From positions 16,988,001 through 17,052,000 of the forward strand of contig NC_086108.1 of NCBI RefSeq assembly GCF_963921235.1: a stretch of DNA of 64,000 bases, in the 5' to 3' direction. The notes beneath the pieces are model-generated. The model worked only from the letters and a program-made list of their open reading frames with translations. It made no database searches and was not told where the DNA came from. This stretch comes from Mobula hypostoma (lineage: Eukaryota). The position numbers and the translations under genes were made by a program. Of this stretch, positions 1 through 64,000 are shown one piece after another; position 1 is the stretch's first letter, and the number at the start of each line of letters is the position of its first letter.

Positions 1-252
1 CGCCCAACAGTGAAAGGTGATATGACATAGCAAAGTGAGGTGTTGGTACTGGGTAGTAGTTCAAAGAATGTAAGTTCACTGCCTTCTGACAGCAGTTTTC
101 TTGCTTTTGAATCTGGTCCATACATCAGAGAACATGTTTCTGATGATTTGCAATTTATCAGAAGATTTAGAGATGAATGCAGCTTCATCTGCAAAGACCA
201 GATCCCAAAGACTGAGCTGAGTGGCATTTCTCCACTCTGAAATAGTTTATCA

Positions 253-546
253 TTGAAAAGGGGACATTGCCTCAAGATTCAGGGGAGAAGATTTAGGACG
301 AAGATGAGGAGAAACTGTTTTTCCAAGAGAGTGGCGAATCTGTGGCCAGGGAAGCAGTTGAGGCTTCTTCACTAAATATATTTAAGATACAGTTAGATAG
401 ATTTTTACATAGAAGGGGAATTAAGGGTTATGGGGAAAAGGCAGGTAGATGGAGCTGAGTTTACGGACAGATCAGCCGTGATCTTATTGAATGGCGGGGA
501 AGGCTCGATGGCCTACTCTTGCTCCTATTTCTTATGTTATTATGTT
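253..546 (+). mobile_element. CR1 LINE 3' end fragment (ORF2 C-terminus, 3' UTR, short-repeat tail)
   Basis: Similar to the CR1 3' ends at 4990-5240 and 59510-59795; ends in CTTATGTTATTATGTT. Confidence 0.75.
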
Positions 547-837
547 AATTAACAATTCAATTAGTATGGCATTGTGATTATTTGGAAAAACATATTTGAC
601 AATGGAAAAGATGCCAAGCTGGGTACTCACGAAGACAACATTAACAATGAGGTATCAGATGATGTTTTGTTTGGATTAAATAGTTGCCTTCTTTCCTTTA
701 TGGAACTCTGTGAAAAAGGATAGCACATTTTTGTGAACAGACAACTTTCAACAGGATCTATTAGATATTGTTTCTGTTAACATATTTGTAGGTCAACAAA
801 TGTAACATAGAGAGGAAAAAATTTTTTTGAAACTGAG

Positions 838-1700
838 CAAAAGAAAATGCTGGAAAAACTCAGTAGGTCATGCAACATTTGTGGAAGGAGAAACAATTAA
901 CTTTCAGAAAGAAGATTCTTCAACATAAAGAAAGTAAATTAGTCCAAGTGGTAAGGATGGTGGAGGAGGGTGATGAGTTGAACAAAGTGAAGGTCTGTAA
1001 TTGGGTGAAACGTTATAGCCATTGAAGGGACACCTTAGTGTAACAGTTGGGAAATCTGGATGATGTTGGGTCTGGCCTATTAGGATATGCCAAGCAAGCC
1101 AGAGTACACAAATGGAAGGAAAAGAGCATAAAACCTGAAGACATAGGATCAGAATTGGATCACTTGGCCCATTGAGTTTGCTCCACCAAGAGAGAAGAAA
1201 GTAGGGAAAAGTGGAGAGAGGCAAATAGCAAACACAAGTAACCAGTTCTGGTAGAAAGAGAAAGAAAGAGGAATTTGGTTGAGATTGGGCAATATGGTAT
1301 TGAGACCAACAAGCTGTGCTGTACTCAATCAAATAATGTGGTGTTGTTCCTCAAGCTTGCATGGAGTCTCATCGTAACAATACCTGAAGCAAAGAATAAG
1401 AAATCAGAGTGGGATGGTAAATTAAAAAGACAGGCAATTCTAAAGTCAGAGTCACTTTTGTAACTGAGCACAGGTGCTCCATAAAATGATCAGTTCATCT
1501 GTGTCTGGTTTATCTAATGCAGAGGAGGCTACATTACGAAGGCTAAATGCATTATAGCAGATTGAAAGTGATTTGCTGTCTTATCCAGAAAGATGGTATA
1601 GGTCTCTGGAAAGGAAGAAGTGAAGAAACTTACTTACTTCCTATTGCATGGGAAAGTGCTATACAATGGGAAGATGGAAAAGTGGACCAGGGAATCACAT
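838..1700 (-). mobile_element. Old degenerate Penelope-like element fragment (terminal repeat plus GIY-YIG region)
   Basis: AAATGCTGGAAAAACTCAGTAGGTCATGCAACAT resembles the reverse complement of the PLE end; 1300-1560 resembles the reverse complement of 52290-52580. Confidence 0.5.
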
Positions 1701-1789
1701 TAACATGATGCAAAGGTATTCTTACCCAAGGTCCAATCTTCACAATTCAGGTTCAGATGCAGTGGTTTCATATGGTGGAAATCTGAACC

Positions 1790-2268
1790 AACACAAACAA
1801 AGTGTTGAAGGAACTTAGCAAGTCAGGCAGCATCAATGGAGGAAATGAACTGTTGATGTTTCAGGTCAAGACCTCTCGTCAGGACTGGAAAAAAAGAGGG
1901 CAGAAGCCTGAGTGGGAGTGGTGGAGGACCATAAGCTGGTGGGTGATGGGTGAAAATAAGTGAGAGTAGGAAGGTGTGTGTGGGGGGGAGGTGCAGGGTA
2001 AGGGAATAATGTGAGAAGCTCAGAACAGGTAAGCAGAAGTGGCAAAGGATTTGAAGAAGAAGAAATCTCATATGGAATAAAGGGAATGAGGCAGGAAACC
2101 AGAAAAAGGAAGGTGTGGGTAATGAGTAGGGGAAGGAAGGGGGAAAGAGGCCAGAGGGATGAGGAAAAACAAAGGGGAGAGATGGAAACAGTGTTATGCA
2201 AGATAAAGAAATTGATGTTGGAGCTGTCAGGTCAGAGACTACCAAGAGTGTTGCTCCTCCAATCTGAG
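1790..2268 (-). mobile_element. Penelope-like element terminal-repeat fragment
   Basis: Reverse-complement similarity to 52520-53000, including a hammerhead-like motif at 1852-1886 and a purine-rich tract. Confidence 0.7.
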
Positions 2269-2445
2269 AGGAAGTCAGTCTCTGGAAATCTCTGCTCCTG
2301 AGAGTGGTGGAGACAGATGATTATTTGAAAGAGCAAGGAATTGAGCTTTTGGAGAACTAACACAGAAGATCAGCCTTGGTCATATTGAATGATAGGATGT
2401 TTGAGGGGCTTTGTGGCCGACTCATGCTCCTGTTTTCTTGTGTTC

Positions 2446-4082
2446 TAAAGTAAAGCTTGAGCATGTAGATATTAAGGAAGAGGTTGTCCTGGAGCTTTTG
2501 GAAAGTATCAAGTTGGATACATCACCGGGACCGGAGGAGATGTACCCCAGGCTACCGTGGGAGGTGAGGGAGGAGATTGCTGAGCCTCTAGCGATGATTT
2601 TTGCATCATCAATGGGGACGGGAGAGGCTCTGGAGGATTGGAGGGTTGTGGATATTGTTCCCTTATTCAAGAAAGGGAGCAGAGATAGCTCAGGAAATTA
2701 TAGACCAGTGAGTCTTACTTCAATGGTTGGTAAGTTGATGGAGAAGATACTGAGAGGCAGGATTTATGAACATTTGGAGAGGCATAATATGATTAGGAAT
2801 AGTCAGCATGGCTTTGTCAAAGGCAGGTGGTGCCTTATGAGCCTAAATGAATTTTTTGAGAATGTGATTAAACACATTGATGAATATAGAGCAGTAGATG
2901 TAGTGTATATGGATTTCAGCAAGGCATTTGATAAGGGACCCCATGCAAGGCTTATTGAGAAAGTAAGGAGGCATGGGATCCAAGAGGACATTGCTTTGTG
3001 GATCCAGAAGTGGCTTGCCTACAGAAGGCAAAGAGTGGTTGTAGATGGATCATATTCTGTCTGGAGGTCGGTGACCAGTGTTGTGCCTCAGAGATCTGTC
3101 CTGGGGCCCCTACTCTTTGAGGTTTTTATAAATGACCTGGATGAGGAAGTGGAGGGATGGGTTAGTAAATTTGCTGATGACACAAATGTTGGAGGTGTTG
3201 TGGATAGTGTGGAGGTCTGTCAGAGGTTACAGCGGGAGATTGATAGGATGCAAAACTGGGCTGAGAAGTGGCAGATGGAGTTCAACCCAGATAAGTGAGG
3301 CGGTTCATTTTGGTAGGTCAAATATGATGGCAGAATATAGTATTAATGGTAAGACTCTTGGCGGTGTGGAGGATCAGAGGAATCTTGGGGTCTGAGTCCA
3401 TAGAACACTCAAAGTGCAGCGCAGGTTGACTCTGTGGTTAAGAAGGCGTACGGTGCATTGGCCTTCATCGATTGTGGGATTGAGTTTAGGAGCTGAGAGG
3501 TAATGTTGCAGCTATATAGGACCCTGGTCAGGCCCCACGTGGAGTACTGTGCTCAGTTCTGGTCGCCTCACTACAGGAAGGATGTGGAAACCATAGAAAG
3601 GATGCAAAGAAGATTTACAAGGATGTTGCCTGGATTGGGGAGCATGCCTTGTGAGAATAGGTTGAGTGAACTCAGCCTTTTCTCCTTGGAGCGATGGAGG
3701 ATGAGAGGTGACCTGATGGAGGTGTATAAGGTGATAAGAGGTATTGATTGTGTGGATAGTCAGAGGCTTATTCCCAGGGCTGAAATTGTTAGCACTAGAG
3801 GGCACAATTTTAAGTTGCTTGGAAGTAGGTACAGAGGAGATATCAGGGGTAAGTTTTTTTTATGCATAGAGTGGTGAGTGCGTGGAATGGGCTGCCGTTG
3901 ATGGTGGTGGAGGCGGATGTGATAGGGTCTTTTAAGAGACTCTTGGATAGGTACATGGAGCTTAGAAAAACAGAGGGCTATGGGTAACCCTAGGTAATTT
4001 CTAAGGTAAGGACATGTTCAGTACAGCTTTGTGGGCCGAAGGGCCTGTATTGTGCTGTAGGTTTTCTATGTTTCTATGTTTT
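2446..4082 (+). mobile_element. 5'-truncated CR1 LINE; ORF2 reverse transcriptase with stops and frameshifts
   Basis: ORF 2411-3298 has GNYRPVSLTS, YMDFSKAFDK, SKFADDT; ORF 3503-3877 has LYRTLVRPHVEYC; tail TTCTATGTTTCTATG. Confidence 0.93.
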
Positions 4083-4659
4083 TAAATGCACACTCTTGAT
4101 CTTTGTCTGCAACATCCCCAGCTTACTCTGCCTCAAAGGTTTCATGGACCACAATTCCACCTGCTGCATTCGCTGCTACAACAGATGACTGTCTTTCCTT
4201 CTTTTTAGATGCCAAAGATCACAAACTTCAATAGCTTTTGGATACTAACACCTATATTGACCTTTCTTCCTCCTCTGCTTTCCTATGACCTATCTCTGCT
4301 CACCGGTTCCATCCATTGCCATGTTTTCACTATCCCCTCTGACATCAAATGAGTGATCCACAGCAGGAGTCCGTAACTCCCTGATCTGCATCTTCTTGCC
4401 TATCTACTACTTCCATCTGTCCTGCTTAATCCACAGGGCTGAATCTGAGGGTCCATTTGCCTTCTGCTTTACTTCAGCATCTCACCCTGTTTAACCTCTC
4501 ATTTTATGGCTCCTAACACTGTTACAGTGAGGCACAAAATAAGCAGCACGCCATTCTTACAAGCACCCTAATGATCATAATGTACAGACGTTCCTTTGTA
4601 GTTACTGCTGTTTCTTGTCTGCATTATTTATTTTTAAGTTATTTCTTTATAAGGTTAAC

Positions 4660-5241
4660 TTATAGGTTGAGTTGGTGGTGAAGAAGGCAAATACAATTTT
4701 AGCAAGGCTGAGGCTCTATAAGGCATTGGTCAGACCACACTTGGAGTATTGTAAGCAATTTTAGCCCCTTGTCTAAGAAAAGGTGCTAGCATTGGAGAAG
4801 GCACAGAGGAAGTTCATGAGAATGATTCTAGGAATGAAAGTGTTAACATATGAGGAGTGTTTGATGGCTCTGGGCCTGTACCTGCTGGAGTTTAGAAGAG
4901 TGACAGTATAAATACTGAAAGGCCTACACTGTGTGGATGTGGAGAGGATGTTTGCTGTAGCAGGGGAGTCTAAGAATAAAGGGACGTACGTTTAGAACAG
5001 AGATGAGAAAGAATTTCTTTAGCCAGAGAGTAGTGAATTGCCACAGATGGCTGTGGAGGCATATTGGGTATATTTAAAGCAGAGGTTGATAGGTTCTTGA
5101 TTAGTCAGAACGTCAAAGGTTATGGGGAAAAGGCAGGAGAATGAGTTTGTGAGGGGTAATAAATCAGCCATGACGGAATGACAGAGGAGACTCGATGGAC
5201 CGAGTGGCCTAATTCTACTCTTATGTTTTATGGTCTTATGA
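4660..5241 (+). mobile_element. CR1 LINE 3' fragment
   Basis: Degenerate ALVRPHLEYC-coding DNA, CR1 3' UTR and TTATG-type tail. Confidence 0.8.
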
Positions 5242-5704
5242 TGTAAGATAATGGGGTATGTAGCTTCTAGTCCTGCAAACAGAGAAGGGAATATGAATGG
5301 TGACATGCAAGCCTTCTTCCTTCTGATTGTAGAAGCTCTGGAAGTGGTTGATTGGTACCCAAAGCTTTGATAGTTTTTTTCTACACCTTGGGTGATGTTT
5401 TAAACAATTGGAAGCTGCTAAATGATATTGAATCTCATTCTGTAATATTCTTTCACCCACAAACATCCTGAGGTGGCTGCTTAAAGTGTGAAGAAAGTAG
5501 TTTGATCTTCCATGGAAACTGAAATGCAATGATAGTTGTGAATATAGACACTTGTTTGTGTTGACCTCTTAATATTGACTTCACCACCTTTGGTACTTCC
5601 ACATCATATATTTTGAAGGACTCCTGCTTCCCTTTAAGCAAAATCATGTTCAAATAATAATATAATAGATAATTTAATCTATTAATCATGTTTCAGTAAT
5701 TAGT

Positions 5705-6875
5705 GCAGTTTTTGAGGAAGTATCTAAGAAGATTGAAGGCAGGGTGGTAGATGTTATACTTAGATACCCCAGTAAGGTATATAACAAGGTATCACATGAT
5801 AGGCTGGTCAAAAATGTTAAGACATACGAAATCCAAGGCAATTTAGCGAATTGGATCCAATATTGGCTTGGTGATAAGAGGCAGAGGTAAAGTGGAAAGT
5901 TCCTTTTCTGATTTAAAGTCTGTAATCAGGGCTGAAGCATAATAATTGATGCTCAGACCTTTGTTTGTGATATAGATGAAAGACTTGGAGGTGAATGTAG
6001 GAGATAAGATTTGTAGGTTGGTTGTCGACACAAACATTGGTAGTGTGCTGGATAGTAAGGAGAGTTGTTTAAGGCTACAGTGGCAGAAAGATCAGATGAA
6101 AAGTTGCAATGAGTATTGGCAGATGAATATATCTTTATATGTATGAGGTGATGCATTTTGGGAAATCAAATAGGGACAGGACATATACATTAAATGGCAT
6201 GGCACTAAGGAATATTGATGAATGGAGAGAGACATTGGGGTTCAAGTACATAGTTCCATGAAAGTAGCAGCACAGGTAGATACAGTGTTAAAGAAGGTAA
6301 TAAGTCAGACCATAGAATATAAAAGTTGGGATGTTATGTTGTCAAATACTTGTTAGGCTGAACTTGGAGTATTATTTATAGTTCTGACTGCCACACTGTA
6401 GGAAGGATATGATTGTGCTGGAGAGAGTACAGGTGAGATTCATTGGGATGTTGCCCAGTTTGAAGCACATAGGTTATGTGGAAACAGTGAATAGGCAGGG
6501 CTTGTTTTTCCTGGAGTGAAGGAGGTCGAGCGGTAACCAGATAGAGGTAAATAAAATTAAGAGAGCAATAGATAAGAGTAGATAGAATATTTTTCCCCAT
6601 ATTTAAAAAGCAAGAGGGCATAGGTTAGAGGTGAGAGGAAGGGGTGCTAAAGGGGATTTGAGGGAAAAGTATTTTACAGAGAAGGTGTTTGATAACTGGA
6701 ATGCACTACCGGTAATACTGGTGGCATCAGATACAATCACTGTGTTTAAGAGACATTTAGGCAATAAATAAAAGGATATGGATTTAATACAGGCAAATGG
6801 GGTTAGTATGGATGGGAAAAATAGATGGACCTGGTGGAATGAAGGGCCTGATTCTATACTGCACAACATTGTGTT
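5705..6875 (+). mobile_element. Highly degenerate CR1 LINE (RT to 3' UTR)
   Basis: Collinear similarity to the CR1 copy at 10050-11280. Confidence 0.75.
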
Positions 6876-6961
6876 TCGAAGTCTCTTCTCGTTAGTCTCA
6901 TTCCATTCCCCGCTCTTATTATTTCCTTAAAATATATATCAAATTGCTAACTGAAGCGACT

Positions 6962-7603
6962 ATTAAATCTGCATTCATCACTGTCTGGGGTGATGAGGTC
7001 CTCTCCACCTCCTGCAAAAAGCACATTTGTTCATGGAAACATGAAAGTTGAGAGGTGACTGGCACAACTGGCATTTATTATGCACTGCATGGAAGTGACA
7101 AGGCTGTTGAAAGACAACCACGTGTATGGAGTCGTGTATAGGGCAGACTAATTAAATGGCATATTTTGGTACGGATATTTGCATTTTAACAGCAAACTGA
7201 CACTTTGTGATGTACCCCCAGTAATACAGTACACCCTTTATTCCAGTGTCATATAGTGTTGGATTTCTACACAGTTACTCTTCCCCTTTATCATATTTAC
7301 AGTACTCTGGCCAACTTATACTGTGACAGACCTGTTCACACCATTATTCAGTAATACGCCTTGTCCATGATTGGTGTGCTCTGATGTAAAGAGACAGCTC
7401 CTTTCTAGCTATTACTGCACCCGTGATAGAGTGACTGGTGTGAACCCAGTGTACTCCAGTGTAAATACACACAGAGACATGGAGCAACTCCCTGAATTAC
7501 ACTCTAAATTACGAAGGTCTCTCACCTTCCACATTTCCCTGAACAACTGCACTTTTTGCAGGAGGTGCAGAGGACCCCAGTGCTGATCGAATGCAGATTT
7601 AAT
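6962..7603. repeat. Degenerate inverted-repeat pair (arms 6962-7054 and 7519-7603)
   Basis: ATTAAATCTGCATTC...CCTCTCCACCTCCTGCAAAAAG...GAGAG matches the reverse complement of 7519-7603. Confidence 0.75.
7200..7480 (+). repeat. Patch of ancient ~43-bp tandem repeat
   Basis: CCAGTGTCATATAGTG, TTATACTGTGACAGACCTGT and TGTACTCCAGTGTAAATACA resemble the 28-30 kb repeat. Confidence 0.55.
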
Positions 7604-7734
7604 TGTCTATGTGCATAATGAACGTAATCTACTGCGCATCTTTCCAAGTAAAATACAGAAATCAGCTTTAAGCAACACACATCAAAGTTGCTGGTGAACG
7701 CAGCAGGCCAGGCAGCATCTATAGGAAGAGGTGC

Positions 7735-7770
7735 AGTCGACGTTTCAGGCCGAGACCCTTCGTCAGGACT
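7735..7770 (-). ncRNA. Minimal type I hammerhead ribozyme motif (PLE-associated)
   Basis: Minus strand reads AGTC-CTGACGA-AGGgtctcggCCT-GAAA-CG-TC-GACT: helix I, CUGANGA core, helix II, GAAA, vestigial helix III, GUC site. Confidence 0.75.
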
Positions 7771-7940
7771 AACTGAAGGAAGAGTGAGTAAGGGATTTGA
7801 AAGCTGGAGGGGGAGGGGGAGATGCAAAATGATAGGAGAAGACAGGAGGGGGAGGGATGGAGCCAAGAGCTGGACATATCATTTTGCATCTCCCCCTCCC
7901 CCTCCAGCTTTCAAATCCCTTACTCACTCTTCCTTCAGTT

Positions 7941-7976
7941 AGTCCTGACGAAGGGTCTCGGCCTGAAATGTCGACT
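7941..7976 (+). ncRNA. Minimal type I hammerhead ribozyme motif, GAAAC>GAAAT variant
   Basis: AGTC-CTGACGA-AGGgtctcggCCT-GAAA-TG-TC-GACT. Confidence 0.65.
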
Positions 7977-9165
7977 GCACCTCTTCCTATAGATGCTGCC
8001 TGGCCTGCTGCGTTCACCAGCAACTTTGATGTGTGTTGCTTGAATTTCCAGCATCTGCAGAATTCCTGTTGTTTGCGTTGAAATCAGCTTTAATATCTTT
8101 TTGACTTCACAAAACCTTTTAACTCCACCAGTTGACTGGGACTGTGAAACATTCTTCTGAAATTCAGTTGCCTGCTGAAATTGAAGGCCTGGTTGTCAGG
8201 AATGCAATTAGTGGGTCCACAGCAGACCCAATTTCAGTACACACTAGTGTCAAGTGTTGTGCTATTGCTCCAACTCTCCCCAATCTTTTGTGCACCTGAC
8301 CCCATCAGTACTGTTTACCAATGGAAAAGTGACAGATTGGTCAACACTGGTGCTATTATTTAGACAGACAGATATATAGATACTTTATTGATCCCAAAGG
8401 AAATTACAGTGTCACAGTAGCATTACAAGTGCACAGATATACAAATATACAAATATTAGAAGAGAAGTAAGAAAGGATAAAACATAAGCTACCACAAACA
8501 GTCTAACAGGAGGGGGTTATTACTTCCCTGGCTATAGGTTGACTCATTATGGAGCCTAATGGCTGAGAGTAAGAATGAACTCATATAGCGGTCTTTGGAG
8601 CATCACAGTTGTCCTAGTCTATTACTAAAAGTGTTCCTCTGTTCATCCAAGGTGGCATGCAGAGGGTGAGAAACACTGTCCAGCATTGCCAGGATTTTCT
8701 ATAAGGTCCTTTGATCTACCACAGCCTCCAGTGTGTTCAGTTTGACTCCTATATCAGAGCCAGCCTTTTAAATCAGTTTATTGAGCCTGTTGGCATCACT
8801 CGTGTTGATGCCATATCCCCAGCACACCAGCACATAGAAGATTGTACTAGTGACAACAGACTGGTAGAACATATGAAGGAGAGGCCTGCATACACCAAAG
8901 GACCTCAGTCTCTTCAGGAAGTAGAGGCGACACTGGTCCTTCTTGTTGGTCCTCTGTGTTGGTGCTCCACTCAGGTCTGTCATCCAAGTGCACCTCCAGG
9001 CCCTTGTAGGTCCTCATCACATCCATGTCCTCACCATCAATAGTAACAGGGAGCAGTGCAGACTTAGTCATCCTAAAGTCCATTACCATCTCCTTTGTCT
9101 TACTGATGCTGAGCTGCAGATGATTCAGCTTACACCATCTGAGAAAATCCTCCACCAGACCTTGT

Positions 9166-9553
9166 AATAGAACATAGAACATAGAATAGTACAGCACAGT
9201 ACAGGCCTTTCGGCCCACAATGTTGTGCTGACCCTCAAACCCTGCCTCCCATATAACCCCCCACCTTAAATTCCTCCATATACCTGTCTAGTAGTCTCTT
9301 AAACTTCACGAGTGTATCTGCCTCCACCACTGACTCAGGCAGTGCATTCCATGCACCGACCACTCTCTGAGTAAAAAAACCTTCCTCTAATATCCCCCTT
9401 GAACTTCCCACCCCTTACCTTAAAGCCCTGTCCTCTTGTATTGAACAGTGGTGCCCTGGGGAAGAGGCACTGGCTATCCACTCTATCTATTCCTCTTAAT
9501 ATCTTGTACACCTCTATCATGTCTCCTCTCATCCTCCTTCTCTCCAAAGAGTA
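9166..9553 (-). mobile_element. Short CR1 3' end inserted in the Rex1-type LINE
   Basis: SLERRRMRGDMIEVYKILRGIDRVD; tail read on + strand as ATAGAACATAGAACATAGAA. Confidence 0.88.
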
Positions 9554-9769
9554 TCCTTCTGTCCTCCCTTTACACACCCAAGAATTGCTGAGTCATCAGA
9601 GAATTTCTCTGTGTTGCATCTAAAATTCGAGGTATATAGGGTAAACCGAAAGAGAGCCAATCCAGCCCCCTGTGGGGCCACAGTGCTGCTTATAGCCATG
9701 TCTGACACACAGCTCTGAAGCCACACAAACTATGGTCTGCCAGTCATTATCCAGGATACAATGGAAGTA

Positions 9770-11280
9770 GGTTGACTATAGGGCTCTGACAGAAATATTT
9801 CAAATGTCATTAGAAACGGGGATGGTGCCGGAGGATTGGCGTATTGCTCATGTGGTTCCAATTGTTTAAAAAAGGGTTCTAAGAGTAAACCTAGCAATTA
9901 TCGGCCTGTGAGTTTAACGTCAGTGGTGGGTAAATTGATGGAAAATATTCTTAGAGATGATATATATAATTATCTGGATAGACAGGGTCTGATAGGAACA
10001 ATCAACATGGATTTGTGCGTGGAAGATCATGTTTGACAAACCTTATTGAATTTTTTGATGAGGTTACTAAGAAAGTTGATGAGGGTAAAGCAGTGGATGT
10101 TGTCTATATGGACTTCAGTAAGGCCTTTGACAAGGTTCCACATGGAAGGTTAGTTAGGAAGGTTCAGTCGTTAGGCATTAATATCGAAGTCGTAAAATGG
10201 ATTCAGCAGTGGCTAGATGGGAGATGCCAGAGAGTAGTGGTGGATAACTGTGTATCAGATTGGAGGACGGTGTGTAGCGGTGTGCCTCAGGGATCTGTAC
10301 TGGGTCCAATGTTGTTTGTCATATATATTAATGATCTGGATGATGGAGTGGTAAATTGCATTGGTAAGTAAGCAGATGATACTAAGATAGGTGGCATTGT
10401 GGATAATGAAGTAGGTTTTCAAAGCTTGCAGAGAGATTTAGGTCAGTTAGAAGAGTGGGCTGAAAGATGGCAGATGGAGTTTAATGCTGAAAAATGTGAG
10501 GTGCTACATTTTGGTAGGACTAATCAAAATAGGACATACATGGTAAATGGTAGGGCATTGAAGAATGCAGTAGAACAGAGGGATCTAGGAATAATGGTGC
10601 ATAGTTCCCTGAAGGTGGAATCTCATGTGGATAGGATGGTGAAGAAAGCTTTTGGTATGCTGGCCTTTATAAATCAGAGCACTGAGTATAGGAGTTGGGA
10701 TGTAATGTTGAAATTGTATAAGGCATTGGTAAGGCCAAATTTGGAGTATTGTGTACAGTTCTGGTCACCGAATTATAAGAAAGGTGTCAATAAAATTGAG
10801 AGAGTACAGAGGAGGTTTACTAAAATGTTGCCTGGGTTTCATCTCCTAAGTTACAGAGAAAGGTTCAACAAGTTAGGTCTTTATTCTTTGGAGCGTAGAA
10901 GGTTGAGGGGGGACTTGATAGAGGTGTTTAAAATTATGAGGGGGATTGATAGAGTTGACGTGGATAGGGTTTTTCCATTGAGAATAGGGGAGATTCAAAC
11001 AAGAGGACATGAGTTGAGAGTTAAAGGGCAAAAGTTTAGGGGTAATACGAGGGGGAACTTCTTTACTCAGAGAGTGGTAGCTGTGTGGAACGAGCTTCTA
11101 GCAGAAATGGTTGAGACAGGTTCGACGTTGTCGTTTAAAGATAAATTGGATAGATATATGGACAGGAAAGGAATGGAGGGTTATGGGCTGAGTGCAGGTC
11201 AGTGGGACTAGGTGAGAGTAAGAGTTTGGCACGGACTAGAAAGGCCGAGATTGCCTGTTTGCATGCTGTAATTGTTATAT
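9770..11280 (+). mobile_element. 5'-truncated CR1 LINE with RT and ORF2 C-terminus
   Basis: ORFs 9836-10036, 10015-10371 (YMDFSKAFDKVPH, GVPQGSVLGP) and 10399-11211; in-frame stop at the YADD tyrosine codon; possible TSD ATGGAAGT at 9761-9768 and 11279-11286. Confidence 0.93.
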
Positions 11281-12169
11281 GGAAGTGCTAACCTACATTG
11301 AGTGGAGTTTCCCCCCAGCAGTGAGGGCTGTATAGTATTGAAGGCACTGACATCAAAAAACATGATCCCGCAGTGCTGCCCTGCTTATCCAAATGGGAGT
11401 AATCTCTGGTCGGCAGGTAGATTACAATATCATCAACTCCAGTATGCTCTTGGAGGCAAACTGGAGGGGATCAAGATCTGATCTGACCAGGGGTCAGAGG
11501 TGAGCCAGGACCAGCCTCTCTAGGGTCTTCATGATGTGTGAGGGCCACTGGACGGTAGTCATTCAAGATTTTTGGTTGGCCCTTTTTGGGTGCTGAGACC
11601 ACACATGATGCTTTCCAGGCTGAGACTTAGACTGAGAACTCCACACGGCTGCTCAGAACACTCCTTCAGGACCTTGGGGTTCAGTGAAGGTGAGTCCATG
11701 ATGACTGGGGAGTTGATGGAAGGTGGGGGTTGGGAGAGGTGAAGATAGCAGTTTGTATGTGGAGATGTGGATGGTAGGTGCAGGGAAGGAAAAGGATGTA
11801 GGCAGTGGGAGCCTGTATTGTTCATCTACATGTTAAACTGGAAGGGTGAGGAGGGAGGAGGGGAGGCATTGGTACTGAGGGAGCTTTGGGTGCCTCAGCA
11901 GCTGGACTGGTGTGCTGAGGGGATTGTGAACAGGAGGGCAATTGTCAAAGCTAATTAGCCCATTCACAGCTGCATTTCAAGGCTGTACTTCTGGGCATTG
12001 AAGTCAGTGATGTTCTTCATGCTTCTCCATACCTCCTGTGTGCTACTCTGCCCAAGCTTCTTCTCCAGCTCTCTCCTGTATTCCTATTTAGCCACCTTGA
12101 TCTTCTCCTTCAGCTCCCTCCGCACGTTTCCATTCCTCCCTGTCTCCTCATCTAAAAGCTCTCTTTAAG

Positions 12170-12385
12170 ATTCTAAAGTAACAAATCTATAGCCAGCAGT
12201 ACTATTATTTGCATACAGTAATGTGTAACAAATCTACAACAAACAGTATTATACAGTGACAGATGTATCTGTAGTCACCAGTCCTTAACATGATTGCATA
12301 CTGTGTTATACTGACATTTTATCCTATCACTGTACCACAGCTTCACAATGACATACCTCTTTCTAACTCCAAATAGAGGTGTGTC
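12170..12385 (+). repeat. Patch of ancient ~43-bp tandem repeat
   Basis: GTAACAAATCTATAGCCAGCAGTACTAT, ATTATACAGTGACAGA, TGTGTTATACTGACA. Confidence 0.6.
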
Positions 12386-12386
12386 A

Positions 12387-12625
12387 TTTATTTATTTAAA
12401 AATACGGGTGGAACAGGCCCTACCAGCCTAACGAGCCGCACCACCACAGGACAATTTACAATGACCAATTAACCTACAACCCAGTACGTCTTTGCAATAT
12501 GGGAGGAAACCAGAGCACTGGAAAAAAAACCCATGTACCCAGGAGAAGAAGTACAAACTTTCTTAGAGGGAATGCCAGAGTTGAACCCAAACTCTGACAC
12601 CCCAAGCTTTAATAGCTACACTACA
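12387..12625 (-). mobile_element. V-SINE-like element
   Basis: GGGAGGAAACCAGAGCAC (reverse complement of the V-domain core); ACAGGACAATTTACAATGACCAATTAACCTA; (TAAA)n tail. Confidence 0.7.
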
Positions 12626-12689
12626 AAGATGTCCGTTTTAAAGCTGTGCTACAGTGGTAGGATCATCTGTGCTGTACAAATTATGTCAA

Positions 12690-12790
12690 TTCATGGAGCA
12701 CAGAAATAGACCCTTCGACACACTACATTCATATGGACCATTTTGTCCATTTATATTATTCTAATTTGCCCACACCGGGACTGTAGCCTT
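12690..12790 (-). mobile_element. Degenerate CR1 3' UTR running into the satellite
   Basis: AGCACAGAAATAGACCCTTCGAC resembles ACAGCACAGTACAGGCCTTTCGGCCC at 9191-9216 (CR1 terminal region, antisense). Confidence 0.55.
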
Positions 12791-15700
12791 CATTTGCCCA
12801 CACCGGGACTGTCGCCTTCATTTGCCCACACCGGGACTGTAGCCTTCACTAGCCCACACTGGGACTGTAGCCTTCACTTGCCCACACTGGGACTGTAGCC
12901 TGCATTTGCCCACACCGGGACTGTCGCCTTCATTTGCCCACACTGGGACTGTCGCCTTCATTTGCCCACACCGGGACTGTAGCCTTCATTTGCCCACACC
13001 GGGACTGTAGCCTTCATTTGCCCACACCGGGACTGCAGCCTTCATTTGCCCACACTGGGACTGCAGCCTTCATTTGCCCACACTGGGACTGTAGCCTTCA
13101 TTTACCCACACTGGGACTCTAGCCTGCATTTGCCCACACCGGGACTGTCGCCTTCATTTGCCCACACTGGGACTGTAGCCTTCATTTGCCCACACCGGGA
13201 CTGCAGCCTTCATTTGCCCACACCGGGACTGTCGCCTTCATTTGCCCACACCGGGACTGTAGCCTGCATTTGCCCACACCGGCACTGCAGCCTTCATTTG
13301 CCCACACCGGGACTGTAGCCTTCATTTTACCACACGGGGACTGTAGCCTGCATTTGCCCACACCGGGACTGTCGCCTTCATTTGCCCACACTGGGACTGT
13401 CGCCTTCATTTGCCCACACCGGGACTGTAGCCTTCATTTGCCCACACCGGGACTGCAGCCTTCATTTGCCCACACCGGGACTGTAGCCTGCATTTGCCCA
13501 CACCGGGACTGTCGCCTTCATTTGCCCACACCGGGACTGTAGCCTTCATTTGCCCACACCGGGACTGTAGCCTTCATTTGCCCACACTGGGACTGGAGCC
13601 TTCATTTGCCCACACCGGGACTGTAGCCTGCATTTGCCCACACCGGGACTGTAGCCTGCATTTGCCCACACCGGGACTGCAACCTTCATTTGCCCACACC
13701 GGGACTGTAGCCTTCATTTGCCCACACTGGGACTGTAGCCTGCATTTGCCCACACCGGGACTGTAGCCTTCATTTGCCCACACTGGGACTGTCGCCTTCA
13801 TTTGCCCACACTGGGACTGCAGCCTTCATTTGCCCACACCGGGACTGTAGCCTGCATTTGCCCACACCGGGACTGTAGCCTGCATTTGCCCACACCGGGA
13901 CTGCAACCTTCATTTGCCCACACCGGGACTGTAGCCTTCATTTGCCCACACTGGGACTGTAGCCTGCATTTGCCCACACCGGGACTGTAGCCTTCATTTG
14001 CCCACACTGGGACTGTAGCCTGCATTTGCCCACACCGGGACTGTAGCCTTCATTTGCCCACACTGGGACTGTAGCCTTCATTTGCCCACACTGGGACTGT
14101 AGCCTGCATTTGCCCACACCGGGACTGTCGCCTTCATTTGCCCACACCGGGACTGTAGCCTTCATTTGCCCACACCGGGACTGTAGCCTTCATTTGCCCA
14201 CACTGGGACTGTAGCCTTCATTTGCCCACACCGGGACTGTAGCCTGCATTTGCCCACACTGGGACTGTAGCCTGCATTTGCCCACACCGGGACTGTAGCC
14301 TTCATTTGCCCACACTGGGACTGTAGCCTGCATTTGCCCACACCGGGACTGTCGCCTTCATTTGCCCACACCGGGACTGTAGCCTTCATTTGCCCACACC
14401 GGGACTGTAGCCTGCATTTGCCCACACCGGGACTGTAGCCTGCATTTGCCCACACCGGGACTGTAGCCTGCATTTGCCCACACCGGGACTGTAGCCTGCA
14501 TTTGCCCACACCGGGACTGCAACCTTCATTTGCCCACACCGGGACTGTAGCCTTCATTTGCCCACACGGGACTGTAGCCTTCATTTGCCCACACGGGACT
14601 GAGCCCCCACACCGGGACTGTAGCCTTCATTTGCCCACACTGGGACTGTAGCCTGCATTTGCCCACACCCGGGACTGTAGCCTTCATTTGCCCACACTGG
14701 GACTGTCGCCTTCATTTGCCCACACTGGGACTGCAGCCTTCATTTGCCCACACCGGGACTGTAGCCTGCATTTGCCCACACCGGGACTGTAGCCTGCATT
14801 TGCCCACACCGGGACTGCAGCCTTCATTTGCCCACACCGGGACTGTAGCCTTCATTTGCCCACACTGGGACTGTAGCCTGCATTTGCCCACACCGGGACT
14901 GTAGCCTTCATTTGCCCACACTGGGACTGTAGCCTGCATTTGCCCACACTGGGACTGCAGCCTTCATTTGCCCACACCGGGACTGTAGCCTTCATTTACC
15001 CACACTGGGACTGTAGCCTGCATTTGCCCACACTGGGACTGTCGCCTTCATTTGCCCACACCGGGACTGTAGCCTTCACTTGCCCACACTGGGACTGCAG
15101 CCTTCACTTGCCCACACCGGGACTGTCGCCTTCATTTGCCCACACCAGGACTGTAGCCTGCATTTGCCCACACTGGGACTGTCGCCTTCACTTGCCCACA
15201 CCGGGACTGTCGCCTTCATTTGCCCACACCGGGACTGTCGCCTTCATTTGCCCACACCGGGACTGTAGCCTTCACTTGCCCACACCGGGACTGCAGCCTT
15301 CATTTGCCCACACTGGGACTGTCGCCTTCATTTGCCCACACTGGGACTGTCGCCTTCATTTGCCCACACCGGGACTGCGGCCTTCATTTGCCCACACCGG
15401 GACTGTCGCCTTCATTTGCCCACACCGGGACTGTAGCCTGCATTTGCCCACACCGGGACTGTAGCCTGCATTTGCCCACACCGGGACTGCAACCTTCATT
15501 TGCCCACACCGGGACTGTAGCCTTCATTTGCCCACACTGGGACTGTAGCCTGCATTTGCCCACACCGGGACTGTAGCCTTCATTTGCCCACACTGGGACT
15601 GTAGCCTTCATTTGCCCACACGGGGACTGTAGCCTGCATTTGCCCACACCGGGACTGTCGCCTTCATTTGCCCACACCGGGACTGTAGCCTTCATTTGCC

Positions 15701-18700
15701 CACACCGGGACTGTAGCCTTCATTTGCCCACACTGGGACTGTAGCCTTCATTTGCCCACACCGGGACTGTAGCCTGCATTTGCCCACACTGGGACTGTAG
15801 CCTGCATTTGCCCACACCGGGACTGTAGCCTTCATTTGCCCACACTGGGACTGTAGCCTGCATTTGCCCACACCGGGACTGTCGCCTTCATTTGCCCACA
15901 CCGGGACTGTAGCCTTCATTTGCCCACACCGGGACTGTAGCCTGCATTTGCCCACACCGGGACTGTAGCCTGCATTTGCCCACACCGGGACTGTAGCCTG
16001 CATTTGCCCACACCGGGACTGTAGCCTGCATTTGCCCACACCGGGACTGCAACCTTCATTTGCCCACACCGGGACTGTAGCCTTCATTTGCCCACACTGG
16101 GACTGTAGCCTGCATTTGCCCACACCGGGACTGTAGCCTTCATTTGCCCACACTGGGACTGTCGCCTTCATTTGCCCACACTGGGACTGCAGCCTTCATT
16201 TGCCCACACCGGGACTGTAGCCTGCATTTGCCCACACCGGGACTGTAGCCTGCATTTGCCCACACCGGGACTGCAACCTTCATTTGCCCACACCGGGACT
16301 GTAGCCTTCATTTGCCCACACTGGGACTGTAGCCTGCATTTGCCCACACCGGGACTGTAGCCTTCATTTGCCCACACTGGGACTGTAGCCTGCATTTGCC
16401 CACACTGGGACTGCAGCCTTCATTTGCCCACACCGGGACTGTAGCCTTCATTTGCCCACACTGGGACTGTAGCCTGCATTTGCCCACACTGGGACTGTCG
16501 CCTTCATTTGCCCACACCGGGACTGTAGCCTTCACTTGCCCACACTGGGACTGCAGCCTTCACTTGCCCACACCGGGACTGTCGCCTTCATTTGCCCACA
16601 CCAGGACTGTAGCCTTCATTTGCCCACACTGGGACTGTAGCCTTCACTTGCCCACACCGGGACTGTAGCCTTCATTTGCCCACACCGGGACTGTAGCCTT
16701 CATTTGCCCACACCGGGACTGTAGCCTTCATTTGCCCACACCGGGACTGCAGCCTTCATTTGCCCACACTGGGACTGTAGCCTTCATTTGCCCACACTGG
16801 GACTGTCGCCTTCATTTGCCCACACCGGGACTGTCGCCTTCATTTGCCCACACCGGGACTGTAGCCTTCATTTGCCCACACTGGGACTGTCGCCTTCATT
16901 TGCCCACACCGGGACTGCGGCCTTCATTTGCCCACACTGGGACTGTAGCCTTCACTTGCCCACACCGGGACTGTCGCCTTCATTTGCCCACACCGGGACT
17001 GCGGCCTTCATTTGCCCACACCGGGACTGTAGCCTTCACTTGCCCACACCGGGACTGTAGCCTTCACTTGCCCACACCGGGACTGTAGCCTTCATTTGCC
17101 CACACTGGGACTGCAGCCTTCATTTGCCCACACCGGGACTGTAGCCTTCATTTGCCCACACCGGGACTGTAGCCTGCATTTGCCCACACTGGGACTGTGG
17201 CCTTCATTTGCCCAAACCGGGACTGTCGCCTTCATTTGCCCACACGGGGACTGTAGCCTTCACTTGCCCACACTGGGACTATAGCCTTCATTTGCCCACA
17301 CCGGGACTGTAGCCTTCATTTGCCCACACCGGGACTGTAGCCTTCATTTGCCCACACCGGGACTGTCGCCTTCATTTGCCCACACCGGGACTGCAGCCTT
17401 CATTTGCCCACACCGGGACTGTAGCCTTCATTTGCCCACACTGGGACTGTAGCCTTCATTTGCCCACACCGGGACTGTAGCCTTCATTTACCCACACTGG
17501 GACTGTCGCCTTCATTTGCCCGAACCGGGACTGTAGCCTTCATTTGCCCACACTGGGACTGTAGCCTTCATTTGCCCACACCGGGACTGTAGCCTTCATT
17601 TGCCCACACCGGGACTGTCGCCTTCATTTGCCCACACTGGGACTGTAGCCTTCATTTGCCCACACTGGGACTGTCGCCTTCATTTGCCCACACCGGGACT
17701 GTAGCCTTCACTTGCCCACACTGGGACTGTAGCCTTCATTTGCCCACACTGGGACTGTAGCCTGCATTTGCCCACACTGGGACTGTAGCCTTCACTTGCC
17801 CACACTGGGACTATAGCCTTCATTTGCCCACACCGGGACTGTAGCCTTCATTTACCCGAACCGGGACTGTAGCCTTCATTTGCCCACACTGGGACTGTAG
17901 CCTTCATTTGCCCACACCGGGACTGTAGCCTTCATTTGCCCACACCGGGACTGTCGCCTTCATTTGCCCACACTGGGACTGTAGCCTTCATTTGCCCACA
18001 CCGGGACTGTAGCCTTCATTTGCCCACACTGGGACTGCAGCCTTCATTTGCCCACACGGGGACTGTAGCCTGCATTTGCCCACACCGGGACTGTAGCCTT
18101 CATTTGCCCACACTGGGACTGTAGCCTGCATTTGCCCACACCGGGACTGCAGCCTGCATTTGCCCACACCGGGACTGTAGCCTTCATTTGCCCACACCGG
18201 GACTGTCGCCTTCATTTGCCCACACTGGGACTGTAGCCTTCATTTGCCCACACCGGGACTGTAGCCTGCATTTGCCCACACCGGGACTGTAGCCTTCATT
18301 TGCCCACACCGGGACTGTAGCCTTCATTTGCCCAAACCGGGACTGTAGCCTGCATTTGCCCACACCGGGACTGTAGCCTTCATTTACCCACACCGGGACT
18401 GTCGCCTTCATTTGCCCAAACCGGGACTGTAGCCTTCATTTGCCCACACCGGGACTGTAGCCTTCATTTGCCCACACCGGGACTGTAGCCTTCATTTGCC
18501 CACACCGGGACTGTAGCCTTCATTTGCCCACACTGGGACTGTAGCCTGCATTTGCCCACACCGGGACTGTAGCCTTCACTTGCCCACACCGGGACTGTAG
18601 CCTTCATTTGCCCACACTGGGACTGTGGCCTTCATTTGCCCACACCGGGACTGTAGCCTTCATTTGCCCACACTGGGACTGTCGCCTTCATTTGCCCACA

Positions 18701-21700
18701 CCGGGACTGCGGCCTTCATTTGCCCACACTGGGACTGTAGCCTTCATTTGCCCACACTGGGACTGTGGCCTTCATTTGCCCACACCGGGACTCTAGCCTT
18801 CATTTGCCCACACCGGGACTGCAGACTTCATTTGCCCACACTGGGACTGTAGCCTTCATTTGCCCACACCGGGACTGTAGCCTTCATTTGCCCACACCGG
18901 GACTGCAGCCTTCATTTGCCCACACTGGGACTGCAGCCTTCATTTGCCCACACTGGGACTGTAGCCTTCATTTGCCCACACCGGGACTGTAGCCTTCATT
19001 TGCCCACACCGGGACTGTAGCCTTCATTTGCCCACACTGGGACTGTAGCCTGCATTTGCCCACACCGGGACTGTAGCCTTTATTTGCCCACACTGGGACT
19101 GTAGCCTGCATTTGCCCACACCGGGACTGTAGCCTTCACTTGTCCACACCGGGACTGTAGCCTTCATTTGCCCACACTGGGACTGTAGCCTGCATTTGCC
19201 CACACCGGGACTGTAGCCTTCATTTGCCCACACCGGGACTGTAGCCTTCATTTGCCCACACGGGGACTGTAGCCTTCATTTGCCCACACGGGGACTGTAG
19301 CCTTCATTTGCCCACACTGGGACTGTAGCCTTCATTTGCCCACACCGGGACTGTAGCCTTCATTTGCCCACAGCGGGACTGTAGCCTTCACTTGCCCACA
19401 CGGGGACTGTAGCCTTCATTTGCCCACACCGGGACTGTAGCCTTCATTTGCCCACACCGGGACTGTAGCCTTCACTTGCCCACACCGGGACTGTCGCCTT
19501 CATTTGCCCACACTGGGACTGTAGCCTTCATTTGCCCACACTGGGACTGTAGCCTTCATTTGCCCACACCGGGACTGTAGCCTTCATTTGCCCACACCGG
19601 GACTGTAGCCTTCACTTGCCCACACCGGGACTGTAGCCTTCATTTGCCCACACTGGGACTGTAGCCTTCATTTGCCCACACCGGGACTGTAGCCTTCATT
19701 TGCCCACACCGGGACTGCAGACTTCATTTGCCCAAACCGGGACTGTCGCCTTCATTTGCCCACACGGGGACTGTAGCCTTCACTTGCCCACACCGGGACT
19801 GTAGCCTTCATTTGCCCACACAGGGACTGTAGCCTGCATTTGCCCACACTGGGACTGTAGCCTGCATTTGCCCACACCGGGACTGTAGCCTTCATTTGCC
19901 CAAACCGGGACTGTCGCCTTCATTTGCCCACACGGGGCCTGTAGCCTTCATTTGTCCACACCGGGACTGCAGCCTTCACTTGCCCACACCGGGACTGTAG
20001 CCTTGATTTGCTCACACCGGGACTGTAGCCTTCACTTGCCCACACCGGGACTGTAGCCTTCATTTGCCCACACTGGGCCTGTAGCCTTCATTTGCCCACA
20101 CCGGGACTGTAGCCTTCATTTGCCCACACGGGGACTGTAGCCTGCATTTGCCCACACTGGGACTGTACCCTGCATTTGCCCACACTGGGACTGTAGCCTT
20201 CATTTGCCCACACTGTGACTGTAGCCTGCATTTGCCCACACTGGGACTGTAGCCTTCATTTGCCCACACCGGGCCTGTAGCCTGCATTTGCCCACACTGG
20301 GACTGTAGCCTTCATTTGCCCACACCGGGACTGTCGCCTTCATTTGCCCACACTGGGACTGTAGCCTTCATTTGCCCACACGGGGACTGTCGCCTTCATT
20401 TGCCCACACTGGGACTGTAGCCTTCATTTGCCCACACTGGGACGGTAGCCTTCACTTGTCCACACCGGGACTGTAGCCTTCATTTACCCACACTGGGACT
20501 GTAGCCTTCATTTGCCCACACTGGGACTGTAGCCTTCATTTGCCCACACTGGGACTGTAGCCTTCATTTGCCCACACCGGGACTGTAGCCTTCATTTGCC
20601 CACACCGGGACTGTAGCCTTCATTTGCCCACACCGGGACTGTAGCCTTCATTTGCCCACACCGGGACTGTAGCCTTCACTTGCCCACACTGGGACTGTAG
20701 CCTTCATTTGCCCACACTGGGACTGTAGCCTTCACTTGCCCACACTGGGACTGTCGCCTTCATTTGCCCACACTGGGACTGTAGCCTTCATTTGCCCACA
20801 CCGGGACTGTAGCCTTCACTTGTCCACACCGGGACTGTAGCCTTCATTTACCCACACTGGGACTGTAGCCTTCATTTGCCCACACTGGGACTGTAGCCTT
20901 CATTTGCCCACACCGGGACTTTAGCCTTCATTTGCCCACACCGGGACTGTAGCCTGCATTTGCCCACACCGGGACTGTAGCCTTCATTTGCCCACACCGG
21001 GACTGTAGCCTGCATTTGCCCACACCGGGACTGTAGCCTTCATTTGCCCACACCGGGACTGTAGCCTTCATTTCCCCACACCGGGACTGTAGCCTTCACT
21101 TGCCCACACTGGGACTGTAGCCTTCATTTGCCCACACTGGGACTGTAGCCTTCACTTGCCCACACTGGGACTGTAGCCTTCATTTGCCCACACTGGGACT
21201 GTAGCCTTCATTTGCCCACACCGGGACTGTAGCCTGCATTTGCCCACACCGGGACTGTAGCCTTCATTTGCCCACACCGGGACTGTCGCCTTCACTTGCC
21301 CACACCGGGACTGCAGCCTTCATTTGCCCACACCGGGACTGCAGCCTTCATTTGCCCACACTGGGACTGTCGCCTTCATTTACCCACACCGGGACTGTAG
21401 CCTTCATTTGCCCACACTGGGACTGTAGCCTTCATTTGCCCACACCGGGACTGTAGCCTTCATTTGCCCACACTGGGACTGTAGCCTTCATTTGCCCACA
21501 CCGGGACTGTAGCCTTCATTTGCCCACACTGGGACTGTAGCCTTCATTTGCCCACACTGGGACTGTAGCCTTCATTTGCCCACACCGGGACTGTAGCCTT
21601 CATTTGCCCACACCGGGACTGTCGCCTTCATTTGCCCACACCGGGACTGTAGCCTGCATTTGCCCACACCGGGACTGTAGCCTTCACTTGCCCACACTGG

Positions 21701-24536
21701 GACTGTGGCCTTCATTTGCCCACACTGGGACTGTAGCCTTCACTTGCCCACACCGGGACTGTAGCCTTCATTTGCCCACACTGGGACTGTAGCCTTCACT
21801 TGCCCACACCGGGACTGTAGCCTTCATTTGCCCACACCGGGACTGTCGCCTTCATTTGCCCACACCGGGCCTGTAGCCTTCACTTGCCCACACCGGGACT
21901 GTAGCCTTCATTTGCCCACACCGGGACTGTGGCCTGCATTTGCCCACACCGGGCCTGTAGCCTTCACTTGCCCACACCGGGCCTGTAGCCTTCACTTGCC
22001 CACACCGGGACTGTGGCCTGCATTTGCCCACACCGGGACTGTAGCCTTCATTTGCCCACACCGGGCCTGTAGCCTTCACTTGCCCACACCGGGACTGTAG
22101 CCTTCATTTGCCCACACCGGGACTGTCGCCTTCATTTGCCCACACCGGGACTGTCGCCTTCACTTGCCCACACCTGGACTGCAGACTTCATTTGCCCAAA
22201 CCGGGACTGTAGCCTTCATTTGCCCACACCGGGACTGTAGCCTTCATTTGCCCACACGGGGACTGTAGCCTTCATTTGCCCACACCGGGACTGTAGCCTT
22301 CATTTGCCCACACCGGGACTGTAGCCTTCATTTGCCCACACTGGGACTGTAGCCTTCATTTGCCCACACTGGGACTGTAGCCTTCATTTGCCCACACTGG
22401 GACTGTCGCCTTCATTTGCCCACACTGGGACTGTAGCCTTCATTTGCCCACACCGGGACTGTCGCCTTCATTTGCCCACACCGGGACTGCAGCCTTCATT
22501 TGCCCACACTGGGACTGTAGCCTTCATTTGCCCACACGGGGACTGTCGCCTTCATTTGCCCACACTGGGACTGTCGCCTTCATTTGCCCACACCGGGACT
22601 GTAGCCTTCACTTGCCCACACCGGGACTGCAGCCTTCATTTGCCCACACGGGGACTGTAGCCTTCATTTGCCCACACCGGGACTGTAGCCTTCATTTGCC
22701 CACACCGGGACTGCAGCCTTCATTTGCCCACACGGGGACTGTAGCCTTCATTTGCCCACACGGGGACTGTAGCCTTCATTTGCCCACACTAGGACTGTAG
22801 CCTGCATTTGCCCACACCGGGACTGCCGCCTTCACTTGCCCACACTGGGACTGTAGCCTTCATTTGCCCACACCGGGACTGTAGCCTTCATTTGCCCACA
22901 CCGGGACTGCAGCCTTCATTTGCCCACACTGGGACTGTAGCCTTCATTTGCCCACACGGGGACTGTCGTCTTCATTTGCCCACACTGGGACTGTCGCCTT
23001 CATTTGCCCACACCGGGACTGTAGCCTTCACTTGCCCACACCGGGACTGCAGCCTTCATTTGCCCACACGGGGACTGTAGCCTTCATTTGCCCACACCGG
23101 GACTGTAGCCTTCATTTGCCCACACCGGGACTGCAGCCTTCATTTGCCCACACGGGGACTGTAGCCTGCATTTGCCCACACCGGGACTGCAGCCTTCACT
23201 TGTCCACACCGGGACTGTAGCCTTCACTTGCCCACACCGGGACTGTAGCCTTCATTTGCCCACACCGGGACTGTAGCCTTCATTTGCCCACACGGGGACT
23301 GTAGCCTTCATTTGCCCACACTAGGACTGCAGCCTTCACTTGTCCACACCGGGACTGTAGCCTTCACTTGCCCACACCGGGACTGTAGCCTTCAATAGCC
23401 CACACCGGGCCTGTAGCCTTCACTTGTCCACACCGGGACTGTAGCCTTCACTTGTCCACACCGGGACTGTAGCCTTCATTTGCCCACACCGGGACTGTAG
23501 CCTTCATTTGCCCACACCGGGACTGCAGCCTTCATTTGCCCACACCGGGACTGTAGCCTTCATTTGCCCACACCGGGACTGTAGCCTTCACTTGCCCACA
23601 CCGGGACTGTAGCCTTCACTTGCCCACACCGGGACTGTAGCCTTCATTTGCCCACACCGGGCCTGTAGCCTTCACTTGTCCACACCGGGACTGTAGCCTT
23701 CATTTGCCCACACCGGGACTGTAGCCTTCATTTGCCCACACCGGGACTGCAGCCTTCACTTGCCCACACTGGGACTGTAGCCTTCATTTACCCACACCGG
23801 GACTGCAGCCTTCATTTACCCACACCGGGACTGTAGCCTTCATTTGCCCACACTAGGACTGTAGCCTTCACTTGTCCACACCGGGACTGTAGCCTTCACT
23901 TGCCCACACCGGGACTGCAGCCTTCATTTGCCCACACGGGGACTGTAGCCTTCATTTGCCCACACCGGGACTGTAGCCTTCATTTGCCCACACCGGGACT
24001 GTAGCCTTCACTTGCCCACACCGGGACTGTAGCCTTCATTTGCCCACACCGGGACTGTAGCCTTCATTTGCCCACACCGGGACTGTAGCCTTCACTTGCC
24101 CACACCGGGACTGTAGCCTTCATTTGCCCACACCGGGACTGTAGCCTTCATTTGCCCACACCGGGACTGTCGCCTGCATTTGCCCACACCGGGACTGTAG
24201 CCTTCACTTGTCCACACCGGGACTGTAGCCTTCACTTGCCCACACCGGGACTGTAGCCTTCACTTGTCCACACCGGGACTGTAGCCTTCACTTGTCCACA
24301 CCGGGACTGTAGCCTTCATTTGCCCACACCGGGACTGTAGCCTTCATTTGCCCACACCGGGCCTGTAGCCTTCACTTGCCCACACCGGGCCTGTAGCCTT
24401 CATTTGCCCACACCGGGACTGTCGCCTTCACTTGCCCACACCGGGACTGTAGCCTTCACTTGCCCACACCGGGACTGTAGCCTTCATTTGCCCACACCGG
24501 GCCTGTAGCCTTCATTTGCCCACACCGGGACTGTAC
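12764..24536. repeat. 28-bp tandem satellite, consensus CATTTGCCCACACCGGGACTGTAGCCTT, about 420 units
   Basis: Contiguous head-to-tail units visible throughout; ~11.8 kb / 28 bp; few substitutions per unit. Confidence 0.99.
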
Positions 24537-24569
24537 AGCCCTGGGTTTTTCTATTCAATAACATTTGTA

Positions 24570-25440
24570 CTTGTTGGTAATCATCAACGAGAAGGATTTG
24601 GAGACTGAAGATTAAGGCAAGAGTATGCTGATATTCTGGATCATAATTCCATCAGGAAGGGGTAGTTTTAACAAAGCTGGACTAAATTATGGTGAATAAG
24701 TCTCCAGGGCCTAGTTCGATCTAGCTCAAGATACTAAGGAAAGCAAGGGAGGAAATTTCTGGGGCTCTGATAGGGACTTTTACTTTTTTGTTAGCCATGA
24801 GTGAGATTCATGCAGAATGGAGGATATCTGCAGTCTTTCTTTTGAAAAAGGCAGTAGGGAAAAATCTGAAAACTACTTGTCAGTGATCCTTAAATCAGCA
24901 ATAGGGAAGTTGATGGATAAGATTTTGTGAGACACAATGTTTGTTCTCTTACAGGGACAGGGATTATTCAGGAATCAGCATAGTTTTGTACAGGAGGGTT
25001 CATGCCTCACAAACGCAATTGCATTTTTTTTGAGAAGGTAACAAAGAAAAATTGATGAAGGAAATGCCGCAGGGATGTGGACTTGAGTAAGGTTTTTGAC
25101 AAGGTCCAGCATGGTAGGCTGGTTCAAATGGTTAAAGTATAATGTATACAAGGCATGTTGTCAAAGTAGATCCAGAGCTCGTTTTTGCTAGGTTGCATGG
25201 GGTAATAGTGGATGAGTGCTTTTCTGACTGTAACAGATGCCGTACTGCAGGGATCTATGCTGGGATTTAGGTTGTTTGTAATATATATAAATGACCTGGG
25301 TGGAATGATCACATGTTGCATGAAATTTGATGGAGTTATAAATAATGAAGAAAATTGACAAAGGATACAGCAGGACGCAGGTTAGCTGAAAAGTTACGTG
25401 CGATGGTAGCAGATGGAATTGAATTCAAACAAATGTGAGA
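24570..25440 (+). mobile_element. Highly degenerate CR1 ORF2 fragment
   Basis: GACTTGAGTAAGGTTTTTGACAAGGTC (DxSKxFDKV), CAGGGATCTATGCTGGG, TATATAAATGACCTGG. Confidence 0.7.
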
Positions 25441-25689
25441 TCTTAAAATGGTGCTGATAAGTAGCAACCCTTTGTATGCAGCTCTGAAGGGAATCATCAT
25501 ATAATCCCTTTTCGAATTATGATGGCTGAAATCCACAGTCAAGGCCATGCATACTGCTGTAAGCAACATCACTTAAAGATGTTTTAAACAATTTACTGAT
25601 CTTCAAAATCAGCGGTCCCCAGGCAGCAGTCTTGGGTAGTGAGTACAATTCACCTTTAAGAAAATGGAAGCAGGGAAGGTATATTGGGC

Positions 25690-27150
25690 CATAGGTATGA
25701 ATGAAACACAGAGGCCTTAGGCTCCACTCCTGACAAACCTGCTGACAAATGTACAATCTCTGGAAAATAAAATTCAAGACCTCAGAGCAAGATTGCAATA
25801 CCAGAGGGACATCCGGGACTGCTGTGTACTTTGGACGTGGCCCAAGTGCGGAGTGAGAGACACCAAACCAGGTCGATAGTTCACAGCTTTAATGCGAACA
25901 ATGTTAAAGGGAAAAGAAAACAATAAGCGCTGGGCCAAACAGGCCGTTAACTAAAACTCTCAAATGGAAAGACTGGTGATCCAGAACCATACAAGATGTC
26001 TGAGTATGACCTAAGGAAATCTATTTCAAGAGTGAACAAACAATTCAATTGAACTTAGAGACAAAATTGGATGTATGTCAGCTCTGACAGGGTTTGCGAG
26101 CCATTATTTCCTACAAAGTGAAACCTAACATCATAATTGGCTGTGATGCTTCACTCCCAGGTGAGCTTAACATCTTTATGCACGCTTTGAAAGGCAGAGT
26201 AAAACTATACCTGTGTGCAGCCTCCAGTGATCCTGTGATCTTTGTCTTGGAGGCTAAAGTCAGAGCATCTTTCAAGAGGGTGAATCCTTGCAAAGCATCA
26301 GGCTCTGATGGTATATCTGATAGGGCCAACCAACTAGCAATTGTGTTCAAGGACATCTTCAATCTCTCTCAGCTGCAGCTGGAAGTTTCCACCTGCTTCA
26401 AAATGACATCATTCATACTAATGCTCAAGAAGAGTGGAGCAAGCTGCCTCAATGATTATCACTCAGTTGCACTCACATCTACGGGTGATGAAGTGCTTTC
26501 ACAGATTTGGTCATGGTCAGAATCAGCTCCTGTTTAAGTAAGGACATGGATGTGCTGCAATTTGCCTATTGCCACAATGGGTGTACAGGGGATGCAATCT
26601 CACTGGCTCTCCACTCGGCCTTGGATCACCTAGATTATAGCAATACCTACCATCATACCCTCAGTACTATTCACCAAGGTCCAGAAGTTGGGCTTCTGTA
26701 CTTCCCTCTGCAACTGGATCCTTAACTTCCTCATTGGGAGACCACAGACTGTGTGGATCGGAAATAACATCTCCTCTTCACTGACTATCAACACTGGTGC
26801 ACCTCAAGGTAGCGTGGTTAGCCCACTGCTCTACCCTCTCTACACCCACAACTGTATTGCAAGGTACAGCTCAGACACCATCTATAAATTTGCTGGACAC
26901 AACTATTTTTGGCAGAATTTCAGATGGTGATGAGGAGATGTACAGGAGCAGGATGGATCAGCTGGCTGAGTGGTGTTGCAACAACAACCGTGTACTCAAC
27001 ATCAGTAAGAGCAAGGAATTGGTCGTGGACTTCAGGAAGGGGAAGTTGAGGGAACAGCAGTGGAAGGGTGAGCAGCTTCAAGTTCCTGAGTGTTAACATC
27101 TCTGAAAATCCCCAATATATTGATGCAATCACAAAGAAGGCATGACTACA
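25690..27150 (+). mobile_element. Rex1/Babar-type LINE remnant (endonuclease start, then RT), internally deleted
   Basis: LTNVQSLENKIQDLRARLQYQRDIRDCCVL at ~25740-25831; ORFs with [46 protein letters not shown]. Confidence 0.85.
25833..25970 (-). mobile_element. Gypsy LTR fragment, same family as 35555-35721
   Basis: Close match to 35568-35706 (TGGCCCAAGTG...ACTAAAACTCTCAAATGGAAA). Confidence 0.85.
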
Positions 27151-27151
27151 G

Positions 27152-27490
27152 CTGGTGGGGTAGATAATCAGAGTGTTTTTCTTAGGTCATGGAGTTTGGA
27201 ACAGAGGCCAAAGATTTTAGGTGAGAGTAGAAAAATTTTAAAGGTACCTGAGGGGTACAATTTTCACATGGAGAGTGGTGGTTATCTGAAACAAGCTGCC
27301 AGAAGAATTAACAGTGGCTGATATGATAACATCATTTAGGAGCACATTTAAAGACAGCGTGCTTAAGATAGGAAGGATATAAAGTGATAAGGGCCAATTG
27401 CGGGTATATGGGATCAGTGTAGATAGGCATCATGGTTGGCATGGACGATGTGCACCAAAAGAGCTGCTTTGTTTACTATAACACTACATA
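27152..27490 (+). mobile_element. Degenerate CR1 3' fragment
   Basis: Collinear similarity to CR1 3' ends elsewhere in the window. Confidence 0.6.
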
Positions 27491-27900
27491 TATGCTATTG
27501 CTATCTGACTTCCCACACTGCATTATCTTGCTCTTGTCAGGATTAAATTCCAACCACTCTGACCAACTTTCCATTTGATCTTACTCCGTCTGTAGCCTTC
27601 AACAACCTACTTAGTTGTACTCTACCCCAGTGCTACTCAGCAGAGGTGTGCTTGGTAGAGATAGACCAGTCTCAGCAAATACTGCACTAATAAAGTGACA
27701 GACTGCTCTTTATGGTCACTTTAACTCAGTTTTATATCTTGGCATATAATTTACTTTTATTCAGTGATAGACTTCATCCTATCGGTTTTGCACCTCAATT
27801 TTCTTCAGTGATATACATTATCATAGCAGTAGCTTTTAGTGATATATTAGTTCCCAGCTGTATCCCAGTATTAGATTGATTGATCTGTCTCTACCAGAAC

Positions 27901-28157
27901 CACGGTAGCGTAAATATCAGCGCAGTTCGGAATTCAATTGTTGTGTCCTCTGTAAGCAAGCTTGTAAATTCCTTTCCGTGTGCGCATGAGTTTCCTCTGA
28001 GGCTCTGCTTTCCTCCTGATGTCTAAAGATGTACTGGCTAGTAGGTTAATTGGTTGTTGTAAATTGTCCTGTGATTAGGTTGGGATCGGATTGGTGAGTT
28101 GCTGGGCGGTGCAGCTCGACGGATCAACTGTATCTCTAAATAAAACCAATAAATAAG
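27901..28157 (+). mobile_element. V-SINE-like element
   Basis: GTTTCCTCTGAGGCTCTGCTTTCCTCC core; GTAGGTTAATTGGTTGTTGTAAATTGTCC; AATAAATAA tail. Confidence 0.65.
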
Positions 28158-29633
28158 CTGCATCCTAGGATTGTACAATGATGAACCTGTCACCTTCAAG
28201 GCTGTACTCTATCTAAATGCTACATAGTGTTAGACCTGAACTCAGCCACACTCTATTCTAACATTAGTCAATGCAAACCAATGTCTAGCATTATTGTACC
28301 AGAATTGTATTCATTCTGCAACCTAATCTTATAGCACCAGACCCATCCCATATTGGATTGCAGTGTTAAAGTAATAGAGCTGTAATAATCGTAAATCTTC
28401 ACTCCAGTGCTGTAGTGTCTGTTTTCTAATAACCGAGCATTAACACTGCAAACTGTCCCCATATGTAGTGTTTCCAGTGTTATTGAATGACATACCATTA
28501 CCCTGCAACACAATGACAGGCCAGACCTCATCAGTTTTCTCATGCTGTGTTATTGTGACAGATCTGGACCTCCAGTGTTATGTGGTGATGGACCTGTATT
28601 GATCAGCATTGCATCAATGTTATAAAATAGACCTATGCCCAGCAGCAGAGTAGTGATGAATTAAACTGTGACAGCTCTGAATCTAGCAGTACTTTATTCA
28701 TGTATTAAATAGTGGCAGAATTATACTTCGTAATACTGTACACACATTATAGGATGACAGACCCAAACTCAGCACTACTGGTTCTGTGTAATACAGTGAC
28801 AGATTTACACCCAGCAGTACTATTCCCCAGTGTTATCAAGTGACAGAACTGTACGCAGCAGTGTTTACCTATATTATGCCATACAGACTTATCCCCATCA
28901 TGATATATCCTGGTGATAAAGTGACAGATCTGTACCCCTTATGAATGCTTTACCTGGTGGTATCACACCACAATTTTATAGTGATAGACCTATCCCTAAC
29001 ATTACGGTATTCCTGCATTACAAGGACAGATCAATCACAAATATTATTTTATCTCAGTATATAGTAACAGATCGGAATCAAGCACTACTGTAATTGTACC
29101 ACAGTTATAGTTCTATACTCACTAGTAGTATACCCCAGTGTTCTACAGTAACAGACCTGTACTCAAGTGATGCTGTATCATAACATGATATAGTGAAACT
29201 CCTCTATCTAGCAGTCCTTTATTCCGGTGTTAAACATTCAGACTTCTAGCCTTCAGCACTCTATCCCAGGAGTAAATGGTATCAGACAGGTGCCGAACAG
29301 TATTCTGTTCCACTGATGAGCAGTCATAAGCATGCACCCAGCAATACTGTGTCAGAATTGTACAGAAAAGATGTGTGTAGATCCGTATCACAACCCAGTG
29401 TTGTAGGAATTAGTTAGACTTTACAATGTTCCCAGTAAGACTTGTACTGAGCTGAACTGTACGTATGTTATACAATGACAGTTCCATCCCTTTCAGTAGT
29501 GTTTCCAGTTATTATGATTTATCTGTCCCATCAGTGCTGTGTTTTGGTGTTATATAGTGGCAGATATGTAGCAAACAGTACTATACCTGTGTTACAGTGA
29601 GGACAGTACCTACCTGTACTGTAACCCAGTGTT

Positions 29634-30015
29634 AGAATCAGAATCAGGTTTAATATCACTGGCATATATCCTGAAATTTGTTAGCTTTATGGCAGTAATA
29701 CAATGATAAATATTTTAAAAACCTGAGTTACATTAAGTATTTATATGACTATTGAATGGTTAAGTTAAAAGAACTAGTGCAAAATAACAGAAATAAAAAA
29801 GTAGTGAGGTAGCGTTCATGGGTTCAAAGTCCATTCAGAAATCAGATGGCAGAAGGGAAGAAGCTGTTCTTGAATCATTGAGTGTGTATCTTCAGGCTTC
29901 TGTATCCCCTTGCTGACGGTAACAGTGAGAAGAAAGCGTGTCGTGGGTGATGTGGGTTCCTGATGATGGAGGCTATTTTTCTGAGGCACCTCTTCTTGAA
30001 GATGTTTCGGATACT
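29634..30015 (-). mobile_element. Rex1/Babar-type LINE 3' end
   Basis: AGAATCAGAATCAGGTTTAAT tail on + strand; degenerate C-terminal coding DNA. Confidence 0.7.
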
Positions 30016-30639
30016 GACTATTTTTACCCAGACATACTGTTGTTAGTGTTATCAAAATAGACACACATCCAGCAGTACTGTACCCATCTTATACAGTATC
30101 ACAAAACTGTATTACACATAGTATTAAGTTTGAACTTCACCCAAAGATCATGCATTACCCAAAGGCTCAAGGGATACACTGATTTTGTTCATCGCAAACA
30201 AAAGACCCCATAATTATAAGATAGTAATTGAAACATGAACATGCAATGACAATCCCCTCATGATGGGTTGTTCTGTACAACCATAAATAGTGAGGTATTT
30301 AAATGTCAGCTTTATGCAATGTCAGTCACTTTATTGGTTGGCATCTCCTCATTTTTGGATTTATTCAAGTGGACTTGACAAGTTCTCTTTTGACAAATAT
30401 TTATTTTACTTCCATCGCAATGATGTCAGATAAATAGTTTTTACCTATTTGATGGTATTCACATTAGGAGATCCTTTATCTGAGGATCATCACAGCTGAC
30501 ATGATGTGTTAATTTCATTTTGTGGAGGAACTGACTAATACTTCTAAAAAAAACAGATGAAGTTAGTGAATGTTGTTTCAACATCCTTTTGTCTTTTCTT
30601 TCTTTACATAATTCCCTTCCTGTTCATCACAGAATGTGA

Positions 30640-30890
30640 TTATAGAACATTAAAACATAGAACAGAGAACAGTACTCAACAGGAACAGGCCTTTTAGCCC
30701 ACAATGTTTTGCCAAATCAATTCAATTCGTAATCAAATGGCCAACTAAGTTATACTGGAGAGATTTAGAGATTTTCCAAGATGTTCAGCATGAGGAGAGA
30801 CTGGGTTTGGAGCAGGGAAAGCTGATGGGAATTGACCGAGGTATGTAAAATTATGAGAGGCATGGATAGGGTGGGTTGTCGGAAACTGTG
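30640..30890. mobile_element. Small CR1 fragments (3' tail on minus, ORF2 C-terminal piece on plus)
   Basis: ACAGGAACAGGCCTTTTAGCCCACAATG; GAGGTATGTAAAATTATGAGAGGCATGGATAGGGTG. Confidence 0.55.
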
Positions 30891-31254
30891 ACAAATCCAT
30901 CCAAATAATACTGGAATGTAGGGAATGAACTGTTTCACAGTTATCTTCTGTGTGCTAAATGTGACTCGTGCTGCGTATGACTGCTGGTACTGTGGCCCCG
31001 GAATAACACTGTTTCGTTTGGTGATATTTATGGGTATTCATGTATGGCTGAATAACAATTAAACCTGAACTTGTTGCCACTTTGCCACTTCTACCATATC
31101 ATACTTGTTACAGCAGTGTCACACTTGTACCTACTTGTACATTATTCCAGTGTTGTTATGACAGAGCTGCTACCTCCAGGACTGTTGTATTCATCTTTAC
31201 TGTTGCTACAGTGATGCATCTGTATGCAGAAGGGCAATATCCCCGTGAGATAGT

Positions 31255-31675
31255 GATAGATAGATAGATAGACAAATAGACATACTTTATTGATCCTGAG
31301 GGAAATTGGGTTTCGTTACAGCTGCACTAACCAAGAATAGAGCATAAATATAGCAATACAAAACCACAAACAATCAAACAACAATATGCAAACTATGCCA
31401 GATGGAAATAAGTCCAGGACCAGCCTATTGGCTCATGGTGTCTGACCCTCCACAGAGGAGCTGCAAAATTCGATGGCCACAGGCAGGAACAACCTCCCAT
31501 GATGCCCAGTGTTGCATCTCGGTGGAATATGGCCGGAGTCCAACAGCAAAAAGTTCAATATCCGGGCTACAAACACATTCCTTGATCGTAATATGACCAG
31601 GATTGCACCATCTGTTGTTAACCAGAACAGCAAGCCCCCCTCCTTTATGCTTACCACTCACAGTGACAGGCGTAA
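31255..31675 (-). mobile_element. Rex1/Babar-type LINE with endonuclease segment joined directly to its 3' end
   Basis: SGKHKGGGLAVLVNNRWC...SPDIELFAVGLRPY fused near 31528 to the 3' end shared with 32555-32930; (TCTA)n tail. Confidence 0.8.
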
Positions 31676-31702
31676 GCTGGATTTGGTAGGCAAGGTTTGG
31701 GG

Positions 31703-31996
31703 TGACATGATAGCGAAGTGGTTAGCACAATGCTTTACAGTGCCAGCAACATGGATTCATTCCCCAATGCTGTCTGTAAGGAATTTGTACATTCTTTCCA
31801 TGACCGTGCGGGTTTCCTCTGGATGCCCTGGTTTTTTTTCCCACAGTACAAAGCTGTACAGCTCGATTAGTTATTTGGTCATTGTAAATTGTCCTGTGAT
31901 TAGGCTAGAGGTAAATTGGGAGTTTCTGGGCGGCATGGCTCGAAGGGTGGGAAGGGCTTATTCTGTGCTGGTATTCAATAAATAAATAAATAAAAA
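31703..31996 (+). mobile_element. V-SINE-like element
   Basis: A-box-like TAGCGAAGTGG head, GCGGGTTTCCTCTGGATGCCCTGGTTT core, (AATA)n tail. Confidence 0.75.
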
Positions 31997-32182
31997 TCCC
32001 AAGTGATTCAACAGGTATATTAAAAGTAAAAGGTGGCTAGCAAGAGAAAATGTCCTCTTAAAGATGTCTATGGCTGTCTGTGTGTGGAGCCAGAAGAGAT
32101 TTATGAGACTTTTAATGAATATTGGTCACCAGTTTTTACTGTTGGGAAACCATGGAAGCGTGGAAGTTGTGGTGCTGTGCTA

Positions 32183-32249
32183 CTTGTTACATACTCCTGT
32201 TAGGGTGCATTCTCCAGTTACCTTTTAAGGTAACCGTAGCCTTCATCCA
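32183..32249 (-). mobile_element. Isolated 67-bp 3' terminus of the HERO-like LINE
   Basis: 61 of 67 bases match 61680-61746 by manual alignment. Confidence 0.8.
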
Positions 32250-32552
32250 TACACTGTGATGTAATTTGGTTGATACTTTCTGAAAACCAGGGCTGTAACT
32301 AAATTCTTTGTTGACTTAAGTTTAATTCAAGATTGTTGGACCTTATTGCAGGAGATCTCATGTTAAATTTTCCATTTGTTTCCAATGTAAAATTATAGAG
32401 AATTGTTTTTATTTTTACAATGGTGTTACAAAACAATGCAAAAAACTGAACTGTTCATCTTATAGAATTTTTTGTGCACATGAAATTCTGTCTTTTATCT
32501 ACATAGGTGATAATCACATTGGAAAGAATGAACTTCAAAGATCATTATGTTG

Positions 32553-32932
32553 TAGTCATAGTGATAGTCATACTTTATTAATCCTGGGGGAAATTGGTTT
32601 TTGTTACAGTTGCTCCATAAATAATAAATAGTAATAGAACCATAAATAGTTAAATAGTAATATGTAAGTTTTGCCGGTAAATTATGAAATAAGTCAAGGA
32701 CCAGCCTATTGGCTCAGGGTGTCTGACCCTCCAAGAGAGGAGTTGTAAAGTTTGATGGCCACAGGCAAGAATGACTTCCTATGACGCTCTGTGATCTCGG
32801 TGGAATGAGTCTTTGGCTGAATGTACTCCTGTGCCCACCCAGTACATCATGTAGTGGATGGGAGACATTGACCAAGATGACATGCAACTTCGACAGCATC
32901 CTCTTTTCAGACACCACCGTGAGAGAGTCCAT
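32553..32932 (-). mobile_element. Rex1/Babar-type LINE 3' end
   Basis: DSLTVVSEKRMLSKLHVILVNVSHPLH...RSTFSQRLIPPR; 3' end similar to 31280-31528. Confidence 0.8.
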
Positions 32933-33317
32933 ATGTAATGATACATATAAATTGTTAGGTATATTAGCAAGTTGAATAAAACATAGAGTGTAAAATGATG
33001 GCAAGTTTAAAAGATGATGAGTTGCTGTTACTATGGAGCAGAACAATAAAGACACATTAAAAAATATCGTCTGAAAATTCATCCCTGGCCCCTAGCAGAT
33101 TTTCTCCCCTTTAGAGATTCAATTCTGTTGAAGTTATTGCTTTCATCATGTCTTTCAGGATACTGGCAGTTATCTTTGAATACAAGTAGTTTTCCTGCTG
33201 TGTCTCCTGCCCCATCTGTCATAAATTTCCTGGAGCAGCTCTGGTGTTTCAGGTCAATTGCTGGTAGGAATTGTGATCACATCAGGTTCAGCATTGAGAT
33301 ACAGCTAATGCAGTGAT

Positions 33318-33570
33318 ACTGTGGGGATAAGCTACCAATACCTATTAACGTTCCCAATGGTGTGCATCTGAAATAGCCTCTGACAATCAAGTCCAGCTCC
33401 TGGCCTTCATGGGTGGCTTAGTTATTAAACCCAGTAGAACTGACAGGAGGAGGGGCAAAGGCAGGTTACTGGCACCTTTAAACCAGTCACTTCAGGCAGA
33501 TGGGGCTCATCAGCCGTGGTTGGCAGCTCATCTTGGAGAAGGAAAACTTTAATCTCTAACCACTGCCTGA
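33318..33570 (+). mobile_element. Probable RTE-clade LINE 5' region or RTE-related non-autonomous repeat
   Basis: GGCAGCTCATCTTGGAGAAGGAAAACT resembles RTE/Expander 5' sequences; recognition only. Confidence 0.4.
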
Positions 33571-33579
33571 ATAGATTAG

Positions 33580-35721
33580 TGGTTAGCAAGCAAGCTCCCA
33601 ATATTGTGTAGCACATCATATGGAAGGTTAGAGCACAATGGTCGACCCTGACCAATGGAGGGTCTCAGATACTGTACAGCTGACCTGGATTTTTGACAGG
33701 CAGGGTCAGCAGCTGTTAATAGGAATGTACCTTTAACCCAAGCAGACATCATCCCAATAGGAGATCAGATTCTGAGGTCTATAATAGGCAAAAGGGCTTT
33801 CTTGGCATGCATAGGCATCATTAAAGCTAATAATTCGAAGTAATCTGACAGCTCTCCATGGAAAGCTTTAATTAATCTGCAACCAAAAATAAGCTTAGAG
33901 TTGCAAACAGTAATACTATACCCCACCATGTTTCCAGCTCATTGGGAACAATGTAGATCCTTCAGAGACCAATTGATCCATGGGTTATGTCGGGATAACC
34001 AGGGGAGACCAAGTACCAGTGGCAGTTCAGGTTAATTAACCAGAGAGAAAGACATTTCTTCATGGCGGATTTGGCCAGTTCCTGGAAGTCGACCATCCAG
34101 CGCCTTAAGGCTGATCTTTTCTCCTAATTTCTGAGTTGGAACTCTCCATCTTTGAGCGAGAGAGATGTCCATAAGATTCCTGGCTGCACCAGAGTCAATA
34201 AATGCCTTAAATTCATGGGTCTGAGACCTCCACTACATGGAAGCTGCAAGCATTACAGAATTAGGGGAAGCTGACTGAAGGGAGAACCAATCCGTCGGGA
34301 TTCCCCCTCCTTGCTGACGGGTGTTCTCTTTTACTGGACATTTGGAACATGCCACCTGGAAGTGTCCTGGATCACCACAATAGAGACAGGAACCTGCTCT
34401 TCGGTGCTGCTCTCATTCCTCCTGAGACAGGCGCATGCACCCCACTTGCATAGGCTGCTCCGTGGGCTGGGTGCTGGGTGGGGAGGGAGGGGGAGAGGGC
34501 TAGGAAAGACGGTGATTAGGTGAGGGAGAGGGTTAGGAAAGACGGTGATCAGGAGGCGCATAGGAAGTTTGAAACATTCTTTCCCTGCACCACTCAGTTA
34601 CCTGGTCATCAACTTGAGTAGCCAGATTAATCAGATCATCCAGACTATCCTGCTCATCCCGGCCCACGATCTCACACCGGACACTTGCGTTCAGTCCACG
34701 CTGGAAGGCAGTAGTGAGAGATCTCTCATTCCATCCTGTCTCTACTGAAAGGGTACGGAATTTGACTGTATAGGCTCTCACCGTTCCTCTGCCTTGGCGC
34801 AGGTCCAAGAGTCGGTGGGCAGCCTCCTGACCCTATGCTGAAAGATCAAAAACCCTCCTTAACTCCACCACAAAATGTCAGAATGACGGGGCTGCAGGGT
34901 ATCATTGCTCCCGTAAAGTGTTGAACAAGCTGAGTGGAGGTCCGTCAAGAAGATTGACCATGAATGCCAGTTTTTGTGCATCATCACCAAAATGACCAGG
35001 CTGGGCTTGGAATGTCAGCTCGCATTGGGTAATAAAATTCCTGCAACCAGCGGGATCACCAGAATATCTGCCTGGAGGTGGAATACTCGGTTCCTGTATA
35101 GTCGTGGGAGTTGACTCTGGTCTGGGCGTGGGAGAGGGAGCATCGGTAGCAGAGATTGTCGGGGCAGCAGAAAAGAACGCTCTGCGAAGTGCTACGAGTG
35201 GGACTGAGGCAGCCTGAAGCTGCTGAATTGACCTGCTAGAATGTTAATGGCTGTCAGCTGATGCTGGCTGTTCACAGTAAGTTCGTGGACGGTTGCCGTG
35301 AGTGCGGAAATTGTAGACACCTGAGTCCGATTGTCTGCGGTGAGCTGTTGAACAGTTGTGGCTAGGGACGATCCCTGTTCCTCTAAGTGAGACTGGGCTT
35401 GTCGGCACGAGGTTATCTGCCTCATTGCCTCCGTAACGTCACTGAAAACAGATTCCATTGCCTGTATCTTGTCTTCTACCTGACCAATGAATCTCACGGC
35501 CAAGGTCAGCTGCTCTCTCTCTGCTGGGTCCATCTTTGTGTGGTCAAGACTCACTGTTACCAGGTTCGGATATGGCCCAAGTGTGGAGTGAGAGACACTG
35601 AAGCAGGTCGATAGTTCACAAACGTTAATGCGAACAGTGTTAAAGGGAAAATAAACAATAAACGCTAGGCCAAATAGGGCTGTTAACTAAAACTCTCAAA
35701 TGGAAAACAAAGCCTAAACTG
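33580..35721 (-). mobile_element. Truncated Ty3/Gypsy LTR retrotransposon (Sushi/PEG10-like): partial 5' LTR, gag, protease
   Basis: LTR end TAACA at 35555; gag start MDPAERE; GDPAGCRNFITQCEL; LRQGRGTVRAYTVKFRTL; zinc knuckle CLYCGDPGHFQVAC (~34345-34390); protease AFIDSGAA (~34183-34206) and LGLPWLSRHNPWINW; frameshifted. Confidence 0.88.
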
Positions 35722-36180
35722 CCATCCCCCTACTAAATTAATTTAAACTCTCCACAACAGTTCTAGAAAAACTGCCTACAAGGTTATTGGTCCCCCTCAG
35801 GTTCAGGTGTAACCTGTCTGTTTTGTAAAGGTCATACCTTCCCCAGAAGATCCCAGTGATCCAGAAGCCTGAAACCTTGCCTTCGCACCAGTTCTCAGTC
35901 ACACATTCATCTGCAAAATCATCTTGTTCTTACCCTCACTGGTGCTTGGCACAGGCAACAATCTGGTGGTCTTTCTTTTCAGCTTTCTAACTAGCTCCCT
36001 AAATTCTCGTTTCAGGGCCTCCTTCCCTTTCCTACCTATGTCGTTGGTGCCAATATGTACCAAGCCTTCTGGCTGCTCACCCTCTCCCTTCAGAATGTTG
36101 CGGACCTGAATGTTGGCACCTGGCAGTCAACATGCCATCTGGGTGTCTCTTTTGCATCCACAGAATCTTATGCCTATTCC
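35722..36180 (-). mobile_element. CR1 ORF1 (SGNH esterase region) remnant
   Basis: Minus strand encodes LVHIGTNDIGR at ~36031-36063. Confidence 0.7.
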
Positions 36181-37109
36181 TCTCGCTATGGAGTGGACCT
36201 AATCGACATGACAAATGGGAAACTGAATAATGTTACTTTCACTTAAAAACCAAATCAAGCTGCAGTAAGCAGATAATGCTTGTGTTTGAATACATTCAGA
36301 ATCTGAGTACCAACTCAGTGTCGTCTCATGCACTCATGCATATTAAAGGATGGGGCTTATGCTCAACATCAGCAAACAAAACTCCTGTATCAGGCCTGTC
36401 CCTGTTCAACGTCAACTCCAACAATAAACGTCCATGATCTGGACATTTATTGGAAAAGAACTGCATTGCTCTGTGAAGGCAGAAAAGCAGACACTGATTT
36501 CATTGCTGTCTTCAGTGCACTCGTATTAACTTTGTTGTTCAAGGATAAGTGTCTGAAGATCAAGACCTCAAACCCTTCTGAAAGTTAATGGTCTGCCCAG
36601 CATCAAAAACAACTTCAGCCACCTGGGTTCAATTCTAAGTTCTGGTGCTGTCTGTGTGAAGTCTTAAAAAATTTATTCATTTATGGGATGTGGGTGTCGC
36701 CCGCTAAGCCAGCATTCATTGCCCATCCCTACTTGCCCTTGAGATGGTGGTGATGAGCTGCCTTCTTGAACCACTGCAGTCCCTGAGGTGTAGGTCCACC
36801 TATAGTGCTGTTAGGGAGGGAATTCCATGATTTTGAGCCCACAACAATGAAGGAATGGTGATATGTTTCCAAGTCAGGATGGTGAGTGACTTGGAAGGGG
36901 ATTTCCAAGTGGTGGTGTTCCCAGGTATCAGCTGTCCTTGTCCTTCTAGATGGTAGTGGTCGTGGGTCTGGAAGGTGCTGCCTTAGGAACTTTGGTGTGT
37001 TGTTGCAGTGCATCTTGTCGATAGTACACACTGCTGCAACTGTTCATCGATTGTGGAGGGATTGGATGCTTGTGGACAGGGTACCAATCAAGTGGGCTGC
37101 CTTGAACTC

Positions 37110-38137
37110 CACTCTTGCAAATGTCACTCCACTCTTTAAGAAAGGAGGAAGGCAGCAGAAAGTAAATTATAGACCAGTTAGCCTGACCTCAGTGGTTAGG
37201 AAGATATTAGGGTCAATTGTTAAGGATGAGATGATGGAGTACTTGTTGACATAGGACAAGATAGTACAAAATCAGCATGGTTTCCTTCACGGAAAGTCCT
37301 GCCTGATGAACCTGTTGGAATTCTTTGAGGAAATTACAAGTAGGATAGATAAAGGGAATGCAGTGGATGTTCTATGTTTGAACTTTCAGAAGGCCTTTGA
37401 CAAGGTGCCACACATGAGGCTGCTTACCAAGTTAAGACTCCATGGTATTACAGGAAATTTACTAACATGGTTAGAGCATTGGTTGATTGGTAGGAGGCAG
37501 TGAGTGGGAATAAAACGATCCTTTTCTGGTTAGCTGCCAGTGACTAGTGGCGTTCCACAAGGGTCAGTGTTGGGACCACTTCTTTTTATGCTGTCCATAA
37601 ATGATTCAGATGATGGAATAGATGGCTTTGTTGGAAAGTTTGCAGATGATACGAAGATTGGTGGAAGGGCAGGTAGTGTTGATGAAACAGGTAGGATGCA
37701 GAAGGGTTTAGACAGATTAGGAGAATGGGCAAGAAATTGACAAATGAAATACAATGTTGGAAAATTCATGGTCATGCACTTTGGTAGTGGAAATAAATGT
37801 GCGGACTATTTTCTAAATACAGAGAAAATCCAGGAATCTGAGATGCAGAGAGACTTGGGAGTCCTTGTGCAGAACACCCTGAAGGTTAACTTGCAGGTTG
37901 CGTCAGTGGTGAGGAAGGCAAATGCCATGTTAGAATTCATTTCAAGGGGTCTAGAATGCAAGAACAAGGATGTGATGTTGAGGCTTTTTAAGGCACTGGT
38001 GAGGCCTCACCTTGAGTATTGTGAACAGTTTTGGACCCCTCATCTTAGAAAAAATATACTGGCATTGCCGAGGGTACAGAGGAGGTTCACAAAGATGATT
38101 CCAGGAATGAAAGAGTTGTCATACGAGGAACGTTTGA
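37110..38137 (+). mobile_element. CR1 ORF2 RT fragment with stops
   Basis: NYRPVSLTSVV, FQKAFDKVPH, GVPQGSVLGP, KFADDTK, LVRPHLEYC. Confidence 0.9.
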
Positions 38138-38302
38138 TGCACAGAATATCAAGGAACGGTTGTTTGAGATGGTCATTTTTGGAGATAGTCATTGCCTGGC
38201 CCTTGGGTGGCTCAAATGTTACTTGCCACTTGTCAGCCCAAGCCTAGATATTGTCCAGGTCCTGCTGCATTTGGATATGAACTGCTTCCCTATCTGACGG
38301 GT

Positions 38303-40448
38303 CATGAATTTGAAGAAATGAGAAAGGATCTAAAAAGCGTGGATTGGGACAGGTTGTTCTCTGGCAAGGATGTAATCGGTAAGTGGGAAGCCTTCAAAGG
38401 AGAGATTTTGAGAGTGCAGAGCTTGTATGTTCCTGTCAGGATTAAAGGCAAAGTGAATAGGAATAAGGAACCTTGGTTCTCAAGGGATATTGCAACTCTG
38501 ATAAGGAAGAAGAGAGAGTTGTATGACATGTATAGGAAACAGGGAGTAAATAAGGTGCTTGAGGAGTATAAAAAGTGCAAGAAAATACTTAAAAAGGAAA
38601 TCAGGAAGGCTGAAAGAAGACATGAGGTTGCCTTGGCAGTCAAAGTGAAGGATAATCCAAAGAGTTTTTACAGTTATATTAAGAGTAAAAGGATTGTAAG
38701 GGATAAAATTGGTCCTCTTGAAGATCAGAGTGGTCGGCTATGTGTGGAAGCAAAAGAAATGGGGGAGATCTTAAATGGGTTTTTTGCATCTGTATTTACT
38801 GAGGAAACTGGCATGAAGTCTATGGAATTAAGGGAAACAAGTAGTGAGATCATGGAAACTGTACAGATTGAAAAGGAGGAGGTGCTTGCTATGTTGAGGC
38901 AAATTAAAGTGGACCTGACAGGGTATTCCCTCGGACCTTGAAGGAGACTAGTGTTGAAATTGCAGGGGCCCTGGCAGATATATTTAAAATGTCGGTGCCT
39001 ACGGGTGAGGTGCCGGAGGATTGGAGAATGGCTCATGTTGTTCTGTTGTTTAAAAAAGGATCAAAAAGTAATCTGGGAAATTATAGGCCGGTAAGTTTGA
39101 TGTCAGTAGTGGATAAGTTATTGGAGGGAGAATCTACAAACATTTGGATAGACAGGGACTTATTAGGGAGAGTCAACATGGCTTTGTACATGGTAGGTCA
39201 TGGTTAACCAATCTACTGGAGTTTTTCGAGGTGGTTACCAGGAAAGTGGATGAAGGGAAGGCAGTGGATGTTGTCTACATGGACTTCAGTAAGGCCTTTG
39301 ACAAGGTCCCGTATGGGAGGTTAGTTAGGAAAATTCAGTCGCTAGGTATACATGGAGAGGTGGTAAATTGGGTTAGACATTGGTTCAATGGAAGAAGCCA
39401 AAGAGTGGTAGTAGAGGATTGCTTCTCAGAGTGGAGGCCTGTAACTGGTGGTGTGCCACAGAGATCAGTGCTGGGTCCATTGTTATTTGTCATCTATATC
39501 AATGATCTGGATGATAATGTGGTAAATTGGATCAGCAAATTTGCTAATGATACAAAGACTGGAGGTGTAGTGGACAGTGAGGAAGGTTTTCAAAGCTTGC
39601 AGAGGGATTTGGACCAGCTGGAAAAATGGGCTGAAAAATGGCAGATGGAGTTTAATACAGACAAATGTGAGGTATTGTACTTTGGAAGGACAAACCAAGG
39701 TAGAACATACAGGGTAAATGGTAAGGCACTGAGGAGTGTAGTAGAACAGAGGGATCTGGGAATACAGATACAAAATTCCCTAAAAGTGGTGTCACAGTTA
39801 GATAGGGTCGTAAAGAGAGCTTTTGGTACATTGGCCTTTATTAATCAAAGTATTGAGTGTAAGAGCTGGAATGTTATGATGAGGTTGTATAAGGCATTGG
39901 TGAGGCCGAATCTGGAGTATTGTGTTCAGTTTTGGTCACCAAATTACAGGAAGGATATTAATAAGGTTGAAAGAGTGCAGAGAAGGTTTACAAGGATGTT
40001 GCCGGGACTTGAAAAACTCAGTTACAGAGAAAGGTTGAATAGGTTAGGACTTTATTCCCTGGAGCGTAGAAGAATGAGGGGAGATTTGATAGAGGTATAT
40101 AAAATTATGATGGGTATAGATAGACTGAATGCAAGCAGGCTTTTTCCACTGAGGCAAGGGGAGAAAAAAACCAGAGGACATGGGTTAAGGGTGAAGGGGA
40201 AAAAGTTTAAAGGGAACATTAGGGGGAGCTTCTTCAGACAGAGAGTGGTGGGAGTGTGGAATGAACTGCCAGACGAGGTGGTAAATGTGGGTTCTTTTTT
40301 AACATTTAAGAATAAATTGGACAGATACATGGATGGGAGGTGTATGGAGGGATATGGTCCGTGTGCAGGTCAGTGGGACTAGGCAGAAAATGGTTCAGCA
40401 CAGCCAAGAAGGGCCAAAAGGCCTGTTTCTGTGCTGTAGTTTTTCTGT
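38303..40448 (+). mobile_element. 5'-truncated CR1 LINE; ORF2 in three frameshifted pieces
   Basis: ORFs 38192-38941, 38938-39207 and 39144-40382 (412 aa; FADD changed to FAND); 3' UTR present. Confidence 0.93.
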
Positions 40449-40627
40449 GGTTTCAATGGTTTTTCTAATGTTGTGCAGTCATCTGCGAACATCCCCACTT
40501 CTGACCTCATGATGGAAGGAAGGTCATTGATGAAGCAGCTGAAGATGATTGGTCCTAGGACATTTCCCTGAGGAACTCCTGCAGTGATGTCCTGATGATG
40601 AGATGATTGACCTCCAACCAACACAAC

Positions 40628-40950
40628 CTACAGCACAATACAGGCCCTTTGGCCCACAAAACTGTGCCGAACATGTCCTTAACTTAGAAATTACCTAGGG
40701 TAACCCATACCCTCTATTTTTCTGATCTCCATGTACCTGTCCAGGAGACTCTTAAAAGACCCTATCATATCTGCTCCACCACCATCACCAGCAGCCCATT
40801 CCACGCACCCACTACTCTCTGCATAAAATACTTAGCCCTGACATTTCCTCTGTACCTACTTCCAAGCACGTTAAAACTGTGCCCTCTCGTGGTAGCCATT
40901 TCAGCCCTGGGAAAAAACCTGTGACCATCCACACTATCAATGCCTCTGTT
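40628..40950 (-). mobile_element. CR1 3' end fragment, same subfamily as 3740-4060
   Basis: Reverse complement of 3745-4060. Confidence 0.85.
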
Positions 40951-42323
40951 CGAAGTTTATCTCATTTAGCACTGTGGTAGTGCTACACAATGTGGTGGAG
41001 GGTTTCTTCAGTGTGCAGTCAGGATTTAGTCTCCATAAATACTGTGCGGTGATCACTTCTACCAATGCTCTCATGGACAGATGCTTCCATGGCAGGCAGG
41101 TTGGTGAGAATGAGGTCAAGTGTGTTTTTCCCTCTTGTTGGTTCCCTCACCACCTGCTGTAGTCCCAGTCTAGTAGCTATGTCTAGTAGGACCCGACCAG
41201 CTCAGTCTGCGGTGGTACTGCCAAGCCACTCATGGTGATGGATATTGAAGTACATTCTGTGCCCTTGCCACCCTCAATGCCTCTTCCAAGTGCTGCTCAA
41301 CATGGAGAAATACTGATCCGTCAGCTGAGGGAGGATGGGGCGTAGTAATCTGCAGGAGGTTCCCTTGCCCATGTGTAACCTGGTGCCATGAGACTTCATG
41401 GGGTCCAGAGTCGACGTTGAGAGTTGCCAGAGCAACTCCTTCTCTACTGTATACCACAGCGCCACCACCTCTGCTAGGTCTGTCCTGCCAGAGAGACAGT
41501 ACATACTCAGGAATGGTGATGGTGGAGTCCGGAATGGTAACTGCAAGGTATGATTCTGTCAGTACAACCATGTCAGGCTGTTGCTTGACTAGTCTGTGAG
41601 ACACCTCTCCCAACTTTGGCACAAGTCCCCAGATGTTAGTAAGGAGGACTTTGCTGGTTCGACAGGGCTGGTTTTGCCATTGTCGTTTCCAGTGCCTAGG
41701 TCGATTCTGGGTTGTCTGTCCAGGTTCATTCCTTATTATTTTCTTTATAGTTGTTGGATTCAACCGAATAGCTTCCTGGGCTATTTCAGAGGGCATTTTA
41801 CTGTCAACCACATTGCTGTGGGTCTGGAGACACATATAGGCCAGACCAGATAAGAACAGCAGGAATCCTCCCCTAAAGGACATCAATGAACCAAATGGGT
41901 TTTTACCATAAGCGACGTGGTTTCATGATCATTAGATACATACTGTATATGTATATTTTAATTGTCTTTCTTTCTTTTTAAATCTTTTTATTGAGTAAGT
42001 ATACAAAAAAGGTAAGCCATATAAACATTAATACAATGTTAAAGTATAATAAAATTCCAAAAGATAACAATACCAAAAAGAAAATACTACAAACAATGTA
42101 ATTTAAGCATAAGAAACCAAGATAACATAATAGTATACTAGATTTTATATATATCAATGGAAAAAAAGAAAAAAAAAACCCCAAAAAAAAACCCACCGTG
42201 CAACTAACTAAAAGCAAAGCAAAGCAATGGGCTAACTTGAAACCAAACAGAGTTAAACTTAAAATCACGTCCTCAATCCCGACCTCCATTAAAACAGTGA
42301 AGAGAAAACAAGAAGGGTAAATA

Positions 42324-45300
42324 TTACATTAAATGAAAATATCGAATAAAAGGTCCCCAAATCTGTTCAAATTTAAATGAAGAATCATAAAGGTTACTTC
42401 TAATTTTCTCCAGATTCAAACATAAAATCGTCTGAGAAAACCAAAAAAAGGTAGTTGGAGCATTAAGCTCTTTCCAATGTTGTAAAATACATCTTTTCGC
42501 CATTAAAGTAAGAAATGCAATCATTCTACGGGCTGAAGGGGAAAGATTACTAGAAATTTTAGGTAGTCCAAAGATAGCAGTAATAGGGTGAGGAGAGATA
42601 TCTATATTTAATACCTTAGAAATAATATTGAAAATATCTCTCCAAAAAGTTTCCAAAGTAGGGCAAGACCAAAACATATGAGTTAAAGAGGCTATCTGCC
42701 CCGAACATCTATCACAGAAAGGATTAATATGCGAGTAAAAACGCGCTAACTTATCTTTGGACATATGTGCTCTATGAACCACTTTAAATTGAATTAGGGA
42801 ATGTTTAGCACAAATAGAGGAAGTATTAACTAATTGTAAAATCTGCCCCCAATCATCCACAGAAATGGTAAGCCCCAATTCCTGTTCCCAATCTACCCTA
42901 ATCTTATCAAATGGAGCTTTCCTAAGTTTCATAATAATATTATAAATCATAGCCGATGCACCTTTCTGACATGGATTAAGGTTAATTATCGAATCTAAAA
43001 TATATATAGGAGGAAGCATTGGAAAGGAAGTAAGTATAGTACTTAGGAAATTTCTAACTTGTAAATATCTAAAAAAATGTATTCTTGATAAGTTATATTT
43101 GTTAGATAATTGTTCAAAAGACATAAGGGAACCATCTAAAAATAAATCCAAAAACCGTAAAATACCCTTAGTCTTCCAAGTTTGAAAAGCGCGATCCGTG
43201 AAAGAGGGAGGAAAAAATATGTTACCTAAAATAGGAATCGCTAACCCGAATTGATTAAGATCAAAAAATTTTCTGAATTGAAACCAAATGCGCAAAGCAT
43301 ATTTAACTATCGGGTTAGAGACCTGCTTAAGACGTTTCGAATCAAAAGGAAGAGAGGAACCTAAAATAGAACCAAGTGTATAACCCTGAACAGATTGTAA
43401 TTCCAATGCTACCCATTTAGGAATAAATAGTATGTCCCGATCAAGTAACCAAAATTTCATATGTCGAATATTAATAGCCCAATAATAAAATCTAAAGTTA
43501 GGTAATGCTAAACCTCCATCTCTCTTAGCTTTCTGTAAATGTATTTTACCCAGTCTCGGGTTCTTGTTCTGCCAAATAAATGAAGAAATTTTAGAGTCAA
43601 CTTTATCAAAAAAAGATTTAGGAACGAAAATTGGTAATGCCTGAAACACATATAAAAATTTTGGCAAAAAAAACATCTTAACTGCATTAATACGACCAAT
43701 CAAAGTTAAATATAAGGGAAACCATTTAGATGAAAGTTGAGTAATATGGTCTATTAATGGTAAAAAGTTAGTCTTAAATAAATCTTTATGTTTACAAGTA
43801 ATTTTAATCCCAAGATATGAAAAGTAATTATTAATCAATTTAAATGGAAATTTATAATATAAGGGAAGATGTTTATTAATCGGAAAAAGTTCACTCTTAC
43901 TAAGATTTAATTTATAACCTGAGAAAAGACCAAATTGTGCTAATAACTCTAAAACAGCAGGAATGGATCTCTCAGGATTAGAAATATATAAAAGTAAATC
44001 ATCAGCATAGAGTGATAATTTATGGGACTTTAATCCCCGAGTTATCCCAGTAATATTTAAAGATTCTCGAATAGCAATTGCAAGAGGTTCTAATGCAATA
44101 TCAAATAATAGGGGACTAAGAGGACAGCCTTGTCGAGTACCACGAAAGAGAGGAAAAAAAGGTGAGTTTAAGGAGTTAGTACGAACCGAGGCTACAGGGG
44201 AGTAATATAACAGTTTAATCCAGGATATAAATTTCAAGCTAAAATTAAACATTTCAAGCACCTTAAATAAATAAGGCCATTCTACTCTATCAAAAGCTTT
44301 CTCGGCATCTAAAGAAATAACACACTCAGGAACATTTTGTGAGGGAGTATAAACGATATTTAACAATGTACGAATATTATAAAAAGAGTAACGACCTTTA
44401 ATAAAACCCGTTTGGTCTTCCGAAATAATAGAAGGAAGTACTTTTTCTAGTCTATTTGCTAATAACTTAGAAAAAACTTTAGAATCAACATTTAATAAAG
44501 ATATTGGTCTATAAGATGCACATTGAGCAGGGTCTTTATCCTTCTTTAGTATTAAAGAAATTGATGCTCTATTAAAAGATTCCGGAAGTTTACCAAGTTT
44601 CAAAGAAGCCTCAAAAACCTTATAGAGCCAAGGAATCAATAAAGAAGCAAAACATTTATAAAATTCAACGGTAAACCCATCAGGGCCAGGAGCTTTCCCC
44701 AGATTCATAGAAAAAATAACATTCTTAATCTCATCCATTGTAATGGAAGTATCTAATAAAGAAGACATATCCTGTGAAATCAGAGGGAAGTCTAACTTAT
44801 CTAAAAAATCATTCATATATTTAGAATCTCGAGGAGACTCTGATTGGTATAAAGAAGAATAAAAATCACAAAAGGTTTGATTAATCCCCACATGATCCAA
44901 TATCAATCGATCATTTTGGTTATAAATCTGATTGATTTGAGATTTAACATAATTAGATTTCAATTGATTAGCCAGCAGCTTGCCAATTTTATCACTGTGA
45001 ACATAAAAATCACTTCTTGTTTTCTTTAATTGGTTTACAATCGAGGACGAGAGTAGTAAACTGTGTTCCATTTGAAGTTCAGTTCTTTGTTTGTATAGCT
45101 CCTCAGAAGGAGCCATAACATATTTCTTATCAATTTCTTTAATCTTGTCCACAATTACCATCTCCTCCTGCTTCTGTTTCTTCCTCAAAGCAACGGAATA
45201 CGAAATAATCTGACCCCGAATATAGGCTTTAAAAGTGTCCCAAAGAGTGTTAACCGAAATATCTTCTGTATGGTTAATTGTAAAAAAAAGCTCAATCTGT

Positions 45301-46100
45301 TCATTCATAAAATTAACAAAGTCCGAGTCCTGAAGCAACAGCGAATTAAAACGCCATTGTCTATTGTTTGGTATATTGGCCATAATTTTAATAGAAAGCT
45401 TAAGTGGAGCATGATCCGAAATGGTTATAGAATCATAATCACATTTAATCACTGAAGAAATGAGACGAGAATCAATGAAAAAATAATCAATTCTTGAATA
45501 GGAATGATGAACATGTGAAAAGAAGGAAAAATCTTTTTCCTGAGGATGCAGAAAACGCCAAATGTCCGTCGACCCAGAATCAGAAAGGAAAAAATTAATC
45601 AAATTTGCAGATTTATTAGGTAAAGTCCGTAAAGGAGCCGAACGGTCCAAAGCTGGAGATAAACAGGTATTAAGATCTCCGCCCCAAATCAATGAAAACT
45701 CGTTCAAATTCGGAAACTGATCAAACAATGATTTATAAAATTCCGGACAATCCATATTAGGAGCATAAACATTAACCAAAACTACTTTTTTATTAAATAA
45801 TAAACCACTAACCAATAAAAATCTACCATTCGGATCAGAGATAATATCCTGTTGTATAAAAGTAACTGAGGAGTCTATAAAGATAGAGACGCCTCGAATC
45901 TTAGCATTGGAGTTCGAATGAAATTGTTGTCCCTTCCAAAATTTGAAAAAACGTAGTCTGTCCCCCCTCCGTACATGGGTCTCTTGTAAAAATAAAATTT
46001 GTGCTTTAAGTCTCCGGAACACTTTAAAAACTTTTTTCCTTTTAATAGGATGATTAAGACCATTAGTATTCCAGGAGACAAAATTAATAATAGACTCCAT
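42324..46100 (-). CDS. L1 ORF2p: APE endonuclease, reverse transcriptase, CCHC domain (1258 aa from ATG at 46100)
   Basis: SWNTNG, LQETH, NVYAPN, GDLN, SRIDY, SDH; DAEKAFD, QGCPLSP, YADD; CDRC-x8-HMFWSC; no stops or frameshifts. Confidence 0.95.
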   Translation of the reverse strand: MESIINFVSWNTNGLNHPIKRKKVFKVFRRLKAQILFLQETHVRRGDRLRFFKFWKGQQFHSNSNAKIRGVSIFIDSSVTFIQQDIISDPNGRFLLVSGLLFNKKVVLVNVYAPNMDCPEFYKSLFDQFPNLNEFSLIWGGDLNTCLSPALDRSAPLRTLPNKSANLINFFLSDSGSTDIWRFLHPQEKDFSFFSHVHHSYSRIDYFFIDSRLISSVIKCDYDSITISDHAPLKLSIKIMANIPNNRQWRFNSLLLQDSDFVNFMNEQIELFFTINHTEDISVNTLWDTFKAYIRGQIISYSVALRKKQKQEEMVIVDKIKEIDKKYVMAPSEELYKQRTELQMEHSLLLSSSIVNQLKKTRSDFYVHSDKIGKLLANQLKSNYVKSQINQIYNQNDRLILDHVGINQTFCDFYSSLYQSESPRDSKYMNDFLDKLDFPLISQDMSSLLDTSITMDEIKNVIFSMNLGKAPGPDGFTVEFYKCFASLLIPWLYKVFEASLKLGKLPESFNRASISLILKKDKDPAQCASYRPISLLNVDSKVFSKLLANRLEKVLPSIISEDQTGFIKGRYSFYNIRTLLNIVYTPSQNVPECVISLDAEKAFDRVEWPYLFKVLEMFNFSLKFISWIKLLYYSPVASVRTNSLNSPFFPLFRGTRQGCPLSPLLFDIALEPLAIAIRESLNITGITRGLKSHKLSLYADDLLLYISNPERSIPAVLELLAQFGLFSGYKLNLSKSELFPINKHLPLYYKFPFKLINNYFSYLGIKITCKHKDLFKTNFLPLIDHITQLSSKWFPLYLTLIGRINAVKMFFLPKFLYVFQALPIFVPKSFFDKVDSKISSFIWQNKNPRLGKIHLQKAKRDGGLALPNFRFYYWAINIRHMKFWLLDRDILFIPKWVALELQSVQGYTLGSILGSSLPFDSKRLKQVSNPIVKYALRIWFQFRKFFDLNQFGLAIPILGNIFFPPSFTDRAFQTWKTKGILRFLDLFLDGSLMSFEQLSNKYNLSRIHFFRYLQVRNFLSTILTSFPMLPPIYILDSIINLNPCQKGASAMIYNIIMKLRKAPFDKIRVDWEQELGLTISVDDWGQILQLVNTSSICAKHSLIQFKVVHRAHMSKDKLARFYSHINPFCDRCSGQIASLTHMFWSCPTLETFWRDIFNIISKVLNIDISPHPITAIFGLPKISSNLSPSARRMIAFLTLMAKRCILQHWKELNAPTTFFWFSQTILCLNLEKIRSNLYDSSFKFEQIWGPFIRYFHLM

Positions 46101-46818
46101 AAATCCTAAAGTCAACCCATAACAAGGAGGATTGACAATAGGCGCGACCCACAGACCCGGAGAGGAAACAGAACATACAAAAGATACCGGGGAAAAGGAC
46201 GTAACCAATACTTCAATAATGTATATAGCCCAAAGAGAAACAAACTAAAACGTGAAGCCCCTCCCACCGCCCCCCACCCCAGGACCCCAAGGCGAAATCT
46301 AAAGCAGACCCGCCAGAAAGAAGCAAGCGCTAAAACTACCCCCATGACTTCCGGTATACGCTCCCTAAAAAAAAGGTATAAATATGAAAAGGATCAGCTA
46401 ATTGTAAAACAGTAAAAAATAAGTAAAAAAAAGTTAACTCAATTAAAATACACACAGAACAGAACAAAAGCCGGAAAGTATATATTAAAAAAAACCACAA
46501 TAAACCTCAAACTCATGAATAGACACAGCAACAAAAAAAATAGGATTATTAACATAAAATGATTATAAAAAGCAAAACAGAATAAAATTTAAAAAAAACT
46601 ACAAAATTTAAGGCCGCACAGGAAATACGTAAGATGACAAAAGGGAAGTAACCACCCAGAATCCCCTGGGAAAAGAAAGAAATGACGCAGTTAAAAAGAA
46701 AGTTTAGCAGCCATATTAAGAAATCGAAAGTAAACTTTTCTGCCCAAATAGGGCACAGAAAAGTTAAAACCAACCAATTCACAGCCTCCGATCAACGGAG
46801 AAAATTAAAAAAAGGCAA

Positions 46819-47718
46819 TTAAGATGTTGAAGATGAAAGTTGATCCAGATAACTCTGGGCATCCGATGGAGAATCAAAAAAACGAAGAGCTCCATCTAAC
46901 ATGCGAATCCTTAGACGTGCAGGGTACAGCAGCGCTGGTCTTAAATCCATCTTATAGAATTCCGACATCACGGATCTGTAACGGACCCGTTGGTCCCAGA
47001 TTGGTTTACTGAAATCTTCCACGAATCGGAACTTAAGATCCGAAAAATCAATGAAACCTTTAGATCGAGCGAATCGAAACAGTCTCTCCTTATCTTGAAA
47101 GTAATGAAAACGTAAGATAACATGCCTAGGTCTATCTGACCTAGACGAATATGATGGGATTCTGTGAACACGATCCAGTAGCGGTGGTTGGTCAGGAAAT
47201 ACAGTAGGGAATGCATCTTTTAAAAGTTGAGAGAAATATTTCATAGGGTTGTTAGCTTCCACGGCTTCCCTGACGCCAATCATTCGTAAATTCTGCCGTC
47301 GCATTCTAGATTCCAAGTCAGAGTTTTTAAAAGTCAAAAAGTCAAGTTTCTTCTTCATTACATTAATTGTTTCTTCGACTTTCCCCATCTTAAGCTCACT
47401 TTGTTGCGCGGATTTTTGAAGACCAGATATAGCCGACTGATGTTCCGCAATACATGTTTGCATCTTATCAATTAAATCGGCAATTTTCTGGAACTTAGTT
47501 GAGATTTCCATATGAATCAGGTCTTTAACAAAGCCCATAATTTCTGTACGAATCATCTCCCTAACAGAGGTTGAAATTTCCCTCTGAATTAACTCCGATA
47601 TAGCTTCCAAAGTCACCGGTGATTCAGTCGGAGGGAGATCCGTAGCTTTCGGTTTAACCGGAGGTTTACCATCCTTGCCGTCTTTCCCGTTCTTAGACAT
47701 AGCAGATCTAAGTTCCAT
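46819..47718 (-). CDS. L1 ORF1p (coiled coil, RRM, C-terminal domain), 299 aa
   Basis: DLESRMRRQNLRMIGVRE, LDRVHR, PRHVILRFHYFQDKE, EDFS, LLYPARLRI; lies upstream of ORF2. Confidence 0.92.
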   Translation of the reverse strand: MELRSAMSKNGKDGKDGKPPVKPKATDLPPTESPVTLEAISELIQREISTSVREMIRTEIMGFVKDLIHMEISTKFQKIADLIDKMQTCIAEHQSAISGLQKSAQQSELKMGKVEETINVMKKKLDFLTFKNSDLESRMRRQNLRMIGVREAVEANNPMKYFSQLLKDAFPTVFPDQPPLLDRVHRIPSYSSRSDRPRHVILRFHYFQDKERLFRFARSKGFIDFSDLKFRFVEDFSKPIWDQRVRYRSVMSEFYKMDLRPALLYPARLRIRMLDGALRFFDSPSDAQSYLDQLSSSTS

Positions 47719-48459
47719 CCAATTGTCAGAGAATTCAGTTTAATTCAAAGTATTGTAAAAATTGATGCCTTAATAGTTAATTAAAGTATAGCTGACCATA
47801 GAGAGAAAAAACTCAGAGGTAATGGAGCGAGTCAAGAACGCGACTTCACTCCATGAGCGCTACCGGAAGTCTCCTATATTTTAATTGAATTCAAATTCAC
47901 CATTTTCCATGGTAGGATTCAAACTCATGTCCTCTGGGTCTCAGGATTACTGATCCATTAGTAATTACCACTACACCAAATCTAATAAACAAAGGTTCTA
48001 ATTATACTGTACCTGTAGGCTTCATTGGGCAAGCTGAGTTGCTCTCATGCCACACACCAAACACCTGAAACAGAAACATTTTCATGATCTTCCAAGGCAA
48101 GAAGTTACTAGATAGATAGAGAAAAAAAAAATTCAAGGGTCTCTTCGAAGTTCAGTCTCTTGAGTGAAGCCATCCCACCAACTACTGAGAACTCTTAGCT
48201 CATAGAAGAAGCTCACCCTTTTCCCAAACTCTTCTACCCAGCCAAGCACCCCTTGCAGAGCAGGTGGATCCCAAATTGGCTCATCAGTGAACACCAGAAT
48301 TGAAATGGGTTGCAAATAGCCCTCTATTTCAAGAGAGCACAAAGGAAGGAAGATGGCACAGTTCAGTTTGTTGCTCACTGCTGCAATGATTTTCATGTGC
48401 AAGGAGAGAAGGCTACCATCACTTTATTCATAAACTAAATATTCTCATATATCCACAAA

Positions 48460-48770
48460 ACATAGAAGAAGATCCATGAAGTCTGCTCACAAGGCAATCC
48501 CATTAATCCCATTCCATCACCTATTTCTGCATTATCTATTATCTCTCCTTTGTCCAACTGCACTATGAATTCCCCTACTATCCACCTACATTAGAGATAA
48601 TCCCCAGTAATCAATTAATCTACCAGATGTGGGAAGACATTGGAGCACCCAGGGAAACCCGTGCACTTACAAGGAGGATCTGTAGACAGCATAAACAATG
48701 CTGGAGGCCAGGTTCAAACCAGACAGCAGGAACTGTCAGGCATCGGCACTACCTGCTGAACCATTGTCAT
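48460..48770 (-). mobile_element. Degenerate V-SINE-like element
   Basis: ATGTGGGAAGACATTGGAGCACCCAGGGAAACCC (V-domain antisense). Confidence 0.55.
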
Positions 48771-49049
48771 TCGCCTGTTATATCTACTACTTCTGTCTGC
48801 AAGAATAGACTTAGTAAGCAATTGTTGCTCTGTGGCACATCTGGCGGCAGCCTAGCATTTTTGTCTGTCTTATGAGTCCAAGTTGCTAGCTCGACACTTG
48901 ACTTAGCACGGATAGAACACATATAAAGAGCCGGCCGGATTCATAGCTGGAACACTCGCCCTGAAGTCTGTTGCAGATGCTACTACACTACCAGCTGGTT
49001 TTAGTACGCAATAGTCTTTGCTATTGCAGGTTTCACTAGATTGAGACAT

Positions 49050-49360
49050 TTATTTTCATGTTACTAGTCTCTGTCCTGTGCCTATTAACTCCCACTAATT
49101 CTCCTGCCACTCACCTAAACTAAAAGCAATTTACAGTAATCGATAAACCTTGGGATGTGGGAGGAAACTGGAGCACCCATAGAAACTACCTCTGGCCCTG
49201 TGATTCAAATATACCTCTCCAATGATCTGCACTTAAGCAATGATTGCTCAAAGAAGATTACATTTGAGCAAATACAAACTCCACATGATAGCAGCTGAAG
49301 TCAGGATTGAACCAGTCTGCTGGATCAGTCAGCTCTAACTGCTGCACCATTATGTTGCCC
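49050..49360 (-). mobile_element. Degenerate V-SINE-like element
   Basis: GGGATGTGGGAGGAAACTGGAGCACCC; CAAACTCCAC...CAGGATTGAACC. Confidence 0.55.
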
Positions 49361-50456
49361 ATGGTCTTTTGTTTTTCATTCTTTTTACAGTTATTTGTTC
49401 TTGTATGCTTCCTGCCTCATTAAATTCAGTGTTTAGAATCTTATGTAATGATCAGTAAATCCATTTTAACTTCATCTGCTGCACCCCAGCTGAACCAGTT
49501 TAAGTATTTTCTAAAAGCATAATTACTTATGATCCCATGCTAGCATTTGTGATTTGGGGGTATTAGATGAAGGCTCCCTCTCAGCAACCCTCCCTCACTG
49601 TTCCATCCCATCAACTATTTGCATTGCACATCAGACTCGTGTTAATTGTCAATAGAGTAGGCCTTCTCACAAGTATTTCAAAGTCACGTACTGAATCCTG
49701 CCATTACCTCTGTACATCGCCAGTGATTGCATAGAGATGAATATCTTTGCACCATTTTGTTGGGAGTCAATCACAAAGATTTTGTAGGCATTCTGAATAA
49801 TTAATATGCTTCTATTGATTATAACATTAGCATTCAAACTGGCAATGCATGTTTTATCTAGTCACCTGCAGCTGATCCTAGAGGCTAAATTATTGCTCCT
49901 GATAGTCAGAGCCTTAGTCTGCATCGAGTGTCGCCTGTGTGTCTGATGATAGTATTGTACTCTACTTCAATGCTTTCTGCTGGCTGATCACCAAATAATG
50001 TCCTTTTGAATTTTTTCAGCATGGGTATACCAACATTGAGACTGATCAGTCTCACTGGTTGCAAGAGGAATTTAATTAAGACTTGCTGCGTGCATCCAGA
50101 GCATACCGACTCCAGTGATTTTCTCTGTTAAAATTTCACAAAGAAAACCAGACAGATTGGGTTAAATGGCTCCCATCTTTACATTAAGATGATATGGATC
50201 TTTAATATTTAGTTTTGTTCTTTCAAAATTCATACTGCAAAATGTATCAAAGCTCCTTGCAAAAATAATCTTCAGTCTGATTTATTGTTAGCATCACTAA
50301 AAGCGTTATATAATTGAAGCTCTTTGTTCAGCATATGTATTTTTTCTACCTATAACATTCCCTTAAAATGGTTTAAAGGTTAAACAGACAGAAATATAAA
50401 CATTTGTAATCTAGTTAACTAAATTTGTAATTACATTGTGAGCAGCTCAGATTATC

Positions 50457-50545
50457 TGTCCTGATGAGGGTTCTTGGCTCGAAACAGCAACTGCTTATTT
50501 CCCTCCGTAGATGCTGCCTGACTTGCTGAGTGTGTGTTGCTCAGA
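50457..50545 (+). mobile_element. Short Penelope-like terminal fragment with degenerate hammerhead motif
   Basis: GTC-CTGATGA-GGGttcttggCTC-GAAAC followed by AGATGCTGCCTGACTTGCTGAG. Confidence 0.65.
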
Positions 50546-50792
50546 GTATCTGTAATATTCTTGTCCCATTCAGATAAAAATACAATTGTAATAAAAGAAG
50601 CTTGGTAGATATTCTCAAAATTAGCATTGGAAAACTTGCAATATGAATGTCTTCTTTGATAAATTATTGATAGCAAGCATGTTTGTTGTCAGAAGGATGG
50701 CTCAAAAAGATGGCTGTTTTTCTTTATATGTACGGTAGAGGCATTAAGCGTATTCAGCTTAATACATGGAAAGCAGTTTTGGGTCATTTTAG

Positions 50793-51320
50793 TGTAACAC
50801 CCTAGGAAGGGTTTCACTGCTAATATAATGGTCTTGCTGTAGCCACAGTGTTTCGGTTATGGTTATGTCCAATGAGGGGAGTGTTTTTCTTGCTGTGTGC
50901 CTGACTCCGAGGGTGTTTTGTTTGGCAAGAGATGAAGAGAGAAGACAGCAGAAAGGAGAGGTTGTAGACAGTAGGACGGAGTGGACTTGGAGTTGACGAA
51001 GTCTGGGGAAATCGATGGAGGACCAGTGGAAGGGAAACAGTGAGCTCCAACTTGTGCACATTAGACTGTCTCATTAGAATGAGCCCTTTTCTTTTTGTTT
51101 TACTTTACTAACCCTTTAGTCAAATTAAGAATTATAAAGCTAGATCGTTTATTTGCATATGGCATACTGTCTTTTATTTCGTGGTACTGATTTGTAACAG
51201 GGTAACACATCATGCAGCATCCACACAAACAGAAGGTTTTGCACCTCAATCTCACACGTTTGGTGGGGCCAGAGATGGTTTTCCCTAGACTTACGCAGCC
51301 GACAGAACCTGAGGGTTACA
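50793..51320 (+). mobile_element. Complete LTR (528 bp) of a Gypsy-type element
   Basis: TGTAAC...GTTACA inverted termini; second partial copy at 57547-57984; followed by gag-like sequence. Confidence 0.85.
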
Positions 51321-51431
51321 ATAATGGGGATTGATTTCGTTGGATGCTGTGGGATTGCCCTGAGCATTGAACCAGTGGGTTGTGTATTTAAATCTGTGCT
51401 AAACTATTGTCCAGTAAAGCGATTACAATAC

Positions 51432-51548
51432 ATGGCTATGGATGCTGCCAGGGTTGAGCAGTGGTGTGTGTCCTCAGGGTTACAGGTAATGAATGTGTGT
51501 GTGTTGAGTGGGGTGGATATTGGTATTCCTGATGAATTGTTAATTTGA
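51432..51548 (+). pseudogene. Start of PNMA-like Gypsy gag, truncated
   Basis: MAMDAARVEQWCVSSGLQVMNVCVLSGV resembles the PNMA-family gag N-terminus; lies just downstream of the LTR. Confidence 0.55.
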
Positions 51549-51579
51549 CTTTTAAGTACTGTTGCAGGAAGCAGTTAAT

Positions 51580-53033
51580 GAAGCTCGTTGACTTCATTAA
51601 CTTTGCCTCCAACTTTCACCCTGCCCTCAAGTTTACCTGGTCCATTTACGACACCTCCCTCCCCTTTCTAGATCTTTCTGTCTCTATCTCTGGAGACAGC
51701 TTATCTGCTGATGTCTACTATAAGCCTACTGACTCTCACAGCTATCTGGACTATTCCTCTTCTCACCCTATCTCTTGCAAAAATGCCATCCCCTTCTCGC
51801 AATTCCTCCGTCTCCGCCACATCTGCTCTCAGGATGAGGCTTTTCATTCCAGGACGAGGGAGATGTCCTCCTTTTTTAAAGAAAGGGGCTTCCCTTCCTC
51901 CACTATCAACTCTGCTCTCAAATGCATCTCCCCCATTTCATGCACATCTGCTCTCACTGCATCCTCCTGCCACCCCACTAGGAATAGGGTTCCCCTTGTC
52001 CTCACCTACCACCCCACCAGCCTCCAGGTCCAACATATTATTCTTCGTAACTTCCACCACCTCCAGCGGGATCCCACACTAAGCACATCTTTCCCTCACC
52101 CTGTCTCTCTGCTTTCCACAAGGATCTACGCGACTCCCTTGTCCATTTATCCCCCCCATCCCTCCCCACCGATCTCCCTCCTGGCACTTATCCTTGTAAG
52201 CGGAATAAGTGCTACACATGCCCTTACACTTCCTCCCTTACCATCATTCAGGGCCCCAGACAGTCCTTCCAGGTGAGGCGACACTTCACCTGTGAGTCAG
52301 CTGGGGTGATGTACTGCATCCGGTGCTCCCGATGTAGCCTTCTATATATTGGCAAGACCTGATGCAGACTGGGAGATCATTTCGCTAAACACCTACGCTC
52401 TGTCCGCCAGAGAAAGCAGGATCTCCCAGTGACCGCACATTTTAATTCCACGTCCCATTCCCATTCTGATATATCTATCAACGGCCTCCTCTACTGTGGA
52501 GATGAAGCCACAGTCAGGTTGGAGGAACAACACCTTATATTCCATCTGGGTAGCGTCCAGCCTGATGGCATGAACATTGATTTCTCTAACTTCTGCTAAT
52601 GCCCCACCTCCCCCTCGTACCCCATCCGTTATTTATGTACACTCATTCTTTCTCTCTCTCTCCTTTTCCTCCCTCTTTCCCTCTGACTATACCCCTTGCC
52701 CATCCTCTGGGTTTTCCCCCCCTCCCCCTTTTCTTTCTCTCTGGGCCTCCTGTCCCATGATCCTCTCATATCCCTTTTGCCAATCAACTGTCCAGCTCTT
52801 GGCTCCATCCCTCCCCCTCCTATCTTCTCCTATCATTTTGGATCTCCCCCTTCCCCTCCCACTTTCAAATCTCTTACTAGCTCTTCTTTCAGTTAGTCCT
52901 GATGAAGGGTCTTGGCCCGAAATGTCGACTGTACCTCTTCCTAGAGATGCTGCCTGGCCTGCTGTGTCCACCAGCAACTTTGATGTGTGTTGCTTGAATT
53001 TCCAGCATCTGCAGAATTCCTTGTGTTTGCGTT
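51580..53033 (+). mobile_element. 5'-truncated Penelope-like element: RT C-terminus, GIY-YIG endonuclease, terminal repeat
   Basis: NFHPALKFT, LPFLD, VYYKPTDSHSYLDYSSSHP; GVMYCIRCSRCSLLYIGKT at ~52304-52360; terminal repeat nearly identical to 7877-8079. Confidence 0.92.
52895..52930 (+). ncRNA. Minimal hammerhead ribozyme motif in the PLE terminal repeat
   Basis: AGTC-CTGATGA-agggtcttggccc-GAAA-TG-TC-GACT. Confidence 0.6.
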
Positions 53034-54400
53034 CATAACCAAGCTGATTCCTTCCTTGATTAACAAAGTTACCCCTCCTCCTCTCTTTTTCTTGACTTTT
53101 CTTTTGGAGTCACGAATAAGCAGAGCATTGAGTTCCCAGTCCTGGTCATTCTACAACAATGTCAGTGTAGATCATATTTGTGCCCTTAACTTCTTTACTT
53201 TGTTATACATGCGATGTGAATTCAAGTGAAGGGCCTTCATCTATAACTGTTTGCACTTCACATATTCCAGGTTTACTTTCTGCTGTGCAGTTTTGCTTAT
53301 AATTTATGCATCTTCTTGTCATGATTTTCAATTTCCTCCTCATTATCCTGTACTACTGTATTACTACTCTCTCGTATCTTTATCATTTGTTAAACCCCTC
53401 ATCACTGCATCAATCCTACCCCTCACCCACCCACAATTAGTTTAAAACCTGTTCTACAACCCAATTTATGCAATTTTCCAGAACATTAAAGTTCCAATGA
53501 AGCCTGCACATGTGGAACAGTTCCCTCTTTAACCGGTACTGGTGCCTGTGTCCCATGAATCGGAATACATTTCTCTCACACCAGTCTTTGAACAGTGCAT
53601 TTACTTTTCCAATAACGTTTACATCTGCCAGTTTGCAGTTGGCTTGGATAAGCCAGAGATAATTATCTTTGTGGTTCTGCTTTTCAATTTTGTCCCAAAA
53701 TTGAGGATAATCTCTGTCTCTCTCTCTCTCTCTCTCCCTCTTTCTCTTGATGGTGGGGGAGAGTTTGCTGCTGACTCTTGAGTCGGAAAACTCAGATTAA
53801 AAGTGACACAGCAGACTGTAACTTTGTAATCAGTGAACTGTTTTGTTGGTCTGCCCTCTCACTGTGAAAGGGTGATACCTCTCTGTCCCTTGTTAGTGAG
53901 AGAGAGAACCTGTGGCATGTTGTAGGGTGGCAATTAGTCTTTGTGGGACTGCAGATCATGGTCTCTCTTCGGGGACTTTGCTATTGCTTGCTTGGTGGGT
54001 GGGGAGTGCTGATGCTTCCTGCTGAAGTATGTGGGGAGGAAGGGAGGGAGAGGATTGATGCATTGGTGCTGCTTGTGTGTAGGAGGGGGAGGGGTGCTTT
54101 GGGGTTCTAATGTTTTACTGTCATTCATTCCTTGGGTTTTTTCTGTTTCTGTGGATGTCTGTGAAGAGTAAAAATTTCAGGTTGTATACTGTATACATTC
54201 TCTGATATTAAATGGAACCATTGAACCATTGAATTCATTCATAATCCCTTAGCAGAACCTCCTTCCAAGTCCTATTTCTTAAGTGCATATGTAGATCATC
54301 ACAACTAAATTCTTTCCCACTTCAAATTCTTCGCCAATCCAGAAGAATTTAGATCTAACACCAGGAAAATAATACAATCTTCAGGATGTATTCATTTGGT
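53034..54400 (-). mobile_element. Very degenerate CR1 ORF1/ORF2-junction remnant, interrupted at ~53715-54232
   Basis: ATTAGTTTAAAACC at ~53436 and following sequence resemble 35735-36100. Confidence 0.45.
53715..54232 (+). repeat. Unclassified interspersed repeat with short-repeat tail
   Basis: Similar to the reverse complement of 54875-55330; ends ATTAAATGGAACCATTGAACCATTGA. Confidence 0.65.
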
Positions 54401-54509
54401 CTAAATCCTGAAATAGCAATATGGTATTCCTTTCACCAAATGCAATGCAGTAGTTGTTCTTTTAAGTATTGGTAATAAATATTGCTCTTGCCAGCGATAC
54501 CTACACAAG

Positions 54510-54725
54510 GCGATATGGTAACATTGCAATTAGCATGACGGTGATTGGGGTTCAATTCTTGCTGCTGCTTGTAAGGAGTTTGTACTGTGACCATGTGGGT
54601 TTCCTTCGGGTGTTCTGGTTTCCTCCCACATTGCAAAGATGTACAGATTAGTAAGGGTTAGTAAAATGTGGGCGTGCTGTGTCGATGCAGGAAGCATGCT
54701 GGCATTTGCGAGCTGCCCACAGCAC
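54510..54725 (+). mobile_element. V-SINE-like element
   Basis: GGGGTTCAATTC B-box-like motif; TGTGGGTTTCCTTCGGGTGTTCTGGTTTCCTCCCACATTGCAAAGA. Confidence 0.75.
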
Positions 54726-54869
54726 ATCTGCAAACTGTCTATCTTTCAATGTATATTTAACAAAGATAACCTTTATTCTGAAAAACAAATAAATAACTGC
54801 ATTTGGGATCCCCCATTTTGGTCTCCTACTTCCAGATGATTTTTATAAACTTAAGTTCTCAAAGGTTGC

Positions 54870-55680
54870 AAAGGTACATTTAATTTCAGAGAAATGTATA
54901 CAATATACATCCTGAAATTCTTTTCTTTTGCCACCATCCACAACAACAGAGGAGCTCCCCAAAGAATGAACGGCAGTTAAACGTTAAAACTCCAAAGCCC
55001 CCCGAGCTCCCCCCTCCCACACATGAGCAGCAGCAAGGCAATGACCCTCCCCCACCAGCAAAACAGCATCGGTGCCCCCCACTGAGCACTCAAGTATGCA
55101 CCAAAGCATCAATAAAGACACAGACTTACAGTACCCCAAAGACTACCTGTTCACTCGGTAATTTGACATACCACAGGCTCTCTCTCTCTCCCTAGCAAGG
55201 GAAAAAGAGGTGTCCCTGTTTCACAGTGAGAGGGGAGACATAACAAACAACTCTCTGATTTACGGTGTTAAAAGTCTGTTGCGTTGCTTTTTCTGAGCTC
55301 TGTGTTCAAAGAACTTGGGTCCCTGGGCACACAGCCAGCAGCCAGCTCACTGCTTTTGATCTTCCGTGTACTCCCACGACACACCAATTTCCTACAGAGG
55401 CACCGACCTCAAGTTCGCCCGCCTCCAGAGCCACGAAATCACAGAACCCTGAAGGCGCGCTAGTCTTCCAGGCTGTGTCCTTGGTATATTAAATAGCAGC
55501 CAGTCATGAGACCCCGAGAGCGGGTCCTATTCCCACAAAGAACTGAAGTCAGCATGTAACTCCAGGTCAGGGTCTTCAAAAGAACCCTGAAAGGGAAAAA
55601 TAGAGATATTGAAGATAGAAATAGAGCTGTTTCCAAAGATGCAAGCAAAGGAGTCGCCATTAGGCGCCATTGTCCTCCTA
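54870..55680 (-). repeat. Longer copy of the unclassified repeat at 53715-54232
   Basis: CATTTAATTTCAGAGAAATGTATACAATATACATCCTGAAATT is a near-perfect reverse complement of 54173-54213. Confidence 0.65.
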
Positions 55681-55819
55681 AGTTCCAGTTATACTTTAGT
55701 CTTCTCTTTGACCAGTGGCCAATCTGGACATCAGAAGTTTTGAGAGGGGGTAGGCCATCAATCAGGTCCACTGCCCGAGTACAAAAGGCAGCAGCTGATT
55801 TAAACAATGAAAGGGGCTT

Positions 55820-56410
55820 TGACCAGTGATCAATTGGTATTTGAGATTGATTAGCAAGAGCAAATTAAAGGAAGGCAGGGACAAGCACAGCGGATGTTGT
55901 CGCAGTGGACTTCTGAGTGGACGAAGGCAAAGTGGTGATCTTGAGGCTTTAGCTCTTTGGGGCTTCAGTGAAGGGAGGCTTCAATCAGAGAAAGCAAAAG
56001 GAAAGTATTTTTTTCTGTCCATTATTTATAACTGCTCAGTTAGGGCAGTAGAGGTGCCAGGCAGGATGGCTGAATGTTCCCCTTGCAGTATGTGGGAAGG
56101 CAGGGAGACCTCCAGTGTCCCTGATGACTACAACTGCGAGAAGTGCATCCAGCTGCAGCTTCTTACAAGCCACATTAAGGAGCTGGAGCTGGAACTGGGT
56201 GAACTCTGGATCATTCGGCAGGCTGAGGGGGTGATAGATAGGACAAATAGGACAAATAGAGAGGTAGTTACAGCCAAGGTGCAGGACACAGGAAACTGGG
56301 TGACAGGAAGGGGAAAGGGGTTCAGGGGCCAGTGCAGAGAACCCCTGTGGCCATCCCCCTCAACAACAGGTATATCATGATGGATACTGTCGGGGTATGA
56401 CCTAACAGCA
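55820..56410 (+). mobile_element. CR1 5' UTR and ORF1 N-terminus (zinc finger / leucine zipper)
   Basis: CSPCSMWE...CEKCIQLQLLTSHIKELELEL. Confidence 0.8.
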
Positions 56411-57546
56411 GTGAGGACCAAGAAGGTACGGACAAGGGAAGCACAGAACTGCTTTGAATCGGTGGACTGGACTGTATTCAGGGATTCATCTTCAAACCTG
56501 GATGAGTATGCTGCAGTTATTACCGACAGTGTGGATGAGTGTGTGCCTACAAAGACTGTTTGTACATTCCCAAACCAAAAGCCGTGGATGAACCAGGAGG
56601 TACGTCGTCTGCTGAAGGCTAGATCTGTGGCATTCTGGGCTGGTGACCCAGATCTGTACCAGAAACCAGGTATGACTTACAGAGGGCTATTTCAAGGGCG
56701 AAGAGGCAATTTTGAACGGAGGCGACATCGGATGTACGACAATTCTGGCAGGGTTTGCAAGATATTACTTCCTACAAAGTGAAACCCAATAGCATGAATG
56801 GCAGCGATGCTTCAGTATCAGATGAATCCAATGCCTTCTATGCCTTCTTTGAAAGGGAAAATATAACCACAGCTGTGAAGATCCCGGCTGCACCCGGTGA
56901 CCCTGTGATCTCCGTCTCGGAGGCTGATGTTAGGCTGTCTTTAAAGAGGGTGAACCCTCGCAAGGTGGAAGGTCCCAATGCAGTACCTGGCAAGGCTCTG
57001 AAAACTTGTGCCAGCCAACTGGTGGGAGTATTCAAGGGCATTTTCAACCTCTCACTGCTATAGGTGGAAGTACCCACTTGCTTCATAAAGGCAATAATTA
57101 TATCAGTGCCTAAGAAGAATAATGTGAGCTACCTTAATGACTATCGCCAAGTAGCACTCTCATCTACAGTGATGAAATGCTTTGAGAGGTTGAACCTGGA
57201 TCCACTGCAATTTGCCTATTGCCACAATAGGTCAACAGCAGATGCAATTTCAATGGCTCTTCACACGGCCTTGGACTGCCTGGACAACTACCTGGACATA
57301 CCTATGTCCAGATGACTATAGCTCAGCACTTAACACCAACATTCCCACAATCCTGATTGAGAAATTACAAAACCTGGGCCTCTGTGCCCCACTCTGCAAA
57401 TGGATCCTCGACTTCCTAACCAGAAGACCACCATCTGTGCAATTGGTGACAATATCTTCTGGCGATGAACACTGGCGCACCTCAGGCGTGTGTACTTAGC
57501 CCATTGCTCTACTCTCTCTATACCCATGACTGTGTGGCTAGGCATA
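56411..57546 (+). mobile_element. Rex1/Babar-type LINE internal fragment
   Basis: [76 protein letters not shown]. Confidence 0.88.
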
Positions 57547-57984
57547 AGTACCACAAGATAACAGACAGTACACCGCATACAATTAAACGATTTAGCTTTA
57601 CAATCCGTAATTTGACGAAAGGGTTAGTGAAGAAAAAGCAAAAAAAAAGAAAAGGGCCCATTTTAATGATATAGTCTTATGTGCAAAGTTGGAACTCACA
57701 GTTTCCTCTTTATCGATCCTCCTTCGATCTCCCTGGGCTTCATCAGATCATGGCCCCACTCCGGGTCAAGTCCTATGACCTCTTCTCTCCGGCATCTTCT
57801 CCCTTCATCTCCCACCAAACAAAAGACCCAGCTCACCCCGGTGTCAGGCACACGACACGAAAACACACTTCCTTCATTGGTAGGCTCACAATCTAAATCA
57901 CACATTATCTCTAACCATAACCCAAATACTGCTTCTACTGAAAGACCATTACGTTAGCAGTGAAACCTTTCCCAGGGTGTTACA
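57547..57984 (-). mobile_element. Partial LTR, same family as 50793-51320
   Basis: Minus strand begins TGTAACACCCTGGGAAAGGTTTCACTGCTAA, versus TGTAACACCCTAGGAAGGGTTTCACTGCTAA at 50793. Confidence 0.85.
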
Positions 57985-59796
57985 AGTATTTTGCATTAGT
58001 TTTCACTGTGGAAGACATTAGCAGTGTGATGGAAGTTCCAGGTGTCAGGGGGCATGAAGTGTGTGAAGTTACCATAACTAGAAAGAAGGTTCTTGGGACA
58101 CTTAAAGGTCTGATGCTGTACACCACAGGGTTCTGAAGAAGGTTGTTGAAGAGATCATGGAAGCATTAGTATTGATCTTTCAAGAATCACTAGATTCTGG
58201 AATGGCTCCAGAAGACTAGAAAATTGCAAATCTTACTCCACTCTTCAAGAAGGGAGAGAACCAGTTAGCCTGACCTTAATAGTTCGGAAGATGTTGGAGT
58301 CGATTATTAAGCATGAGGTCTCAGGGTACACATGATAAAACAGGCTGTAGTTAACGTGGTTTCCTCAAAGGAAAATCTTCCTTGACAAATCTGTTGGAAT
58401 TCTTTGAAGAAATAACAAGCTGAGTAGGCAAAGGAGAATCGGTCGATGTTGTGTACTTGGATTTTCAGAAGGCCTTTGACAAAGGGCCACACATGAGACT
58501 GCTTAACAAGCTACAAGCCCATGGTATTACAGGAAAGATTCCAGCATGAATAAAACAGTGGCTGATTGGCAGAGGCAAAGAGTGGGAATAAAGGGAGCAC
58601 TTTCTGGTTGGCTGCTGGTGACTAGTGGTGTTCCACATGGGTCTGTTGGGACCGATTCTTTTTGCGTTATATGTCAATGATTTGGATGATGGAATTGATG
58701 ACTTTGTTGCAAAGGTTGCAGAAAATATGAAGATAGATGGAGGGGCAAATAGTTTTGAGAAAGTAAATCGTCTACAGAAGACTATCTAGATTAGGAGATC
58801 GGGGGAAAATGGCAGGTGGAATAGTGTCAGGAAGTGTATGGTCATGTACTTTGATAGAAGAAATGAAAGGGTTGACTATTGCTAAATGGAGAGAAAATAC
58901 AAAAAACTGAAGTATTAAGGGACTTGGGAGTCCTTGTGCAAGATTCCCTGAAGGTTAATTTGCAGGTTGAGTCTGTGGTGAGGAAGGCAAATGTGATGGC
59001 AACATTAATTTCAAGAGAACTAGAATATAAAAGCAAGGATATATTGTTGAAACTTTATAAAGCACTGGTGAGGCCTCACTTGGAGTATTGTGAGCAGTTT
59101 TGTGCCTCTTATTTTAGAAAGAATGTGCAAAAACTGGAGAGGGTGAAAGAAGTGTCACAAAAATGATTCCAGGATTGAATGAGGTACAGTCGACGTTTCA
59201 GGCCGAGACCCTTCATCCTGACAAAGGGTCTCGGCCTGAAACGTCGACTGTACCTCTTCCTAGAGATGCTGCCTGGCCTGCTGCGTTCACCAGCAACTTT
59301 GATGTGTGTTGCTTGAATTTCCAGCATCTGCAGAATCCCTGTTGTTTGTTCCAGGATTGAATGGCTTATCATATGAAGAGCATTTGATGGCTCTGGGCCT
59401 GTATTCACTAGAATTCTGAAGATTGAGGGGTGACCTCATTGAAACCTATCAAATGGTGAAAGGCTTTAATTAAGTGGATGTGAAGAAGATGTTTCCTGTG
59501 GTGGGAGAGTCTAAGCCCAGAGGACACAGCCTCAGAATAGAGGTGTGTCCTTTGGAGATGAGGAGGAATTTCTTTAACTGAGAGTGATGAATCGGTGAAA
59601 TTCTTCACCACAGGCAGATGTGGATCTCAAGTCTTTATGTATATTTAAGGCAGTGGTTGATACATTCTTGATTGGTCAAGGAATGAAGGGATATGGGGAG
59701 AATGCAGGAGATTGGGGCTGAGAGGAAAATTGGATCAGCCACGATGAAATGGTGGAGACTCGATGGGCCAAAAAACCTAATTCTGCTCCTATATGT
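57985..59796 (+). mobile_element. Degenerate CR1 LINE (ORF2 and 3' UTR) containing a PLE micro-insertion
   Basis: DFQKAFDK-coding DNA; RDLGVLVQDSLKVNLQV...LVRPHLEYC; CR1 3' UTR. Confidence 0.9.
59182..59348 (+). mobile_element. 167-bp Penelope-like micro-insertion with 5' inversion and 15-bp TSD
   Basis: TTCCAGGATTGAATG at 59167-59181 and 59349-59363; perfect 33-bp inverted arms 59181-59213 and 59224-59256. Confidence 0.92.
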
Positions 59797-60200
59797 TATG
59801 ACTGTTGAAGTCAGTGTCACTGGGCGGTAATCATTTAAGCCAGTTACCATTGTTCTCTTGGGCACTGGAATGATGGTGGCTGTCTTGAAGACTGCAGGGA
59901 CGTGGGCTGTTTGAGAGATATTAAAGATGTCCATTAAGGCCTCTGTTAGCTGGGCCGCACAGACACTCAGCGCCGGACCAGATATGTTGTCCGGTTCTGC
60001 AGCTTTGCGTGGGTTTACCCTGGCAAGGGTCCTCCTCGCCTTGGGTGCGGCCTGACAGGGTGCTTGTTCCTCAGGAAGAGTGGGGGTTTTCCTCGATGTC
60101 ATATCATTCAATTGATCAGGTCGTGCAGTGAAAGCATTCAGCCTGTAATGGTCATTAACATGCAGGATGGACTTGGACTTACAATTGTGTCCAGGAAATG
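59797..60200 (-). mobile_element. Rex1/Babar-type LINE fragment
   Basis: VNPRKAAEPDNISG...CAAQL...FKTATIIPVPK...LNDYRPVTLTS. Confidence 0.85.
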
Positions 60201-60489
60201 ACATTAAACAATGTTGAATATTCCCCTGTTCTACCATCATTGTACCTACCCACTTGATCTCTAAGCAGCCTGTGATCACATTTTTGTATCAATATCTATT
60301 TCCTCACAATTATCTATATTGAATGTCATGTGGGCAATTAGAAACCCATTCACAGAATGGCATTTTGAAAACATATTAATCTTTTGTGTTTTGCCACTAA
60401 ACTGATCTCTGTTAATGAAACAAGACCCATCTTATGCCCCATTCAGTTTAGTAGCATTCACAGGTTTACAATTGACCTTCCAATTAATT

Positions 60490-61679
60490 ATTGAGTCAAG
60501 GAGTCATACAACATTGTAACGTCTTATTCCTTTGGCCTGCTATTTCCATGCCAGTAGTCAGTTATCAATCTGTACTAATCTGATTTACCAGCGCTTACAC
60601 TGTAGTACCTTGGCAATTCAAGTAGTTCTTTAGTTACTTCCAAATGTCTCGAGATACTACCTCCATCATTCCAGATACCAACCATCATCTGGAAGAAGAA
60701 TTCTTCTTAGATCCCCTTCAGACTGCTTAACCTTACTCTTAACCAATGTCTTCTTTTGACAGCAGCATGGTGATGTTTCCTGCTATCTAACCTCTCTATG
60801 TCCCTCAAAATTTTGAATATCTCTGTCAGATCTCCCCTCAGCCTCCTTTGCTCCAAGAGAAAACCAGACTACTTCGCCAAGCACCTATGCTCTGTCCACC
60901 AGAACAAGTGGAATCTCCCAGAGGCCGATGTAGATTGCGAGACTGCTTCGCCAAGCACCCATGCTCTATCCACCAGAAAAAGTGGGATCTCCCAGTGGCT
61001 ATTCATTTCAATTCCACTTCCCATTCCCATTCCGATATGTCCATCAATGGCCTCTTCCACTGTCGTGATGAGGCGACACTTAGGTTGGCGGAACAACACC
61101 TTATGTTCCATTTGGGTAGCCTCCAACCTGATGGCACGAACATCGATTTCTCAAACTTCTGGTAATCCTCCGCTTCAACATTTCCCTCTCTCACCTTATC
61201 TCCTTGGCCACCCATCACCTCCCTCTGGTGGTCCTCCCCCCTTTTCTTTCTTCCATGGCCTTCTCTCGCTTTCACTAATCAACTTCCCAGCTCTTTACTT
61301 CATCCCTCCCCCTCCACCTGGTGGTTCTCCCTCCCCTCCCCCACCTTTTAAATCTTTTTTTTCTCCAGTCTCGTCGAAGCCTTTTGGCCTGAAACTGTAT
61401 TATTTTCCTAGATGCTGCCTGGCCTGCTGAGTTTCTCCAGGATTTTATGTGTGTTTCTTAGATTTCCAGCATCTGCAGATTTTCTCTTGTTTGTGATTGG
61501 AAAACCAGATCTTCTAGATTTTTCTCATAGCTGAGTTTCCACCCTGGGTATCATCGTGGTGAATATCCTGTGCACCCTCTCCTGTGCAATCACATCCTTT
61601 CTATATTGTACAGTCAGTAAGTTCACACAGTGCTCAAGTTAAGGCCTAAGCATTGGTTTATAAAAATGCTATAACCTCT
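60490..61679 (-). mobile_element. Old CR1 3' fragment interrupted by a PLE
   Basis: TCAGATCTCCCCTCAGCCTCCTTTGCTCCAAGAGAAAA before the PLE; CR1-like sequence resumes at 61500. Confidence 0.6.
60866..61499 (+). mobile_element. Penelope-like 3' fragment with 5' partial tandem duplication and 10-bp TSD
   Basis: HFNSTSHSHSDMS...EQHLMFHLGSLQPDGTN; GAAAACCAGA at 60859-60868 and 61500-61509. Confidence 0.85.
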
Positions 61680-64000
61680 CTTGTTACAGACACCTGTTAG
61701 GGCGCATTCTCCAGATACCTTATAAGGTAACCGTAGCCTTCAGCCAGGAGCAGATGTCATCAGGTGGTTCCCAACCTTCACAGTCTGTTTCGACCCTTAA
61801 CCACGACACTCTCCAGTTGGTGGGCTGGCAGTGGTGGCCAAATCACTGCCCATTTGCTCCTGGCTTCCAGCTTCCCTCCTCTCGCCTACTCCAAATCCAA
61901 CAAGAGGCTCGTTCTGCCTCTTCCCCTATCCTACGAGCTGCTTGTTTTTTGCTCCTTTTGTCTAGGCCCAGAGCTGACAACAACCGCCATGCTGATTTGG
62001 CTGGGAAACCTCCACAGCTGATTTCCACAGGGAACAACCAAGCCTGCCATCCCTTGTCTTTACACTCCTGCACTAAGGGCTGGTACTTCAAGGCCTCTCT
62101 GTCATGGGCCTTTTCCCATCCCTCCTCCCATGGCACAGTCAGCTCAACCAGAATTATTTTCCTGTCTTCAGTTGACCACAGTACAATGTCCGGGCGTAGG
62201 GTTGTGTTGACCACATCCGGGAACTGCAGCCTCCTTCCCACATCGACCCTCATCTCCCAGGACCTGGTTGTTAGCAACAGATTGGTTTTGGTTGTTTGGT
62301 TACGAAAGGCCTAGCTCCCTCTTTGATGAAGGTGATGGCCTTCCTCAAATCTGTGCCAGCCGTCCCTTCTTGCATCTCTCCCGCTCTAGTGTGTCAGCAA
62401 GAGCCAGAAGCACCTTATCATGGCACCACCTATACCGTCCTTGAGTTAGAGGTGTTTTACACCTGGACAGTATATGAGCCAGTGTCCCCTTTTGACCACA
62501 GAGCTTACAGTTTGGGTCCCCTCTCATCCCCCATGTGTACAGATGTAATGGCGAAGGAAGGGTGTCATACACGGATCGCAAGAGGAAGGAAATACGGAAG
62601 GGCTCCAGTCTCCATAACTCTGCCCATGAGATCTTGCGCTTGGGCAGATCCCATTTTATCCAGGCACCCTGGGACCCTTGTTCCACTGCCTTTGACATCC
62701 ACTTCTCTTCCTCACAGATCCGTACTTCTGCCTGTACCATGTCTTGTCTGTTCCTTGTCATTTCTTCACTGCTGGAAGTGAACTGAGTCGAGGCCTTGCC
62801 GTCCGATGCAGGGGTTGCTGATGATATCTCGCAGCTTCAGAAAACACACTGCCTGCTCCACAGCTGCGCTGGCTGCCCACTTGCGCCCAGATCTGGTTGT
62901 AACGCCTGCTTGCTTTACCAAGACATCATTGGAATCTCTCAAGCTTAATAAGGCTCTGCATTTTGCCACCTTGAATTCCTCCACAACAGATGACAGGGGA
63001 AGCTGCAGTTGCCCAGAACAAATGTAGAGGCCCACTGAAGAGAAGCTTGGGGGAACTCCCAACCATCTCTGCAGGTGCTTGTTGGTTTTTCTCTCGATGC
63101 CCTCTACGACAGTCATGGGGAACTCATAAAGTGTGAAGAGCCAGAGAAGCCTGGGCAGAAGGCCGTATTGGTACAGCCAGGTCTTGAATTTACCGGGAAG
63201 TCCGAATTTGTCGATCTTCTTCAGCCATTCATCTGTCTGCTTCACAGCATTGGTGACATTGGCCCCATCTGTCAATGACACATTAAACCACTTCCCCAAG
63301 CATTTTATCGGGTTATCTTCGATGGAAGGGATGACCTCACCCTGAACTTGGAGGCTAAACTTGCTAGTAACTTTGCCCTTTCTGGTCACCATACACTTGG
63401 ACTTCTTGGCCTTGAAGGCCATCCTCACCCAAGTGGCTACATTACCCAGGGTATCCAATACCCATCTTGCTTCGACATGTGACACAGTTGTTATAGTGAT
63501 GTCGTCCATGAACCCTCATAGAGCCGGCTGAACAATGCCTGACTCCAGCATCCAGCGGGTTACATCTTCTGCTGCTGATAATAGGAGGTTCATTCCCATA
63601 ATAAATAGGGTGGGGGAGATGGTGCACGCTGTTGGAATCCCCTTCTGGAGCTCCTGCCAACTAGTTGTGAAATGGGCTGATGTAAATCTGAGTTTGAATC
63701 CTCCTAGGTAGCTGGTGATTATGTCTCGAATAGCTGAGGATGTAGTAGTGGTCAAGTCCTTCTAGGATGAGGTCATGTGCAATAGACCCGGAGGCGTTCA
63801 CGAGGTCTAACCAGACAACTGTTAGGTCACCTTTTTTCTGCTTGGCCTCACGGATCAAATGACTAATCATTGAGGTGTGTTCCAGACACCCCGAAAAGCC
63901 TGGAATACTGCCTTTCTGGATGGATGTGTTGGTATAGCTGTCTGCGTCATGTAAGAAGTCAGCCTCCTTGCGAGCACAGAAAAGAAAAACTTACATTCCA
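61680..64000 (-). mobile_element. HERO-like non-LTR retrotransposon (RT, CCHC, restriction-like endonuclease), decayed, 5' part outside the window
   Basis: GCLEH, VVWLDLVNA, GIPTACTISP, MDD; CKLC...LAHILSRC; RPDIVLW...VELTVPWE...LKY; several frameshifts and stops. Confidence 0.88.

Follow-up and report, generated by a model that had tools for sequence, protein, structure and literature searches.

Minimal hammerhead motifs in a head-to-head insertion of Penelope-like element ends in Mobula hypostoma

The window analyzed here is a stretch of 64,000 nucleotides of the Mobula hypostoma genome (assembly GCF_963921235.1, contig NC_086108.1, forward-strand positions 16,988,001 to 17,052,000). Its long hairpin is a single 408-base insertion (7672-8079) consisting of two back-to-back 5′-truncated ends of a Penelope-like element (PLE), flanked by a 14-bp target-site duplication (7658-7671 and 8080-8093), the left copy of which was also read directly. 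Element positions are numbered from the predicted hammerhead cut (GUC|GAC), +1 being the first base past it and helix I beginning at -32, and positions within the hammerhead follow the customary scheme. The left piece is an inverted, tail-less element end on the minus strand (7672-7876, element about +67 to -138), and the right piece is a forward, tailed end (7877-8079, plus strand, element -96 to about +107), which terminates in a one-sided 40-bp tail (8040-8079, plus strand) matching the first codons of the open frame of L043, a tandem copy of the element. A fold-back of one cDNA was ruled out, because the tail-less arm reaches farther 5′ (-138) and the other arm farther 3′ (+107). The 42-nt “loop” (7835-7876) is element sequence without a partner, being the extra reach of the left piece. 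Judged from this arrangement, the hairpin is an instance of the published Penelope pattern, in which an inverted 5′-truncated copy is combined with a one-sided tail.

The arms (7667-7834 and 7877-8044) show two differences, at 7669, which lies inside the target-site duplication, and at 7742/7969, which is a CpG transition at the C of GAAAC-G. The earlier note's statement that the arms have a single mismatch, at this CpG, is true within the insertion proper (163 bp of arm), and the presence of one difference in 163 paired bases indicates that the insertion is recent. Across inverted pairs, arms agreed at 66 of 73 diagnostic positions, compared with 53% in random pairs; of the 16 informative pairs, 12 agreed fully and 4 differed. 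The inverted arms differ at 2 of 5 diagnostic sites at locus L244 and at 4 of 5 at locus L274; they thus represent distinct subfamily haplotypes, and two templates were likely used in some insertions. The 12 bases AGATGCTGCCTG 3′ of the ribozyme (7991-8002, plus strand) are kept in old and young subfamilies, although the preceding stretch differs; the anchor itself was part of the filter by which this conservation was seen. AGATGCTGCCTG is possibly a protein-binding or start signal.

Each arm contains a hammerhead motif. The motif on the minus strand (7735-7770) reads AGTC-CTGACGA-AGGGTCTCGGCCT-GAAA-CG-TC-GACT and comprises helix I (AGUC/GACU), CUGACGA, a bulged A, helix II (GGGU/GCCU) closed by a CUCG loop, and GAAACGUC, with the predicted cut between 7739 and 7738. 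The motif on the plus strand (7941-7976) is the same except for GAAA-TG-TC, i.e. GAAATGTC, owing to the CpG transition of C15.2 to U at 7969. Both were read directly at the positions reported in the earlier note. The core of 7735-7770 (minus strand) has the type I order (CUGAnGA ... GAAA ... UH), and helix III is reduced to a palindrome, which is ACGU in the minus copy and an imperfect AUGU in the plus copy; the change at 7969 thus spoils the ACGU palindrome required for a dimer. There are zero bases between 15.2 and 16.2 in GAAACGUC, as in the definition of the minimal hammerhead ribozyme (min-HHR) in PMC4209133, and the motif lies in the terminal repeat in the sense orientation of an open reading frame (ORF) for reverse transcriptase (RT) and endonuclease. 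The motifs are therefore minimal type I hammerheads (CUGAnGA...GAAACGUC, without loop 3) of a Neptune-like Penelope terminal repeat, in agreement with the assignment to PLE terminal repeats made earlier.

With a strict descriptor, in which the bulge was disallowed, the window yielded 2 motifs and none of 100 shuffles yielded any; a loose descriptor found a mean of 0.16 motifs per shuffle. An Rfam scan of the window yielded no hammerhead among 23 matches at E≤1, all of which were below the gathering score. These sub-threshold matches were mostly to miRNA-hairpin models; an miRNA identity was rejected, since they merely mirror the long hairpin.

Further Penelope pieces are scattered over the window. 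An old, decayed motif with a broken helix I (GAAACATC, 1851-1886, minus strand) belongs to an element end (1769-1886, minus strand) that is 72% identical, and another (GAAACAGC, 50457-50492, plus strand) has lost U16.1. The piece at 51584-53033 (plus strand) is a 5′-truncated and frameshifted 3′ part of an autonomous element, comprising the RT end, a Cys linker, the endonuclease domain, 3′ UTR, terminal repeat and tail; its hammerhead (52895-52930, plus strand) is sense to the ORF and keeps G10.1-C11.1, but contains GAAATGTC. A second, smaller fold-back insertion (59167-59363), delimited by a 15-bp target duplication (59167-59181 and 59349-59363), contains a plus-strand motif (59214-59249) with G8 changed to A and no 5′ strand of helix I, and a minus-strand motif without the core start. 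The relatives listed previously at 1852-1886 (minus), 50458-50490 (plus) and 52895-52930 (plus), and the broken ones at 59188-59250, were accordingly found in place. An older 3′ piece (60925-61493, plus strand), with an endonuclease remnant, UTR and tail, adds a heavily decayed motif near 61367-61400 that was absent from that list. Among the motifs listed earlier, only the minus copy at 7735-7770 has an intact core. Other repeats in the window include a tandem array starting at about 12640 (28-bp period, about 416 copies) and an L1-like element (42324-47739, minus strand) with a 306-codon frame carrying an ORF1 domain and an unbroken 1306-codon frame carrying endonuclease, RT and zinc-binding domains.

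Helix II had been drawn as AGG/CCT in the earlier note, a register that did not hold. Predicted pair probabilities were 0.86-0.95 for a bulged A followed by GGGU/GCCU and 0.02 for AGG/CCU, and in a comparison of 12 rows across families 95.8% of cells were paired in the bulged helix II (89.4% in helix I), compared with 52.8% for AGG/CCT; the register is thus a bulged A plus GGGU/GCC(C/U). Both-sided changes occurred in 6 of 8 pairs, and covariation was 0.919; shuffles gave 0.333 (0 of 500), and slid controls no more than 0.199. The 12 rows were hand-picked (10 of 30 longer-stem loci and the 2 window copies), and related rows count repeatedly. Helix II reached at least 3 bp in 16 of the 30 longer-stem loci with the bulge and in 1 of 30 without it. 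Many longer-stem matches are due to chance, since the search returned 2,630 against 1,575 for the control, and a protein match to the element lay within 1.5 kb at 3 of the 30 loci. Ten loci (L114, L117, L119, L120, L123, L126, L129, L133, L135 and L141; about 1497-1539 in each) show that the same minimal core, with a different, longer helix II and a different helix I, is carried by no fewer than three further repeat families of this genome; a Penelope link of the ten loci consists of weak protein matches at two of them only.

Covariation is thus seen between families. The variation among the window's own copies (AGG/CCT, GGG/CTC), which had been taken to preserve pairing, was rejected as covariation because it reflects decay: 14 of 25 young motifs but 1 of 31 old ones retain an intact core, and the GGG/CTC of 50458 occurs in a copy without U16.1. 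Between old and young subfamilies, the majority base agrees at 33 of the 36 positions of the motif, compared with 3 of 14 upstream positions, which points to selection in the source elements, with the qualification that motifs were picked by likeness and the low-complexity flanks compared ungapped. Among young copies, 52 of 63 have U at position 11.1, whereas 18 of 31 old motifs have C there. Both hairpin copies form a G-U wobble at 10.1-11.1 (7747, minus, and 7964, plus) in place of the G-C pair of the older form. U11.1 is likely a CpG change that became fixed in a source element. Because it makes the conserved G10.1-C11.1 pair weaker, degeneration of the ribozyme may be under way in the lineage that has been most successful. 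The 4-bp ACGU duplex was calculated at -1.7 kcal/mol, compared with -7.5 for a competing GUCGAC duplex; the predicted monomer fold favors pairing of the core, and the motif folded no better than its own shuffles (z -0.37).

The terminal repeat is abundant. The 36-base motif of the minus strand occurs 32,886 times in identical form in the 3.48-Gb genome; the core pattern has 77,039 exact matches (38,492 + 38,547) against 3 (1 + 2) for a reversed control, and a 24-base anchor of the young subfamily (+34..+57) has 86,597. A 600-kb evenly spaced sample contained 86 places resembling the element end. At L043, which is arranged in tandem, two motifs at a distance of 3,512 bp enclose an open frame of 935 codons, so that the motif occurs twice per tandem unit. 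In this 3.5-kb unit, the motif stands about 60 bases 5′ of the open frame encoding the RT; the frame shifts ahead of the endonuclease, which continues in another frame with a C-x4-C-x2-C linker. The element query was likewise frameshifted between the domains, which biases the loci recovered. The L043 frame matched RVT_1 weakly (E 4e-5, below the curated cut-off). Among named homologues, the nearest come from the bamboo shark Chiloscyllium punctatum (72% and 69%); PF00078 together with PF01541, which is the GIY-YIG domain, occurs in many homologues. The window segment 52075-52575 aligned to the C-terminus of a PF01541-type homologue (E 1.6e-73) and includes the same C-x4-C-x2-C linker; a direct Pfam scan of this endonuclease piece returned no family, and a PDB sequence search with the ORF returned no match.

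A CX2-5CxxC linker between RT and endonuclease, present in this form in both L043 and the window, is common to Neptune, Nematis and Naiad (PMC8557442). Together with the PF01541 homologues and the homology to the bamboo shark proteins, the linker suggests that the parent is an endonuclease-bearing, Neptune-like Penelope element, the clade being assigned by the Cys linker, and it is likely to be an element of cartilaginous fish. The hallmarks of endonuclease-bearing PLEs were all present, namely partial tandems, an inverted 5′-truncated copy, a one-sided 30-40-bp tail and a target duplication.

The ends of inserted pieces were scored in the first 100 matches to the young anchor, from the first 3 Mb of one contig, and in a second sample of 17 pieces from 730 kb of evenly spaced sequence. 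In the sample of 100, the 3′ ends fell into two groups, 57 at +57..+75 and 42 at +89..+113 (fixed points at about +65 and +102). Neighbors were inverted in 49 cases and direct in 7, and all 42 scored inverted neighbors combined a tailed with a tail-less piece (pairs being counted from both sides). The two 3′-end groups and the inverted pairing fit the two internal RT start sites and the two-strand priming demonstrated in vitro for PAc, a Poseidon element of Anolis carolinensis (PMC11167929). The predicted cut site was read through in 88 of the 100 young pieces, whereas 2 begin at the cut and 10 begin later; of the 90 pieces that reach +1, 2 stop there. The density of 5′ ends rose from 0.0013 per base over -500..-61 to 0.015 over -60..-21 and to 0.032 over -35..-28, where 17 events produce a pile-up of about 25 times background at the 5′ edge of the motif. 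The evenly spaced sample agreed, with 3 of 17 pieces having their 5′ end in -60..-21 (p 0.012, small sample), and loose ends at -34..-30 with unrelated flanks are listed in contigs of 3 of 4 public runs, the RNA origin of these contigs being only guessed. Because 88 of 100 pieces read through the cut and 5′ ends gather at the motif edge, the copied RNA is likely to have been mostly uncut and to have begun at this edge.

The start region presumably resembles an initiator (CAGTT / TTAGTC). A branch-point-like sequence and a pyrimidine tract ending in CAG (7919-7940, plus strand) directly precede helix I and could be a 3′ splice site or an initiator; the former would be a likeness to D. virilis Penelope. 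No GT..AG joint to the start of helix I was found among the 15 and the 6 joints listed, and no upstream exon common to truncated copies was found.

As a whole, these observations led us to propose a mechanism. The RNA of the element would begin at or just 5′ of helix I, and the element protein would prime reverse transcription on both nicked target strands at two internal start sites. Where it used those sites that lie closest to the RNA's 5′ end, RT would run off after 100-160 bases and leave tiny ribozyme-bearing stumps, which would be joined by microhomology. Selection would keep the ribozyme in source elements, although it would usually make no cut before copying. Cleavage would most likely occur only when the element protein holds two motifs together (ACGU with ACGU), a protein-dependent step that we postulate from the protein-assisted cleavage shown for PAc (PMC11167929) and the low dimer activity reported in PMC4209133. 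By removing the capped first 32-36 bases, cleavage would limit expression or end the life of the RNA, and would thus serve for decapping or clean-up, once copying is over or independently of it; inserted copies would decay neutrally. Some 10^5 stump ends might then map the life of the RNA, with starts at the first bases of helix I in usually uncut molecules and about 1% of ends, which start at the cut or skip from cut to core, recording cleavage in vivo. That the ribozyme is a protein-triggered decapping switch and not a maker of unit-length templates is a conjecture from the pattern of ends, and one that may well prove wrong.

A different reading of the same ends is that some of the template RNA has already been cleaved by the ribozyme when reverse transcription begins, in which case copies starting at +1 would be cleavage fossils from living animals. 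In genome-wide exclusion patterns, four foreign bases stand right before +1 in 399 copies, compared with 198 at +6 (about half of these being small indels by eye) and 104 at -8 (where the filter passes 0.21 of random flanks, not 0.32). Within -4..+8, breaks fall most often at +1 (in 9 of 30 loci by script and, by eye, in 23 of the 100 rows listed), and in 15 of 100 rows GUCCU is joined straight to +1, as though RT had jumped the cut. However, at least 37 of 100 rows at +1 (22 TCAG, 15 TCCT) have GAC(T) in common with a different part of the motif, so that microhomology alone could favor this position. A similar class exists at -4 (4 of 30), which requires an uncut template, 5 of 30 inspected loci are small indels and not truncations, and breaks are denser in helix II (2,723 in -21..-8) than in -4..+8 (1,361). 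Among unbiased pieces, a start at +1 occurs in only 2 of the first 100 and in 0 of the 17 from the evenly spaced sample. A strong pile-up of 5′ ends at the cut site was rejected, the excess being only modest and confounded by microhomology, and we consider precopying cleavage rather unlikely. The recurrent junction of those 15 rows, in which the core start is joined directly to the base after the cut, was noted at L152, L163, L164, L171 and L172, and in other junctions the two strands of helix I are joined directly; such junctions could arise either from RT skipping the folded domain or from RT jumping a cut.

Alternatively, the motif might be a structural or protein-binding signal, or a passenger, that does not cleave in the dominant subfamilies, and the 5′ ends might result from RT stalling or template switching on the 36-nt hairpin instead of marking the RNA start. 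The prevalence of U at 11.1 in young copies, the pairing of the core in the predicted monomer fold and the use of microhomology inside the motif by many junctions are all consistent with this view, as are the reports that hammerhead-less elements proliferate well (PMC8557442) and that ribozyme mutants are unimpaired in insertion in vitro (PMC11167929). On the other hand, none of the catalytic positions, of which several lie in CpG sites, differs in majority base between old and young subfamilies. The ends gather on the far (5′) side of the structure and not at +4/+5, where RT meets it first, and 7 pieces end at -33..-29 without an inverted partner and with unrelated flanks. We therefore hold a noncleaving role to be doubtful.

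At this locus, activity is improbable. In read-through RNA of either strand, the 163-bp duplex (MFE about -360 kcal/mol) leaves helices I and II with probabilities of 0.00, in the full-length as well as the nascent chain, and each ribozyme is predicted not to fold because its own antisense arm is transcribed first. In contrast, helices I and II form with a probability of about 0.7 in an isolated minus-arm RNA (-36 to +68). The designation of the minus copy as the best candidate for activity thus stood insofar as it has the only intact core among the motifs listed, but would apply only to a transcript starting inside the arm; moreover, with 32,886 identical copies in the genome, nothing singles it out. 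That 7735-7770 (minus strand) is an active ribozyme here, for which its intact core, the predicted folding of the arm alone and the 138 retained bases 5′ of the cut, which might hold a promoter, could be adduced, is very improbable in view of the masking duplex, of a partner motif that sits on the opposite strand and is mutated, and of the absence of in vitro cleavage by a monomer of the same class reported in PMC4209133. Both hairpin motifs are likely inactive, masked by their mirror-image arms according to the fold predictions. With considerable confidence, then, the motifs can be described as the minimal type I hammerhead of an abundant PLE terminal repeat, and the hairpin as a recent double-stump insertion in which both are predicted to be masked and are likely inactive.

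Hammerheads in Penelope terminal repeats and inverted stumps are already known, and the genome holds tens of thousands of loci like this one. The role of the hammerhead in PLEs has been called unclear (PMC8557442), and PMC11167929 reports that no reads ending at the cut were found. With some 87,000 exact matches to the young anchor, this role can be tested by counting ends. The counts favor uncut templates and an RNA start at the motif edge, and argue against a model in which cleavage makes the template.

A literature search found no description of the motif in sharks or rays, where Lunse et al. (2017), outside that search, may list it, and none of inverted Penelope-like ends in elasmobranchs; two supplements of PMC4209133 that were searched contained no shark or skate terms. 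Small PLE hammerheads with a very short palindromic stem III and dimer cleavage were described by Lunse, Weinberg and Breaker (2017), as summarized in PMC6765202 and PMC6466107. The insertion is not a non-LTR retrozyme, which would consist of head-to-tail tandem non-coding units with a hammerhead, because the hairpin is head-to-head with a target duplication and neighbors are direct in 7 and inverted in 49 cases per 100. PMC4209133 (Cervera and De la Pena 2014) describes the min-HHR of metazoan PLEs, including fish Xena, Poseidon and Neptune elements. The M. hypostoma motif shares its type I order, conserved-only core without loop 3, palindromic 15.2-16.2 and 4-5-bp helix I, as well as the unpaired base between 9 and 10.1, noted there as an unpaired base after A9. 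A G10.1-C11.1 pair is also noted in that article. The thousands of dispersed solo copies and the opposite-strand pairs 100-700 bp apart are also alike. It differs in that helix II has 4 bp, compared with 7-8 bp in the Schistosoma motifs, that the partner of G10.1 is U in the dominant subfamilies, and that the copy number is about 10 times the 4,000-9,000 reported for coelacanth and Xenopus.

The accessible parts of PMC8557442 and PMC3846280 describe inverted-pLTR-plus-tail units of endonuclease-bearing PLEs, which likewise have an adjacent inverted 5′-truncated copy, a short target duplication, partial tandems and a 30-40-bp tail on one side only. In M. hypostoma, by contrast, many units measure only 100-400 bases and have 5′ ends that gather at the motif's 5′ edge, a clustering of which no description was found in those parts. 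PAc (Frangieh et al. 2024, PMC11167929) resembles the M. hypostoma element in having a hammerhead at the junction of repeat and ORF, two internal RT start sites that define the tail, cutting and extension of both target strands, and unprocessed RNA as the main template. The two elements appear to belong to different clades, the Cys linker suggesting a Neptune-like affiliation for that of M. hypostoma, and the PAc frame begins inside helix II, whereas that of M. hypostoma begins past the motif.

Follow-up and report, generated by a model that had tools for sequence, protein, structure and literature searches.

A 28-bp minisatellite array in a ray genome, probably born in place from the ORF2 end of a CR1 retroposon

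Tandem repeats derived from transposable elements (TEs), CR1-derived ones included, have already been published, and the mechanism is known. The chicken HinfI (SCR1) tandem repeat contains CR1 3' UTR and partial ORF2 sequence (Li and Leung 2006, as cited in PMC9659126 and PMC6947457). TE-derived minisatellites constitute 23% of human minisatellites, and 5,747 of 5,932 clusters are single-locus (Ahmed and Liang 2012, PMC3389668). Squamate sSats consist of SINE parts amplified in tandem, from a few to hundreds of units, with the long arrays being more uniform (Vassetzky et al. 2023, PMC10702118), while the LINE-1-derived common cetacean satellite and PROsat took their sequence from a LINE 3' part or ORF2 (PMC9659126). 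Most claims of TE-to-satellite transition rest on unit likeness alone; at the locus described here the remainder of the putative donor is attached in register, with the stop codon in place.

The window (the whole analysed stretch of 64,000 nucleotides) contains a single array, delimited by TRF at 12764-24535 (period 28, 420.8 copies, 93% matches), in agreement with the approximately 420-fold amplification of a 28-bp unit proposed in the first-pass annotation. The array and its particular parts are:

12764..24535, minus strand, about 421 tandem units of 28 bp (11.8 kb), 416 of them regular
14556..14685, no strand assigned, the sole irregular patch in the array, with segments of 27, 46 and 29 bases
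24514..24544, minus strand, far-edge unit, 22 bases in phase and then about 8 bases (sequence read directly)

The array units differ by 4.1% from their own consensus and carry 35 single-letter variants, five of which account for 76% of all differences, while variants seen at most five times make up 0.28% of the array letters (rare variants overall: 0.15-0.28%). Exact block repeats of 17 and 15 units are present, whereas shuffles reach at most 6 (n=100). A higher-order repeat was considered and rejected, as there is just a weak lag-8 excess and two block duplications are the better description. The approximately 8-base extension of the far-edge unit, read by eye, may represent the degenerate beginning of a further unit into which 2 bases were inserted. 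The CpG observed/expected ratio is 0.38 in the array versus 0.30 outside, which says little on heterochromatic location. A search of Rfam for an RNA family or structure gave no match, and the Pfam matches of two in-array frames, sought as a sign of a coding role, were all sub-threshold. The array is without sign of function and is presumably neutral.

Like the chicken HinfI repeat, as far as the latter is described in the works citing it, the array comes from the region of the CR1 ORF2 end and 3' UTR; in chicken, however, the repeat encloses a piece of CR1, whereas here the whole unit corresponds to 28 ORF2 bases and the UTR is a single flank outside the array. With the human TE-derived minisatellites, in the portrayal of PMC3389668, it shares a unit of more than 20 bp from an old TE, local expansion and a mostly single-locus character, and the outgroup genomes with fewer units resemble the apparently short array of a relative (organism B, see below). 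Two features used by Ahmed and Liang were found, namely a unit that resembles a TE or overlaps one for at least one period (the nhmmer match covers a full unit plus flank) and local expansion with fewer units in relatives (block duplications; organism B short by rough depth). Human Alu-derived arrays average 2-3 units according to the same source, and 421 units thus lie in the far tail; moreover, here the donor is CR1 and the host a cartilaginous fish. The squamate sSats are alike in that part of a retroposon was amplified in tandem, but, in the account cited above, they have SINE donors, units of 70-290 bases and tens to thousands of loci, compared with a LINE donor, a 28-base unit and apparently one locus here, so the array works like an sSat but is not one. 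The cetacean satellite and PROsat, as outlined in PMC9659126, have L1 donors and are established families, in contrast to the lone array here, which remains attached to its donor. Classical satellites form very long or multi-locus arrays; this one is 11.8 kb and its depth fits one locus. The earlier proposal of a TE-derived satellite born in place is supported as to origin, but the word "satellite" overstates an apparently single-locus 11.8-kb minisatellite.

The argument for a CR1 origin is centred on the left edge of the array, where three minus-strand segments adjoin:

12764..12791, minus strand, unit at the junction, its register matching that of the final ORF2 codons (EGYSPGVGK)
12756..12763, minus strand, non-repeat octamer standing where CR1 has its W-D-stop octamer, reading (K)-L-E-stop
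12690..12755, minus strand, decayed 3' UTR of CR1 that stops close to the conserved 3' motif, with no recognisable repeat tail

The minus strand of 12756-12791 translates as EGYSPGVGKLE*, and its stop is located where CR1 ORF2 stops in the ends used for comparison, EGYGPCAGQWD* (to 40382) and EGYGLSAGQWD* (to 11211). The previous reading of the unit's reverse complement as EGYSPGVGK holds, with the correction that the 28-mer needs one preceding G for the E codon. Similarly, the left flank, formerly given as 12690-12775, does adjoin the array, but its non-repeat part is 12690-12763, and 12764-12775 is already unit 1. The reported 17 of 28 identities to the ORF2 end at 40382 were reproduced, four other ends of the same type match at 15, 15, 15 and 16 letters, and 43 of the 62 mismatches to these five ends are transitions.

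Such a likeness could be accidental, the array being an unrelated G-rich minisatellite beside a CR1 3' UTR relic. Just 15-17 of 28 letters match, the unit alone gives no significant unanchored alignment to CR1 ends (44/300 shuffles reach the score), and about 17 kb of the window shows homology to CR1-type ORF2. A 28-column matrix was constructed from five CR1 ends, each anchored on its own stop codon; these were chosen after the alignment was viewed, which also favours chance. With this matrix the junction phase scored 14.4 bits and the next of the 28 phases -2.5, and 6/20,000 shuffles reached the junction score at their best phase; with all 11 CR1 ends the latter figure was 7/5,000. The six more distant ends outside the first matrix, taken alone, gave no significant signal (467/5,000; three of them 1,987/5,000). 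Nevertheless, the strand is correct, the junction phase is the best of 28 in all four matrices tried and the stop codon is in register, so we regard coincidence as quite improbable. Four of the 102,244 window 28-mers reach the unit's score, and three of these are the equivalent position in other, non-matrix CR1 ends. The unit's identification as the stretch that should adjoin the 3' UTR was thus upheld by strand, phase and stop.

Using nhmmer, unit and flank were matched as one piece (E 0.003-0.018); the match spans exactly one unit, the flank and 3 bases of the next unit (E 0.0058 and 0.0032), and the reversed window gave no match at E<=5. Of the suggested collapse to flank-unit-flank, the junction side accordingly aligned to CR1, but the far-edge unit lowers the match (E 0.12, 0.07 and 0.048). 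The left flank alone (12690-12763, minus strand), initially described as similar to an antisense CR1 3' UTR, bears this out in summed local scores against 12 CR1 3' ends (z 5.0, 0/300 shuffles), but it is weak per end (for 6 of the 12 ends at most 11/300 shuffles reach the score) and not significant by nhmmer (E 0.36 and 1.7). An ungapped flank-only register test, which gave no signal (2,417 and 436 of 5,000), was flawed because UTR lengths differ, and it mis-registered 4 of 5 ends. The octamer lies 39 bases from the conserved 3' motif, with identical spacing in the old copy 27382-27490. Both the ORF2 C-terminus with its stop in register and the conserved 3' UTR point to a CR1-clade donor. CR1 elements have a short tandem-repeat tail and a 3' stem-loop; folding of the relic does not exceed that of shuffled sequences (z -0.3, compared with -2.66 for a young CR1 copy), and decay would explain both this and the tail-less state. 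Bins 12675-12752 show about 3-4 times single-copy depth in three runs, as the UTR relic draws extra contigs of other copies.

The relic is just about 100 bases long, and SINEs often owe their tails to partner LINEs (PMC10702118), so the donor might have been a SINE with a tail taken from a CR1 3' end and not the LINE itself. This is extremely improbable, as ORF2 codons and the stop are part of the relic, and nothing recognisable as a SINE body follows on the right.

The right side comprises:

24545..24658, no strand given, unassigned DNA of the right flank, slightly resembling minus-strand CR1 ends (7/300 shuffles)
24659..25451, plus strand, old CR1 ORF2 fragment (tblastn), opposite in strand and not the donor's continuation

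Against plus-strand ORF2 the right flank (24545..24658) alone was not significant (224 and 174 of 1,000). Continuation of the donor CR1 was sought in this flank and not found, the register being seen on the left only. A twin-priming inversion, in which the minus-strand 3' piece and the plus-strand ORF2 piece would stand head-to-head, was set aside, because the plus piece stops about 220 codons before the relic start. The lack of a CR1 continuation at the right edge would suit a CR1-derived unit that arose at a different CR1 end and reached this site through ectopic gene conversion or reinsertion, to pair with the CR1 3' relic already resident; with about 12 CR1 3' ends in the window, homologous targets abound. 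We consider such import improbable, since junction unit and flank are similarly decayed relative to the old copy at 27382 (15/28 and 34/74), and since neither the junction nor the depth described below favours it.

Read data were inspected for organism A (the species of the window) and its relative organism B, whose flanks are about 1.7% diverged from A. In B, a contig colinear with 12490-12807 crosses the junction, with junction and phase identical to the window's and one changed letter at 12777; it stops 31 letters from this private change, as expected where a repeat begins. Depth in unit bins is 3,428-8,883 in A versus 5.3-8.5 in flanks, and 39-118 versus 7 in B. Contig depth is no copy number, and unit numbers modelled from it are rough. 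The window's array predicts 142,742 depth-bases and A shows 75,605-120,345, within the prediction, so that no second large array is needed. For B, about 1,000 depth-bases (10-15 units) and about 200 (6-8 units, 84% of the run read) were modelled, which suggests a short array of roughly 7-15 units; an identical junction with few units likewise speaks against import. The single-unit state that was to be looked for in relatives was seen in no species examined; what B has is the same junction and, by depth, a short array. Organism C has the flank 12150-12303, with three changes shared with B, in a low-cover run without cover over 12636-12850. An assembly artefact was rejected in kind, as the units in A are covered about 1,000 times as deeply as the flanks, with the caveat that the window itself may derive from run X1.

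The change might also have gone in the opposite direction, a long array being old and kept homogeneous by turnover, with B having lost most of it. Units differ from their consensus by more than the A and B flanks differ from each other (4.1% versus 1.7%), homogenisation also lowers rare variants, and no outgroup has cover over the array. However, the unit difference is mostly due to the five shared variants, the rare ones (0.28% of letters) stay below the approximately 0.8% that the A-B flank difference implies for each lineage, and exact copies of 15-17-unit blocks imply recent growth, making this very improbable.

We therefore think it likely that the array is a CR1-born, single-locus, neutral minisatellite, born in place, short before the A/B split and subsequently grown to about 421 units in the window's lineage. 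A 5'-truncated CR1 copy of about 100-110 bases (last ORF2 codons and 3' UTR) would have been inserted antisense long ago and then decayed. Its 5'-most 28 bases would have undergone tandem duplication, with replication slippage as the probable cause; short near-direct repeats that flank the segment in CR1 ends may have helped. The resulting short array, comprising a few variant units, would have predated the A/B split. Growth in the window's lineage would have proceeded through slippage and unequal exchange, copying multi-unit blocks and spreading a few variants locally. Minisatellite birth between short direct repeats, with 5-20-base direct repeats flanking the unit, has been described (Haber and Louis, as cited). 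The nhmmer match runs 3 bases into the next unit, but the near-direct repeats in the CR1 ends are, by eye, 29 bases apart and not 28, and the far-edge unit is without one. Lengthening by block duplication is most likely recent, and the array is probably length-polymorphic.

The donor remnant in register, together with the seemingly early short state in B, makes birth and growth orderable at one locus and the growth rate measurable. As such, the array is a tidy case study and likely a hypervariable marker for a ray, and not a new mechanism. It is conceivable, though doubtful, that the CR1 ORF2-stop segment repeatedly seeds tandem arrays in cartilaginous fishes, with the near-direct repeats around the last codons favouring slippage, so that independent arrays with differing units would arise from it. 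In that case the locus would catch a satellite in the act, with 30- to 60-fold growth within 1.7% divergence and before spread elsewhere.

The relic contains no reverse transcriptase part. The reference copy 39117-40382, which we take to belong to the CR1 clade, carries RVT_1 and has CR1-type relatives in rays, birds and turtles. Exact unit patterns found 0 matches among viral contigs, metagenome contigs and 85 loci, a result that carries no information on an animal repeat. As for the ORF2 end, its relatives were absent from viral contigs; they occurred at 80 metagenome loci (33-52% identity, none ray-like) and 5 times in prokaryote genomes, and one of these 5 (L083) is a ray-like CR1 end that was taken into the analysis. 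The relic is adjoined by a further repeat, recognised by window self-matches:

12400..12635, minus strand, very high-copy dispersed repeat

It is presumably an HE1/V-SINE-type element, and its summed depth at 12441-12479 reaches 615,039, versus 8.5 in unique DNA.

The array and the sequences with which it was compared are located as follows:
12400-12635, SINE-like element (a high-copy dispersed repeat)
12690-12763, minus strand, non-repeat left flank, proposed 3' UTR relic of the CR1 donor
12764-24535, tandem array (TRF: period 28, 420.8 copies)
24659 onwards, plus strand, ORF2 fragment
27382-27490, old CR1 copy
39117-40382, CR1-type ORF2 with an RVT_1 domain

The closest named relative of the latter ORF2, among the best 120 of 3,948 matches, is from Hypanus sabinus (88%), which marks the host of this repeat-rich animal DNA as a ray. 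Searches with 8 CR1 proteins (tblastn) covered 17,464 bases of the window, part of which represents other LINE clades; LINEs of the L2/CR1/Rex group are reported to constitute 12.5-22% of batoid genomes (bioRxiv 10.64898/2026.10.27.761883). The comparison set consisted of 12 CR1 3' ends, with the donor relic left out: 11 from the window and one from outside it (L083). The latter (L083:1-547) is a ray-like CR1 3' end on a 547-base contig within an Aeromonas cavernicola assembly, most likely a contamination, and the same view is taken of CR1 proteins labelled Proteus and Klebsiella.

Sequence comparison identifies the array unit as CR1-derived when it is anchored on the stop codon. Compared with CR1 ends without an anchor, it was equalled or surpassed by 44 of 300 shuffles. 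The anchored matrix was built from the 28 bases preceding the W-D-stop octamer in five ends with a matching 3'-end type, to which the unit shows 17 (the value given in the first-pass annotation, here confirmed), 15, 15, 15 and 16 identities of 28, with transitions making up 43 of the 62 mismatches. With this matrix the junction phase scored 14.4 bits, the next phase -2.5 and the reverse strand at most -6.0, and the junction-phase score was reached by 6 of 20,000 shuffles, each taken at its best of 28 phases. Only 4 of 102,244 window 28-mers reached it, three of them being the equivalent position in CR1 ends outside the matrix. True ends left out of the matrix scored 12.2-29.7 bits, and the unit therefore scores like the oldest of them. 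Since the five ends had been picked after inspection, the test was repeated with other sets of ends: the junction phase ranked first with all 11 ends reaching the ORF2 end (7 of 5,000 shuffles) and also with the six unused ends, but here with 467 of 5,000 shuffles, and three of these six gave 1,987 of 5,000.

Profiles containing no sequence from 12300-25000 (nhmmer) matched one unit plus flank with E values of 0.018, 0.0058 and 0.0032 when built from 7, 8 and 5 ends, respectively, and gave no match in the reversed window used as a control. The frame running from unit to flank translates as EGYSPGVGKLE*, its stop occupying the CR1 stop position, and the distance from this stop to the conserved motif is 39 bases, as in the old copy. 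Relic and old copy are identical at 49 of 102 ungapped positions (30 of 53 differences being transitions); an ungapped register test gave no signal and mis-registered four of the five ends. The first-pass annotation had taken the unit for the end of CR1 ORF2, and this is supported by the phase ranking, the anchored shuffles and the peptide in register.

Its likening of the left flank to an antisense CR1 3' UTR also held: against all 12 ends the flank gave a summed z of 5.0, a value reached by none of 300 dinucleotide shuffles. Only half of the 12 single ends gave a match of their own, and the flank alone was not called by nhmmer (E 0.36 and 1.7). It is a real CR1 relic, badly decayed. Inverted 35-base arms, 80% complementary (12314-12348 and 12636-12670), surround the SINE-like element, and further short inverted repeats lie at 12347-12388 and 12666-12704, the latter mirroring the CR1 3' motif.

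When the array was collapsed between its flanks, as the annotation had proposed, the first unit gave E values of 0.0009 and 0.003, and the far-edge unit lowered the match (E 0.048-0.12). The right side departs from this plan: 24536-24600 bears at best a faint likeness to upstream CR1 (7 of 300 shuffles), and an unassignable stretch separates it from the plus-strand ORF2 fragment. As the right side has no assignable CR1 continuation, the donor would measure some 100-110 bases, with the amplified unit probably representing its 5' terminus. At two sites CR1 pieces belonging to different subfamilies lie head-to-head: the relic and the plus-strand fragment (24545-25451), and a minus-strand piece at 9253-9780 with a plus-strand piece at 9783-11208 (9165-11285).

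The array was parsed into 420 segments, 416 of them regular units differing from the consensus by 4.1%. Five variants account for 76% of the differences, and variants occurring at most 5 times for only 0.28% of letters. Unit variants are regional (by array quarter, one occurs 32, 20, 12 and 6 times, another 6, 10, 14 and 32), and there are two exact block repeats, 17 and 15 units long, where 100 shuffles of the unit order gave none above 6. Such a pattern would be the expected trace of local slippage and unequal exchange.

The stretch was carried by 9 of the 12 sequencing runs listed, with word shares of 0.77-0.91 in organism A (like the window), 0.39-0.46 in its close relative B (one sample) and 0.08 in organism C. 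Contigs from 4 runs were compared over 11700-12850. Two long contigs of A, whose runs may be the window's own source, are identical to the window. In B, 11 letters out of 654 aligned (1.7%) are changed, and 14 extra letters are present within 12490-12675. The B contig passes the junction ungapped into the second unit; its end lies 31 letters away from position 12777, where B carries a private change, and the A contig ends 30 letters past the last flank base. Both endpoints coincide with the onset of repeated 31-letter words, from which B would also possess an array, of at least about three units. Organism C gave no coverage of the junction. Depth in unit bins was 3,428-8,883 in A (flanks 5.3-8.5), 39-118 in B (flanks 7) and 38-82 in a second B run (flanks 31-36). 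In three deep runs the flank bins collect extra contigs and reach about 3-4 times the depth of single-copy sequence, which the unique DNA at 12246-12362 does not. For the window's array, the expectation from a simple graph model is 142,742 depth-bases per single-copy depth; 75,605-120,345 were observed in A, and a second large array is therefore not needed. The B values (about 1,000 and 200) are those expected from 10-15 and 6-8 units, numbers to be read as orders of magnitude, because depth on contigs does not equal copy number and neither contig cleaning nor the second haplotype enters the model.

In the proposed history, a truncated CR1 copy was inserted antisense and decayed over a long period, its 5'-most 28 bases were duplicated in tandem, a short array came to be common to A and B, and growth followed in A. 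Onset through slippage between short repeats, a start of tandem repeats credited by others to Haber and Louis, is plausible; candidate short repeats have a spacing of 29 bases in CR1 ends, and the array's far edge lacks them; flanking short repeats account for only 300 of 7,276 human cases (PMC3389668). The same source gives 23% of human minisatellites as TE-derived, mostly single-locus; tandem repeats of CR1 origin have been described in chicken (cited in PMC9659126 and PMC6947457), and in squamates SINE-derived satellites can comprise up to hundreds of units (PMC10702118). Among the papers listed in the literature searches, none dealt with a CR1-derived array of sharks or rays. The observation is confirmed and the interpretation of the array as CR1-derived is supported, by one-sided evidence. 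That the CR1 ORF2 stop is a recurrent array seed, here caught during rapid growth, seems rather unlikely. In another CR1 subfamily, the corresponding ORF2-end position (59681-59717) holds a 19-mer in 1.9 copies (TRF), a built-in near-repeat at a CR1 end which bears on the hotspot idea. No function is indicated, since there was no Rfam match, folding was unremarkable and the two in-array frames scanned contained no protein family above threshold.

The window also harbours an L1-type element (42324-47739, minus strand) with open ORF1 (306 aa, Transposase_22) and ORF2 (1,306 aa; endonuclease, RT, zf-RVT), which looks intact and young, and for which neither a target-site duplication nor a tail was established. 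Another young repeat, with copies 91-96% identical (7667-8079, 52361-53033, 59181-59349 and 60866-61494), occurs in pairs that are palindromic or inverted, one of them being 7667-7876 with 7877-8079.
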